A program made the translations under genes and the position numbers. A stretch of 40,574 nucleotides of DNA from an uncultured Candidatus Saccharibacteria bacterium (GTDB taxonomy: Bacteria > Patescibacteriota > Minisyncoccia > Phycocordibacterales > JAKAEA01): the NCBI GenBank assembly GCA_964467325.1, contig CAYXSG010000002.1:1-40574 (forward strand), written 5' to 3'. The notes beneath the pieces were generated by a model that was not told where the DNA came from, did not search any database, and worked only from the letters and a program-made list of their open reading frames with translations. Positions 1 to 40,574 of this stretch are shown here, piece after piece; positions within the stretch are counted from its first letter, which is position 1; every line of letters begins with the position of its first letter.

Positions 1-95
1 AACAGAATTAGCGCAAAAATTTCCGTGAGCAGTCTTGCAACTCTTTCATTATGACCCTCACTCGGCTTATCCTTTTTATCTGCTTTATCCGCCAT
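1..95 (-). CDS. hypothetical protein, N-terminal fragment running off the window
   Basis: ATG at 95 lies 2 nt after the gatA stop and the frame stays open to the window edge (MADKADKKDKPSEGHNERVARLLTEIFALIL...). It is not GatB-like. Confidence 0.3.
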   Translation of the reverse strand, partial: MADKADKKDKPSEGHNERVARLLTEIFALIL

Positions 96-97
96 GC

Positions 98-1555
98 TTA
101 CATTATACCCGAAGCCGCTTCAAACTGTTTACCGATTGTGAACAGCGCGTCTTCCCTGCCTGACGGCGCCGTGAACTGAATGCCGAGCGGTAAAGCTTTG
201 CCTTCTCTTTTGGCAAAACCAGACGGAATGGAAATCGCCGGCAAGCTCGTAATATTGGCTGAGACCGTGAAAATATCGGCGAGATACATGGCGAGCGGGT
301 CTGAAGATTTTTCGCCGATTTTGAAAGCTGGAATTGGCGAGGTCGGCGTCAAAATCAAATCCACTTTTTTGAAGGCATTTTCAAAATCCTGCCGAAGTAA
401 GTTGCGGACGACGTTGGCTTTGTTGTAGTACGCGTCGTAGTAGCCGGTGGAAAGCACGTACGTACCAAGAATAATTCGACGGCGGACTTCGGTCCCAAAA
501 CCAGCGCGGCGCGTTTCCAAATAATCGTCCAGCAAATTCTTGCCGTCTTTGTGCAAGCCGTATTTCACGCCGTCAAAACGCGCGAGGTTGGATGACACTT
601 CCGCCGGCATGAGCACGTAGTAAACCGCGAGCGCGTAATCAATGTTTGGCAATTTAATATCCACAATTTCATGGCCGAGCTGCTTGAGTTTTTCCAAAGA
701 CGCTTTGAAATTCGCCATCACATCTTCATCCACGCCTTTGGCCATGAAATCATATGGCACCCCTATTCGCATTTTCCCCTCCCCCATCTCCTCTTTTTCC
801 AAAGAGGAGTGGCGAGTCTTCGAGCCGAGGTGTTCGCTACTGGTCGAATCCATCCTGTCCCAAACCCTAATCGCCTTAAAAATTATCTCAGCATCCTCCA
901 CTGTCTTTGTAATTGGTCCGATTTGATCCAAAGAAGAAGCCATGGCCATTAAGCCCGAGCGCGAAACTGCGCCGTATGTCGGCTTGAGTCCAACCAAACC
1001 GCATAAGCTGGCCGGCTGACGAATGGAACCGCCAGTGTCGGAACCAAGCGCTGCGAGCGCGCCACCCATCGCAACAGCCGCCGCCGAACCGCCGGAAGAA
1101 CCGCCCGCAACGCGCGTCGTATCAAAAGGATTTTTCACCACGCCAAACGCCGAGTTTTCGGTTGAACCGCCCATGGCAAATTCGTCCATGTTGGTGCGCC
1201 CAAGGAAAACCGGCTCGGATTTTTTCAGTTTGGCAATCACAGTCGCGTCATAAGTCGCTTTGTAATTTTCGAGCATCTTGGACGCCGACGAAGCAACTCG
1301 GCCTTTGATTAAAATATTGTCTTTAATCGCAAGCGGAATGCCGGTCAGCATGTCGGCTTTACCCGCTTTGATTTTCGCATCGGCGAGCTTGGCTTGCGTG
1401 TCAATGTCGGCAAAAACTTCCAAGTAGGCATTAATTTCCGGATTGTGTTTTTCAATTTCTTTTTTGTAAGCCTGCGCGAGCTCCACAGCCGAAAAATCGC
1501 CTTTTACCAAGTGCTCATGCGCTTTTTTGATTGTAAGAGTTTTCAAATCAATCAC
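98..1555 (-). CDS. gatA: Glu/Asp-tRNA amidotransferase subunit A
   Basis: 485-aa ORF with the amidase signature (GGSSGGSAAAVA, KDNI). It overlaps the gatC stop by 4 nt and carries an in-frame repeat arm at 786-836. Confidence 0.95.
   Translation of the reverse strand: MIDLKTLTIKKAHEHLVKGDFSAVELAQAYKKEIEKHNPEINAYLEVFADIDTQAKLADAKIKAGKADMLTGIPLAIKDNILIKGRVASSASKMLENYKATYDATVIAKLKKSEPVFLGRTNMDEFAMGGSTENSAFGVVKNPFDTTRVAGGSSGGSAAAVAMGGALAALGSDTGGSIRQPASLCGLVGLKPTYGAVSRSGLMAMASSLDQIGPITKTVEDAEIIFKAIRVWDRMDSTSSEHLGSKTRHSSLEKEEMGEGKMRIGVPYDFMAKGVDEDVMANFKASLEKLKQLGHEIVDIKLPNIDYALAVYYVLMPAEVSSNLARFDGVKYGLHKDGKNLLDDYLETRRAGFGTEVRRRIILGTYVLSTGYYDAYYNKANVVRNLLRQDFENAFKKVDLILTPTSPIPAFKIGEKSSDPLAMYLADIFTVSANITSLPAISIPSGFAKREGKALPLGIQFTAPSGREDALFTIGKQFEAASGIM
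786..836. repeat. single arm of the palindromic element family, in frame inside gatA
   Basis: Perfect hairpin CTCCTCTTT-TTCC-AAAGAGGAG followed by the tail TGGCGAGTCTTCGAGCCGAGGTGTTC. The tail matches the arm at 39151-39210 at 26/28 positions by hand alignment. Confidence 0.75.
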
Positions 1556-1833
1556 AGTATTTTTTTAACTTTCACATACTCGCCATCTTTCTGTGGCGCC
1601 TCGGCAATCAAATCTTCGCTGAAAATCCCCGCTTCATGCGGCTCGCTGTCTTCCCGCAAAACATTGCGCACCGCGCCGGCCGTCTTTACATCTTCTTTTC
1701 CAGATACCTTCTGAATCTGCGCGACGTAACCCAAAATACTCTCAATTTCCTTGGCAAACCGGCCTTCCTCCTCTTCGGAAAGCTTTATTCTCGCCAAGTT
1801 GGCCAACTTTTTAATATCTTCTCGGGAAATCAT
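1552..1833 (-). CDS. gatC: Glu/Asp-tRNA amidotransferase subunit C
   Basis: 93-aa ORF. The N-terminus MISREDIKKLANLARIKLSEEE is typical of GatC, and it is translationally coupled to gatA. Confidence 0.9.
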   Translation of the reverse strand: MISREDIKKLANLARIKLSEEEEGRFAKEIESILGYVAQIQKVSGKEDVKTAGAVRNVLREDSEPHEAGIFSEDLIAEAPQKDGEYVKVKKIL

Positions 1834-1839
1834 AAGAGT

Positions 1840-1848
1840 ACTATAACA
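1840..1848 (-). promoter_or_regulatory. extended -10 promoter (TGtTATAGT) for a leaderless gatC
   Basis: The -10 box ends 6 nt before ATG 1833, and there is no Shine-Dalgarno. Confidence 0.5.
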
Positions 1849-1873
1849 TAAGTTATTTTTTTATAAACGAAAA

Positions 1874-1905
1874 CCCCACGAAAATCCTGTGGGATTTTCG
1901 TGGGG
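1874..1905 (-). terminator. rho-independent terminator
   Basis: 14-bp stem CCCCACGAAAATCC/GGATTTTCGTGGGG with a 4-nt loop. On the minus strand it is followed by TTTTCGTTT. Confidence 0.7.
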
Positions 1906-2072
1906 GTGTTTTGGCCTACTTACTTGACCCGGACAAAGGTGAAGGTGGTGGACGGCAGCCACGCCCGATGGCTACCGCTACTGCGAGCCTCACGTTCCAG
2001 ATGATTCGCATCGAAACCATTGAGACCGAGTTTGACAGCGCGATGGTGAATGTCGAACAGATTCGCACCGGC

Positions 2073-2333
2073 TTAGAAGTTGTAAGTGTCCATTTCCTCA
2101 ACAGTGAGGGTGACCTTCTCGCCAACCTTGGTCTGCTTGACCTTCATCTCAACGGTGATTTTGCTGCTGGTCGTCTGCTGCTGTTGAGCCGCCGCCTTCC
2201 GTGAAGCAAAATCGTTAATCGCCGCAATATCATCAGGATCGGGTTGTACGCCCGGCGCGTACTTGGCGACCATCTGATCGATCACTCGCTTGCCACCGGT
2301 CGGATCGTTCACACTGTTCCATTGGTTTGCCAT
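2073..2333 (-). CDS. hypothetical protein (86 aa)
   Basis: AAAGGAG (2340-2346) sits 6 nt upstream of the ATG and the gene has its own promoter. No family recognised. Confidence 0.6.
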   Translation of the reverse strand: MANQWNSVNDPTGGKRVIDQMVAKYAPGVQPDPDDIAAINDFASRKAAAQQQQTTSSKITVEMKVKQTKVGEKVTLTVEEMDTYNF

Positions 2334-2393
2334 TATAGGCTCCTTTCAATTTCTGGGTTTAACCTAAGCAACATTACTTAGGTATCTATTTGC

Positions 2394-2402
2394 ATTATAT
2401 CA
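2394..2402 (-). promoter_or_regulatory. extended -10 promoter TGaTATAAT
   Basis: Consensus -10 with TGn, about 60 nt upstream of ATG 2333. The leader contains the hairpin CCTAAG-N8-CTTAGG. Confidence 0.45.
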
Positions 2403-2463
2403 TATATAAATATTATGTCAAATCATGTGGAGGTCAGACTTCAACAAACCCTTATTTTTAGGG

Positions 2464-4491
<2,028 letters not shown>

Positions 4492-4501
4492 CTACCCTAA
4501 A

Positions 4502-5017
4502 TTAGTAGTTGACTTCAAGGCCACGTTCGAGACGCTGCGGATCTGCCGTGTTGCAAGTGTTATAGCCGCGCGACTCTATCCTTGTTTTCAATTCATGCGC
4601 ATTATTTAAATATTTTGAAATTGTAATGCTAGCACAGGAATGATCACTAGCATTAAAAGCATTTAGGTTAAATTTTGAAACGATCGCAGAATAACTATCA
4701 ACAGTGCCATTTGAAGTAGTAATGGTGGTGTGCGGCACATTGTTGCAGTTAAAACTTGGCACGCTTTGTGGCGCTTGCAAAACTGCCGGCAATGCACTGG
4801 CGTCCACAAAAGCTGACTCCACTTTCTGATCCGCATAGAGCGCGCATTCAAGACCAGTGTCGGCCACGTAAAGCGCTTTTTGGGAATCTTTGCCAGCCAC
4901 CGCGAGCGTAGTTTGCTTCAGCGTAATGGAAAAAAGGCTGTACGCAATGGAAATGAGCGTGGCGGCAATCATGACACCAATAAGTAGAGCAAAACCTTTG
5001 TTGTTGGATTTAGTCAT
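4502..5017 (-). CDS. minor pilin-like protein (PilX-like, no Glu at +5)
   Basis: N-terminus MTKSNNKGFALLIGVMIAATL has a short basic leader and a hydrophobic helix. It is the last gene of the minor-pilin run. Confidence 0.55.
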   Translation of the reverse strand: MTKSNNKGFALLIGVMIAATLISIAYSLFSITLKQTTLAVAGKDSQKALYVADTGLECALYADQKVESAFVDASALPAVLQAPQSVPSFNCNNVPHTTITTSNGTVDSYSAIVSKFNLNAFNASDHSCASITISKYLNNAHELKTRIESRGYNTCNTADPQRLERGLEVNY

Positions 5018-5020
5018 AGT

Positions 5021-5569
5021 TTAATGCCAATTGGTTAAGGTTTCGGTCAACACCACGCTGTTGCCCGGCCAAACCACGGTTGAAGTCACCACCGCTTCCG
5101 CGCCCGAATCATTGGGTTGGCAATCCGCCGGCAAGCAAGCAATGTTGATGGATCGGTAGAAAGTGGATGCCGGACTGTTGCCGCTGTCGTTTTTCCAAGT
5201 GTAAATGCTGCTGCCGGAATCAAAAACTTGATAGAGCTGGCATAAGCCGTTGATGCTGCCGCCCGAGCAATCACTAATTTCCTCACTAATTGGATCAATA
5301 TCAAAACCTTTTCCAAGATAGGAAGTAAAGTTGCTGAGCCAGCCGGTCTGAGCGTTTGGATCCAAAGCGCTGTTAGTGAGCGCGGTGTTGTCGCGCATAT
5401 TGCGCACGAGCTCAAGCCCTTCCGCCGCCAAAAAATACGCCGTGGCCTGATTCTTCACTTGATAAGTGAATTGAAAAGATTTTTGAGCCATACCGAAAGC
5501 CGCGCCTACCGCCACGGTCATGATGGCGATGGCGATTAATGTTTCAAGAAGGGTGAAGCCTTTTTTCAT
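5021..5569 (-). CDS. prepilin-type minor pilin
   Basis: MKKGFTLLETLIAIAIM carries the G|FTLLE cleavage/methylation motif. Confidence 0.8.
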   Translation of the reverse strand: MKKGFTLLETLIAIAIMTVAVGAAFGMAQKSFQFTYQVKNQATAYFLAAEGLELVRNMRDNTALTNSALDPNAQTGWLSNFTSYLGKGFDIDPISEEISDCSGGSINGLCQLYQVFDSGSSIYTWKNDSGNSPASTFYRSINIACLPADCQPNDSGAEAVVTSTVVWPGNSVVLTETLTNWH

Positions 5570-5577
5570 GTTGATGG

Positions 5578-6135
5578 TTATAAGTTTGCGTCAGGTAAAC
5601 GCTGCGAAATGGTGGTCTGCAAAACAAATCGGGATTGGGCCGACACGGTCAAACCCGCAGAACCGCTGACGGAAATGAAGACTCTCGGCTGACCATCCGC
5701 CGTCCCAGTGCCGAAAAGTCGAAAGCGCAAGCCGGTAATATTGACTTCCGGCGCCGTCATCGGCATGTCCACGCCATTTAGGGTCCGATAAATTGCGCCC
5801 TTACCGCTTGTTGGATCGGTTTTCAAATAATATGTCACATCACGAGTTAGAGGATTGGCATTTTCAGCGGAAGAAAAAGAAACGCCGACGGCCGGATCAC
5901 AATCCCCGCTTGATTGAACCGAGCAGCTGTAATTGGTGCCGACACGGATGACACGCGACATGTTTTCCACCGCCACATTCAGGTTGTCCATCACCGATTT
6001 GAGCCCTTGCGCTTTGAGGTTCGCATCAATCAAAGCTAGCAAGGCGCCGGTCGTAGAAACAGCAACTAAAGTAAAAATGGAGAGCGACACCATGATTTCC
6101 ACCAGAAAGTAACCTTTTTGCTTTTGCGTTTTCAT
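5578..6135 (-). CDS. prepilin-type minor pilin
   Basis: MKTQKQKGYFLVEIMVSLSIF carries a G|YFLVE motif. Confidence 0.7.
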   Translation of the reverse strand: MKTQKQKGYFLVEIMVSLSIFTLVAVSTTGALLALIDANLKAQGLKSVMDNLNVAVENMSRVIRVGTNYSCSVQSSGDCDPAVGVSFSSAENANPLTRDVTYYLKTDPTSGKGAIYRTLNGVDMPMTAPEVNITGLRFRLFGTGTADGQPRVFISVSGSAGLTVSAQSRFVLQTTISQRLPDANL

Positions 6136-6140
6136 TTTAT

Positions 6141-6749
6141 TTATTGCACGGATATTTGGCCCGTCTGCTGAACCGTGATGGTTTTTTGAGCATTCACATC
6201 TTGCTTGGAACCAATGACAATTTTCACCGCGGAAATATTGCTGCCGGAAACAGTGCCGTCGTTGGCACTCATAATGGCGTCAGGATTCGGGCGCCGGAAA
6301 GTGATGTCTAGTTTGTTGCAAGCAGTGCAATTTCCGGAACCAAAAACGTAGCACAAGCTTTTGATGTAGTAAGCGCCGCGCAGGTTGTATGTGGTGGCGA
6401 GCGACGATTCGGCGTTGATGGACGTGTCGAAAATTCCATTCCCGTAAGTGTTGTCGTGATTGTCATTGTTATCAACGAACAGCCAGTAAGTGGTTGGCGT
6501 AGCGAGATCGAAATGGATGCCGTAAGGCGTTTCAAAATTGCCGGTTGAAGTTTTGGAACTTTTCACGCTCACGCCGTATGTTTGCGCAGTGCGGATGGAA
6601 AGCGCTATGTCGTACGCCAAGTTGGTCATGATAATGCCGCTGTCAAATTTTTTGTAGTTGACTAAAATCACCGCAAGAATGAGCACCATGATAGCGATGG
6701 CGACTATGAGTTCTATGAGTGTGAAACCTAAATTAAATTTTTTCTTCAT
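6141..6749 (-). CDS. prepilin-type minor pilin
   Basis: MKKKFNLGFTLIELIVAIAIM. I prefer ATG 6749 over the track's TTG 6776 because it gives a typical short basic leader. Confidence 0.8.
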   Translation of the reverse strand: MKKKFNLGFTLIELIVAIAIMVLILAVILVNYKKFDSGIIMTNLAYDIALSIRTAQTYGVSVKSSKTSTGNFETPYGIHFDLATPTTYWLFVDNNDNHDNTYGNGIFDTSINAESSLATTYNLRGAYYIKSLCYVFGSGNCTACNKLDITFRRPNPDAIMSANDGTVSGSNISAVKIVIGSKQDVNAQKTITVQQTGQISVQ

Positions 6750-6776
6750 ATGATTTAGCGAAATCATGCTAGGCAA

Positions 6777-7592
6777 TTAAATTCCAAAAACACTGTGAAG
6801 GCTGGCCACATCAAAAGCGAAAAAATACGCGAGGGCGAAACCGAGGATGAGATACGGCGCGAACGGAATCTCGCTCTTCATTGTAAGCTTTAAACCTTTG
6901 CGTTTCAATTGACCGAAAGCCAAGAGGAAGATACTTACGAGCGCGCCAATCCAAAAAGCCATGAACACCGCCGAAACGCCAAGGCCGAGGCCGAGCATCC
7001 AGCCGATGCCGAGCGCGAGCTTGCCGTCGCCGAGACCGAGCCAGCGGCCGTCGGAAACCAGCCACAAAAGATAGAACGGCAAGAATAAAATCGGACCGGC
7101 GAGCAGAGTAAAAATAAAAATATTGAGCGGCTGAACCGGTACGAAAATTAGAACTCTGATTAAACCAAGGACCGCGAAAGTATAGACTGCGCCGTTGGGA
7201 ATGATTTTGTGGCGCAAATCATAAACGCCAATTACAATAAGCAAACACCAAGCCACCACCGCGAGCACTGCTTCAAGAAGCAAAACTGGCGTCAAAGTTT
7301 GGATCAAGCTTGAAAAGTGGAAAAACAGCGCAACAAAAACCAAACTAGTAGAAAGTTCCACTAAAGGATATTGCCAAGAAAGTTTCGCTCGGCAATGCCG
7401 ACACATGCCTTTTTGCAAAACGAAGCTCAAGAGTGGCACCAGTTCATACCAAACTAAAGGCTTGCCGCAAGTCATGCATGCTGAGCGGCCGGTAACTACG
7501 CCGCGGCCGGTGTTGTAGCGGAAAATCACCACATTTAGAAAACTGCCGATGATCAAACCCAGACAGAAAACAAAAATGGCAATGAGAAACAT
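6777..7592 (-). CDS. pilD: prepilin peptidase (A24 family)
   Basis: Has CxxC...CxxC, multiple TM helices and the catalytic Asp motifs (VYDLRHK, GLGDGKL). ATG 7592 overlaps the upstream pilin stop as TAATG, and the track's N-terminal extension is non-homologous. Confidence 0.9.
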   Translation of the reverse strand: MFLIAIFVFCLGLIIGSFLNVVIFRYNTGRGVVTGRSACMTCGKPLVWYELVPLLSFVLQKGMCRHCRAKLSWQYPLVELSTSLVFVALFFHFSSLIQTLTPVLLLEAVLAVVAWCLLIVIGVYDLRHKIIPNGAVYTFAVLGLIRVLIFVPVQPLNIFIFTLLAGPILFLPFYLLWLVSDGRWLGLGDGKLALGIGWMLGLGLGVSAVFMAFWIGALVSIFLLAFGQLKRKGLKLTMKSEIPFAPYLILGFALAYFFAFDVASLHSVFGI

Positions 7593-8113
7593 TATGGTTT
7601 TGAAACTCGGTAAGTGTAGCCGGCAGGATTCAAGCCGGAATTCGCCGTCCAGTTGGTAATCGCGCAAGTGTTGGTCAAATCCACATTGGCATTTTGACTT
7701 TCCAAGTTTGCACCCAAACAGTATGAAGAGCCATCTGCTGAAGAATAGCCGTAAACATAATTTGCAGAGTTAAGCGGATCAGTTAGTGTTGACGGCAAAA
7801 AACCAAACTTTGTTAATTTATCAGCCATGTCAGCATAAGTGCCCGGTGAGCTTGCAGTATTTGGGCAACCGTAGCCTGAGTTTGCGTCGCCAGTTAAGGC
7901 ATCGCCAGCGCCAGTTGGATAATTGCCACATCGGTTGAGATAGGCCGCGAGCGCGAGCTGAATGTTTGAAATATCGGAAATTCTTTTCTGATCGCGCGAG
8001 CGCGCTTTCGCCGTCCCTAAGTTGGCCAAGACAATGCCGGAAAGAATCCCAATAATTGCAATTACCACCATGAGCTCAATCAACGTGAACCCGTTTTTGG
8101 ATTTTAAAGTCAT
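7592..8113 (-). CDS. type IV pilin
   Basis: [24 protein letters not shown] is a class III signal peptide. The start is taken at ATG 8113. Confidence 0.85.
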
Positions 8114-8148
8114 GAGGATATTATAACATATCAACTTACTCACAAATC

Positions 8149-8269
8149 ATAGCACCTCGGCTCGCCGACTCGCCACTCCTCTTTGTCTAAAGAGGAGATA
8201 CTTGCGCGCAAGTTCTTTTCCCCTCTTCAGACGAAGAGGGGTGCCATTCTTATGGCGGGGTGTTCTGAA
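8149..8269. mobile_element. full-length palindromic MITE/REP-like element with a degenerate left end
   Basis: Two inverted arms, each with a hairpin (CTCCTCTTT-GTCT-AAAGAGGAG and CCCCTCTTC-AGAC-GAAGAGGGG). The right end is GGTGTTCTG. The element ends 5 nt from the stop of pilin 8274-8723. Confidence 0.75.
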
Positions 8270-8273
8270 AAAC

Positions 8274-8723
8274 TTAAGGAGTTGGCACGACGCACTGTAC
8301 GCCGTCGTTGTAGTTGCCTGGGTCGGTACCAGCTGTCAAAGTTGTACCAATTTCACCAGAAAAACTAGTACTATCAATACAGAAATATTGACCGTCGCCC
8401 AAGAGATCATAGGCTGTGTAAGACACGTAGTCAGGAGAAACCGTACACACCGGAGGATTACCAGTTTGATTCTGAACAGCAGAAAGTAAATTCATAACAG
8501 TTGGATCAGAGCACGCGTCTTGATATGAGTTTCTAGAATTATCACTATTATAACTTTCCATATTAGACCGCAAACTTGTCATGCTTGCTTTTGCACTAGC
8601 ATCTTTAGCTCCAGCACGAGAACTACCCAATGACGCCAAAACTACAGAAGCTAATATACCAATAATAGCAATAACAACGAGCAATTCTATTAAGGTGAAG
8701 CCTTTTTTATTTATCCTCATCAT
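8274..8723 (-). CDS. type IV pilin
   Basis: [24 protein letters not shown] is a class III signal peptide. Confidence 0.85.
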   Translation of the reverse strand: MMRINKKGFTLIELLVVIAIIGILASVVLASLGSSRAGAKDASAKASMTSLRSNMESYNSDNSRNSYQDACSDPTVMNLLSAVQNQTGNPPVCTVSPDYVSYTAYDLLGDGQYFCIDSTSFSGEIGTTLTAGTDPGNYNDGVQCVVPTP

Positions 8724-8744
8724 TATTTATTATATATTAAATTA

Positions 8745-9248
8745 TTATAGACAAGCTGTGGCCGCGGCAAGTATTGCTACACCCTCTTGTTTACTCTGTC
8801 CTTTACTATCAACACACCACCACCCACCATTTTTAAGCGGCGCCTCCATAACCCATGCAGTCACTGGCGCACCAGCTGTATCGTGGCAAGTAACATGGGT
8901 TGCGTCACCCGCCAACGCTGGAGGATTTGCAGAACTTATTTGACTAGCGGAAACTGCTGAAGAATTCAAAACTCCTTTCATTATACCCGGTCCGGCAACT
9001 CCACCAAAACCACCAGAAGTTACTGCTGCCGCGCAAACACCACCGTAAGAGTTGCTGTTTGCTCCGGCATAAATTTCCCCCTGTGCTCGTGCGCCAGAAA
9101 GTTGAGCTTGGGTTGCAGCGTCAGAACCCTTATTGCGAGCTGTACCGAGTGAAGCCAGCACAACTGCCGACAAGATACCAATGATTGCAATTACGACTAG
9201 TAATTCAATCAATGTAAAACCTTTATGCTTATTAATTCCTAGTTTCAT
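8745..9248 (-). CDS. type IV pilin (major-pilin-like paralogue 2)
   Basis: [26 protein letters not shown]. Its C-terminus ...SKQE..A..ATACL is shared with 9371-9853. Confidence 0.9.
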   Translation of the reverse strand: MKLGINKHKGFTLIELLVVIAIIGILSAVVLASLGTARNKGSDAATQAQLSGARAQGEIYAGANSNSYGGVCAAAVTSGGFGGVAGPGIMKGVLNSSAVSASQISSANPPALAGDATHVTCHDTAGAPVTAWVMEAPLKNGGWWCVDSKGQSKQEGVAILAAATACL

Positions 9249-9310
9249 AATGAATACATTATATATTATAAAAATAAAAGAAAGATTGAGTTATCCACTC
9301 ACAAAAACAA

Positions 9311-9330
9311 AAACCACCCTCAGGTGGTTT
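9311..9330 (-). terminator. rho-independent terminator after pilin 9371-9853
   Basis: Stem AAACCACC/GGTGGTTT with a 4-nt loop. On the minus strand it is followed by TTTTGTTTTTGT. Confidence 0.6.
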
Positions 9331-9370
9331 TTGTTTCAAGAGAATCTTGAGAAAAGAATCCAGCTATAAC

Positions 9371-9853
9371 TTATAGACAAGCTGTGGCAGGAGCAAGCAT
9401 GGCTGCGGCTTCTTGCTTGCTTTGTCCAGAACTATCAGCACACCAGAACGAGCCTGAAACACTCTTTAGAGGAGCTTCCAAAACCCAAGCACTCGTGGCT
9501 GCTGCTGCAGTATCATGACAAGTAACTTTTGCTGCCGCTCCAGCAAGTGCTGGTGGATTAGCTGAACTAACTTGAACAGTACCACCAGAAGAAGCAGCTG
9601 CGCCAGCTGTAATAGCAGCAAAACCATTGTTTGCGGCTGTAGCAGCACAAACGCCGCCGTAAGAATTATTGTTCGCTCCAGCATAAATCTCACCTTGAGC
9701 ACGAGCGCCATCGAGTTGGGCTTGTGTCGCTGCGTCAGCACCCTTTGAGCGAGCCGTACCCAAGCTTGCTAATACCACTGCTGACAAGATGCCGATGATG
9801 GCGATGACGACGAGAAGTTCGATGAGAGTGAAACCTTTATTTAGTCTTTTCAT
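9371..9853 (-). CDS. type IV pilin (major-pilin-like paralogue 1)
   Basis: [23 protein letters not shown]. It is the first pilin after pilC and has its own terminator. Confidence 0.9.
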   Translation of the reverse strand: MKRLNKGFTLIELLVVIAIIGILSAVVLASLGTARSKGADAATQAQLDGARAQGEIYAGANNNSYGGVCAATAANNGFAAITAGAAASSGGTVQVSSANPPALAGAAAKVTCHDTAAAATSAWVLEAPLKSVSGSFWCADSSGQSKQEAAAMLAPATACL

Positions 9854-9998
9854 TATTTTATAAATTATTAACTATTAATTTTTTGACTTATATCAATCGA
9901 CCTAACCGCATAAGCGGTAGTCGCTATATGCCTATGCGTCCTATTATATCTCCATTTGGCTCGTTGCGTGCAAGAAATATTGTGGATAACTTTGAAAT

Positions 9999-10114
9999 CA
10001 GAACACCCCCAGCCCCCTCTTTGATTAAAGAGGGGGGAAGAGTAGAAATAAATTAGCAAGTCGGTTCTCCTCTTTAGACAAAGAGGAGTGGCCTTCTGAG
10101 GCCGAGGTGTTCTG
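9999..10114. mobile_element. full-length palindromic MITE/REP-like element
   Basis: Terminal inverted repeats CAGAACACCCC...GAGGTGTTCTG and two hairpin arms. It is flanked by the 3-bp direct repeat AAT (9996-9998 and 10115-10117) and abuts the pilC stop. Confidence 0.8.
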
Positions 10115-10116
10115 AA

Positions 10117-11322
10117 TTAAATTGAGTTCGCGACGTTGTAAATTGGAATCAAAACGGAGGCGAGAAGCACGCCGACGCCGAGACCGAGAAGGACAATCAT
10201 GACTGGTTCAATGAGGCCGACGAGCGTGTCCACGGCGTTGATAACTTCGCGCTGATAAAACTTGGAAAGCGTTTTCAAAATGTTGCCGAGCTCGCCGGTT
10301 TCTTCTCCAACTTTAATCATTTGAATCATGATACTGGGAATTTCGTGGAACTGGACAAGCGAATCGGAAAGCGAACTACCACCTTTTACCGACTCCACCG
10401 CTTTGCCTAAAATGCGTTCGTAAACTGCGCTGCCGACCACCGACTGCGTCACTTCCAACGCTTTAATCATGGGAATCCCGGAGATGAGCATGGTGTTCAT
10501 GTTGTCGGCGATGCGTGCGAGGTAGAGCTTGCGGAAAAGATTGCCGACGTACGGCGTGGTGATTTTCAAATCATCAAACCAATTCCGGCCGCCTTCGGTG
10601 CGGATGTATCGGACAATGAAAAATCCAGCGATGATGAGACCAACAATCAGGAACAAGCCGTAACTGACAAAGAAACTCGATAGGCCAATGACAATTTGAG
10701 TGTAAATCGGGATTGGCTGGCCGGAATCGGTGATGATGGAAGCGATTTTCGGGATGACCACCGTAAACATAAGAATCATAACCGCCATGAAAACGACAAT
10801 GATGAAAGTTGGGTAAACTAGCGCGTTCTTGGCTTTGGAAGTGACTTCATAGCTACGATCAAGATAGTCGGCGAGATAGTTGAAAATTTCGTCCAGCTTA
10901 CCCGACTCTTCGCCGGAACGCACCATGTTGACATAAAAATTGGAGAAAATTTGCGGATGTTTTTCCAGCGCTTTGGAAATGGAACTGCCAGCTTGCAAAT
11001 CGGTCGCCACTTCGGAAAGTGCATCTCTGAAAATTGGATTTTCCGACTCCGCGCCAAGCAAACGAAAAACGCGAAGCGCCGAAACTTGCGCCGCAAAAAG
11101 AATGGCCATTTGCCGAGAAAGAATGACGACGTCTTTGTTTTTTATGTGATTGAAAAAAGAAATGTTCCGGTCAAAAACCGAGCCTTCTTTCGGCGTATCA
11201 ATTTTGGAAATGATGAGGCCACGGCGCTGCAGCGAGTTGATGGCAATGTCCACATTGATGGCTTCAATTTCGCCCTCGCGCATCACTCCGGTATTGTCTA
11301 TGGCTTGATATTTGAAAATCAT
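10117..11322 (-). CDS. pilC: type IV pilus platform protein (GspF/PilC family)
   Basis: 401 aa with duplicated T2SS-F domains and 3 TM segments. It lies next to pilT and pilB. Confidence 0.95.
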   Translation of the reverse strand: MIFKYQAIDNTGVMREGEIEAINVDIAINSLQRRGLIISKIDTPKEGSVFDRNISFFNHIKNKDVVILSRQMAILFAAQVSALRVFRLLGAESENPIFRDALSEVATDLQAGSSISKALEKHPQIFSNFYVNMVRSGEESGKLDEIFNYLADYLDRSYEVTSKAKNALVYPTFIIVVFMAVMILMFTVVIPKIASIITDSGQPIPIYTQIVIGLSSFFVSYGLFLIVGLIIAGFFIVRYIRTEGGRNWFDDLKITTPYVGNLFRKLYLARIADNMNTMLISGIPMIKALEVTQSVVGSAVYERILGKAVESVKGGSSLSDSLVQFHEIPSIMIQMIKVGEETGELGNILKTLSKFYQREVINAVDTLVGLIEPVMIVLLGLGVGVLLASVLIPIYNVANSI

Positions 11323-11331
11323 GAGGACTAG

Positions 11332-12402
11332 TTAAATTAATTTTTCCAGAATTTTTGGATTGAGCGAATAGTGGTAAGCATTTTCAATGGTGATGTCACC
11401 CGAACGCACGAGCTCGGCAAGCGAGCGATTCATGTCAATCATGCCAAACTGAGAACCAGTTTCGATGACGGTGTTGATTTCGTGCGTGCGGCGCTCGCGG
11501 ATGAGGTTCGCCACAGCGCTGTTATTAATGAGCAATTCGTAAGCCGGAATCAAGCCGCCGGACACGCGCGGAATGAGGCGTTGAGAAAAAATACCAGTGA
11601 GCGAACCCGCAAGCTGGACGCGAATTTGCGACTGCTGGTCGGCCGGAAAGGAGTCGATGATGCGCTCAATGGTCTGAGCGGCGTTGTTGGTGTGCAAAGT
11701 GGAAAGCACGAGGTGGCCAGTTTCGGCGGCGGTGACAGCCGTAGAAATTGTATTGAGGCCGCGCATCTCGCCAATTAAAGCCACGTTGATGTCTTCGCGG
11801 AAAATCGAAATGAGCGCGGAATGAAAATCTTCGGTATCAATCCCCACTTCCCGCTGATCAATGATGGATTTTTTGGAAACATATTCATATTCAATCGGAT
11901 CTTCAATGGTAAGAATGTGCTCTAAGCGCTCGTTGTTTATAAGCTCAATCATGGATGCGAGCGTGGTGGACTTGCCTTGGCCGACCGGTCCGACCACGAG
12001 GAAAAAGCCTTGGCGATAGCGCGTGAAGGTTTCCAAAATCGGCGGCAAGTTCAGGTCGGTGAGCGATTTGATTTGGCGCGGAATGAAACGCAGAGCGATA
12101 GAAATCATGCCTTGGTGAAAAAAACAATTACCTCTGAACCGGACGTCAAACTTGGCGTGAGCGTAAGAAAAATCTATTTCCTTTTTTTCCAAAAAGCGCT
12201 TCTTAAACTCAGGCACCATGAGGCAGTCCAAAATGCCGTTCATGTCTTCTTTGGTGAGCAGGTCAATTTTAAGGAGCGGCACCAGAAATCCAGAAACGCG
12301 AATTATCGGATTGCGTTTTTCGGACAAGTGTAAATCGGATGCGCCTTCTTTGATGACAATGGAAACCAATTCGTCTACGAAACTTTTATAATCTTTGTTC
12401 AT
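11332..12402 (-). CDS. pilT: twitching-motility retraction ATPase
   Basis: 356 aa with Walker A GPVGQGKSTT and the PilT-type Asp/His boxes (IGEMRG, TGHLVLSTLHTNNA). Confidence 0.95.
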   Translation of the reverse strand: MNKDYKSFVDELVSIVIKEGASDLHLSEKRNPIIRVSGFLVPLLKIDLLTKEDMNGILDCLMVPEFKKRFLEKKEIDFSYAHAKFDVRFRGNCFFHQGMISIALRFIPRQIKSLTDLNLPPILETFTRYRQGFFLVVGPVGQGKSTTLASMIELINNERLEHILTIEDPIEYEYVSKKSIIDQREVGIDTEDFHSALISIFREDINVALIGEMRGLNTISTAVTAAETGHLVLSTLHTNNAAQTIERIIDSFPADQQSQIRVQLAGSLTGIFSQRLIPRVSGGLIPAYELLINNSAVANLIRERRTHEINTVIETGSQFGMIDMNRSLAELVRSGDITIENAYHYSLNPKILEKLI

Positions 12403-12794
12403 GATTTTTTTACCGCTTCGTGGATACGCTTCACTTCGTTGATAACTTCGGATGGAATGGTGGTGGCTTTCACGATGTAGCCGTCGGCTTTGAGCGCTTT
12501 GGCTTTTTCAATGTCGGCGCTGTCGCTCTGGTTGGTGAGCATCACCACCGTGGCATTTTGTGCGAAATTTTTATTCCGGATTTCCTGCAAAAGCTCCAAG
12601 CCGTCCATGCCCGGCATGACCACGTCCAAAAGCAAAAGACTCGGCGAAAAACCCTCAGACAGTTTTTTCAAAGCGTCGGGCGTGTTTTGGCACGTTACCA
12701 CTTCAAAACCTTCGTTGGAAAATTTGAGAGAATACATATTGAGCAGGAAGGTGTCGTCGTCAACGATGAGAATTTTCTGCTTGATGTTGTCCAT
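12399..12794 (-). CDS. receiver-only response regulator (CheY/PilH-like)
   Basis: 131 aa. ILIVDDD...LLLLDVVMPGMDG...KADGYIVK is a REC domain with no output domain. It overlaps the pilT start by 4 nt. Confidence 0.9.
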   Translation of the reverse strand: MDNIKQKILIVDDDTFLLNMYSLKFSNEGFEVVTCQNTPDALKKLSEGFSPSLLLLDVVMPGMDGLELLQEIRNKNFAQNATVVMLTNQSDSADIEKAKALKADGYIVKATTIPSEVINEVKRIHEAVKKS

Positions 12795-12819
12795 AATATG
12801 CTAGCAATTATAGCACGCC

Positions 12820-14553
12820 TCAAAACTTATTAACTTCTTCAAAAGCAATTTCGCCGCGGAACGCTTTGAGCATCGCATCTTCTTTCATGGTCAACATGCC
12901 TTTGCCTCTTACAACTTTATTGATTTCAAATTCGGTCGGATTTTTGAGAATAACCTGCTCAATTTCCCTATCCATTTCAAACATTTCAAAAACCGCCACG
13001 CGACCGCGCGTGCCGGCCGGACAATCGTCGGTTGGCATAACTTCTTTCACAGAGTTGGGAATGACAATTTCTTTCCGATATTTTTCCGGCAAATCCTGAA
13101 GCTGTTTTTCTATAAACAGCCGCATGCTGCCTTCGAGCGGAACGTCTTTGCCGCCGCCGGGCGGTAAAAGCGGTGAAAGACGCTGGGCCATGGCGAGCAC
13201 GAGAGTCGGCGCAATGAGGTAAGGGTCAACGCCCATGTCGATGAGACGCGGAATAACACCGACCGCGTTGTTGGTGTGGATGGTAGAAAGCACGAGGTGG
13301 CCGGTGAGCGATGCTTGAATGGCAAGCTGCGCCGTTTCTTTATCGCGGATCTCGCCAACCATTATGATGTTTGGATCTTGACGAAGTGTGGTGCGCAAGC
13401 CGTTCGCAAAAGTGTAGCCGATTTCCGGCCGGACTTGCGATTGGTTTACGCCGTCAATGTTATATTCAATCGGATCTTCCAAAGACAAAACGTTTTTCTG
13501 CTCACGATCCACAATATTTAAAAGCGAATAAAGCGTCGTGGATTTACCGGAACCGGTCGGACCGGAAATGAGCACCAAACCGTACGGCCGCTTGACCACG
13601 CCGCGGACCAGCTCAAGATTTCTCGGCGTAAAACCGATTTCTTCCAACTTTTTCACGCCCTTTTCCTGATCCAAAATACGCATCACGATTTTCTCGCCGT
13701 AATAAGTTGGGAAAGTGGAAACGCGGAAATCGATTTTTCGATTGTCGATTTTTGCGGAGAAACGGCCGTCTTGTGGTTTGCGCTTTTCATCCAAACGCAT
13801 GTTGGACAAAATCTTGATGCGGGCAGTGAGCGATGAAAGCACTTTTGACGGCAAGACAAGACTAGTGTTCAAAAGGCCGTCCACGCGAAATCGAACGCGA
13901 ATATTGCCACTCAACGGCTCAATGTGAATGTCGGAAGCATTGCCTTCGGTGGCATAACGCAAAATGGTAGCGACAATTTTCGTCACCGGCGCATCTTCTA
14001 CGATTTTCGTCTCAACTTTTTTCCCACCGTTGTCAATCTGCTGTTCCAAATCGTCTTTATATTCCGACTCGCCTTTCTCGCCCTTCATCTGAATATCAAT
14101 ATCGGAAAGCGCGCTGGTCACTTCAGCAGAAAGACCTTTGTAAATGCCTAAAACTTTTTCAAAATCTTCCTGAGAAATCAAGAAAATTTTGTACGGCATA
14201 TTAATTTTCGAGGAAATGAAGTTGAGCGCATCGCGAGCTTCAATGTTGTCGGGGTCCACGAGACCAACTTCCAGCACACTATCTTTCACATCCAAAGGCA
14301 CGAAGCGGTAATACACCGCCGATTCTTCTGGAATGTATTCCAAAACGGAATAAGACACGTCGTCATTGCCGACAATGCGAATCGGCACTTGCATGATTTC
14401 ACCCTTGATTTTCAAAATATCCTTGCCGGCCAAACCGCGCTTTTGGAGCACCGCTTCCAAGCTTTCGCCGCTCGTTTGGACTTCTTTTTCAATCGCGGAA
14501 ATTTCTTTCTCCGCTATGAGCTGTTTGCGAGCCAGAGCTTCAAGGAGTTTCAT
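12820..14553 (-). CDS. pilB: type IV pilus assembly ATPase (GspE/PilB family)
   Basis: 577 aa with an N-terminal GSPII_E_N-like domain, Walker A GPTGSGKSTT and the motif TGHLVLSTIHTNNA. Confidence 0.95.
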   Translation of the reverse strand: MKLLEALARKQLIAEKEISAIEKEVQTSGESLEAVLQKRGLAGKDILKIKGEIMQVPIRIVGNDDVSYSVLEYIPEESAVYYRFVPLDVKDSVLEVGLVDPDNIEARDALNFISSKINMPYKIFLISQEDFEKVLGIYKGLSAEVTSALSDIDIQMKGEKGESEYKDDLEQQIDNGGKKVETKIVEDAPVTKIVATILRYATEGNASDIHIEPLSGNIRVRFRVDGLLNTSLVLPSKVLSSLTARIKILSNMRLDEKRKPQDGRFSAKIDNRKIDFRVSTFPTYYGEKIVMRILDQEKGVKKLEEIGFTPRNLELVRGVVKRPYGLVLISGPTGSGKSTTLYSLLNIVDREQKNVLSLEDPIEYNIDGVNQSQVRPEIGYTFANGLRTTLRQDPNIIMVGEIRDKETAQLAIQASLTGHLVLSTIHTNNAVGVIPRLIDMGVDPYLIAPTLVLAMAQRLSPLLPPGGGKDVPLEGSMRLFIEKQLQDLPEKYRKEIVIPNSVKEVMPTDDCPAGTRGRVAVFEMFEMDREIEQVILKNPTEFEINKVVRGKGMLTMKEDAMLKAFRGEIAFEEVNKF

Positions 14554-14572
14554 AGGAATTTTTTTGGATTAA

Positions 14573-14941
14573 CTATCTGGCGGGCGCGGCTGGCTTGGTG
14601 GGGGCGGTAGTCATGCCGTCAACCGGCGCAAAAGGATTTGGTCTGCCAACAGGTTCTTGACCAAGCTTTACTGTCCAATCCTGCAAACTCATGAAAACCG
14701 GATTCTTAAAAAGCGAACTGTCGAGATTTATGGATTCAATTTTGGCCAACAATGACAAATCTTGAGGACTGAGAGGATTGTTGGGATCGCTTGAAGGCGA
14801 TACAACCAACGGAGAATCGGGTTGAGTTTGAGCACTCACGGAATTATCCGCCAAATATTTCCAAGCCAGAAACGCAAACACCATAAGCAAGAGTATCGCG
14901 ACCGGCGCCAAACTAGATTTTTCTTTGCGGTTGCGGTTCAT
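14573..14941 (-). CDS. membrane-anchored pilus-locus protein, Pro-rich C-terminus, unknown family
   Basis: 122 aa with one N-terminal TM helix (APVAILLLMVFAFLAW). It occupies the position of pilP but I could not see similarity to PilP. Confidence 0.55.
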   Translation of the reverse strand: MNRNRKEKSSLAPVAILLLMVFAFLAWKYLADNSVSAQTQPDSPLVVSPSSDPNNPLSPQDLSLLAKIESINLDSSLFKNPVFMSLQDWTVKLGQEPVGRPNPFAPVDGMTTAPTKPAAPAR

Positions 14942-14945
14942 AAAT

Positions 14946-15506
14946 TTATTTTAACACATAAGTTGAAAGCGTAACGGCATAATCGTAATATGGCGAATTG
15001 GGCGACTGTGAGAATGTCAGGCTGGTAATGTCCATGAGGCGTAGGTTGTGTTCAAGATCGTCCACAAATTTTAAGAATTGGTCGTAAGGAAGTGAGACAA
15101 TAAAACTCACGGAAACCGGCCGGTATGACAAACCAGATGTATCAGATGCTGTTGACACGGGCGCAGTATTTTTTGACGACGAAGAGCTATTGTCGGAAAC
15201 TCTAATATTTTTGACGTTTTGGGTGTAACGCGAAGCGAGGTTGTTGATTTCAATGATGAGTTTAATGCTGTCGATGGAGTCGGGCAAGAATGTATTCAAA
15301 CGATCCACATCTGATTCGCTGAAGCTTTGGCGCTGACTAACGAGCGAGTCGCGCTTTTCCGACATGTTTTGGGCGCGCGAGATTGCATCGTCATATTGAG
15401 TGATGCTTTGGCGAACCGTCGTAATGCTGCTGTACGTTGGCTTGGTATACATAAAAAACAGTCCGAGTGAGATGGCGATGAGGATTAATGAGGTGAAGGA
15501 TTTCAT
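14946..15506 (-). CDS. PilO-like pilus assembly protein
   Basis: 186 aa with an N-terminal TM helix followed by a coiled segment. Its position is downstream of the pilM- and pilN-like genes. Confidence 0.6.
   Translation of the reverse strand: MKSFTSLILIAISLGLFFMYTKPTYSSITTVRQSITQYDDAISRAQNMSEKRDSLVSQRQSFSESDVDRLNTFLPDSIDSIKLIIEINNLASRYTQNVKNIRVSDNSSSSSKNTAPVSTASDTSGLSYRPVSVSFIVSLPYDQFLKFVDDLEHNLRLMDITSLTFSQSPNSPYYDYAVTLSTYVLK
14948..14956 (-). promoter_or_regulatory. extended -10 (TGtTAAAAT) 6 nt before ATG 14941
   Basis: Same geometry as the other leaderless genes. It overlaps the stop of the pilO-like gene. Confidence 0.35.
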
Positions 15507-15511
15507 ATGAT

Positions 15512-16156
15512 TTAATTTGGCGTGGACGTGCTGGTGGACGTGGCAAGTGGCGCAGGTGCGACCGAAGCTTGAGTGCCACCCAAAATCAGATACTGAGGAT
15601 TGACGGACGTCGAGAGGCTAAACACCACGTTGCCGTTGGCGTCTAAAGCGAGATCAGAAAAAGTTGGATTCCTAAAGTATTTTTGATGTTCGGGTTTGGA
15701 AAATTCCAGCTGCTGCAAAGCCACGGATGTATAGCTTTTTGCGGTGCCTTTCATGCTCACGGAAATATCCTGGTCGGAATTTTTAGTAAAGGTGAAATTG
15801 GAGAGGCTAACCGATTTGAGCGTGGCATCGCCGAGCGCGCTGAAAAACAGCGGCAAAGAGAGATGATTTTGCAAAAGCGTTTTCGCCGACTCAATTTTTG
15901 AATCAAAACGGGAAAGTTGGTTGACCAGTGCGCTGTCGAAACTGCTCAGCTTCTGCTGCAGCGTATCGCGCCTAGCGGCCAGCTGGTTATTGAAGTACCA
16001 GTTGAAACCGAAAGCGGCGCCAGCCAGTATGAAAGACAGCGCGAACAGCCATTTCGCGGCTAAAGAAAACAAATTGGTGGGACGCTGGGGTTTTGCGAGC
16101 GTCTGGCTTAAAGCTTTTTTGGGAATGAACGAAGGTTGTACGTTGTTCTCCATCAT
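15512..16156 (-). CDS. PilN-like pilus assembly protein
   Basis: 214 aa with a short cytoplasmic N-terminus, a TM helix (WLFALSFILAGAAFGF) and a periplasmic-type domain. It follows pilM. Confidence 0.6.
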   Translation of the reverse strand: MMENNVQPSFIPKKALSQTLAKPQRPTNLFSLAAKWLFALSFILAGAAFGFNWYFNNQLAARRDTLQQKLSSFDSALVNQLSRFDSKIESAKTLLQNHLSLPLFFSALGDATLKSVSLSNFTFTKNSDQDISVSMKGTAKSYTSVALQQLEFSKPEHQKYFRNPTFSDLALDANGNVVFSLSTSVNPQYLILGGTQASVAPAPLATSTSTSTPN

Positions 16157-16163
16157 TTCTACA

Positions 16164-16172
16164 ATGATAGCA
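16164..16172 (-). promoter_or_regulatory. extended -10 (TGcTATCAT) 7 nt before ATG 16156
   Basis: An internal promoter in the 58-nt pilM-pilN gap, with no Shine-Dalgarno. Confidence 0.45.
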
Positions 16173-16214
16173 CATAGAAACTCAAAGCAACACGAACTTT
16201 TCCCCTTTCTTAGG

Positions 16215-17327
16215 TTAACCGAGCTCGCCGAGCTTGCGCAGCGCCACGCCTACGGCCACCGCGAATTCAGGACCGGTGGTTTTTAGCACTTCGGACAGAA
16301 AAGCTGGTGCTTCGGTCTTGCCAAACGGATCGCCGAGCGCCACGCTGGTCTGCAAACGCTCTTCGGCGTAGGGCAAAATGCCCTTGAGCATTGCGCCGCC
16401 GCCCACCATGAAAACTTTCGGCACGTCTTTGTTGTATTTTCTTTGATAATTCAAAATAACTTGGTGTGCTTCGGAAAAAATATAATCTAAAGTTACAGAA
16501 ATAATAGAAGCAATTTCATTTTTGCGATTTTCCGGCACTTGGTTGATGTCGCGCTTCATGATTTCGGCAGTTTGCACAGAAACGCTGAGCGCGCGCGACA
16601 TGGCCAGCGTCACATCCTGCGCGCCGCGACTAACCACGTGTGAAGCGCGCACCACGCCCTGTTCCACAATGTACATTTTGGTGGAAGCGGCGCCGAGGTC
16701 AATGATCATCTGACTGACAAATTCTTGGTCGGCCACCGAGCGCAGCGTGCTGAAAATTTCAATTTCGAAAAAGCTGGTCTGGAGTTTCGCTTGATTGATA
16801 ATGGTTTGATACTTGGCGAGGATTTGGTTGTGAATCGCCACCAAGAGCACGTCGATTTTTTCGGCCGCGCCGACTTTTTTCTCTTGATCGGAAAATTGCG
16901 GACTGCGAGAAACGTTTTTCGGAATCACCCACCAATCCAGCGTCACCTCGCTGATGGGCACCGGCACGTATTTTCTCGCTTCGAGCGGAATCATTTGCGG
17001 AAATTGCTTCTCGGAAAGCGCCGGCATTTCAATGGCCGTAATCAAACTAGCGCCAAAAGGGATGGAAAGACCGGCGCTCGTGGCGGTGGCTTTTGATTCG
17101 CGAATGACGTCTTTGAGCGCTTCGGCGATTTTTTCGGGCGGCAAATTGGTGGAGCGACCGACTTCCGTGCTAGCGTACGGCCCGAGTGAAAGTTCGCCGT
17201 AAGTTTGAAGAACAGCGCGGCCCGATTTGCGCGCCAGCTGGACGATTTTGATTGAAGAAGAGCCAATATCCACTCCAATCACGCCCGCGCCTCTATGGCT
17301 GAATAGGTTTGTGAAAAAATTTGCCAT
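16215..17327 (-). CDS. pilM: type IV pilus assembly ATPase-like protein PilM (actin fold)
   Basis: 370 aa. VIGVDIGSSSIKIVQL and the later DLGAASTK phosphate motifs indicate an actin-like fold. Confidence 0.85.
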   Translation of the reverse strand: MANFFTNLFSHRGAGVIGVDIGSSSIKIVQLARKSGRAVLQTYGELSLGPYASTEVGRSTNLPPEKIAEALKDVIRESKATATSAGLSIPFGASLITAIEMPALSEKQFPQMIPLEARKYVPVPISEVTLDWWVIPKNVSRSPQFSDQEKKVGAAEKIDVLLVAIHNQILAKYQTIINQAKLQTSFFEIEIFSTLRSVADQEFVSQMIIDLGAASTKMYIVEQGVVRASHVVSRGAQDVTLAMSRALSVSVQTAEIMKRDINQVPENRKNEIASIISVTLDYIFSEAHQVILNYQRKYNKDVPKVFMVGGGAMLKGILPYAEERLQTSVALGDPFGKTEAPAFLSEVLKTTGPEFAVAVGVALRKLGELG

Positions 17328-17346
17328 GCCCTGCGATTTAGAGTCC

Positions 17347-17355
17347 AGTATATCA
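17347..17355 (-). promoter_or_regulatory. extended -10 promoter TGaTATACT for the pilM operon
   Basis: Lies 19 nt upstream of ATG 17327, in the divergent pilM/comF intergenic region. Confidence 0.45.
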
Positions 17356-17394
17356 CAATTGCTCGGATTTTATAATTCCTTTAACTCGGCTGAG

Positions 17395-17400
17395 TATGAT
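17395..17400 (+). promoter_or_regulatory. -10 box TATGAT 6 nt before comF ATG 17407
   Basis: Leaderless geometry with no Shine-Dalgarno. Confidence 0.4.
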
Positions 17401-17406
17401 TGAAGT

Positions 17407-18039
17407 ATGCTAAAACATTTCTTGAGATGGCTTTTTCCCCAACCGCCGAACGTTGAGAGAATTGAAAATTTATCAGCTGGAGATTTTGCCGCCATCGCCG
17501 CGCGGCCGCTTGAAAAACCGCCGGCCGGCATTCTAAGTGCGTTCAAATATAGAGATCCGCTCGTGCGCCAAGCGCTTTGGCTGCTCAAATATCGCGGCAA
17601 TCGGCGCGTCGCCAAACTTTTTGCCGAGCTTCTCTCTGACCAATTTATTGAAACCGTTTCTGAAGAAGCGCTGTACGCCGATTTTTCCAACCCAATCATC
17701 ATACCCATTCCCCTTTCGCATGAACGGATGAAAGAGCGTGGCTGGAATCAAGCGGAAATGCTCGCGCGCGAACTGCAAAAAATCCAGCCGGCTTTTGAAT
17801 TGCAAATTAAAACTCTGAAAAAAATCAGACACACCGCGCCGCAGACTTCGCTGTCGCGCGCGGCGCGCGAAAAAAATCTCAAAGGCTGTTTCGTCGTCGC
17901 CAAACCGGAACTCATCAAAAATCGCAACATCATTTTAATTGACGATGTCACGACGACCGGCAGCACCATCCTCGAAGCGCGCCGCGCGCTCTTAAAATCC
18001 GATGCAAGACGTGTGCTTGCTTTTACGATTGCACATTGA
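17407..18039 (+). CDS. comF: ComF-family phosphoribosyltransferase-like competence protein
   Basis: 210 aa with the PRTase motif IILIDDVTTTGST near the C-terminus and ComFC-like architecture. It lacks the N-terminal Cys pairs. Confidence 0.8.
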   Translation: MLKHFLRWLFPQPPNVERIENLSAGDFAAIAARPLEKPPAGILSAFKYRDPLVRQALWLLKYRGNRRVAKLFAELLSDQFIETVSEEALYADFSNPIIIPIPLSHERMKERGWNQAEMLARELQKIQPAFELQIKTLKKIRHTAPQTSLSRAAREKNLKGCFVVAKPELIKNRNIILIDDVTTTGSTILEARRALLKSDARRVLAFTIAH

Positions 18040-18074
18040 ATATAATGCGCTAAGACTCAAACAAAGGAGAAATC

Positions 18075-18305
18075 GTGAGCGTAATTTCGGACACTTCAGA
18101 AAATGTACCGAGTAGTCTTGTTCCCCACATACCGTTTGATTCTCGATCTGGTGACGATGGGAACTGGTGGCCTTTCAGAATACACAGAACACCAACACCC
18201 GAACCGCCGCCCGAACCAACGCCGCCCGCCAAACAGGAGAAAGAAAAAGACAGCGACTACCACCCCACCGACAGACGTTGTCCGTTTTGCGGCGGTGTTC
18301 ATTGA
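18075..18305 (+). CDS. hypothetical Pro-rich small protein (76 aa)
   Basis: GTG start with AAAGGAG (18063-18069) 5 nt upstream, TATAAT at 18041-18046 and a terminator downstream. The C-terminus reads CPFCGGVH. Confidence 0.5.
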   Translation: MSVISDTSENVPSSLVPHIPFDSRSGDDGNWWPFRIHRTPTPEPPPEPTPPAKQEKEKDSDYHPTDRRCPFCGGVH

Positions 18306-18326
18306 TTCAATTCTCCCGCTCAAACA

Positions 18327-18352
18327 AACGCTGACCTTGGTGGGTCAGCGTT
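18327..18352 (+). terminator. rho-independent terminator
   Basis: Stem AACGCTGACC/GGTCAGCGTT with a 6-nt loop, followed by ATTTTTAT. Confidence 0.7.
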
Positions 18353-18394
18353 ATTTTTATATTTTCCTATTTCTATTTTAAAAGGTTATGAAAA

Positions 18395-18763
18395 CTAAAC
18401 CCCTTTTGGATTTGGGCCATACTGATTTGCGCCTGGCTGGCTATCCATTACGTAGAAAACGAACAAAACAATCCAACCAATAATCGGCAGCAAGCTCCAC
18501 AATAAATTCCAAGCGCTCCGGCCGGTGTCGTGAAGCCGCCGCACCGCAATCGCCAGCGACGGCAGAAGCACCGCCAAGCCATAAAGCGAACTTAAGACGT
18601 TGTTATGATTCGGCAAATTCAAGCCGACAACGCTGCCCACAATCCCCACCACAATGCTCGCAATTAAATTGAAAAGCACGAACATCCAATAATCTTTCCG
18701 GCTCGCTCGGCCGTCAAAGTCCATATACTTATTCTTCAAAACATCTATGTAATACTTATCCAT
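18395..18763 (-). CDS. DUF805-family inner-membrane protein
   Basis: GRASRKDYWMFVL...RRLHDTGRSAWNLLW...GANQYGPNP is the YhaH/YhaI-like signature. Confidence 0.8.
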   Translation of the reverse strand: MDKYYIDVLKNKYMDFDGRASRKDYWMFVLFNLIASIVVGIVGSVVGLNLPNHNNVLSSLYGLAVLLPSLAIAVRRLHDTGRSAWNLLWSLLPIIGWIVLFVFYVMDSQPGANQYGPNPKGV

Positions 18764-18797
18764 ATTATTTCTTTAGCTGGTAAAACTTCTTTCTTTT

Positions 18798-18806
18798 ATT
18801 CTATCA
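18798..18806 (-). promoter_or_regulatory. extended -10 promoter TGaTAGAAT
   Basis: Lies 34 nt upstream of ATG 18763. Confidence 0.4.
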
Positions 18807-18884
18807 TAAATCATTTGCTAATCTAACAAAAGTATATTAATGTTCGGCAAGATTTGAACCCACACTTTTACTCGGAGGAACGTC

Positions 18885-19439
18885 ATGAACAAGATCAGTA
18901 AGCTGCGTGAACAGCTCGAAAGTTACGTGCCTAATCCCAGATTCCCTGATGACGAGTACGCCATTACTTGTCTTTATGGAGCGCTTCTGGCAGTGAGCAA
19001 AGGCAACTTCGGCATCGGCTGCGTCATCGTGGATCAGTTTGGAAGGGCTGTTGCACGCGGCCACAACGAGGTTTTTCATCCGCACTTTCAGAGTTCTCGG
19101 CATGCCGAAATGGTGGCAATGAACAAGTTTGAAGACGCCTTCCATGAAGATGTTATCAGTATGCGAAATTACACGCTCTACACTTCAGTGGAATCCTGCC
19201 CAATGTGCATGGCGCGGCTCGCCACTTCCGGCGTCGGCCAAGTGCTTCACATTGCCGACGACGAGCAAGGCGGAATGGTGCACCTCGCAAACCGACTGCC
19301 GCCGGTGTGGCAAACTTTCATCAGACCTCCGCGGCAAAAGTGGGGCAAGGCGAAATGTTCACCCGAGCTTCGCAAACTCGCCATGGACATCTTCCTGTCC
19401 AACGTCCGCGAGCTGGACAAGAAGCTTCGAAATCGGTAA
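18885..19439 (+). CDS. CMP/dCMP-type zinc deaminase (nucleoside or nucleic-acid deaminase)
   Basis: HAEMVAM plus SCPMCMARL form the HAE...PCxxC zinc-binding motif. GGAGG (18874-18878) sits 6 nt upstream. Confidence 0.85.
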   Translation: MNKISKLREQLESYVPNPRFPDDEYAITCLYGALLAVSKGNFGIGCVIVDQFGRAVARGHNEVFHPHFQSSRHAEMVAMNKFEDAFHEDVISMRNYTLYTSVESCPMCMARLATSGVGQVLHIADDEQGGMVHLANRLPPVWQTFIRPPRQKWGKAKCSPELRKLAMDIFLSNVRELDKKLRNR

Positions 19440-19452
19440 GAAACCTGAGACC

Positions 19453-19475
19453 AAGAGAGCCAGACTGGCTCTCTT
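19453..19475. terminator. bidirectional terminator between convergent genes
   Basis: Stem AAGAGAGCC/GGCTCTCTT with a 5-nt loop and T/A runs on both sides. Confidence 0.65.
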
Positions 19476-19483
19476 TTAAATTA

Positions 19484-19711
19484 TTATTTTTCGCTCCGGC
19501 TGTAACAAATAACGACCAGCACAATCATGAGCAAAAAAGTCTGGATGATGAAAGGTCGAAGTGTGTCGCTATTGGAATGCGAGACTGCGTCAATCCGCAT
19601 GAAATTCCAAACTTCAATCGCGACAAATCCCACAATGATTGCCCACCCTTCCCAAGTCACCGGCCGCCACCCTAAGCCAAACCTTTTCTTTTTAAACCAG
19701 ATTTTTTTCAT
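19484..19711 (-). CDS. small membrane protein (75 aa)
   Basis: Two predicted TM helices. No family recognised. Confidence 0.45.
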   Translation of the reverse strand: MKKIWFKKKRFGLGWRPVTWEGWAIIVGFVAIEVWNFMRIDAVSHSNSDTLRPFIIQTFLLMIVLVVICYSRSEK

Positions 19712-19724
19712 ATAATTTTATTTG

Positions 19725-19811
19725 CGGAGACGATGGGATTCGAACCCATGAAGCCGGTTAAGGCTTACCTCGTTAGCAGTGAGGCGCTTTCGACCACTCA
19801 GCCACGTCTCC
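19725..19811 (-). tRNA. tRNA-Ser (anticodon GCU)
   Basis: Cloverleaf GGAGACG/CGTCTCC, anticodon loop CUGCUAA, a long variable arm (AAGCC...GGCTT), T-loop GGTTCGAATCC and discriminator G. CCA is not encoded. Confidence 0.9.
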
Positions 19812-19820
19812 AGAAACCCC

Positions 19821-19829
19821 AATTTATCA
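19821..19829 (-). promoter_or_regulatory. extended -10 promoter TGaTAAATT for tRNA-Ser
   Basis: Ends 9 nt before the mature tRNA 5' end. Confidence 0.4.
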
Positions 19830-19863
19830 CACAAAAAGCGCTTTTCAAAATGAAATTATTGTG

Positions 19864-19872
19864 TGATACAAT
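19864..19872 (+). promoter_or_regulatory. extended -10 (TGaTACAAT) 6 nt before cupin ATG 19879
   Basis: Leaderless geometry with no Shine-Dalgarno. Confidence 0.5.
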
Positions 19873-19878
19873 TGGTTT

Positions 19879-20274
19879 ATGCACGGCTACATTGCCAACA
19901 TTGAAAAATTGGCGCTAGAAAATGAAAATTTTCGGCGAGTGCTTTACACGGACAAAAATTGCCAGCTGGTTTTGATGTCGCTTTTACCGAAAGAAGAAAT
20001 TGGCGAAGAAGTGCACGACGTGGACCAGTTTTTGCGCGTGGAACAAGGTTCTGGCAAAGCGGTCTTAAATGGCGAGCCGAAAGAAATTGCTGACGGCAGC
20101 GTGATTGTTGTGCCGGCTGGAACCAAGCACAACATCATAAACACCAGCAAAACCGCCATGAAACTTTACACGCTCTACATGCCGCCTCACCACCGAGACG
20201 GCGTCGTTCATAAAACCAAAGAAGACGGCGAGACCGACGTGACCGATATTTTTGCGGGAAAAACTACAGAGTAA
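19879..20274 (+). CDS. cupin-domain protein
   Basis: 131 aa. EEVHDVDQFLRVEQGSGK...VPAGTKHNIIN resembles the two cupin motifs. Confidence 0.75.
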   Translation: MHGYIANIEKLALENENFRRVLYTDKNCQLVLMSLLPKEEIGEEVHDVDQFLRVEQGSGKAVLNGEPKEIADGSVIVVPAGTKHNIINTSKTAMKLYTLYMPPHHRDGVVHKTKEDGETDVTDIFAGKTTE

Positions 20275-20293
20275 ATAAGAACAGAAAATAAAA

Positions 20294-20431
20294 ATGCCGA
20301 AAAAAACTTTTATTGCCATAATCATTTTCATGCTCGTGCTCATCGCTGGCATTTGGCTTTGGAAGATAAATTCGGACGAAAATCAGCTGCCAAACTCCGC
20401 ACCGCTCGCTTCGCAAACGGCCGGTGTATAA
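20294..20431 (+). CDS. possible small membrane protein (45 aa)
   Basis: MPKKTFIAIIIFMLVLIAGIWLWK... has a single TM helix. It is below the track cutoff and has no clear RBS. Confidence 0.3.
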   Translation: MPKKTFIAIIIFMLVLIAGIWLWKINSDENQLPNSAPLASQTAGV

Positions 20432-20432
20432 T
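20427..20432 (+). promoter_or_regulatory. -10 box TATAAT 6 nt before recG ATG 20439
   Basis: A consensus hexamer in leaderless geometry. Confidence 0.45.
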
Positions 20433-20438
20433 GGCGCC

Positions 20439-22595
20439 ATGCGGCAGGATGACCTCATCGAAAATCATTTTCGACTTTTAGATATTCAGCGCGGTGCACT
20501 CAAAAAGCTTGGCTTAAAAACCATCGGCGATTTGCTGCGCCATTTTCCAAATCGCTACAGCGACGCTTCAGCCATAAAAAATATCAGCGATTTGGTGGCC
20601 GGCGAAAACGTTTCCATTTACGGCACGATTAGGAAAATGGAACTGACGAAAGGTTTCCGGAGCAAAATTCCGATGGCGAAAGCGATTATTGAAGACGGCT
20701 CTGGGACGCTCGCCGCCACTTGGTTTCACCAGCCATACATTGCGAAAATGCTGGCCGAAGGCACGCAGGCGAAATTTACCGGCAAAGTGACAGCTGGCAA
20801 GCGCGGACTTTATCTTTCCAATCCGGAATACGAACAAATTGAAAAAGCGCCGCTCGTCGCTGGCACCAATCTTTTCGGCGAGGCGGAAGCCGGCGCCAGC
20901 TTCCCAATTTATCCCGAAAGCTCGGGCGTGACGTCAAAATGGTTTTATCATGCACTCGCGAAGATTTTCAGCGCGGGCGTTTTGGAAGAAGTTGCCGATC
21001 CGATTCCCGAAGAAATTTTGAAAAAATATAATCTGCCAAGCCTGAAAACCGCGCTGGTTTGGATTCACACGCCGAAAAAAATCGCCGACGCACAAGCGGC
21101 GCGCAAACGTTTTGCTTTTGAAGAAGTATTTTTGATTCAGCTCCAAAAACAAAAATCTCGGCTGGAGCTCCAGAATAATCCGGCTTTTGCGATTGAAAAA
21201 TCCGACGCTGACATTGAAATGTTTACTGCGCGCTTCCATTTCGCGATGACCGATAGCCAGAAAAAATCCATCGCCGACATTTTGAGCGACATGAAATCGG
21301 GCCGGCCGATGTCGCGACTTTTGGAAGGCGACGTTGGCAGCGGCAAAACCGCCGTGGCCGCGACCACCGCTTTTGCCGTGTGCACTTCTCGGCCGCTCGG
21401 CCAAACTTTTGGCACACTCCAAACCGCTTACATGGCACCAACCGAAATTCTCGCAAACCAGCATTTTGAATCTTTTATAAAATTTTTCCGGCACGCCGGC
21501 TTGTCGGTCGGCCTGATTACCGGTAGCGGTTGCAAAAAATTTCCGTCAAAAGTCAATGTCGGCGGCTGGACGGACATTTCTCGCACCCAGCTTTTGAAAT
21601 GGGTGGCGAACGGCGAAATTCCAATTCTCTTCGGCACGCACGCGCTCATCGCCAAATCGGTAAAATTCAAACACCTTGCTTACGTAATTATTGACGAGCA
21701 ACACCGCTTCGGCGTTGGTCAAAGACAAAAGCTCGCACGCAAACAAGGCGACCAGCAAATTCCCCACCTACTTTCCATGACCGCCACGCCGATTCCTCGC
21801 ACACTAGCGCTTACTATTTACGGCGACTTGGATTTATCGCTTTTGGACCAGATGCCGGTAGGCCGAAAGCCAATCATTACGGAAATTGTAGCGCCGACCA
21901 AGCGTGCAGAAACCTACGAAAAAATCCGCGCGGAAATCCAAGCTGGCAGACAAGCATTCATCATTTGTCCGAGAATCGACGAGCCCGACCCAACTAAAGA
22001 ACAAGCGCTCAACGCCAAGTCAGTGAAAGAGGAAGCCAAGCGTTTGCAAAAAGAAATTTTTCCGGAATTCGACGTGGCGGTGCTGCACGGCAAAATGAAA
22101 CCGCAAGAAAAAGAAGATATCATGGCCGATTTCGCCGCCAACAAATTTCAAATTCTCGTCGCCACTTCGCTCGTGGAAGTTGGCGTTAACGTGCCGAATG
22201 CCACCGTGATTGTGATTGAAGGTGCCGAGCGTTTTGGTCTCGCTCAACTCCACCAGCTGCGCGGCCGAGTGATTCGCTCAAACCACCAAGCCTACTGTTT
22301 TGTTTTTTCCGAAAGCACTTCCACCAAATCAATGGAACGGCTCAAGGCCCTCAAAACTGCGAAGAATGGTTTTGAACTCGCTGAGTTTGACTTGCTCCAG
22401 CGCGGCGCCGGCGAACTTTCTGGCGGCAAACAATGGGGCTTGTCCGACCTTGCCATGGAAGCCTTGAAAAATTTAAAAATGGTGGAAGCCGCGCGCACCG
22501 AAGCGCGCGCCCTGATCTCTTCAGATCCCACCCTTGCCAATTATCCTGCCCTCCAAAAAACCCTCGCCTCGCAAAACGAGATTCATTTTGAATAA
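20439..22595 (+). CDS. recG: ATP-dependent DNA helicase RecG
   Basis: Wedge/OB N-terminus, Walker A GDVGSGKT, DEQHRFG and MTATPIPRT. The start is moved from the track's GTG 20424 to ATG 20439 because of the promoter geometry. Confidence 0.95.
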   Translation: MRQDDLIENHFRLLDIQRGALKKLGLKTIGDLLRHFPNRYSDASAIKNISDLVAGENVSIYGTIRKMELTKGFRSKIPMAKAIIEDGSGTLAATWFHQPYIAKMLAEGTQAKFTGKVTAGKRGLYLSNPEYEQIEKAPLVAGTNLFGEAEAGASFPIYPESSGVTSKWFYHALAKIFSAGVLEEVADPIPEEILKKYNLPSLKTALVWIHTPKKIADAQAARKRFAFEEVFLIQLQKQKSRLELQNNPAFAIEKSDADIEMFTARFHFAMTDSQKKSIADILSDMKSGRPMSRLLEGDVGSGKTAVAATTAFAVCTSRPLGQTFGTLQTAYMAPTEILANQHFESFIKFFRHAGLSVGLITGSGCKKFPSKVNVGGWTDISRTQLLKWVANGEIPILFGTHALIAKSVKFKHLAYVIIDEQHRFGVGQRQKLARKQGDQQIPHLLSMTATPIPRTLALTIYGDLDLSLLDQMPVGRKPIITEIVAPTKRAETYEKIRAEIQAGRQAFIICPRIDEPDPTKEQALNAKSVKEEAKRLQKEIFPEFDVAVLHGKMKPQEKEDIMADFAANKFQILVATSLVEVGVNVPNATVIVIEGAERFGLAQLHQLRGRVIRSNHQAYCFVFSESTSTKSMERLKALKTAKNGFELAEFDLLQRGAGELSGGKQWGLSDLAMEALKNLKMVEAARTEARALISSDPTLANYPALQKTLASQNEIHFE

Positions 22596-22599
22596 ATAA

Positions 22600-22627
22600 A
22601 ACCACCCCCTGAATCCAAGAGGTGGTT
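22600..22627. terminator. weak bidirectional hairpin between recG and the convergent orphan
   Basis: 7-bp stem AACCACC/GGTGGTT with a 14-nt loop and A/T flanks. Confidence 0.35.
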
Positions 22628-22632
22628 CAAAA

Positions 22633-23124
22633 TCAGTACGAACTGTTCCGCACACGCTGAGTTTCAATGACGTGATCCGGCATTTTCAACAACCTGCGAG
22701 CCCGATGTATCCCCAGATCTCGTTTTGTAATACGACAATCATGTTCCATCCGGCTAAACGCATCAGCACTAACCTCTGTGAGATTGGAGACCTTAAGATT
22801 GTTTGCGATCAAGTCGCGACAACTTCTGCACAACCTAATAGTTGTAGTCTGCCCCAACGCTGCATAATGGTTACCATGACCACAGCAGACACTAGTATCG
22901 TCAAAGAAAACTACATGGGAAAAACTTTCGGCTGGACCTAAGTTGCCACACTCCTGGCACCACACCCTGCCAGCCAAACGCTCCTTGAAGAGACACTCCC
23001 AGGCATCAGAAAGTTCTCGATTAAAATCAATCTGCCTGAGCTCAATATAGCTCTTGTATTGACCCAGAAGAAGATTGAATCGTTCTTCGACATCAACTTC
23101 GGATACTGGTTTTTGCTCTACCAT
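22633..23124 (-). CDS. hypothetical Cys-rich protein (163 aa)
   Basis: GAGGAG (23132-23137) sits 7 nt upstream. WCQEC...CCGHGNH...CRSC suggests a zinc-binding fold. No family recognised. Confidence 0.6.
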   Translation of the reverse strand: MVEQKPVSEVDVEERFNLLLGQYKSYIELRQIDFNRELSDAWECLFKERLAGRVWCQECGNLGPAESFSHVVFFDDTSVCCGHGNHYAALGQTTTIRLCRSCRDLIANNLKVSNLTEVSADAFSRMEHDCRITKRDLGIHRARRLLKMPDHVIETQRVRNSSY

Positions 23125-23243
23125 TGTTCTACTCCTCGTGTAAGTGTGAAAAGAACCCCTGAAAAAACTGGTGGCAGTGTACGCCTTATCCCGCAGTCTT
23201 GCAACCGAATGGACAACGCGCCAGTTTTGAATAATTAGTTTTT

Positions 23244-23252
23244 TGCTATACT
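23244..23252 (+). promoter_or_regulatory. extended -10 promoter TGcTATACT for tRNA-Ile
   Basis: Ends 14 nt before the tRNA 5' end. Confidence 0.5.
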
Positions 23253-23266
23253 ATTGACCAAGTTAG

Positions 23267-23339
23267 GCACGTGTAGCTCAGTTGGTAGAGCAGGCGTCTT
23301 ATACACGCCCGGTCCTAGGTTCGAATCCTAGCACGTGCA
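23267..23339 (+). tRNA. tRNA-Ile (anticodon UAU)
   Basis: Acceptor GCACGTG/CACGTGC, D arm GCTC-AGTTGGTA-GAGC, anticodon stem GGCGT/ACGCC with loop CTTATAC, T arm CTAGG-TTCGAAT-CCTAG and discriminator A, followed by CC. Confidence 0.85.
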
Positions 23340-23342
23340 CCT

Positions 23343-25271
23343 TTAGGCTTGGTGCTCGATATCTTTTTTTCTTTTTGGTGTGATGCCGTTGGCGATGAGA
23401 ATTTGTTCAAACTCTTCCCTTTCAATAGTTTCTGTTTCAATTAAGCGCTTGGAAATAATGTCGAGGAGCGCTCGGTGTTTGCCAATTATATCTTCCGCTT
23501 TGGCGTGCGCTTCAGACATAATACGCGAAACTTCCCCGTCAATTTCGCCAGATACTTTTTCGGAATATTCATTATCGCCAACGCCGCGACCGAAAAGCGC
23601 GCGGCCACCTTCGCCTTCGAGCGCCACCGGTCCCATTTTTTCGGACATGCCGAAGCGGGTAACCATGTCGCGCGCGAGCGCGGTGGACACCTGCAAATCG
23701 TTTGAAGGGCCGGTCGTCAAGTCATTGAAGACCAATTTTTCCGTCACGTAGCCGCCGAGCGAAACCGCAATGTCATCCAAAAATTCTTTTCTGGATTGAA
23801 GCTTTCTGTCTTCCACCGGCAGTTTCAAAGTGTAGCCCGCCGCGCGACCGCGAGAAATGATGGAAATTTTGTGCACCGGATCGGCATACTGAAGCACGGA
23901 AGCCACGAGCGCGTGACCGGCTTCATGGTACGCAGTGATTTCTTTTTCTTTAGTATTCAGAATGTGACTCTTGCGTTCCGGTCCGAGCATGACCTTTTCG
24001 ATGGAACGAATCAAATCGTATTGGGAAATTTTCGTGCGGTTTTCGCGCGCGGCGAGAATTGCGCTTTCATTCATGAGCGAATACAAATCGGCGCCCGAAA
24101 AGCCTGGCGTGCGTTCGGCAATCACTTCCAAATTCACATCTTCAGCAAAAGGCTTTTGCCGAGCGTGAATTTTTAAAATTTCCAAGCGGTCGTGTCGGTC
24201 TGGCGGATCAATCGTTACGCGTCGGTCAAAACGGCCCGGACGAAGAAGCGCCGGATCCAAAACGTCTGGTCGGTTCGTCGCCGCCATGACAATCACTTTT
24301 TCGTTTGGCTCGAAGCCGTCCATTTCCACAAGAATTTGATTTAAAGTTTGTTCGCGCTCGTCGTTGCCGCCACCGACGCCGCCGCCACGCACGCGGCCAA
24401 CCGCATCAATTTCATCAACGAAAATAATGGCCGGCGCTGCTTGCTTGGCGAGCTTGAACAAATCCCGGACGCGAGATGCGCCAACGCCCACGAACATTTC
24501 CACGAATTCCGAACCGGAAATGGAAAAGAACGCCACTTGTGCTTCGCCGGCGACCGCGCGCGCGAGTAAAGTTTTGCCGGTGCCGGGCGCGCCCATGAGT
24601 AAAATGCCTTTTGGAATTCTTGCGCCAATGTCTAAAAATTTTCTCGGATTTTTCAAGAAGTCCACAATTTCCACCAGCTCTTCTTTCGCTTCTTTCGCGC
24701 CAGCCACATCTTTGAAAGTCACGCGCTGCTTTTTATCGTCAGCCGGAATGAGTCGTGCTTTGGATTGGCCGAAGGTGAAAGCCTGCATGCCCGCGCCACG
24801 CACTTGACGCGTAATGAACCACGCAATAATGATGACCATGAGAAGCGGAATGAAGTACGGCAAAATATTATCCACGATGTACGTGAAGCTGCTTGGATTT
24901 TCAACCGTGATAGTGACCTTGTCAAAAACCTCTGGCTTCACGCCGTAGTTCACCAAAGTCTGCGTGAGCGGCGTGCCTTCTTCTTTCTTTGATTTTTTAA
25001 TCAGCTTATTGTCATTGTCATAATGCACTTCCAAATCGTCGCCGGAAACCAGCACTTGCGTCACCTTACCCGCAGAGATATCGCCCGCGAGTTGCGAAAT
25101 GGAAATATCTTCAATCTTCGTCCTATTTTGAACAACGAGCGAGTAGAGAAAAACTACCATGAGCAAAATGAACACGCCCATCAGGAAATTTTTCACAAAC
25201 TGGCTGCCGCCAGACGGCTGCGGCGTATTCGCTCCGGAGCGCTTCTTTTTTGGACTTTTTCCAGATTCCAT
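23343..25271 (-). CDS. ftsH: ATP-dependent zinc metalloprotease FtsH
   Basis: 642 aa with Walker A GAPGTGKT, the AAA second region of homology and the zinc motif HEAGHAL. Confidence 0.97.
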
Positions 25272-25279
25272 AGGACGTT

Positions 25280-25287
25280 ATTATACA
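25280..25287 (-). promoter_or_regulatory. -10 box TGTATAAT 8 nt before ftsH ATG 25271
   Basis: A consensus TATAAT giving a leaderless or near-leaderless transcript. Confidence 0.4.
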
Positions 25288-25302
25288 TTATTTTCTCACA
25301 TT

Positions 25303-25311
25303 TGCTATCAT
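25303..25311 (+). promoter_or_regulatory. extended -10 (TGcTATCAT) 6 nt before smpB ATG 25318
   Basis: Leaderless geometry with no Shine-Dalgarno. Confidence 0.5.
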
Positions 25312-25317
25312 GGCTAT

Positions 25318-25758
25318 ATGAGCGCGTTAATTCAAAATCGTAAAGTTTCTTTCAACTACGAAATCTTGGAGCGTTTTACCGCTGGCATAGAATTGCTCGG
25401 TCACGAAGTGAAAGCGGTCAGACACGGCCAAGGCGCCATCGATGGCGCCTTTGTGACCGTGCGCGGTGGCGAAGCGTTCGTCACCGGTATGACTATTCCG
25501 CCATATCAGCCGAACAATACGCCGAAAGATTACGACCCAATGCGGCCAAGAAAACTCCTTCTGACTAAAAAAGAAATCGAACAGCTCGCCAACATCGAAA
25601 AAGGATTGACAATTGTGCCAATTTCAGTGTATAATTCAAAGCGCAAAATCAAAGTTGAGATTGCATCGGTGCGCGGCAAGAGAAAGTTTGACAAGCGCGA
25701 GACAATTAAGAAGCGTGATGTTGAACGAGACTTGAGCCGGACGTATCGTGATCGTTGA
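25318..25758 (+). CDS. smpB: SsrA-binding protein SmpB
   Basis: MSALIQNRKVSFNYEILERFTAGIELLGHEVKAV... is typical of SmpB. The 53 upstream residues in the track ORF are non-homologous, and ssrA follows directly. Confidence 0.93.
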   Translation: MSALIQNRKVSFNYEILERFTAGIELLGHEVKAVRHGQGAIDGAFVTVRGGEAFVTGMTIPPYQPNNTPKDYDPMRPRKLLLTKKEIEQLANIEKGLTIVPISVYNSKRKIKVEIASVRGKRKFDKRETIKKRDVERDLSRTYRDR

Positions 25759-25769
25759 AATTTTAATAC

Positions 25770-26180
25770 GGGGATGATCGGCCTAGACAGGAGTTCATCT
25801 TTTAGCTGTGCAAAGCGGAGCACCATTAACTCCTAAATCTGATGGAAACTTAAGTGCAACCAAAACTGCACGCGCTAAAGTTTCTCCATTCTTCGGAATG
25901 AAGGACTTTGCGTTCGCCTACGTTCCAGCGTAAGCCGGACCTAGACGACATTCTTCGCGCGCTCGCCCGACTCGCGCGTCTGAGTGTAATATCGTCGGAC
26001 TAGATTGCGAAACGGCACTGATTCGCTTTCGAAACAAAAGTGCTCGGTGATTTGGGATTCTGTTCGTCCCATACCCATTTCATTTAAATCTGTTTAATAA
26101 ACAGGAGAGACATTCTAAGCTTTGTAGATTCATCTAAAATTTTCTCTTGCACCGCGGTTCAATTCCGCGCATCTCCACCA
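25770..26180 (+). ncRNA. ssrA: transfer-messenger RNA (tmRNA)
   Basis: 5' GGGGATGATCGGCCTAGACAGG and 3' CGCGGTTCAATTCCGCGCATCTCCACCA. The acceptor stem has the G3:U70 pair, the T arm is present, CCA is encoded, and the gene is adjacent to smpB. Confidence 0.9.
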
Positions 26181-26187
26181 GTAAAGC

Positions 26188-26213
26188 AAAAAGCCGTCCA
26201 CAAACGGCTTTTT
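26188..26213 (+). terminator. rho-independent terminator of ssrA
   Basis: Stem AAAAAGCCGT/ACGGCTTTTT with a 6-nt loop. Confidence 0.8.
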
Positions 26214-26278
26214 ACTTGGTCATTTTCAGGAGTTCTAACTTCATTTATTAGAACAAAAAAATGAGGAGCAGTTGCCCC

Positions 26279-26865
26279 TCATTGGTTAGATTTGGTTTTC
26301 CTTTCTCGAAACCGCTTATCTAACGCACGAATTCTATCAAGAGAATCTCGATACGCCGCAAAACGGACAACGTCATGCCTTTCTCCCCCAAAGAAACGAT
26401 GACCTTTAAACACACCCTCCTCTTTTAGACCAGCAGTTCTCATCATCGACAACGATGGGTCGTTGTAGCCGAACGCTTCGTAGTAAATCTTGTAGAGAGC
26501 GGGAAAAAATCAAAAAGATAGCACGTAAGGATGATGCTTGCCTCTGGTCCATAACCCATTTTTCTGAAAGGAGAATCCACGAAAGTGTTCATGAATACAA
26601 AACCGTCTGTTAAGTTGAAACTGAAAGTATAGATTGTACCCACAGGCCCAGACTCAACATTTTGCCTTTCAATCATGAACTGCATGTGCCGATCACCTTC
26701 AAACGCCCTCTTCTGTTCGTTGAGGAATTGATCATAATTAACCACCATCCGTTTTGGAGAAACCATCTTGAGGTAATCATGATCGTTGCGCCACCTGTAC
26801 AAAAGAGGTTTATCAGCTTCACTTATAGGCCGAAGCTTTAGCCGTGACGAAGAAAGAGTTTCCAT
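26279..26865 (-). pseudogene. GNAT (RimJ/RimL-like) N-acetyltransferase interrupted by a -1 frameshift
   Basis: ORF1 (26443-26865) carries motif A RKMGYG. The -1 frame continues as LYKIYYEAFGYNDPSLSMMRTAGLKEEGVFKGHRFFGGERHDVV... to the TGA at 26279-26281. The switch is at the T6C3 run (26501-26509). AGGAG RBS at 26873-26877. Confidence 0.7.
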
Positions 26866-26929
26866 TCAAATACTCCTGTTCTTGTTGTGAAAGAAACAAA
26901 ATGATACTATATGTAAATTATAATATATA

Positions 26930-26938
26930 TGATAATGT
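26930..26938 (+). promoter_or_regulatory. extended -10 (TGaTAATGT) 6 nt before ATG 26945
   Basis: Leaderless geometry, but the AT-rich context lowers the specificity of this call. Confidence 0.35.
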
Positions 26939-26944
26939 GTCAAT

Positions 26945-28216
26945 ATGAGTAACCTTGATCAGTTTGGCGTAACTTTTTCTAGATTAAAACTGTATAATAA
27001 TATTTCAGCTTTCCTTTTCAAAAGGACAGGAATGCCTATATCTATTCGAGTTATATTTTTTGCCGGTTCTCGTTTTGATGAAATACCAGGAACAGCTCAC
27101 TTCCTTGAACATATGCTAGTGTCTGGAAGTAGAAAGTTTCCAACAAAAAACAAACTCTCTGCTTACGTTGAGTCCACAGGTGGATCTATCGGCGCATCTA
27201 CAGATAATTATTCTATAAAGTTAGATTTAATTATTCCAAAAAAAGATGATTTAAAAATTGGGTTGGAAGCACTTAAGGAATCACTTTTTTACCCATTATT
27301 CGAACAAACTACTATAGAATTAGAAAGATCAGCAATTTTAACCGAGATAGAAAAAAGGAGACAAAATCCTCAGGTACATCTGTGGGATATGTACCGAGAA
27401 TTATTTTTTCAAAAAACAACGTCAGCACACTCTGTTGTTGGAGATAAAATATCAGTTTCAAAAATAACAAAGAAAGATCTTTTGGATTTTAAGGATAAAT
27501 TTATAAGACCCGAAAGAATGTGCATAATAATGAGTGGTGATATAGACCCAAACGAAGCCGAATCATATTTAAATGAATACTTACCTTATGAAAAGGTTAA
27601 CGGTATACTAGATGAGTTACCATTATTACCATCCACATACGATACAAAAATATTAGCCGAAAATTTTAATGACAATAAGCAAAATTATATAACCATAGGT
27701 TTCAGAACCTGTTCTTCTAAGGATAAAGATTCAGCTGTTCTTGAAATAATTGCTTCGATCATGGGGAACGGAAGATCATCGAGACTTGTGAATGAATTAA
27801 GATACAAAAACGGTCTCATATACGACGTTTCATGTTCAAATAATTATCTTCCAGATACGGGAACACTTACTGTTTCAACATCTTGCTCTGAAACTAACAT
27901 CGAAAAAGTTATAGAAATAATCATTGGTGAATTTGAAAAAATAAAAAATGAACCCATAAATTCTTCTGAACTTGAATCGTCAAAATCTAAGCTAATTAAA
28001 TCTCAATATATCAAGATGCAAACAAGTCAATCATGGGTTCAAGTTCATGATAAGGAATTGCTTTTCAATACCAACAAACCTAAACTCATCACCGATTATA
28101 TAAACGAAATTGAGTCCGTCGATGTATCTGACATTTCTTCAGTGGCAAAAAAGTATTTTAATAAAAACCAGATTCTTTTAGCTATGTATGGTTTTGATAA
28201 AAAACCAGCAATATAA
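26945..28216 (+). CDS. M16-family (pitrilysin/insulinase-like) zinc peptidase
   Basis: 423 aa with the inverted zinc motif HFLEH near the N-terminus. The gene is strongly AT-rich. Confidence 0.85.
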   Translation: MSNLDQFGVTFSRLKLYNNISAFLFKRTGMPISIRVIFFAGSRFDEIPGTAHFLEHMLVSGSRKFPTKNKLSAYVESTGGSIGASTDNYSIKLDLIIPKKDDLKIGLEALKESLFYPLFEQTTIELERSAILTEIEKRRQNPQVHLWDMYRELFFQKTTSAHSVVGDKISVSKITKKDLLDFKDKFIRPERMCIIMSGDIDPNEAESYLNEYLPYEKVNGILDELPLLPSTYDTKILAENFNDNKQNYITIGFRTCSSKDKDSAVLEIIASIMGNGRSSRLVNELRYKNGLIYDVSCSNNYLPDTGTLTVSTSCSETNIEKVIEIIIGEFEKIKNEPINSSELESSKSKLIKSQYIKMQTSQSWVQVHDKELLFNTNKPKLITDYINEIESVDVSDISSVAKKYFNKNQILLAMYGFDKKPAI

Positions 28217-28217
28217 A

Positions 28218-28252
28218 AACCTCTATCCAACATTCGTTGTAGGATAAAGGTT
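28218..28252. terminator. bidirectional terminator between the M16 gene and the small acidic ORF
   Basis: Stem AACCTCTATCC/GGATAAAGGTT (10 of 11 bp). On the minus strand it is followed by TTTTTATATT. Confidence 0.55.
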
Positions 28253-28280
28253 TGTAAGGATGACATCGACACGGTCGAAT

Positions 28281-28409
28281 TCAGCCAGAAGCACCGCCAT
28301 CTGTGTCACCGTCACCAGGACCCTCGTTGTCCGGAGGCGAACCATCATCATCAGGATCCGGGTCGGGATCACTGCTACCACCGCCGCCATAGTAGGTGCC
28401 ATATTTCAT
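28281..28409 (-). CDS. small acidic Gly/Asp/Pro-rich peptide (42 aa)
   Basis: A perfect AAGGAGG (28415-28421) sits 5 nt before the ATG, and a terminator follows. Sequence: MKYGTYYGGGGSSDPDPDPDDDGSPPDNEGPGDGDTDGGASG. It is below the track cutoff. Confidence 0.45.
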   Translation of the reverse strand: MKYGTYYGGGGSSDPDPDPDDDGSPPDNEGPGDGDTDGGASG

Positions 28410-28625
28410 GACAACCTCCTTGGTTAGAGAACATAAAGCCAGAAGGAAAACCCTTCTGTAACTTCTACCGCGATATTACCTCTCAAACAAAGATTTGTCA
28501 ATAGCTCCGTATAGGTTCAATACCTTGGCATCACCTACCCATTTAGATTGTATTTTTGAACATTCTCCAGCTGTAGGATTTCGGTTCTTACTTGCGACAA
28601 CCTCCACCAAACAACCTTTTAGAGG

Positions 28626-28631
28626 TACAAT
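28626..28631 (+). promoter_or_regulatory. -10 box TACAAT 7 nt before ATG 28639
   Basis: Leaderless geometry. This supports the internal ATG over the track's TTG 28495. Confidence 0.4.
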
Positions 28632-28638
28632 AGTCTCA

Positions 28639-29265
28639 ATGCTGGCATTTGAAAAAAAGCATAAGCGCGGGACGAAAACTTTTCTTTACACGCTTATCGC
28701 GCACAACTGGCTCATGATTCTTATTGGCTTAGGCTTTTTATATTTATCTTGGGCAATATATTTCGGCAATCTGCGCGACTTTACGGAAAGTTTTCTGAAT
28801 CAACACGCCGATTGGTACACCACAGTCAGCATGCTTTCGGAATGGATTCTTTTGGTAGGCATTTCTGTGCTTTTTGTCGCCTACTTGCGCGCCAGCGTGC
28901 ATTACCGATACTACAAATTTATTTTGGACGAATACGCCGTGCATTTGCATAAAGGGTTATTTTTCATTCGAGAAACGACGATTCCCTACGCGCAAATCAG
29001 CAACGTGCACATTTTGCGCCCATACCATTTTCGTCTGCTCGGCATCGCGCAGCTTGATGTGGTGACCGCCGCCGACAAAAGCATGGAAGCGCATGAAATT
29101 CGCACGAAGAAATTCTTCATTCCGATTATCGACACGAAAATCGCCAGAGTCTTGGCGCGTCAGCTCTTGGAATGCGCTGATAAAAGCCGGAAAGGCCAGT
29201 ACATTTACGAAGAAGACAGTGCAGATGAGGTAGTTGAAGACGAAAGCGAAGAAAGCGAAAACTAG
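28639..29265 (+). CDS. membrane protein with a bacterial PH domain (YdbS/YdbT-like, bPH_2)
   Basis: Two TM helices are followed by YRYYKFILDEYAVHLHKGLFFIRETTIPYAQISNVHILRPYHFRLLGIAQLDV. The tail is acidic. Confidence 0.65.
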   Translation: MLAFEKKHKRGTKTFLYTLIAHNWLMILIGLGFLYLSWAIYFGNLRDFTESFLNQHADWYTTVSMLSEWILLVGISVLFVAYLRASVHYRYYKFILDEYAVHLHKGLFFIRETTIPYAQISNVHILRPYHFRLLGIAQLDVVTAADKSMEAHEIRTKKFFIPIIDTKIARVLARQLLECADKSRKGQYIYEEDSADEVVEDESEESEN

Positions 29266-29294
29266 TTGACAAATAAAACGAGGCATGCTATCAT
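29266..29294 (+). promoter_or_regulatory. sigma70-type promoter of cspA
   Basis: TTGACA (29266-29271), a 17-nt spacer, and the extended -10 TGcTATCAT (29286-29294). The predicted 5' UTR is about 78 nt. Confidence 0.65.
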
Positions 29295-29378
29295 GGCTTT
29301 CGTACTAGCGTAGTAGTTCGAAATCGTCGAATTTCTTAAACATACTTTCACTGTACTTTTAATCATAAAATCAACCTC

Positions 29379-29576
29379 ATGAAAGGTACCATTAAAAAGG
29401 TTACTGACAAAGGTTTCGGTTTCATCGCTGGAGACGGCATGGGAAAGGACTTGTTCTTTCACAGCAACGCTCTTGTCGGTGTAAAGTTTGACGAGCTCCA
29501 TGAAGGAGACGTAGTTTCTTTTGATGTAGAGCAATCTCCAAAAGGACCAAACGCCGTAAACGTTCAGCGAGCATAA
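29379..29576 (+). CDS. cspA: cold-shock domain protein
   Basis: 65 aa with the RNP1/RNP2 motifs KGFGFI and DLFFH. Confidence 0.92.
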   Translation: MKGTIKKVTDKGFGFIAGDGMGKDLFFHSNALVGVKFDELHEGDVVSFDVEQSPKGPNAVNVQRA

Positions 29577-29590
29577 TAACTCGTTCTACA

Positions 29591-29622
29591 AAAAACTCGC
29601 TTCCATCCGGTTGCGAGTTTTT
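29591..29622 (+). terminator. rho-independent terminator of cspA
   Basis: Stem AAAAACTCGC/GCGAGTTTTT with a 12-nt loop and a T run. Confidence 0.8.
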
Positions 29623-29647
29623 TGTTGGCTAAAATTTCAAATTTAAA

Positions 29648-30376
29648 TTACAAGCTGGCAAAATAAATGGCCACGTACAAAACCGCCGCACCTAAAAGCG
29701 TCATCATGGTCGTGAGCATTTTCGGGTGGGCGTGATGACTTTCTGGCAAAAGATCGCTCGCACCAATGTACAAGAAAAAACCAGAAAACAAGGCCAGGAT
29801 TAAGCTCAATGAACTTTCTGGGAGCGTAAACAGGAGCGTTGAACTCGCGCCAAGAACCGGCGCGAGCGCATCCACAAGCAGCCAACTAAAAGCGCGATCG
29901 TCGCCACCATCGTTTTTTAGAATCAAATTTACCGTATTTATGCCGTCGGAAAAATCATGAACAAGCACCGCCACTGCCACTACCAAGCCGATGGCGGACG
30001 AAACTTGGAAAGCTAAGCCGATTGCCACACCATCAAGAAAACTGTGAACCGAAAGGCTGGCCGCGCCAAGCAAACCCCTACCCTTTCTATTAATTTCTTT
30101 ATGGGAATGTTCTTCGGTATGAGAATGAAAAAGCATCGCTCGGTCTAACACGAGATAGACAAAAAAACCGATTGCGACGAAAATCGGGATAACGCCGACG
30201 GAATAGAACTTGCTGCCGAGCCCAATGGCTTCCGGCATCAAATCAAAAAACGCGACGCCGATAACCGCGCCGGCACTGAAGCCCAGAATGAGATGCAATT
30301 GATCTTTAAATTTCAGCGCAAAAAAACCACCGCAAAGCGTGGCTAGAAAAGCGCCCAAAGCAATGATGATTACCAT
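29648..30376 (-). CDS. ZIP-family divalent metal transporter (ZupT-like)
   Basis: 242 aa with multiple TM helices, a His-rich loop (HSHTEEHSHKE), and HSFLDGVAIG and VHDFSDG. Confidence 0.9.
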   Translation of the reverse strand: MVIIIALGAFLATLCGGFFALKFKDQLHLILGFSAGAVIGVAFFDLMPEAIGLGSKFYSVGVIPIFVAIGFFVYLVLDRAMLFHSHTEEHSHKEINRKGRGLLGAASLSVHSFLDGVAIGLAFQVSSAIGLVVAVAVLVHDFSDGINTVNLILKNDGGDDRAFSWLLVDALAPVLGASSTLLFTLPESSLSLILALFSGFFLYIGASDLLPESHHAHPKMLTTMMTLLGAAVLYVAIYFASL

Positions 30377-30418
30377 AACTCGCCATATTCTAGCCTCTTT
30401 GCCAGAAAAAGTAAAACG

Positions 30419-30427
30419 TGCTATTGT
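30419..30427 (+). promoter_or_regulatory. extended -10 promoter TGcTATTGT for infC-rpmI-rplT
   Basis: Matches the promoter motif seen across the window and lies upstream of the infC reading frame. Confidence 0.4.
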
Positions 30428-30472
30428 ATCGAAGTATCAGCCCTAGCCAAAACCACCCTGAATAATCAACGC

Positions 30473-30970
30473 ATCCGAATAAACCACCAGATTCAAGCGA
30501 AAGAGCTGCGAGTCATCAGCCAAGACGGCGAAAATCTCGGCGTCATGAGCACCGGCGAAGCTCTCAAAAAAGCGCAAGAAGCTGGCACGGATCTCATCGA
30601 AATCTCGCCGAACGCGGTGCCACCCATCGCGAAACTCATGGACTATGGCAAGTTTCAGTATATTGAGAGCAAAAAATTGCGCGCCTCAAAAGCCAAGTCT
30701 AAAGTGACCGAAACCAAAACCGTTCAGGTGAAAATCGGCACCGGCGAGCACGACTTGGACCTCAAAGCCAAGAAAGCTTCCGCGTGGCTCAAAGAAGGTC
30801 ACCGAATTAAAATTGACTTGTTCTTGATTGGCCGTTCGAAATACATGGACTTTAACTTTCTCAAAGAACGCATGGAACGCATTCTCCACCTCATAACCGA
30901 AGAATATAAAATTTCTGATCCGCCGAAAAAGGGTCTAAAAGGCCTGACGGTGACTATTGAGAAAAAATAG
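30473..30970 (+). CDS. infC: translation initiation factor IF-3, with a non-ATG start
   Basis: The conserved N-terminal motif (R)INHQIQAKELRVISQDGENLGV lies upstream of the first ATG (30545). The candidate starts are CTG 30458, ATC 30473, ATA 30479 and ATT 30491, and the exact one is uncertain. Confidence 0.8.
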   Translation: MRINHQIQAKELRVISQDGENLGVMSTGEALKKAQEAGTDLIEISPNAVPPIAKLMDYGKFQYIESKKLRASKAKSKVTETKTVQVKIGTGEHDLDLKAKKASAWLKEGHRIKIDLFLIGRSKYMDFNFLKERMERILHLITEEYKISDPPKKGLKGLTVTIEKK

Positions 30971-31020
30971 CTGTGAAGATTGACTATTTCGCCCTGATAT
31001 GCGAGTATTGTACCCACGTT

Positions 31021-31212
31021 ATGAAAACCAATAAATCCTTCACCAAACGCATAAAAGTGACCAAAAACGGCACTTTAGTCATGCGCAAAGCCGGCCAAAA
31101 TCACTTCAATTCCAAAGAAGGAAGCCGCAGCCAGATGGCGCGCAACCGGACTTTGAAAATGGTTATGAAAAACAAGGCGAAGTCTAGGTTTTTAAACAAC
31201 AGTTCAATTTAA
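31021..31212 (+). CDS. rpmI: 50S ribosomal protein L35
   Basis: MKTNKSFTKRIKVTKNGTLVMRKAGQNH... The start is taken at the internal ATG 31021. Confidence 0.9.
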   Translation: MKTNKSFTKRIKVTKNGTLVMRKAGQNHFNSKEGSRSQMARNRTLKMVMKNKAKSRFLNNSSI

Positions 31213-31233
31213 TAATCTCAATAAAATACCAAC

Positions 31234-31578
31234 ATGACCCGAGTCAAGAAAGGAGTAAATGCGCTTAAGACGCGCCGAAACATATTGAAGCAAGTGAAAG
31301 GCTACCGCTTCGGCCGCGGCACGAAAGAACGCCAAGCTTACGAGGCAATCTCGCACGCCGGCGCGTACGCTTTCGCCCACCGCCGCGACAAGAAAGGCGA
31401 AATGCGCCGCCTTTTCAACGTTCGTATCAACGCCGCGCTTGAAACCCAAAACCTTTCCTACAGCAAATTCATTGACGCTTTGAAAAAGAAAAACATCGCT
31501 CTGGACCGAAAAATTCTTTCCACACTCGCCGAAACCAATCCTGAAACTTTCAAAAGAGTTATCGCTCAGTCTAAGTAA
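31234..31578 (+). CDS. rplT: 50S ribosomal protein L20
   Basis: MTRVKKGVNALKTRRNILKQVKGYRFGR... Confidence 0.95.
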   Translation: MTRVKKGVNALKTRRNILKQVKGYRFGRGTKERQAYEAISHAGAYAFAHRRDKKGEMRRLFNVRINAALETQNLSYSKFIDALKKKNIALDRKILSTLAETNPETFKRVIAQSK

Positions 31579-31601
31579 GTTGATAAGATTCTGACTTCAA
31601 C

Positions 31602-31626
31602 AAAAAACCGCATAAAGCGGTTTTTT
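31602..31626. terminator. bidirectional rho-independent terminator
   Basis: Stem AAAAAACCGC/GCGGTTTTTT with a 5-nt loop. It overlaps the stop of the convergent gene 31625-31888. Confidence 0.8.
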
Positions 31627-31888
31627 AGTGAATGAAAGGCCAAAGAAACGGGATTACAAATAATGAATATACTATAATTTTAATAATGGGATTTTTAAGA
31701 AAACTGATTAGGAAAGCAACTAGCAGTGTTGTATAAAAGAAGCAGACTATACAGATTATTATAGGCACCCACAATAACGCAGACATACGGAGAGGTTCGT
31801 CAGCATGTGTCATTAAAAATATTAAAAAAGCGTACGCGGGAACATTGAGCAATGCTCCGACTATAATGTGTTTCGCCACTCCTTTCAT
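31625..31888 (-). CDS. small membrane protein (87 aa)
   Basis: Three predicted TM helices in an AT-rich gene. No family recognised. Confidence 0.5.
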   Translation of the reverse strand: MKGVAKHIIVGALLNVPAYAFLIFLMTHADEPLRMSALLWVPIIICIVCFFYTTLLVAFLISFLKNPIIKIIVYSLFVIPFLWPFIH

Positions 31889-31894
31889 GCCAAC

Positions 31895-31903
31895 ATACTA
31901 TCA
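31895..31903 (-). promoter_or_regulatory. extended -10 (TGaTAGTAT) 6 nt before ATG 31888
   Basis: The TGA stop codon of the upstream MBL gene supplies the TG of the extended -10. Confidence 0.4.
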
Positions 31904-33277
31904 CATTTCCAAATCAATCACCTCCCCTTTGTTTGGATACACCGCGTCGACGCCGAGGTAGTCGCGCAAACGCTGAACGAGAAACATGGAAGCTTTCGGT
32001 TCGCCCATCGTGACAAAAACTTTTTTTAACTGACCGGATTCGGCCGCTTTTTCCACGAAGGCAATGAGATGGTCAGAATCTTTGTGCGACGAATAGCCCA
32101 TGATGCTTTTCACTTCTGCATTAATTTGAATATCTTCGCCGTTGATGTGGACATGCTTCGCGCCTTCTAGAATTTGCCGCCCGAGCGTGCCCGCCGCTTG
32201 ATAGCCAACCAAAAGAAAAGTGGTGTTCGCATCCGGCAAAAAATGCTTTTCGTGGCTGACAATGCGGCCGCCGTTACTCATGCCCGAACCGGCAATGATA
32301 ATTTTCGGATTGATACTTGAGTCTATGTGCTCTGATTGCAAACGCTTAACCGTAAATTTCAAATTGGGAAAATTGAACAGGTCGTCGCCTTGCGCCACGT
32401 ATGCACGCGCACTGTCTTTAAATTCATTGCTATAGCTTCGGTAAATTTCGGTCACTTTCGTCGCCAACGGCGAATCAATGAAAACTTTTATGTCGCCAAC
32501 ATGTTCTTTTTCTATGAGTTTATTGAGTTCAAAAAGAATATCCTGCGTGCGCTCAAGCGAAAAAGCCGGAATGACCAGCGTGCGCCGGCGCTTGATCGTA
32601 TCTTTTACAATGTCGCCGAAAGCTTGGCGGCGCACGTCTTTCGGTTCGTGATTGCGGTCGCCGTAAACCGATTCCATCAAAAGATAATCGGCATCAGTGA
32701 TTTGGTCGGTATCGCGCAAAAAAAGCGACGGTGAATTGCCTAAATCGCCGGTGAAAACTATCTTTCTATTATTAAGGCTAAATTCATACATGGCCGAACC
32801 GAGAATGTGGCCAGAATCTTTAAGGAACACACTCAAGCCGTCGCCCAAATCAAAATTTTCATAATACGGAATAGTTTTCCAAAGGCGAAAAGCGCTGTCA
32901 ACATCTTTTTCTTCGTACATCGGCAAGACGCCTTTTTTGCGCGCTTCGTCTTCCATCACCCGCAGCGTGTCGGGCAACATGACGCCGGTGAGGTCGCGGG
33001 TCGCCGGCGTGGAATAAATAATGCCTTTGAAACCATCTTTGACGAGCTTGGGAATTCTGCCAATGTGGTCGGCGTGCGCGTGAGTAATCATCAGCAGATC
33101 AATGTCGGCCGGATTGTACGGAAACGGATCGCGGTTGCGCTCTTCGGCGAAGCTCGTGCCCTGCTCCAAGCCGCAGTCAATCAGAATTCTCTTGCCGACA
33201 ATTTCAAGCAAAAAGTTGGCGCCCGTCACCGAACCGACACCACCCCAACACGTGAGTGAAGTTTTATTTTGAGACAT
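31901..33277 (-). CDS. MBL-fold metallo-hydrolase with a beta-CASP domain (RNase J/CPSF-like)
   Basis: 458 aa with HAHADH and later D/H motifs (DSGHILGSA, GYSSHKD). Confidence 0.8.
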   Translation of the reverse strand: MSQNKTSLTCWGGVGSVTGANFLLEIVGKRILIDCGLEQGTSFAEERNRDPFPYNPADIDLLMITHAHADHIGRIPKLVKDGFKGIIYSTPATRDLTGVMLPDTLRVMEDEARKKGVLPMYEEKDVDSAFRLWKTIPYYENFDLGDGLSVFLKDSGHILGSAMYEFSLNNRKIVFTGDLGNSPSLFLRDTDQITDADYLLMESVYGDRNHEPKDVRRQAFGDIVKDTIKRRRTLVIPAFSLERTQDILFELNKLIEKEHVGDIKVFIDSPLATKVTEIYRSYSNEFKDSARAYVAQGDDLFNFPNLKFTVKRLQSEHIDSSINPKIIIAGSGMSNGGRIVSHEKHFLPDANTTFLLVGYQAAGTLGRQILEGAKHVHINGEDIQINAEVKSIMGYSSHKDSDHLIAFVEKAAESGQLKKVFVTMGEPKASMFLVQRLRDYLGVDAVYPNKGEVIDLEM

Positions 33278-33641
33278 AAACGTAAGAAACTGCCATTAAG
33301 CTGCCAATAATATCAAACAAAATGTCGCCAGCGGTATTGCTCCAATAGCCGCGCAAACTGACAATCGCCGCGCCAGTGTCCACCTCAAACACTTCCCAGG
33401 CGATGCCAACCGCCAGCGCGAAAAGCACCGCCAGCGTCAAAATTACAAAAATATTTGGAAAATTTCTAATCGCAAAAGCAACGTAAAGCAAAGTAATCGT
33501 GACAAAAAATCCACCGAGAAAATGCACGATCCAGTCAAACCCCGGCTCACGCCAGTAGATATAAAAGTACGTGCCGAGCGCGTGAAAAATCGCGAGCAAA
33601 GCTGCCGAAGCAAGAATAAGATTTAGGGGGATTTTTCGCAC
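33264..33641 (-). CDS. hypothetical membrane protein (125 aa)
   Basis: Four predicted TM helices and a GTG start. It overlaps the MBL gene start by 14 nt. Confidence 0.55.
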   Translation of the reverse strand: MRKIPLNLILASAALLAIFHALGTYFYIYWREPGFDWIVHFLGGFFVTITLLYVAFAIRNFPNIFVILTLAVLFALAVGIAWEVFEVDTGAAIVSLRGYWSNTAGDILFDIIGSLMAVSYVYVSK

Positions 33642-33647
33642 GTGTTC

Positions 33648-33656
33648 AGTATAGCA
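33648..33656 (-). promoter_or_regulatory. extended -10 (TGcTATACT) 6 nt before GTG 33641
   Basis: Sits immediately after the T tract of terminator 33656-33685. Confidence 0.4.
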
Positions 33657-33685
33657 AAACTCCGACCCGCGCGCGCGAACCGGAG
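33656..33685 (-). terminator. strong rho-independent terminator
   Basis: The minus strand reads CTCCGGTTCGCGCGCGCGGGTCGGAG followed by TTTT. The stem is about 11 bp and GC-rich. Confidence 0.7.
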
Positions 33686-33837
33686 ACTTGATAGGCCGCT
33701 ACGTATTTACCCTAGTAAAGACTAGGTGGGTGCCCTCAGCATACAATGATCAGAATCCGCTTGCGCAGGCTCATCATATCGCAGCAATTTGAGCTCCCTG
33801 AAAAATGCTTTAATCTAAAGAAATACAATAGCAGCCT
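33656..33837 (-). ncRNA. candidate small RNA of about 180 nt, unknown family
   Basis: A promoter of TTGAGG (33866-33871), a 16-nt spacer and TATAAT (33844-33849) is paired with terminator 33656-33685. The region has internal hairpins and no convincing ORF. Confidence 0.25.
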
Positions 33838-33860
33838 GCGTTCATTATACGCTCATCAAT

Positions 33861-34193
33861 TTAAACCTCAAGTTTCAAATCTATCTTTTTGGCAATCTGA
33901 TGAATTTGTCTGTTTTGGCGGTCATCACTAAGCTTGAGTGCGACATATTCATAATGCAAATCGTCAATTTTTACTGCTATTTTATCGATGCCGGTCATGA
34001 TTCCTTGTGTCATCTCTTTGACGCTAGATATGTCTTCTTTAAGCTCCTTAACATCGGTCTTCAGAATAGCAACGTCGGTTTTTAATGTAGACACATCAGT
34101 CTTTAATACAGATACATCAGTTTTTACCACATTTAAATCTTCTTTTGTGGCAAAAACTTCTTTAAGTTTTACGATATCTTTGTCAGTTATCAT
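33861..34193 (-). CDS. coiled-coil protein with tandem heptad repeats
   Basis: 110 aa. It reads FATKEDLNV-VKTDVSV-LKTDVST-LKTDVAI-LKTDVKE-LKEDISS. The gene is AT-rich. Confidence 0.7.
   Translation of the reverse strand: MITDKDIVKLKEVFATKEDLNVVKTDVSVLKTDVSTLKTDVAILKTDVKELKEDISSVKEMTQGIMTGIDKIAVKIDDLHYEYVALKLSDDRQNRQIHQIAKKIDLKLEV
34023..34127. repeat. five tandem 21-nt coding repeats
   Basis: The plus strand shows the repeating unit ACATCAGT(C/T)TTTAA..., encoding (V/L)K(T/E)D(V/I)xx heptads. Confidence 0.8.
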
Positions 34194-34200
34194 GGCAAAC

Positions 34201-34209
34201 AGTATATCA
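34201..34209 (-). promoter_or_regulatory. extended -10 (TGaTATACT) 7 nt before ATG 34193
   Basis: Leaderless geometry with no Shine-Dalgarno. Confidence 0.45.
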
Positions 34210-34284
34210 CTGAGGAGTTAAAATATTTATAAAGATTTTGAGAAAAATAATACTGCAACACAAAATCTGCCGTGTTGTAAAATC

Positions 34285-34896
34285 TCACTCCAAAATACCG
34301 TCCAAGTTGACGTCGTAGAGAATCGCTTCTGCAATGTGGCGATAGTTGAAAAGTTCTGATTCTTTGAACCAGTGCGGAATTTCTTTCAGCGCTTCTTCTG
34401 GCGAGCCGGAAGCGTGAACCAAGTTGCGGACCGAGCGGCTATCAGCATCAGAAGTTTGATAGGAATCGAGGACAAAATCGCCGCGAATGGTGCCCACATC
34501 GGAAGTCAGCGGCTCCGTACCACCGGTGAGCTTGCGAACAATTTTCACGGCATGCGCGCCTTCCAAAACCATGGCGATGAGCGGTCCAGCGGTCATGTAT
34601 TTCTTGAGTCGCTCCAAAAGAATTCTGGTCACTTCAAGCGGATCTTCGGTTGGCGGCTTCAAACCTTTGTCGTGATAGCCTTTTATGGTTTTCTCACCGG
34701 TCACTTTCCGCCAACTCGGATCAAGCGTGTAATGCTCTTCAATGAGCTTGGCCGAGGGCACGAGCATTTTCATGCCGACAATTTTCAAACCGATGTTTTC
34801 GTAACGCTTCACGATTTCCCCCACCAAAGATCTCTGCACCGCGTCGGGCTTGATTAAAACTAGCGTGCGTTCTTTCTTTGGGTGTGGCGTGTTCAT
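34285..34896 (-). CDS. ndk: nucleoside-diphosphate kinase (long form with inserts)
   Basis: ERTLVLIKPDAVQR...GTIRGDF...NLVHASGSPEEA with the catalytic His. It is about 50 aa longer than canonical Ndk, owing to an insert after EEHY. Confidence 0.88.
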   Translation of the reverse strand: MNTPHPKKERTLVLIKPDAVQRSLVGEIVKRYENIGLKIVGMKMLVPSAKLIEEHYTLDPSWRKVTGEKTIKGYHDKGLKPPTEDPLEVTRILLERLKKYMTAGPLIAMVLEGAHAVKIVRKLTGGTEPLTSDVGTIRGDFVLDSYQTSDADSRSVRNLVHASGSPEEALKEIPHWFKESELFNYRHIAEAILYDVNLDGILE

Positions 34897-37670
34897 GGTA
34901 TTTTATTATTTTTATATTTCTCGGAAATTTCCGCTTCGATCACTGCTCGGTCTTTGCCGAAAGTGAGGTACGAAAGCTGTTTGAGTTTTTCCACGACTTC
35001 GGGATTGCCTTTCGGCGCCGGGAGCGTTTCAATGTTGAACGGCTTCATGGGCCGACCATTGGAGAGAATCTTAAGATAAGCATTGTAATTGTCAATGTTC
35101 ATGATGTCTTTCGCGGAGAAAGTCGGCGCGAGCTGTTTTTCCAAATATTCTGCGTCGTCGGAACCCACTCGGAAAATGGCCATAGAACCGACGTTCCCAA
35201 ACACCGAATCTTTAATTTTTTCATCGAGCTGGGCGATGAACTGATGCGCCACGTTGAGCGAGAGTTTATATTTTCTAGCTTCAGAAAGAATAGAAGAAAT
35301 CGAATCGGTTGTCACGTTCTGAAACTCGTCGATATAAAGATAGAAAGCTGGCGGATTGAGGTGCAGGCTGTCGGCACGAGAAAGTGCGGCCATGAGAATT
35401 TTACCGACTAAAATCAAGCCGATGAGGTTGGCATTAATATCTCCCAATCGGCCTTTCGCTAGATTCACAAGCAAAATCTTTTTATTGTCCATGACTTCCC
35501 GGAAGTTGAACGACGATTTCTGCTGGGAAATAATCGGCCTCATGATTTCGTTGGACAAGAAGTTGTCAAACTTGGATGTGATGTACGGCACAATGTTCGC
35601 GAGCGAAGCTTCCCCGCCGGCTTTCTCCGCCACTTCGCGCCAAAATTGCACGACAATTGGATTGGTACAATGCGAAAGCTTGAGCTCGCGGAATGCTTTG
35701 TTGGCCAAAACTTTGGAAACTTCTAGGAGCGTGCTGCCGGTGTCGGGATCTTCAATCGTGAGCATTACCGCATTTCGGAAATATTGCTCAAACATCGGAC
35801 CGCCCGCCGTTTTCATATCAAAAAGCTTGTTGAAAATAGAAAGCATTTCGTTGACGACGAAAGTTTTCTGCTCTGGATAGCGCCGATCGTACTCAAGCAT
35901 ATTTAGACCCATCGGTCGCGCGGTATAACTCGGATCAAAATAAATCACGTCCTTATATCGCTCTTTCGGCACCGCCGCGAGAATATCCAAAATGTCCACG
36001 CCGTGCGGATCGATGACGCACACACCGTCGCCCGAGGCAATATCCTGAATCGCCATGTTTTTCAGCAAGTTTGATTTACCGGTACCGGTTTGGCCGATGG
36101 CATAAAAATGCCGTAGCCGATCTTCTTTCGCCAGAAAAACTTTCGTCTCCGAATTTCGGAAACGGTTCACGCCGAGTAAAGTGCCAGCTTGAGGCAAATC
36201 CATGGGCGCCGCCGCCGAGCCCGATTTGGATTGCTTGAGCTGAGGCGCGAGCTTCACCGTGATGCCTGGGAAATGAAAAATAGTAGTTAATTCTTTAAAA
36301 TTCAAAGGCAAAACATGATTGCCAGAAAATGCTCTGAAAGAAAAATCTTTAGCCAGCAATCTAGATTTTCTTTCGTCCAACCTTTTGAATACGATTTTAT
36401 TGCTTCCTGGATTGTCTAGCTGGTTGAAGCTCGATTCTAAATCGCCGAGAATTTTTACCGCTTCGCTTTCAGTTTGTGCCGATGCGACAATTCTCAAGTT
36501 GATCTCGCACATCGGACTCGCGATTTTTTCTTTGATAAGCGCCAGCGCCGTTTCATCCACCTGCTTCTCTTTATTTTTCTCAGCTTCTTCGGCTTTTTTC
36601 TTGGAATCGTCAATCACGGTATGCTTCAGAGCTTGCTTGAAAACCGAGAAAAATTCCTTGAACTCCGACTGCGACAGCGCTTTTTTCGTCGGCACACCTT
36701 TCTGGATTTTCTCCATCGTATGCTTGTAGTTTGGAATGTAAGTTTGCGTCGGCGCATGAAAAACAATCTGAATGGCCGCACCTTCGCCGTCTTTTTTGAT
36801 TTTGGAAAACGTATTCAAAACCACGTTGAGCGGATCGTGGTCAAAAGTGTCATAAGTTTTAATCGGAAAATTCGGATGATTGTCCAAGTCGGCCACCGAG
36901 CCGAGTGTCACGCCACCTTCGCTGAAAATATTGTAATCATCAGGATTTTCTTTGATGCGCGCATGCGGAAAGAGCGACAAAATCTGCTTTTCAAAAAGAT
37001 TTTTCTTGTGATCCGGCACCGAAACGAAAAAAATAAACTCTTCGCTGTGGTTTGGATTGGCAATTTCCAGCGTCATGTACTGACCAGGATCGCTCTTGTC
37101 GTCTACCGAAAGCATGCCGGCGTAAAATTGCTCCATCGCGGAAACGATTTCTTTGAGCTCTTTTTCGTGTTCACCTTTTTCTGGATGCTCTTCCGGCAGA
37201 GAAATTTCGTAGAGCGTCATGTTGAGCTCGCGAAACAGTTCAGACTTCGGCGCCAAATCTTTCACCTCAAAACCTTTCTTAATGTAGCCGACTAAAAACC
37301 GGTGAAAATCGTCTTCAAGATGCGGATCATTCAAAGCATCCAAAACCGAAAGCGTATTTTTCACACCTTTCTCGCGCAAAACCTTGAGAAGCTCGGCCAT
37401 TTTCACATCGTGTGCTTCGGGCGCAAGGTTGAGTGCCAGCTCGGCAATCTCAGCCGCGCCGGTTTCAAAACTTGGGTGAAGCACTTGCGCGGCCGGCTTG
37501 TAGCTGTAATCTTTAATCTGATCGGCAACAATTTCTTCGCGCTTCACCTCGGCATTGCGCGCTCGCAAATCATGCTCGCGCAGCGCCACTTCCCTGCGCA
37601 AATGTTCGAGCTCTTCCTCCGGCGAACCAAACTTTTGTTCGCCATTAAAAAACGACTTTTCCATTGCCAA
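34893..37670 (-). CDS. VirD4/TraG/HerA-like P-loop ATPase with an unrecognised N-terminal half of about 500 aa
   Basis: 925 aa with Walker A GQTGTGKS, Walker B FYLYIDEFQN, and KYKLSLNVAHQFIAQL...GNVGSMAIFRVG. No TM helices are visible. Confidence 0.85.
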   Translation of the reverse strand: MAMEKSFFNGEQKFGSPEEELEHLRREVALREHDLRARNAEVKREEIVADQIKDYSYKPAAQVLHPSFETGAAEIAELALNLAPEAHDVKMAELLKVLREKGVKNTLSVLDALNDPHLEDDFHRFLVGYIKKGFEVKDLAPKSELFRELNMTLYEISLPEEHPEKGEHEKELKEIVSAMEQFYAGMLSVDDKSDPGQYMTLEIANPNHSEEFIFFVSVPDHKKNLFEKQILSLFPHARIKENPDDYNIFSEGGVTLGSVADLDNHPNFPIKTYDTFDHDPLNVVLNTFSKIKKDGEGAAIQIVFHAPTQTYIPNYKHTMEKIQKGVPTKKALSQSEFKEFFSVFKQALKHTVIDDSKKKAEEAEKNKEKQVDETALALIKEKIASPMCEINLRIVASAQTESEAVKILGDLESSFNQLDNPGSNKIVFKRLDERKSRLLAKDFSFRAFSGNHVLPLNFKELTTIFHFPGITVKLAPQLKQSKSGSAAAPMDLPQAGTLLGVNRFRNSETKVFLAKEDRLRHFYAIGQTGTGKSNLLKNMAIQDIASGDGVCVIDPHGVDILDILAAVPKERYKDVIYFDPSYTARPMGLNMLEYDRRYPEQKTFVVNEMLSIFNKLFDMKTAGGPMFEQYFRNAVMLTIEDPDTGSTLLEVSKVLANKAFRELKLSHCTNPIVVQFWREVAEKAGGEASLANIVPYITSKFDNFLSNEIMRPIISQQKSSFNFREVMDNKKILLVNLAKGRLGDINANLIGLILVGKILMAALSRADSLHLNPPAFYLYIDEFQNVTTDSISSILSEARKYKLSLNVAHQFIAQLDEKIKDSVFGNVGSMAIFRVGSDDAEYLEKQLAPTFSAKDIMNIDNYNAYLKILSNGRPMKPFNIETLPAPKGNPEVVEKLKQLSYLTFGKDRAVIEAEISEKYKNNKIP

Positions 37671-37673
37671 TTA

Positions 37674-38444
37674 TTATAGCATGGTCAAAATCTCTGCGCC
37701 TTTTTCGGTGATGACGATGGTGTGCTCAAAATGCGCGGCCAGCGATTTGTCTTTAGTTTTAAAAGTGTAACCATCTTTAGCGATGTAAACATCAGGGCGG
37801 CCGAGTGTGAGCATCGGCTCAATCGCAATCACCATGCCAGCTTTGAGCAAAACGCCTTCGCCTTTGTTGCCGTAGTTTGGCACGAACGGATCTTCGTGCA
37901 CTTCGTAACCAACGCCGTGGCCGGCGAGCTCTTCAATAATGCCAAACTTGTGCGGCTTCACAAAACTCTCAATCGCAAAACCAATATCACCGGTGCGCGC
38001 ACCTGCTTTTGCGGCATCAATACCAACGTAAAGCGCTTCGCGTGTAATTTTCAAAAGCTTTTCGGTTTTGCTATCCGCTTTGCCGGCAATGACAGTGATG
38101 GCGTGGTCGGTGATGAGTTTGTTGTGAGTGAGGCCGAGGTCGAGCGAAACCACATCGCCGTCTTTTATGATTTTCGGCTTTTCATTCGGAATGCCGTGCA
38201 CCACTTCGTCGTTCACAGAAACGCAGAGCGACGCTGGGTACGGCCGACTCGCGCCTTTTGGCTGATAATTTAAAAAAGCCGCACGGTCTCCGCCGGCGCG
38301 AATTAGCTCCTCGGCTTTATTGTTTAAAAAATCTGTAGAAACACCCACTTTCACTTCCAAAGAAACTGCATGCAAAATCTGCGCCAAGCGTTTCCCGCCT
38401 TCGCGCAAAGTTTCAATATCTTTTGGCGTTTTAATTTTAATCAT
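37674..38444 (-). CDS. map: type I methionine aminopeptidase
   Basis: 256 aa with metal ligands in the VVSLDLG, HGVGYEVHE and IEP contexts. It overlaps adk by 4 nt. Confidence 0.95.
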   Translation of the reverse strand: MIKIKTPKDIETLREGGKRLAQILHAVSLEVKVGVSTDFLNNKAEELIRAGGDRAAFLNYQPKGASRPYPASLCVSVNDEVVHGIPNEKPKIIKDGDVVSLDLGLTHNKLITDHAITVIAGKADSKTEKLLKITREALYVGIDAAKAGARTGDIGFAIESFVKPHKFGIIEELAGHGVGYEVHEDPFVPNYGNKGEGVLLKAGMVIAIEPMLTLGRPDVYIAKDGYTFKTKDKSLAAHFEHTIVITEKGAEILTML

Positions 38445-39031
38445 ATTCCCGCCTTCCTCTTAAGCTCTTCAAACACGGCCGGAATGGCTTGCTCGCCGTT
38501 TATGTCGAGAACCGTATAGTATGCGCTTTGGCGAAAATAATCAATGGTTGGAACAACATTCTTACCAAACCAGTCCAGCCGGTTTTCAATGTCGATTTTG
38601 TTGTCGTCGCCACGCGCTCGGCCCAAGAGTCGCTCGCGTGCCCAATCGTCCGAAACATTCATCACAATGACAAACGGCTTTTGGCGCTTGTAAAACTTCA
38701 GCGCATCGTCAAGAATCGGCGCTTCGTACGGCTGGCGCGACAAACCGTCCAAAACCAAATGTTCGTGGCCCGCCACCTTTCGCACAAACTGGTCAGTCCA
38801 AATCCAAATCGGAATGAACGACGGCAAAAGCCCGCCTTCAGCCATCACCTTCGCCGTCAGCTCAGCGGACAGTCCGATTTCCTGGGAAAACTCGCGCAAG
38901 TTCGCGCCGGTTTCCACGTACACAATTTTATTTTCCGGATCTTTCTTGCTTAAATACTCAATCAAAAGCTTAGCCTGCGTGCCCTTGCCGCAACCCGATT
39001 TGCCAAAAAAGATGAAGGTTTGAGGAATCAT
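38441..39031 (-). CDS. adk: adenylate kinase family protein
   Basis: MIPQTFIFFGKSGCGKGTQAKLL contains the P-loop, and the gene sits in the secY-adk-map position. The start is taken at ATG 39031 because of the promoter geometry. Confidence 0.8.
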   Translation of the reverse strand: MIPQTFIFFGKSGCGKGTQAKLLIEYLSKKDPENKIVYVETGANLREFSQEIGLSAELTAKVMAEGGLLPSFIPIWIWTDQFVRKVAGHEHLVLDGLSRQPYEAPILDDALKFYKRQKPFVIVMNVSDDWARERLLGRARGDDNKIDIENRLDWFGKNVVPTIDYFRQSAYYTVLDINGEQAIPAVFEELKRKAGI

Positions 39032-39037
39032 GAAATA

Positions 39038-39046
39038 ATAATAGCA
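39038..39046 (-). promoter_or_regulatory. extended -10 (TGcTATTAT) 6 nt before adk ATG 39031
   Basis: Leaderless geometry, located just downstream of the repeat element. Confidence 0.45.
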
Positions 39047-39074
39047 TAAAAACATCTCCCGCCCGCCAAAAATT

Positions 39075-39210
39075 CAGAACACCTCGACCTCAGAAGGCCA
39101 CTCCTCTTTATCAAAAGAGGAGATAAGAACTTACACAAGAGTTTGTTAGCAAGTCGGAATCTCCCCCTTAGACAAAGGGGAGTGGCGAGTCTGCGAGCCG
39201 AGGGGTTCTG
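39075..39210. mobile_element. full-length palindromic MITE/REP-like element
   Basis: Terminal inverted repeats CAGAACACCTCG...CGAGGGGTTCTG and two hairpin arms. It is flanked by the 3-bp direct repeat ATT (39072-39074 and 39211-39213) and lies 3 nt from the secY stop. Confidence 0.8.
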
Positions 39211-39213
39211 ATT

Positions 39214-40494
39214 TTAGTACTCCCTCATGGAAAGCTGAGCTTCGGTTTTTTTGATGAGGTCGATGACCACGGAGACGACGATGAGCAGAGCGGTGCCGCC
39301 GATGGTGAACGAAGCGATGCCAGAGAAAGCGCGAACAATGAGCGGCAGAATGGCGATGACGCCGAGAAAGAGCGCGCCGAACGCAGTGAGGCGCGTCAAG
39401 ATTTTAGAAACGTAAATGGCAGTCGACTGGCCCGGTCGGACGCCTGGAATGAATGCGCCGTTTTTCTGAAGATTTTCAGACATCTGGTTTGGATCAAAAG
39501 TGACAGCCGTGTAAAAATAAGTGAAAGCGAACACGAAGATGAAATAGAGTGCGGCGTAAATCCAACCGTTTGGATTCGTGGCAGCAAGAACCCACTGCGA
39601 AATGCCGGCGAGCAGAACGCTTGAGGCAAATCTCTTGGCGATGAATTGGAAAATGATTTGCGGGAAGACGAGAATGGAAAGTGCGAAGATAATTGGAATG
39701 ACGCCGGACTGATTCAAACGGAGCGGAATGTAGGTGGAAACGCCGCCGTAAATTTTGTTGCCGCGCACGCGCTTGGCGTACGTGACCGGAATCGGTCGTT
39801 CAGCTTCGGTAATAACCACAACGGCGTAAGTGACCACGAGAATGCCAATTATCAGCGCTAGATAAACCGGGATTTGCGAAGGATCAAAAGAATAGAGCGT
39901 CTGGCTGGCAGAAGTTGGCAATCTGGAAACAATACCAGCGAAAATAATGAGCGACGCGCCGTTGCCCACGCCGAATTCGCTGATGCGTTCGCCGAGCCAA
40001 ACCAGAAACACCGAGCCCGCGGTAATTAAACTCAAATTGCGAATCGTTTCAAACGCTGTGAGCGAGCTGATGACGCCTTGATTTTGAAGCAAAATTAGAA
40101 AGCTCCAGCCTTGAATGATTGCGAGTGGCACGGTGAGCATTCTGGAATACTGGCCAAACTTTTTGCGACCATATTCCCCTTCTTCCTGATACATGGCTTT
40201 GAGCCGCGGCGAAAGCAGAGTGGCGAGCTGCATGATGATGGTAGAAGTGATGTATGGACCAACGCCGAGCATGACGAGCGAAAGTTGAGAAAGACTGCCG
40301 CCGGTAAAAATATTCAAAAGACCGAGAAGTTGGTTATTAGCAAAAAATGCGTGAAGCTCAGCCGTATCAATACCTGGCACCGGAATCGCCGCAAGCAATC
40401 TGAAAGCCGCCAAAATCCCGAGCGTGATTAAAACTCGCTTGCGCAAAGTTGTGTCCGCAAAAACCAACCGCATTTTTTCTAAGAAAGCGTTCAT
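39214..40494 (-). CDS. secY: preprotein translocase subunit SecY
   Basis: 426 aa with 10 TM helices and typical SecY motifs. Its ATG overlaps the rplO TGA. Confidence 0.97.
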   Translation of the reverse strand: MNAFLEKMRLVFADTTLRKRVLITLGILAAFRLLAAIPVPGIDTAELHAFFANNQLLGLLNIFTGGSLSQLSLVMLGVGPYITSTIIMQLATLLSPRLKAMYQEEGEYGRKKFGQYSRMLTVPLAIIQGWSFLILLQNQGVISSLTAFETIRNLSLITAGSVFLVWLGERISEFGVGNGASLIIFAGIVSRLPTSASQTLYSFDPSQIPVYLALIIGILVVTYAVVVITEAERPIPVTYAKRVRGNKIYGGVSTYIPLRLNQSGVIPIIFALSILVFPQIIFQFIAKRFASSVLLAGISQWVLAATNPNGWIYAALYFIFVFAFTYFYTAVTFDPNQMSENLQKNGAFIPGVRPGQSTAIYVSKILTRLTAFGALFLGVIAILPLIVRAFSGIASFTIGGTALLIVVSVVIDLIKKTEAQLSMREY

Positions 40495-40574
40495 GAAATT
40501 GTGCCCCCAACTTTAAGGATTTTTTCTTTAGCCGAAGCTGACAGCGCCAAATCTTTGACCGCGAGCTTCTTCGT
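40491..40574 (-). CDS. rplO: 50S ribosomal protein L15, C-terminal fragment running off the window
   Basis: ...TKKLAVKDLALSASAKEKILKVGGTIS* is a typical L15 C-terminus. It shows ATGA coupling to secY. Confidence 0.8.
   Translation of the reverse strand, partial: TKKLAVKDLALSASAKEKILKVGGTIS

What the first reader, a model, noticed from the sequence alone, without database searches (positions are those of the whole stretch)
786..836. Second in-frame arm inside gatA, partly read in a different frame from the ligA copy
The perfect hairpin CTCCTCTTT-TTCC-AAAGAGGAG and the tail TGGCGAGTCTTCGAGCCGAGGTGTTC lie inside gatA. The tail matches the 39151-39210 arm at 26/28 positions. The segment encodes SEHLGSKTRHSSLEKEEM, in the variable segment between the conserved DSTS motif and the (M)RIGVP motif.

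The hairpin core is read in the same frame as in ligA, giving H-(S/P)-S-L-x-K-E. A 2-nt length difference puts the terminal part in another frame: EHLGSKTR here versus NTPAADG in ligA.

Both genic copies have the same orientation relative to the coding strand.
Basis: seen in the sequence. Interest (0 to 1): 0.62.

Follow-up and report, generated by a model that had tools for sequence, protein, structure and literature searches.

The report
Triplex-type DNA repeat inside gatA
A 50-base copy of a dispersed hairpin repeat sits in frame inside the essential gatA gene of a Patescibacteria (CPR) bacterium, where it is read as a floppy surface loop. The repeat belongs to a cross-phylum family whose sequence is built to fold one DNA strand into a triple helix, so it combines two known oddities: selfish DNA inside genes and intrastrand-triplex repeats.

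Summary
Window 786-836 is one 'arm' of a repeat family with 8 arms in this 40-kb window (covariance-model score 61 bits, E about 1e-19). It lies in frame and antisense inside gatA (98-1555, minus strand) and encodes SEHLGSKTRHSSLEKEEM (aa 240-257).

- **Orthologues.** The closest GatA orthologues (79% identity) and a syntenic relative lack the arm. Their loops are 14-15 residues, against 24 here.
- **Assembly.** Independent per-run assemblies span the arm, so it is not an assembly error.
- **Structure.** AlphaFold2 puts the insert in a low-confidence coil.
- **Orientation.** The antisense orientation is largely explained by stop codons in the sense frames of typical arms.
- **Architecture (new here).** The arm reads 5'-pyrimidine strand, loop, purine strand, a second covarying hairpin, then a G/T tail. 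The tail is the mirror image of the purine strand. In 57 arms from several phyla, 98% of triads obey the antiparallel purine-motif triplex rule, against about 50% in control registers. This is the class II intrastrand-triplex type known from E. coli BoxC/PIT/TM elements, which are intergenic there.
- **Other genes and genomes.** Related arms sit in frame in ligA and tsaD. They also occupy the same GatA loop in at least two other lineages with DNA (one intact, one decayed) and probably a third seen only as peptide.

The closest functional analogue is the Rickettsia palindromic element. How the arms spread is unknown, and triplex formation is inferred, not shown.

The parts
98..1555 (-). gatA (Asp/Glu-tRNA amidotransferase subunit A), 485 aa, intact ORF that hosts the arm
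   Evidence: Pfam Amidase 477 bits. 79% identity to annotated GatA. PDB GatA chains at E = 1e-128. AlphaFold2 pTM 0.89.
786..836 (+). Solo repeat arm, which is the finding. It is antisense to gatA and encodes aa 240-257, SEHLGSKTRHSSLEKEEM.
   Evidence: Covariance model 61.4 bits, E = 8.5e-20. 80-85% identical to the other full arms in the window, except 69% to the 8218 arm. Absent from the closest orthologues.
788..796 (+). Pyrimidine (Y) strand of hairpin 1, CTCCTCTTT
   Evidence: Perfect 9-bp stem. Five of nine hp1 pairs show compensatory changes across 57 arms.
801..809 (+). Purine (R) strand of hairpin 1, AAAGAGGAG. The loop TTCC is at 797-800.
811..826 (+). Hairpin 2 / linker, GGCGAGTCTTCGAGCC. 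It has a GGC/GCC foot, a tandem G.A/A.G, a G-C pair and a TCTT loop.
   Evidence: The same GAG..CGA core with covarying feet occurs in L019, L027, L012 and L002. Outer pairs covary.
827..834 (+). Third-strand tail GAGGTGTT. It is the mirror of the R strand and would form G.G-C, A.A-T and T.A-T triads.
   Evidence: 8 of 9 triads here. 447 of 456 triads obey the rule across 57 arms, against 48-57% in slid or direct registers.
773..781 (-). Possible second, G/A-type third strand on the coding strand (GAGGGGAAA, 8/9), 6 nt after hairpin 1. It may belong to the element or to the ancestral loop.
   Evidence: The same 'one hairpin, two tails' layout occurs in L002 gatA, L002 ligA and L010. Boundary uncertain.
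2687..2740 (+). Solo arm in ligA (2464-4482, -), in the HhH-BRCT linker at aa 581-599
   Evidence: Covariance model 66 bits. Pfam domains flank it. Arms occupy the same site in L033, L034, L002 and L035.
8144..8271 (.). Full element (two inverted arms plus spacer) between two pilin genes
9991..10118 (.). Full element directly after the pilC stop codon. Its left arm lacks hairpin 2. The site is empty in the syntenic relative L033.
39071..39214 (.). Full element filling the secY-adk spacer.

Best explanation
Positions 786-836 are a solo arm of a dispersed, structure-constrained DNA repeat. The arm entered the gatA coding sequence at a surface loop and is tolerated because it is in frame and stop-free. 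It is translated as about 18 hydrophilic, disordered residues, a net gain of about 10 over the closest relatives.

The arm has the architecture of a class II purine-motif intrastrand triplex. A pyrimidine strand and a purine strand form a 9-bp hairpin. A second small hairpin acts as a linker. A G/T tail can then fold back antiparallel onto the purine strand. On single-stranded DNA, during replication or transcription, it would form a paper-clip triple helix.

Genic copies are found only antisense. Typical arms carry TAG or TGA in most sense frames, and the frame reading (H)-S/P-S-L-x-K-E is open.

**Shown:** family membership, in-frame insertion, absence from close orthologues, loop location, and hairpin and triad covariation.

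**Inferred:** actual triplex formation, translation of the insert, and how arms spread. Spread could be by an unknown trans-acting enzyme or by recombination/gene conversion between copies.
For: **Repeat identity.**: 80-85% identity to the other full arms in the window (69% to the 8218 arm), and 47/49 to a copy elsewhere in the same metagenome.

**Insertion.**
- Among 120 GatA orthologues the loop is 12-21 residues. The exceptions are 24 in this protein, P0005 and P0080 (whose loop is not arm-like), and 31 in P0008.
- The closest orthologues, P0002-4, have 14 residues.
- The syntenic relative L033 has the ligA arm but no gatA arm, and no covariance-model signal in its loop. L001 likewise has none.

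**Not an artefact.** Independent contigs span the arm.

**Loop location.** pLDDT is about 52-56 in coil for aa 241-260, in a model with mean pLDDT 84 and pTM 0.89. In ligA the arm lies between the HHH_2 and BRCT domains.

**Structure constraint.**
- Hairpin 1 is 98.8% paired, with 5 of 9 compensatory pairs.
- The triad rule is met at 98%, against about 50% in controls. Tails shuffled among sequences reached at most 410 of 456, against 447 observed.
- In matches to a pattern that left the variable positions free, the associations were 17/0/0/10 and 11/0/2/14, p = 1e-7 and 6e-6.
- A perfect mirror tail lies downstream of 34% of Y/R hairpins, against 0.8% or less in controls.

**Stop codons.**

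**Other in-frame antisense arms.** L002 gatA and ligA (two sites), L033 and L034 ligA, and L027 tsaD.

**Precedent.** Holder et al. 2015 (PMC4666352) showed by CD, NMR and footprinting that a class II motif of this type forms a triplex, and state that purine-motif triplexes do not form in RNA.
Against: - No transposase or RAYT gene lies in the window, and no target-site duplication is discernible, so mobility is inferred only from presence/absence and copy similarity.
- The net length gain (10 aa) is smaller than the arm (17-21 aa), so the event was not a clean insertion. The boundary on the 773-785 side is uncertain.
- The gatA arm itself has all three sense frames open, so stop codons do not by themselves explain its orientation.
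- No RNA or protein data exist.
- The second loop is 13-21 nt long and structured, unlike the 1-6-nt loops of characterised triplex motifs. The triplex has not been tested for this sequence.
- Arms in a family are related by descent, so the counts overstate the number of independent events. At least 12 distinct purine-strand/tail haplotypes do fit the rule.
Confidence: 0.82

Rival explanations
1. The insertion into the GatA loop (and the ligA linker) is ancient and vertically inherited. It is kept similar to the genome's other arms by gene conversion (concerted evolution) and was lost cleanly in most lineages. On this view it is not a recent, independent insertion.
For: - Arms occupy exactly the same ligA site in five lineages, with the same flanks ATTCA... 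and ...AAACTTGC.
- Four GatA lineages have an arm or an arm remnant in the same loop: the window, L002, L034 (decayed, 13.7 bits, E = 0.0056) and the P0005 peptide.
- The window ligA arm is closer to a paralogous intergenic arm (89%) than to the orthologous L033 arm (81%).
Against: - Insert-bearing GatAs are not monophyletic. P0008 is sister to the insert-free P0002-4 at 85% identity.
- The empty loops in L001 and L033 show no remnant (3.9 bits or less).
- Arms at the same GatA loop in different genomes are only 51-56% identical and carry unrelated second hairpins.
- One gain would require five or more clean losses.
Confidence: 0.3
2. The genic arm is maintained by selection for a nucleic-acid function inside the gene. 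Examples would be a replication or transcription pause site, a recombination hotspot, or an mRNA hairpin that modulates gatA expression. On this view it is not merely tolerated selfish DNA.
For: - The genic copies keep a perfect hairpin 1 and 8/9 triads.
- ligA arms in the window, L033, L034 and L002 differ in sequence yet each fits the triad rule, at 7/8 to 9/9.
- An orthologous arm in the gatC-gatA spacer of L001 and L002 keeps hairpin 2 through compensatory changes.
- Intergenic elements sit directly after stop codons, as REP elements do.
Against: - The L035 ligA arm and the L034 gatA arm are decayed.
- Most orthologues do without the arm.
- Maher's group found no promoter, terminator or polymerase effect of PIT elements in vivo, as summarised in PMC4666352.
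- Structure retention can equally reflect youth or gene conversion.
Confidence: 0.2
3. The conserved features act in RNA (two hairpins in the transcript) and the mirror tail is not a DNA triplex.
For: Hairpins 1 and 2 fold in either strand, and full elements form long hairpins (z = -6.3 and -4.7). Intergenic copies lie in transcribed spacers of operons such as secY-adk.
Against: - No Rfam family matches.
- A mirror (not inverted) relation cannot be Watson-Crick pairing.
- T opposite A-T pairs fits reverse-Hoogsteen T.A-T on the arm strand only. In genes, the mRNA carries the complement.
- Purine-motif triplexes are reported not to form in RNA (PMC4666352).
Confidence: 0.1
4. The similarity is due to chance, to low-complexity peptide convergence, or to an assembly chimera.
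For: None found. The peptide is hydrophilic and of low complexity.
Against: - Zero matches in shuffles, and covariance-model E = 8.5e-20.
- No orthologue encodes the peptide.
- The similarity is at the nucleotide level and includes non-coding copies.
- Contigs from four independent runs reproduce the sequence.
Confidence: 0.01

Closest known systems
Rickettsia palindromic elements (RPE; Ogata et al. 2000, as summarised in PMC10969869)
   Same: Both are short palindromic repeats dispersed in a small genome. Many copies are inserted in frame in unrelated housekeeping genes. They are read as extra peptide segments at places compatible with the fold, and the genes stay intact.
   Different: - The phylum differs (Patescibacteria and others, not Rickettsia) and there is no known sequence relation.
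- Genic copies here are single arms of about 50 nt, not elements of 100-150 bp.
- The defining feature here is a hairpin plus mirror tail (triplex rule), which has not been described for RPEs.
- RPE families encode a conserved peptide. Here the distal half is read in different frames in different genes.
BoxC / PIT elements / TM_ECO intrastrand triplex repeats (Hoyne et al. 2000; Holder et al. 2015, PMC4666352)
   Same: Both have a class II purine-motif layout, 5'-pyrimidine block, loop, purine block, loop, reverse-Hoogsteen block-3', with 8-9-nt stems. Both are dispersed in many copies and sometimes occur as inverted pairs. Neither is linked to a known transposase.
   Different: - The sequence differs: the TM_ECO pattern has no match in the window or in the 33 fetched loci checked.
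- T.A-T triads are frequent here.
- The hosts are Patescibacteria, Bacteroidota, Ignavibacteriota and Chlorobiota.
- TM_ECO is 'always intergenic' in E. coli, whereas these arms also sit in frame in essential genes.
REP / BIME / REPIN elements mobilised by RAYT transposases (PMC3116915, PMC3337134)
   Same: Both are short palindromes found singly or as inverted doublets with a spacer. Both sit just downstream of stop codons, show within-genome sequence populations, and leave singlets as apparent remnants.
   Different: There is no conserved GTAG or CGTC tag and no RAYT gene in the window. REPs are by definition extragenic, and they have no mirror tail.
MITEs
   Same: Full elements of 128-144 bp have inverted arms and conserved termini (TTCAGAACACC...GGTGTTCTGAA) and are non-coding on their own.
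   Different: No target-site duplication and no parent insertion sequence were seen. Arms occur alone and, in other genomes, tail-to-tail as well as head-to-head (L007, L030). That fits a modular REP-like unit better than a transposon bounded by terminal inverted repeats.

Membership tests
Class II purine-motif intrastrand triplex motif (PIT/BoxC/TM type) | 5' homopyrimidine block paired to a downstream homopurine block across a short loop | tested here: met
   CTCCTCTTT / AAAGAGGAG with a 4-nt loop. 98.8% paired across 57 arms, with 5 compensatory pairs.
Class II purine-motif intrastrand triplex motif (PIT/BoxC/TM type) | 3' third block antiparallel (mirror) to the purine block, giving G.G-C and A/T.A-T triads | tested here: met
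   GAGGTGTT against AAAGAGGAG, 8/9. 447/456 triads across the family, against about 50% in slid or direct registers. Fisher p = 1e-7 and 6e-6.
Class II purine-motif intrastrand triplex motif (PIT/BoxC/TM type) | Short second loop (0-10 nt in Hoyne et al.; 1-6 nt in ITxF) | tested here: not met
   The second connector is 17 nt in the gatA arm and 13-21 nt in most arms, and forms its own hairpin. A minority of arms have 2-5 nt (window 10002-10036, L002 1759-1793, L009 5722).
Class II purine-motif intrastrand triplex motif (PIT/BoxC/TM type) | Triplex actually forms (CD, NMR, footprinting) | not testable with these tools
   ViennaRNA models Watson-Crick hairpins only.
TM_ECO / BoxC sequence family | Matches CCCTCNCCC-N3-6-GGGNGAGGG-N3-GGGNGAGGG | tested here: not met
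   0 matches in the window and in the 33 loci fetched at that point.
TM_ECO / BoxC sequence family | Exclusively intergenic | tested here: not met
   Arms lie inside gatA, ligA and tsaD ORFs.
Rickettsia palindromic elements (RPE) | Palindromic repeat inserted in frame in protein-coding genes without disrupting them | tested here: met
   Intact 485-aa GatA aligned end to end with orthologues. The same holds for LigA.
Rickettsia palindromic elements (RPE) | Sequence membership in RPE-1 to RPE-10 of Rickettsia | not tested
   No RPE library is available. The phylum and architecture differ, so membership is not claimed.
REP/REPIN-RAYT | Conserved GTAG (or CGTC) tag at the foot of the palindrome | tested here: not met
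   No such conserved tag in alignments A1 and A6. The conserved flanks are TC...GTG and GGTGTT.
REP/REPIN-RAYT | Cognate RAYT (Y1 transposase) gene in the genome | tested here: inconclusive
   None among about 40 ORFs of the window. The rest of the genome was not available.
MITE | Terminal inverted repeats | tested here: met
   Full elements at 8144-8271, 9991-10118 and 39071-39214. The gatA copy is a single arm only.
MITE | Target-site duplication and a related autonomous insertion sequence | tested here: inconclusive
   Flanks are A/T-rich with no consistent direct repeat. The empty site in L033 is too diverged to define the junctions. No insertion sequence was seen.

The most novel reading that the evidence does not exclude
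These arms define an unrecognised, cross-phylum class of mobile or homing DNA. Its selected feature is a single-strand purine-motif triple helix with a hairpin linker. An as yet unknown enzyme would recognise this fold. It lets the element colonise the same few permissive loops of essential genes (GatA, LigA, TsaD) repeatedly in streamlined CPR genomes, and persist there, so that DNA-structure selection operates inside coding sequence.
Probability: 0.2. Interest if true: 0.85.

Novelty: new variant of a known kind. Interest (0 to 1): 0.66.

Why it matters
- **Streamlined genomes.** It shows that even the small genomes of Patescibacteria carry selfish, structure-constrained repeats inside essential translation and replication genes. 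[quoted passage not shown]
- **Two literatures joined.** It connects that phenomenon with intrastrand-triplex repeats (BoxC/PIT). It adds strong comparative evidence, in the form of three-way covariation across phyla, that the triplex fold is what evolution conserves.
- **Searches miss these arms.** Existing triplex searches that allow only short loops miss arms with a hairpin linker.
- **Annotation.** Such arms inflate loops, create lineage-specific 'insertions' in marker proteins, break assemblies at repeats, and could be mistaken for adaptive protein features.
- **Experiments.** The recurrent use of one GatA loop offers a natural map of insertion-tolerant sites.

Tried and rejected
- **Strict repeat pattern in 185,579 species genomes:** 0 hits. 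A relaxed pattern was needed.
- **Metagenome scan:** only 6 loci. Two are the same organism's short contigs, so no genome-wide census of this organism was possible.
- **Peptide-level search for arm-encoded segments in all proteins:** rejected for the E-value limit and for query length.
- **Rfam:** no family at gathering thresholds. With relaxed thresholds there was only noise, including a 17-bit wcaG resemblance.
- **RNA-seq runs:** none.
- **DNA for P0005 and P0125:** not retrievable.
- **TM_ECO pattern:** absent.
- **Considered and rejected:**
  - Integron attC sites: GTTRRRY-like ends occur in some Bacteroidales arms, but there are no cassette arrays, and Patescibacteria ends read GTTCTGA.
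  - DNA uptake sequences: the arms are too long and covary by structure.
  - Intrinsic terminators: there is no T-run.
  - G-quadruplex: only two G-tracts per strand.
  - A full second arm in gatA: the covariance-model hit at 746-816 (-) draws its score from hairpin 1 alone.
Full report
**1. What is at 786-836**

The + strand reads ATCTCCTCTTTTTCCAAAGAGGAGTGGCGAGTCTTCGAGCCGAGGTGTTCG. It lies inside the 485-codon ORF 98-1555 on the minus strand.
- Pfam identifies this ORF as an Amidase (477 bits).
- It is 79% identical to proteins annotated GatA in Patescibacteria/Paceibacteria MAGs.
- It matches solved GatA chains at E = 1e-128.
- gatC (1552-1833) overlaps its start, and ligA (2464-4482) follows.

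On the coding strand the segment is read as SSEHLGSKTRHSSLEKEEM (aa 239-257), between the conserved DSTS and RIGVP motifs.

**2. It is a member of a repeat family, far beyond chance**

The repeat finder pairs the segment with 39159-39208 (84% over 50 nt) and, in inverted orientation, with 8153-8199 (89% over 47 nt). The 30-mer 806-835 recurs with 2 mismatches, against none in 100 shuffles.

A covariance model built from 27 arms (R1) finds exactly eight arms in the 40.6-kb window:
- Seven are full length at 59-70 bits. The gatA arm scores 61.4 bits, E = 8.5e-20.
- One lacks the second hairpin and scores 38 bits.

Six of the arms form three 'full elements' of two inverted arms plus a 10-35-nt spacer, at 8144-8271, 9991-10118 and 39071-39214. 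Each lies within a few bases of the stop codon of the upstream gene. One fills the secY-adk spacer. The gatA and ligA copies are single arms.

**3. It is not an assembly artefact**

Logan's per-run contigs from four rhizosphere metagenomes reproduce the region.
- One contig (run X4) spans 721-874 with no difference.
- In X2 two contigs overlap within the arm.
- A further contig carries another copy, 47/49 identical, in different flanks. So the nearest relative of the gatA arm lies elsewhere in the same community.

**4. It is an insertion relative to orthologues**

Among 120 GatA orthologues the DSTS-IGVP loop is 12-21 residues, with modes at 14 and 17. The exceptions are 24 in this protein, P0005 and P0080, and 31 in P0008.
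- The closest relatives, P0002-4 (79% identity), have 14 residues: IELKESGEVKQKMK.
- The syntenic relative L033 has the same order: pilus cluster, ligA, gatC, gatA. It has 15 residues, and its loop DNA scores 3.9 bits or less with R1. L001 behaves the same way.
- No orthologue encodes the window's peptide.

The net gain is about 10 residues, less than the 17-21 encoded by the arm. So some ancestral loop sequence was replaced, and the boundary on the 773-785 side is uncertain.

AlphaFold2 (60-sequence alignment; mean pLDDT 84, pTM 0.89) puts aa 241-260 in coil with pLDDT about 52-56, and below 50 for 245-253. This stretch lies between helix 219-229 and strand 263-266. T. maritima GatA has a 19-residue segment here, so the site is naturally variable.

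**5. Frames and orientation**

The gatA and ligA arms are both antisense to their genes. Hairpin 1 is read in the same frame in both: H-S-S-L-E-K-E-E and H-P-S-L-S-K-E-G. Hairpin 2 is 16 nt in gatA and 14 nt in ligA, so the distal part is read as SEHLGSKTR against QNTPAADG.

Translating all eight arms in six frames shows why antisense is favoured. Typical arms carry TAG (from TTTAGAC in loop 1) and TGA (from the hairpin 2 loop TCTGA and the terminus TTCTGAA) in the sense frames. By contrast, the antisense frame giving SSLSKEE is open in seven of the eight arms.

The gatA arm itself happens to be open in all three sense frames. So for this copy, orientation is not forced by its present sequence.

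**6. The architecture: a mirror tail**

Aligning arms from the window and from other genomes showed that the 3' tail covaries with hairpin 1 as a mirror image, not as a complement. A is replaced mostly by T:
- AAAGAGGAG goes with GAGGTGTT.
- AAAGAGGGG goes with GGGGTGTT.
- AAAGGGGAG goes with GAGGGGTT.
- AAAGGGGGG goes with GGGGGGTT.
- In a diverged subfamily, TAGGAGGGG goes with GGGGTGGT.

Read antiparallel to the purine strand, this gives G.G-C, T.A-T and A.A-T triads, which is the purine (reverse-Hoogsteen) triplex motif.

Quantitatively:
- Among 27 unique matches to a search pattern that left the four variable positions free, the two associations were 17/0/0/10 and 11/0/2/14 (Fisher p = 1e-7 and 6e-6).
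- A perfect mirror tail lies downstream of 34% of all pyrimidine-loop-purine hairpins in the fetched DNA. The figure is 0.8% or less for direct-register, upstream or shuffled controls.
- In the model-based alignment of 57 arms, 447 of 456 triads (98%) obey the rule. The figure is 48-57% when the tail is slid by 1-3 columns and 51% in the non-mirror register. In 2000 shuffles of tails among sequences, the maximum was 410.
- Hairpin 1 is 98.8% paired, with compensatory C-G to U-A changes at 5 of 9 pairs. The outer pairs of hairpin 2 also covary.
- One subfamily of hairpin 2, which includes the gatA arm, has a conserved GAG...CGA core. This would give tandem G.A pairs between covarying feet.

For the gatA arm the parts are: Y 788-796, loop 797-800, R 801-809, hairpin 2 at 811-826, and tail 827-834, with 8/9 triads. 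On the coding strand a G/A-type tail (GAGGGGAAA, 8/9) follows hairpin 1 after 6 nt. This layout is also seen in L002 and L010.

**7. This structural class is known**

Holder et al. 2015 (PMC4666352) describe intrastrand triplex motifs in bacteria. Class II is 5'-pyrimidine, purine, reverse-Hoogsteen-3'. The E. coli BoxC/PIT/TM_ECO repeat (CCCTCNCCC-N3-6-GGGNGAGGG-N3-GGGNGAGGG) forms a triplex in vitro. It is 'always located intergenically', sometimes occurs as inverted pairs, and is not linked to transposons. The authors state that purine-motif triplexes do not form in RNA.

The present family shares the class but differs in several ways:
- The sequence differs, with no TM_ECO pattern match.
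- It has a 13-21-nt hairpin as the second connector, outside the 1-6-nt loops of their search.
- It makes frequent use of T.A-T triads.
- It is found in different hosts.
- It occurs inside genes.

No Rfam family covers it. Full-text searches found no description of such repeats in Patescibacteria.

**8. Distribution**

A relaxed pattern found arms in MAGs labelled Parcubacteria, Saccharibacteria and Patescibacteria. It also found them in Ignavibacteriota, Bacteroidales, Flavobacteriaceae, Saprospiraceae and Chlorobiota, with several copies per genome in some. Two of the 24 loci look like chance matches (L017, L031). Arms occur head-to-head, tail-to-tail (L007, L030) and alone.

**9. Other genic arms, and recurrence at the same sites**

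- **L002 (GCA_030154745.1).** GatA (P0008) carries a diverged arm in the same loop, with hairpin 1 CCCCTCCT/AGGAGGGG and an unrelated hairpin 2. LigA carries two arms, one in the same HhH-BRCT linker as the window and one just before the KxDG motif. All are antisense and in frame.
- **L034 (P0007).** There is a decayed arm in the GatA loop (13.7 bits, E = 0.0056) and an intact one in the ligA linker.
- **P0005.** The loop peptide (HPAFQAPLLSKGGK) looks arm-derived, but its DNA could not be fetched.
- **L027.** A TsaD gene carries [17 protein letters not shown], in the same two frames as gatA.

In a neighbour-joining tree of GatA without the loop, the insert-bearing proteins are not monophyletic. 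P0008 is sister to the insert-free P0002-4 at 85% identity.

Arms are more alike within a genome than at the same site between genomes:
- The window's gatA arm is 80-85% identical to the other full arms in the window (69% to the 8218 arm), but only 51-56% to arms in the same GatA loop elsewhere.
- The window's ligA arm is 89% identical to an intergenic paralogue, against 81% to the orthologous L033 arm.

This pattern fits either repeated independent insertion into a few permissive or preferred sites, or old insertions homogenised by gene conversion. I favour recent gain for gatA and an older, shared origin for ligA. The ligA case rests on five lineages with the same flanks.

Between the window and L033, the ligA arms differ by a 1-nt and a 2-nt indel. 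These shift the frame in between (QNTPAADG against QTPRPDG) and restore it at hairpin 1. So the DNA is better conserved than the peptide.

The full element after pilC (9991-10118) is absent from the syntenic spacer of L033. That is a presence/absence difference consistent with mobility.

**10. What is not known**

- No transposase or RAYT-like gene is in the window.
- No target-site duplication is evident.
- No RNA data are available.
- Triplex formation, translation of the insert and the mode of spread are inferences.
- The L035 ligA arm and the L034 gatA arm have decayed, which argues against universal selection for the fold in genes.

**11. Verdict**

The feature is best described as an RPE-like, in-frame, tolerated insertion of one arm of a BoxC/PIT-like intrastrand-triplex repeat. 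It is a new variant that combines two known kinds. Confidence in the insertion reading is about 0.8. Confidence that the mirror tail reflects a real DNA triplex is about 0.6-0.7.

Noticed in passing
window 23267-23341 (+): tRNA-Ile with anticodon TAT (UAU). This is an uncommon way for bacteria to read AUA, which is usually decoded by a lysidine-modified CAU tRNA.
   Followed up: no
window 25770-26180 (+): tmRNA (84 bits) with predicted tag peptide ARAKVSPFFGMKDFAFAYVPA, which is long and atypical at its end.
   Followed up: no
window 34285-34896 (-): Nucleoside diphosphate kinase of 203 aa. Its Pfam NDK match is split into two stretches, so there is an internal extra segment (about aa 55-95). 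No repeat arm is detected there.
   Followed up: partly
window ~9897-9941; L033 ~4700-4745: A block of about 45 nt upstream of a pilin gene (ATAGGCATATAGCGACNACCGCTTATGCGGTTAGGTCGATT on the gene strand, containing the hairpin ACCGC-TTAT-GCGGT) is conserved in the syntenic relative while the surrounding spacer is not. It could be a promoter, operator or leader element of the pilin gene.
   Followed up: no
window 39056-39213: A full two-arm element fills the spacer between the secY stop and the adk start, inside the otherwise tightly packed secY-adk-map operon.
   Followed up: partly
L001 976-1028 and L002 2343-2395: An arm with the same hairpin 1 (CCCTCCCTT/AAGGGAGGG) sits in the gatC-gatA spacer of two genomes whose GatA is 85% identical. 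The hairpin 2 stems differ by compensatory changes (GACTC...GAGTC against GCCC...GGGC) around the same GAGTCTTCGAG core. In the window, gatC and gatA overlap and there is no such arm.
   Followed up: partly
L002 254-310 (ligA, aa ~85-105): A second in-frame arm lies in LigA a few residues before the adenylation motif KxDG (TPPRGLGTPPNLGGVGG). It is absent from the window's LigA.
   Followed up: partly
L027 1346-1393: An in-frame antisense arm lies in tsaD between the HMEGH motif and the SGGHT motif, read as [17 protein letters not shown].
   Followed up: partly
window 39118-39196 (+): Weak resemblance (17 bits, E = 0.39, below the gathering score of 42) to the Rfam wcaG RNA motif, including the ...AGUGGCGAG... 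stretch after a hairpin. It is probably chance.
   Followed up: no
window 4502-17327 (-): A large type IV pilus cluster: PilM, PilO-like, PilB, a response regulator, PilT, PilC, at least seven pilin-like genes with N_methyl motifs (including recent paralogues at 8274-9853), and the prepilin peptidase. A VirD4/TraG-like 925-aa ATPase lies at 34893-37670.
   Followed up: no
Logan contigs of runs X1-X3 (not in the window): Another copy of the arm, 47/49 identical to the gatA copy, has flanks TGTAGCCAAAAAGATTTAGCACTTTCGGTC and AATCCATTTCCAATTTTCAACTTGCTCCGG. It is the closest relative of the gatA arm seen, and its genomic context is unknown.
   Followed up: no

Follow-up and report, generated by a model that had tools for sequence, protein, structure and literature searches.

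The eight repeats on this contig are genuine insertions, each a copy of a small DNA module whose unit is a single arm of ~50-60 nt and not a palindromic pair. Each arm is a class II potential intrastrand triplex repeat, since its third strand obeys the triad rules of the antiparallel purine motif; the triplex itself is predicted from the sequence. The arm family flanks genes encoding DUF559 nucleases, and we consider it probable that the arm is a copied intrastrand-triplex DNA module on which a DUF559 protein would act in trans. On this contig, the arms represent selfish or neutral insertions rather than genes or regulatory RNAs.

Eight arms at five loci

A nhmmer profile made from the arms was searched over the window, meaning the whole 40.6-kb stretch of DNA that was analyzed (40,574 nt). 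Exactly eight arms were recovered, with E-values of 2e-19 to 7e-10, in agreement with the initial annotation, which had counted eight arms at five loci. They are arranged as three inverted pairs and two solo arms. The solo arms had been counted earlier without being placed; they lie in frame inside gatA and ligA, and are read through. The features are as follows, with the nhmmer matches in brackets.

784..835, + strand: solo arm in gatA (match 786-835(+), E 7e-14); 9/9 Watson-Crick pairs, 8/8 triads; Y strand 788-796, R strand 801-809, connector 810-826, third strand GAGGTGTT at 827-834; the gatA ORF is 98-1555, - strand, and the arm is translated in frame as ...SEHLGSKTRHSSLEKEEMG...
2681..2736, + strand: solo arm in ligA (match 2686-2740(+), E 1e-17); 8/8 triads; lead GCAAGT 2681-2686, Y 2689-2697, R 2702-2710, mini-hairpin GGCCG-TCTG-CGGCC, third strand GGGGTGTT at 2726-2733, then CTG; the ligA ORF is 2464-4482, - strand, and the arm is translated in frame in the linker ahead of the BRCT domain
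8148..8205, - strand: left arm of the pair 8148-8267 near the pilin gene (match 8144-8200(-), E 1.4e-16); 9/9 pairs, 7/8 triads; third strand degenerate (GAGGTGCT), outer end CATAGCACC
8200-8213: center of the pair 8148-8267, palindrome ACTTGCGCGCAAGT
8208..8267, + strand: right arm of the pair 8148-8267 (match 8217-8270(+), E 1.4e-15); perfect triplex motif; lead GCAAGTTCTTTT, Y CCCCTCTTC, R GAAGAGGGG, mini-hairpin GCCAT-TCT-TATGGC, third strand GGGGTGTT, then CTG; ends 6 nt short of the pilin stop codon 8274-8276
9999..10040, - strand: left arm of the pair 9999-10114 near pilC (match 9995-10037(-), E 7e-10); 9/9 triads; composed of CCCCCTCTTT-AATC-AAAGAGGGGG-CT-GGGGGTGTT, the connector being just CT, without mini-hairpin
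10053..10114, + strand: right arm of the pair 9999-10114 (match 10065-10118(+), E 2e-19); 8/8 triads; lead TTAGCAAGTCGG, Y CTCCTCTTT, R AAAGAGGAG, mini-hairpin GGCCT-TCTG-AGGCC, third strand GAGGTGTT, then CTG; ends 2 nt short of the pilC stop codon 10117-10119
39075..39134, - strand: left arm of the pair 39075-39210 near secY (match 39071-39125(-), E 1.6e-17); 8/8 triads; mini-hairpin with one G.T pair on the arm strand (GGCCT...AGGTC)
39146..39210, + strand: right arm of the pair 39075-39210 (match 39158-39214(+), E 3e-15); 8/8 triads; linked triple change with Y CTCCCCCTT, R AAAGGGGAG and third strand GAGGGGTT; ends 3 nt short of the secY stop codon 39214-39216

As had been described, each of the three intergenic elements consists of two inverted arms, head to head, around a short center. 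The outer ends are CAGAACACC...GGTGTTCTG in the pair 9999-10114 (DNA fold z -6.8) and CAGAACACC...GGGGTTCTG in the pair 39075-39210, and are degenerate in the pair 8148-8267 (CATAGCACC...GGTGTTCTG; DNA fold z -4.9). The position of the pairs right after stop codons was correctly noted; it is within 0-6 nt, the distances found being 2 nt for pilC (10117), 6 nt for the pilin gene (8274) and 3 nt for secY (39214).

We also used a generic triplex finder, a sequence-agnostic search for the order Y, R, third strand in which perfect motifs are counted. It returned 6 motifs in the window, every one of them an arm, against an average of 0.11 in 100 dinucleotide shuffles, so the arm pattern is not due to chance. 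The single-strand DNA folds lie far below shuffled controls (z -3.8 to -6.8). The earlier reading of a real dispersed repeat under structural constraint is borne out.

A class II triplex predicted in the arms

Class II is defined by the order Y, R, reverse-Hoogsteen on one strand (PMC4666352). The arms carry a pyrimidine strand (Y, CYCCTCTTT), a 4-nt loop, a purine strand (R, AAAGAGGRG) and a connector, mostly with a GC mini-hairpin of variable sequence; the third strand (GRGGTGTT) comes last. This 5'->3' class II order was found in 8/8 arms, 6 of which were recovered without mismatch by the generic finder. The third strand obeys the antiparallel purine-motif rules, with G lying on G.C pairs and either A or T on A.T pairs, and the triads fit at 8-9 of 8-9 positions in seven of the eight window arms and at 7/8 in the other one. 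Changes among the window arms are linked across all three strands, as in CTCC/GGAG/GAGG versus CCCC/GGGG/GGGG. The arm 39146-39210 carries the linked triple change T>C, A>G, T>G and keeps 8/8 triads although one position is altered in all three strands. The 9-bp stem and its compensatory T-A/C-G changes between arms are real, as is the single C.A mismatch reported for this last arm (in 39161-39207).

With a stem of 6-15 nt, at most one mismatch and an antiparallel third strand, the window arms have the triads of class II. Their loops depart from the 1-6 nt that the ITxF search allows for both, loop 1 being 4 nt and loop 2 being 15-17 nt in seven arms, with a 2-nt loop 2 only in the arm 9999-10040; this is a limit of the search tool, not of the fold.

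The initial annotation had divided the arm into a lead, a hairpin and a tail of ~30 nt, and its hairpin stands. The lead TTAGCAAGTCGG is restricted to two arms (10053-10064 and 39146-39157), other arms having GCAAGTTCTTT or GCAAGTTT, and no recognizable lead was found in the gatA arm (786-835) or in the arm 9999-10040. The tail proved to be composite, with a second, variable hairpin followed by the third strand, a conserved G-rich stretch that shows covariation with the first stem. The second hairpin is missing from the arm matched at 9995-10037 (9999-10040), so the mini-hairpin is a dispensable connector. The ends described as terminal inverted repeats are indeed inverted, but they consist of the predicted third strand plus CTG. 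Two other accounts of the tail, pairing with the 5' strand and a simple direct repeat of the purine strand, were rejected because the register is wrong and the antiparallel triplex rule fits instead. A G-quadruplex was also rejected, there being just two G-runs per arm.

Orthologous sites in related genomes

The initial annotation had suggested a search for empty sites in relatives. Arms were absent from related Paceibacteria contigs at three of the four sites compared, namely secY-adk, pilC-pilin and gatA. The secY-adk spacer is 158 nt long in the window versus 24-49 nt, without arms, in L197, L198 and L199, and in L197 and L199 a canonical terminator lies at the position of the window's element. 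In the closest relative, L116, the pilC-pilin spacer is ~115 nt shorter and has no arm, and GatA is 474 aa long without the arm versus 485 aa in the window, a difference of 11 aa. The arm-bearing stretch of GatA is length-variable (14 aa in L116, 23 aa in the window). The arm at the fourth site, in ligA, is shared with L116 at the same site (L116 11753-11803); most other LigA homologues are armless and have a shorter linker. A clean insertion at ligA or gatA is not reconstructable, the proteins being only ~5-11 aa longer with the arms, and the solo arms are tolerated in frame in the LigA linker and in the length-variable stretch of GatA. Arm density is 8 in 40.6 kb on this contig versus 1 in ~85 kb in the relatives.

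The arm family in other phyla

Further copies, which the initial annotation had proposed to seek outside the window, were found in many bacterial phyla and not in Patescibacteria alone, as well as on one contig assigned to an archaeal MAG (Aenigmarchaeota). Arm-bearing genomes include Parcubacteria GW2011_GWC2_38_7, Planctomycetia S19M_St_30, Cysteiniphilum litorale and Candidatus Francisella endociliophora. The pattern of the first genome scan was loose, and about half of the 114 loci among the matches listed are chance. Viral contigs gave 1 match in 2.9 million, so the arms are not phage-borne.

The family follows the consensus (A)ATT-CCCCTCYT-loop-ARGAGGGG-TG-[hairpin]-C-GGGGTGKT. Among 253 different arms taken from many phyla, 742/819 of the variable positions are consistent with G*G.C, A*A.T or T*A.T, against a mean of 578 and a maximum of 608 in 1000 trials with shuffled tails, a comparison in which shared descent can let related sequences outscore shuffles. 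The four main covarying haplotypes are CCCCTCC-GGGGTGGT (n=104) and CCCCTCT-GGGGTGTT (n=72), with CCCCTTC-GGGGTAGT (n=14) and CCCCTTT-GGGGTATT (n=11) being rarer. Whether A or T lies on an A.T pair depends on the position, which lineage rather than structure could explain. It is from these pairing rules alone that the triplex fold of the family is predicted. The mini-hairpin comes in 147 different sequence versions in which pairing is preserved, and its stems reach 4 bp or more in 50% versus 5% of shuffles. Its loops are triloops in 164/211 cases, chiefly C-GAA-G (91) and C-GCA-G (30), which are the hyperstable GNA loops of DNA. The asymmetry between G.T and A.C in the mini-hairpin is weak (18 versus 10).

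The statement that the repeat could not be assigned to a named family holds for its sequence, which is distinct and absent from Rfam, but not for its kind, which is that of the known class II BoxC/PIT/TM repeats. The Rfam comparison comprised 4227 covariance models and covered the window at gathering thresholds, positions 7900-10400 in a permissive scan, and 18 arm-bearing loci; the only matches were to tmRNA, tRNAs and rRNA, none of them at an arm. A literature search for the strings GGGGTGTTC and AAGAGGGGTG gave chance matches only.

The initial annotation had taken the whole palindrome for the unit of a MITE. In its classical form, this would be a 115-135-bp palindrome bounded by CAGAACACC/GGTGTTCTG terminal inverted repeats, moved by a DDE transposase encoded elsewhere and leaving a 3-bp duplication, which we find quite improbable. 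The size below 200 bp and the empty sites in relatives would suit it, as would the inverted ends and the A/T-rich 3-mers at two pairs. Terminal inverted repeats within the ~300 bp of a MITE are present in the three pairs (CAGAACACC/GGTGTTCTG or close variants) but not in the solo arms, and solo arms also occur in the other genomes and metagenomes sampled. There, paired arms are found head-to-head (25), in tandem (20) and tail-to-tail (18) at similar rates, which speaks against a palindromic unit, and the supposed terminal repeat covaries with the internal stem as a third strand. The 3-bp flank repeats, described earlier as compatible with a target-site duplication, are poor evidence for one. 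The three pairs are flanked by AAT/AAT, ATT/ATT and AAT/AAA, so that the two sides of the third do not match, and AAT/AATT is near self-complementary. Since TGAWTT comes after the arm in Planctomycetia, WOR-3 and other Patescibacteria as well, the AAT at the flanks probably belongs to the arm or is a favored context. As noted before, the element is non-autonomous within the contig, with no Pfam transposase match among the 20 window ORFs scanned. No transposase was seen beside arms in the 57 listed genome loci or in the DUF559 loci inspected in detail, and no transposase-coding parent element with the same ends was found in the window or the arm-bearing loci, DUF559 being the sole recurrent arm-bounded gene.

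A role at the RNA level is not favored either. The arms would then be mainly bidirectional terminators or 3' stabilizing hairpins placed after stop codons and selected as mRNA structure; this is improbable, even if the three pairs all lie 2-6 nt past a stop codon, the predicted hairpins are strong and a canonical terminator occupies the place of the window's element in the secY-adk spacer of L197 and L199. A search for intrinsic terminators (a GC-rich stem with a direct T/U run) gave 3 matches versus a shuffle mean of 3.4, which is chance level, and no arm stem has a clean T run; the only arm-derived match, at 10090-10103 on the minus strand, has the pyrimidine tail ACTCCTCTTT. Against mRNA structure also stand the lack of an Rfam match, the solo arms within genes, the mixed orientation of arms relative to neighboring genes in other genomes, and the GNA triloops in place of GNRA or UNCG tetraloops. 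The covariation of the third strand has no RNA explanation, since RNA reportedly does not form triplexes of the purine motif (PMC4666352).

Association with DUF559 genes

Clustering of the neighboring genes showed that DUF559 alone recurs beside arms, the other neighbors being ordinary genes. The DUF559 gene is small and encodes a Vsr-like endonuclease of the PD-(D/E)XK type, and to our knowledge a Vsr-like nuclease is not a known transposase. In 80 metagenome loci picked by DUF559 protein patterns only, 71 have an arm within 250 nt of the gene. The density of generic-finder motifs is 4.85/kb within 200 nt of a DUF559 gene versus 0.20/kb past 500 nt. Orientation is specific: the nearest arm upstream of DUF559 is on the + strand in 44/53 loci, and the nearest arm downstream is on the - strand in 55/60. 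Within a cassette, the triplex haplotype is common to both arms in 26/34 cases versus 14.5 expected, but the mini-hairpins differ in 32/34. An arm-DUF559 cassette is also present in a Parcubacteria genome, with arms of the GGGGTGTT type seen in the window, and on cyanobacterial plasmids distant DUF559 genes are bordered by another triplex family. Not every DUF559 gene shows the link, as the E. coli locus examined has no triplex motif within 700 nt. The DUF559 literature held nothing on flanking repeats, and no report of the arm-DUF559 link was found.

Cassettes within coding sequences have an arm on each side. Methylase and HsdR homologues from different organisms carry cassettes at the identical site. 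No constant target duplication or direct repeat was found around the cassettes. Long direct repeats were considered as target duplications in L032 and L206 and rejected, being missing at most loci; L206 has a 90-nt duplication of the start of the host gene.

In the window, no DUF559 was found by Pfam among the 20 ORFs scanned, five of which had no Pfam match at all, and a DUF559 profile built from three sequences gave no match in any six-frame ORF of 40 aa or more. Since neither the contig nor 85 kb from close relatives shows a DUF559 gene, the presence of a partner in this genome is an assumption.

These data point to a model where one arm would be one copy of a ~50-60-nt DNA module. On one strand it would form a hairpin, with the downstream G/T/A-rich segment binding to the purine strand as well, giving a class II (purine-motif, antiparallel) intrastrand triplex, with the variable GC-rich mini-hairpin connecting duplex and third strand. 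Copying would take place at the DNA level, the recognized or functional form would be the folded single strand and not RNA, and the DUF559 nuclease, whose gene would lie elsewhere in the genome or have been lost, would start the copying in trans by nicking or homing-type repair. Such an arrangement would parallel that of REP sequences and the RAYT enzyme. The window carries gene-less copies only, three head-to-head pairs past stop codons and two solo arms. The DUF559 nuclease gene may be the long-missing enzyme partner of the triplex module. More tentatively, arms and DUF559 could together be an unrecognized selfish element across bacterial phyla, possibly also archaea, in which the nuclease recognizes the folded hairpin-plus-triplex module and drives its copying; the module would then invade intergenic spacers and coding sequences, being read in frame in the latter.

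The co-location of arms and DUF559 would also follow if the nuclease gene just homes into pre-existing arms. DUF559 would then be a free-standing homing endonuclease gene that uses arms or arm pairs as landing sites, and gene-less arms would owe their copying to something else, spreading otherwise or persisting as hot spots. Arms do outnumber the gene, which is found at only 4 of the ~57 arm-bearing genome loci among the matches listed, and its placement between arms varies, with tails inward in Bacteroidota-type loci and heads inward in Synechocystis L200. The repeated occupation of the same methylase and HsdR sites in different organisms would fit as well, and the duplication at L206 is what recombination-based homing predicts. 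We still judge homing unlikely, as the two arms of a cassette share a haplotype above chance, cassettes within genes have arms on both sides where none would be expected beforehand, and no other enzyme candidate was found.

If copying by DUF559 is true, the orphan BoxC/PIT/TM class would gain its first enzyme partner and intrastrand triplex DNA a natural role. The DUF559 link, being strong and orientation-specific, makes an enzyme partner of triplex repeats testable. Modules in frame inside the essential genes ligA and gatA, and whole cassettes inside restriction-modification genes, bear on the tolerance of small-genome bacteria to selfish DNA and on how unusual peptide inserts are annotated. 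In practical terms, the message for this contig itself is modest.

Comparison with known repeats and nuclease genes

The BoxC/PIT/TM triplex repeats have been known since the 1990s and fold in vitro and in vivo. We know of no enzyme, mobility mechanism or function assigned to them, and in having no known function or mobilizing enzyme they are like the arms. The arm family is a separate sequence family within this class II kind of E. coli and cyanobacteria. It shares with BoxC/PIT/TM_ECO (Hoyne et al. 2000; Holder et al. 2015, PMC4666352) the dispersed, multi-copy ~40-60-nt repeats, the order Y, R, G-rich reverse-Hoogsteen on one strand, the G*G.C, A*A.T and T*A.T triad rules, the occurrence as singles and palindromic pairs, and copy numbers that are very different between close relatives. 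Triplex formation by TM_ECO/BoxC has been shown by CD, NMR and in vivo DMS (PMC4666352). The arms differ in sequence, the TM_ECO/BoxC pattern CCCTCNCCC-N3-6-GGGNGAGGG-N3-GGGNGAGGG having 0 matches in the window, and in loop 2, which is a 9-16-nt mini-hairpin versus 3 nt in TM_ECO. Because this loop exceeds the 1-6-nt limit, the family lies outside the ITxF search and could not be detected by the published searches with that limit; it is a new variant family with a mini-hairpin in loop 2, conserved in many phyla including Patescibacteria, beyond the Proteobacteria and Cyanobacteria. TM_ECO is always intergenic in E. coli and no link to mobile elements was found for it (PMC4666352), unlike the arm family, which is tightly tied to DUF559 genes and has two window arms in frame inside genes.

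The REP/REPIN-RAYT systems resemble the arms in anatomy: a short hairpin unit whose 5' foot is conserved (ATT in the arms), occurring as singlets, inverted doublets and tandem clusters, mainly extragenic, whose non-autonomous copies far outnumber a single-gene partner that is itself repeat-flanked, and for which folded single-stranded DNA is probably the form that matters. Arms could accordingly be read as REPs and inverted pairs as REPINs, mobilized by a RAYT (an IS200/IS605-like Y1 transposase), but this is very hard to credit. No Y1 transposase was found next to arms in the 57 listed genome loci or in the window, including its 20 ORFs searched by Pfam, and the sole recurrent arm-flanked gene encodes DUF559, a Vsr-like PD-(D/E)XK nuclease, in place of a HUH/Y1 transposase. 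REP families are species-specific, whereas the arm family keeps its sequence across phyla, and REPs have no counterpart of the third-strand segment.

Rickettsia palindromic elements (RPE) are, like the arms, small palindromic repeats without their own transposase, and the in-frame gene insertion by which they are recognized is seen in the gatA and ligA arms as a resemblance of behavior only. At 100-150 bp and confined to Rickettsia and relatives, they are not expected to be related to the arms in sequence; on taxon and sequence, membership of the arms is unlikely. We know of no triplex-type covariation or nuclease partner reported for RPEs. Correia/NEMIS MITEs resemble the arm pairs in being <200 bp long, gene-adjacent, with inverted ends, and missing at orthologous sites of relatives. 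The arms differ in that their unit is half of the palindrome, that they have no parent IS element or reliable target-site duplication, and that the inverted ends of a pair are internal structure and not a transposase-binding TIR.

The Vsr-like homing endonuclease genes (I-Bth0305I family; PMC2677866, PMC3239194) resemble the DUF559 cassettes in having a small Vsr/PD-(D/E)XK nuclease gene at conserved sites of host genes, often those of restriction-modification, sometimes with a duplication of host sequence. The papers describing them deal with split inteins and phage introns, not with an arm-DUF559 element. The DUF559 family is distinct from the EDxHD endonucleases, and its cassettes contain neither intron nor intein; they differ further in having structured arms at both ends, with in-frame read-through being possible.

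Eight inserted arms in the window

The repeats are arms of ~50-60 nt, each made of a pyrimidine strand, a loop, a purine strand, a connector (mostly a mini-hairpin) and a G-rich third strand, the tail. A repeat scan and an nhmmer profile made from the arms uncovered exactly eight of them (E 2e-19 to 7e-10), and inspection found the sequence to be as the initial annotation described it.

Arms found by nhmmer in the window
786-835, plus strand, solo arm inside gatA
2686-2740, plus strand, solo arm inside ligA
8144-8200, minus strand, arm in pair 8148-8267
8217-8270, plus strand, arm in pair 8148-8267
9995-10037, minus strand, arm in pair 9999-10114
10065-10118, plus strand, arm in pair 9999-10114
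39071-39125, minus strand, arm in pair 39075-39210
39158-39214, plus strand, arm in pair 39075-39210

The count agrees with the initial annotation, where the two solo arms had been left unplaced. Both lie in frame and stop-free within long minus-strand ORFs: one is translated in GatA as ...SEHLGSKTRHSSLEKEEMG..., and the other encodes part of the linker immediately before the BRCT domain of the NAD-dependent ligase (LigA). The other six make up three inverted pairs, G-rich tails outward (8148-8267, 9999-10114 and 39075-39210). These pairs do end close to stop codons as first noted, at 6 nt (pilin gene), 2 nt (pilC) and 3 nt (secY), respectively. Folded as single-stranded DNA, pairs and single arms were well beyond shuffled controls (z -3.8 to -6.8).

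Four tandem pilin-like paralogues with a conserved N-terminal segment occupy 7592-9853, downstream of pilB, a response regulator gene, pilT and pilC, and the gene order is the same in L116, a syntenic JGI contig. Pair 8148-8267 lies between two of these paralogues and pair 9999-10114 between the block and pilC. RNA genes noted in the window are a tmRNA (25770-26180, tag peptide ARAKVSPFFGMKDFAFAYVPA), a tRNA-Ile with anticodon TAT (23267-23341) and a tRNA-Ser(GCT) (19724-19811).

LigA and SecY homologues placed the contig among Paceibacteria/Parcubacteria, the best relatives showing ~74-79% protein identity, and empty orthologous sites were found there. In L116, the ligA arm is present at the same site, gatA has no arm (GatA of 474 aa versus 485 aa in the window) and the arm-free pilC-pilin spacer is ~115 nt shorter. 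The secY-adk spacer is arm-free in three relatives (44, 24 and 49 nt) and measures 158 nt in the window, 136 nt of it being the element 39075-39210. One arm was found in ~85 kb of relatives versus eight in the 40.6 kb window. The LigA linker is short in most of 60 homologues, with arm-like peptides at the corresponding position in a few.

In the L116 pilC-pilin spacer (4613-4790), the position of pair 9999-10114 is occupied by GGAATACC-A-GGTGTGTT. This looks like a fusion of the element's two outer ends, and could be a remnant after interior loss or a chance likeness. In the secY-adk spacers of two relatives, L197 (11297-11340) and L199 (11279-11327), the place of the element is taken by a canonical hairpin-plus-T-run terminator; no such terminator was found in the window's spacer.

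The arms obey a triple-helix rule

The compensatory changes first seen in the 9-bp stem were recovered, and the G-rich tail was found to covary with the stem as well. Aligned in opposite directions (tail 5' to 3', purine strand 3' to 5'), the two segments correspond by the rule of the antiparallel purine-motif triple helix, in which each G.C pair takes a G in the tail and each A.T pair a T or an A. The window combines CTCCTCTTT/AAAGAGGAG with tail GAGGTGTT, CCCCTCTTT/AAAGAGGGG with GGGGTGTT and, as a variant, CTCCCCCTT/AAAGGGGAG with GAGGGGTT; one arm with five G's has tail GGGGGTGTT and just CT as connector. All triads fit in seven arms, and 7/8 in one. With all sources pooled (253 distinct arms), the rule holds at 742 of 819 variable positions versus a mean of 578 and a maximum of 608 with tails shuffled among arms (1000 trials), although part of this excess may be shared descent because the shuffles ignore relatedness. 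Despite this caveat, independent linked changes are seen at four positions, and the four main triplex haplotypes covary cleanly. A sequence-agnostic finder using the rule only gave six matches in the window, all of them arms, versus a mean of 0.11 in dinucleotide shuffles. Only one of the two complementary strands can follow the purine-motif rule applied here, so that the predicted fold would be strand-specific at neutral pH.

The connector hairpin occurs in 147 distinct sequences with pairing retained; stems of at least 4 bp are found in 50% versus 5% of shuffles, and 164/211 loops are triloops, mostly C-GAA-G and C-GCA-G. GNA loops are a hallmark of very stable DNA mini-hairpins, not RNA. 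The alternative that the arms act as an RNA terminator fails at least one direct test.

A new family of a described kind

Holder et al. 2015 (PMC4666352), reached through a paper search with the motif in its cyanobacterial form, defines the class II intrastrand triplex motif by a pyrimidine, a purine and a reverse-Hoogsteen domain, the same order as in the window arms. The E. coli repeat TM_ECO, identical to BoxC and to the PIT elements described in Hoyne et al. 2000, forms such a triplex by CD, NMR and in vivo DMS; it was counted 3610 times in 262 proteobacterial genomes, and cyanobacteria have many G/C-rich motifs (PMC4666352). The same paper notes palindromic pairs and a link to genomic instability, reports no association with transposons, phages or plasmids, and states that RNA does not form purine-motif triplexes. 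Its motif search admitted loops of 1-6 nt only, so that arms with a 15-17-nt second loop fell outside it. As the TM_ECO pattern had no match in the window, whose arms differ from TM_ECO/BoxC in sequence family and in having a hairpin in loop 2, we classify the element from its sequence as a BoxC/PIT/TM-type intrastrand triplex repeat, a new sequence family and structural variant that the window, from a Patescibacterium, has as gene-less copies. The initial view that it fits no named family does not hold for the kind (PMC4666352), though the sequence family is distinct. Our interest lies less in the window itself than in what it led to, a new variant family with a loop-2 hairpin that earlier searches could not detect, and a strong association with a nuclease gene.

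A cross-phylum pattern scan of one genome per species, in which about half of the listed loci are chance matches, gave the same arm architecture, among the matches listed, in Saccharibacteria, another Patescibacteria MAG, Planctomycetia, Flavobacteriaceae, Chitinophagaceae, Ignavibacteria/Kapaibacteria, Cloacimonadota, Atribacteria, WOR-3, Verrucomicrobiota and the gammaproteobacterium Cysteiniphilum. Several of the listed genomes have multiple copies, some at contig ends. The family consensus is (A)ATT-CCCCTCYT-loop-ARGAGGGG-TG-[variable hairpin]-C-GGGGTGKT. At genome loci, arms are mainly intergenic with no fixed orientation to neighbor genes. Among 2.9 million viral contigs, only one had the motif, and the Rfam search suggested initially matched no family at the arms of the window or of loci from other genomes. 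Because pairs occur head-to-head (25), tandem (20) and tail-to-tail (18), the repeat unit is the arm and not the palindrome first proposed. The classical reading as a MITE moved by a DDE transposase fails at least one direct test; the arm is the unit, and no Pfam transposase was found among the 20 window ORFs scanned, as the initial annotation had it. The repeats are confirmed and their earlier interpretation is partly supported.

Direct tandem arrays with a period of ~42-50 nt occur in Flavobacteriaceae and Planctomycetia (L013 1268-1357; L036 2665-2897; L041 1-780; L102 2291-2391), with a constant triplex core and units differing only in the connector mini-hairpin. Atribacteria copies (L014, L043, L046, L051, L061 and others) have a P1 palindrome without loop, CCCCTCTT|AAGAGGGG. 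Their additional flanking segments, AGGGGAA...TTCCCCT, could pair with strands of the same arm and so suggest alternative folds. In a Saccharibacteria MAG (L103 934-1057), a tail-to-tail pair lies ~360 nt upstream of the 23S rRNA gene 5' end.

Association with a DUF559 nuclease gene

ORF clustering at arm-bearing genome loci uncovered one recurrent family, a ~130-aa DUF559-domain protein with a Vsr-like endonuclease fold (nearest solved structure 3HRL). Among the best 80 metagenome loci, located by peptide patterns only, 71 had an arm within 250 nt of the gene. A generic triplex finder gave 4.85 motifs per kb within 200 nt of the gene versus 0.20 per kb beyond 500 nt. Because the nearest upstream motif is mostly on the plus strand (44/53 loci) and the nearest downstream one on the minus strand (55/60), the usual layout of this cassette is arm, gene, inverted arm, with tails toward the gene. 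Its two arms share a triplex haplotype in 26/34 cases (14.5 expected), and their connector hairpins differ in 32/34. The analysis shows the arms to be inserted, structured DNA modules obeying the triplex rule, of a cross-phylum family that flanks DUF559 genes.

Both Parcubacteria GW2011_GWC2_38_7 (protein 63% identical) and one contig assigned to an Aenigmarchaeota (archaeal) MAG carry this cassette, its arms being of the GGGGTGTT type seen in the window. Synechocystis and Pseudanabaena plasmids carry more distant DUF559 genes, and there another triplex family, CCCCTCTCCC...GGGAGAGGGG-CTG-GGGGTGAGGG, flanks the gene. At a Neisseria locus, four motifs lie 190-600 nt downstream, and the one E. 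coli locus examined has none within 700 nt. In the window, neither Pfam (20 ORFs scanned) nor a three-sequence DUF559 profile (six-frame ORFs) found the gene. The arm family is strongly associated with this Vsr-like nuclease gene, a link that is unreported as far as our literature search shows, no paper connecting DUF559 to triplex repeats having been found.

We propose that the arm fold would form on single-stranded DNA, where the DUF559 nuclease would recognize it and start copying; the window copies, on that premise, would be non-autonomous relatives of the cassette, comparable to REPs versus RAYT. A REPIN/RAYT system itself fails at least one direct test. Sites after stop codons and in protein linkers may be where a compact genome tolerates insertions; terminator-like sites may also be preferred, given the terminator that L197 and L199 carry next to secY. 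With the loop-2 hairpin family and its nuclease association, the origin and spread of these orphan repeats become testable.

Cassettes inside host genes

Several whole cassettes lie in frame and stop-free inside restriction-modification genes, with arms translated as linker-like peptides, as for the window's gatA and ligA solo arms.

In-frame cassettes in restriction-modification genes
L071 (1-900)
L138, L139, L164: methylase
L148, L170, L191: HsdR
L144: HsdS-like

Homologous genes have the cassette at the same site in different metagenomes; in HsdR this site lies just before the GSGKS helicase motif. On the Aenigmarchaeota-assigned contig (L206), an N6/N4 methylase gene has the cassette at its 5' end, with ~90 nt of the host gene start duplicated on either side (3001-3092 and 3617-3708), so that the nuclease ORF and the methylase share their first ~30 codons. 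This duplication and the shared insertion sites favor the main rival to copying by the nuclease, namely that its gene only homes into arms without copying them. Around one cassette (L032), a 19-bp direct repeat, CA(C/G)TGATAAGATAGACGAT, not general among the other cassettes, lies at 7128-7146 and 7714-7732 and includes the stop codon of the upstream gene.
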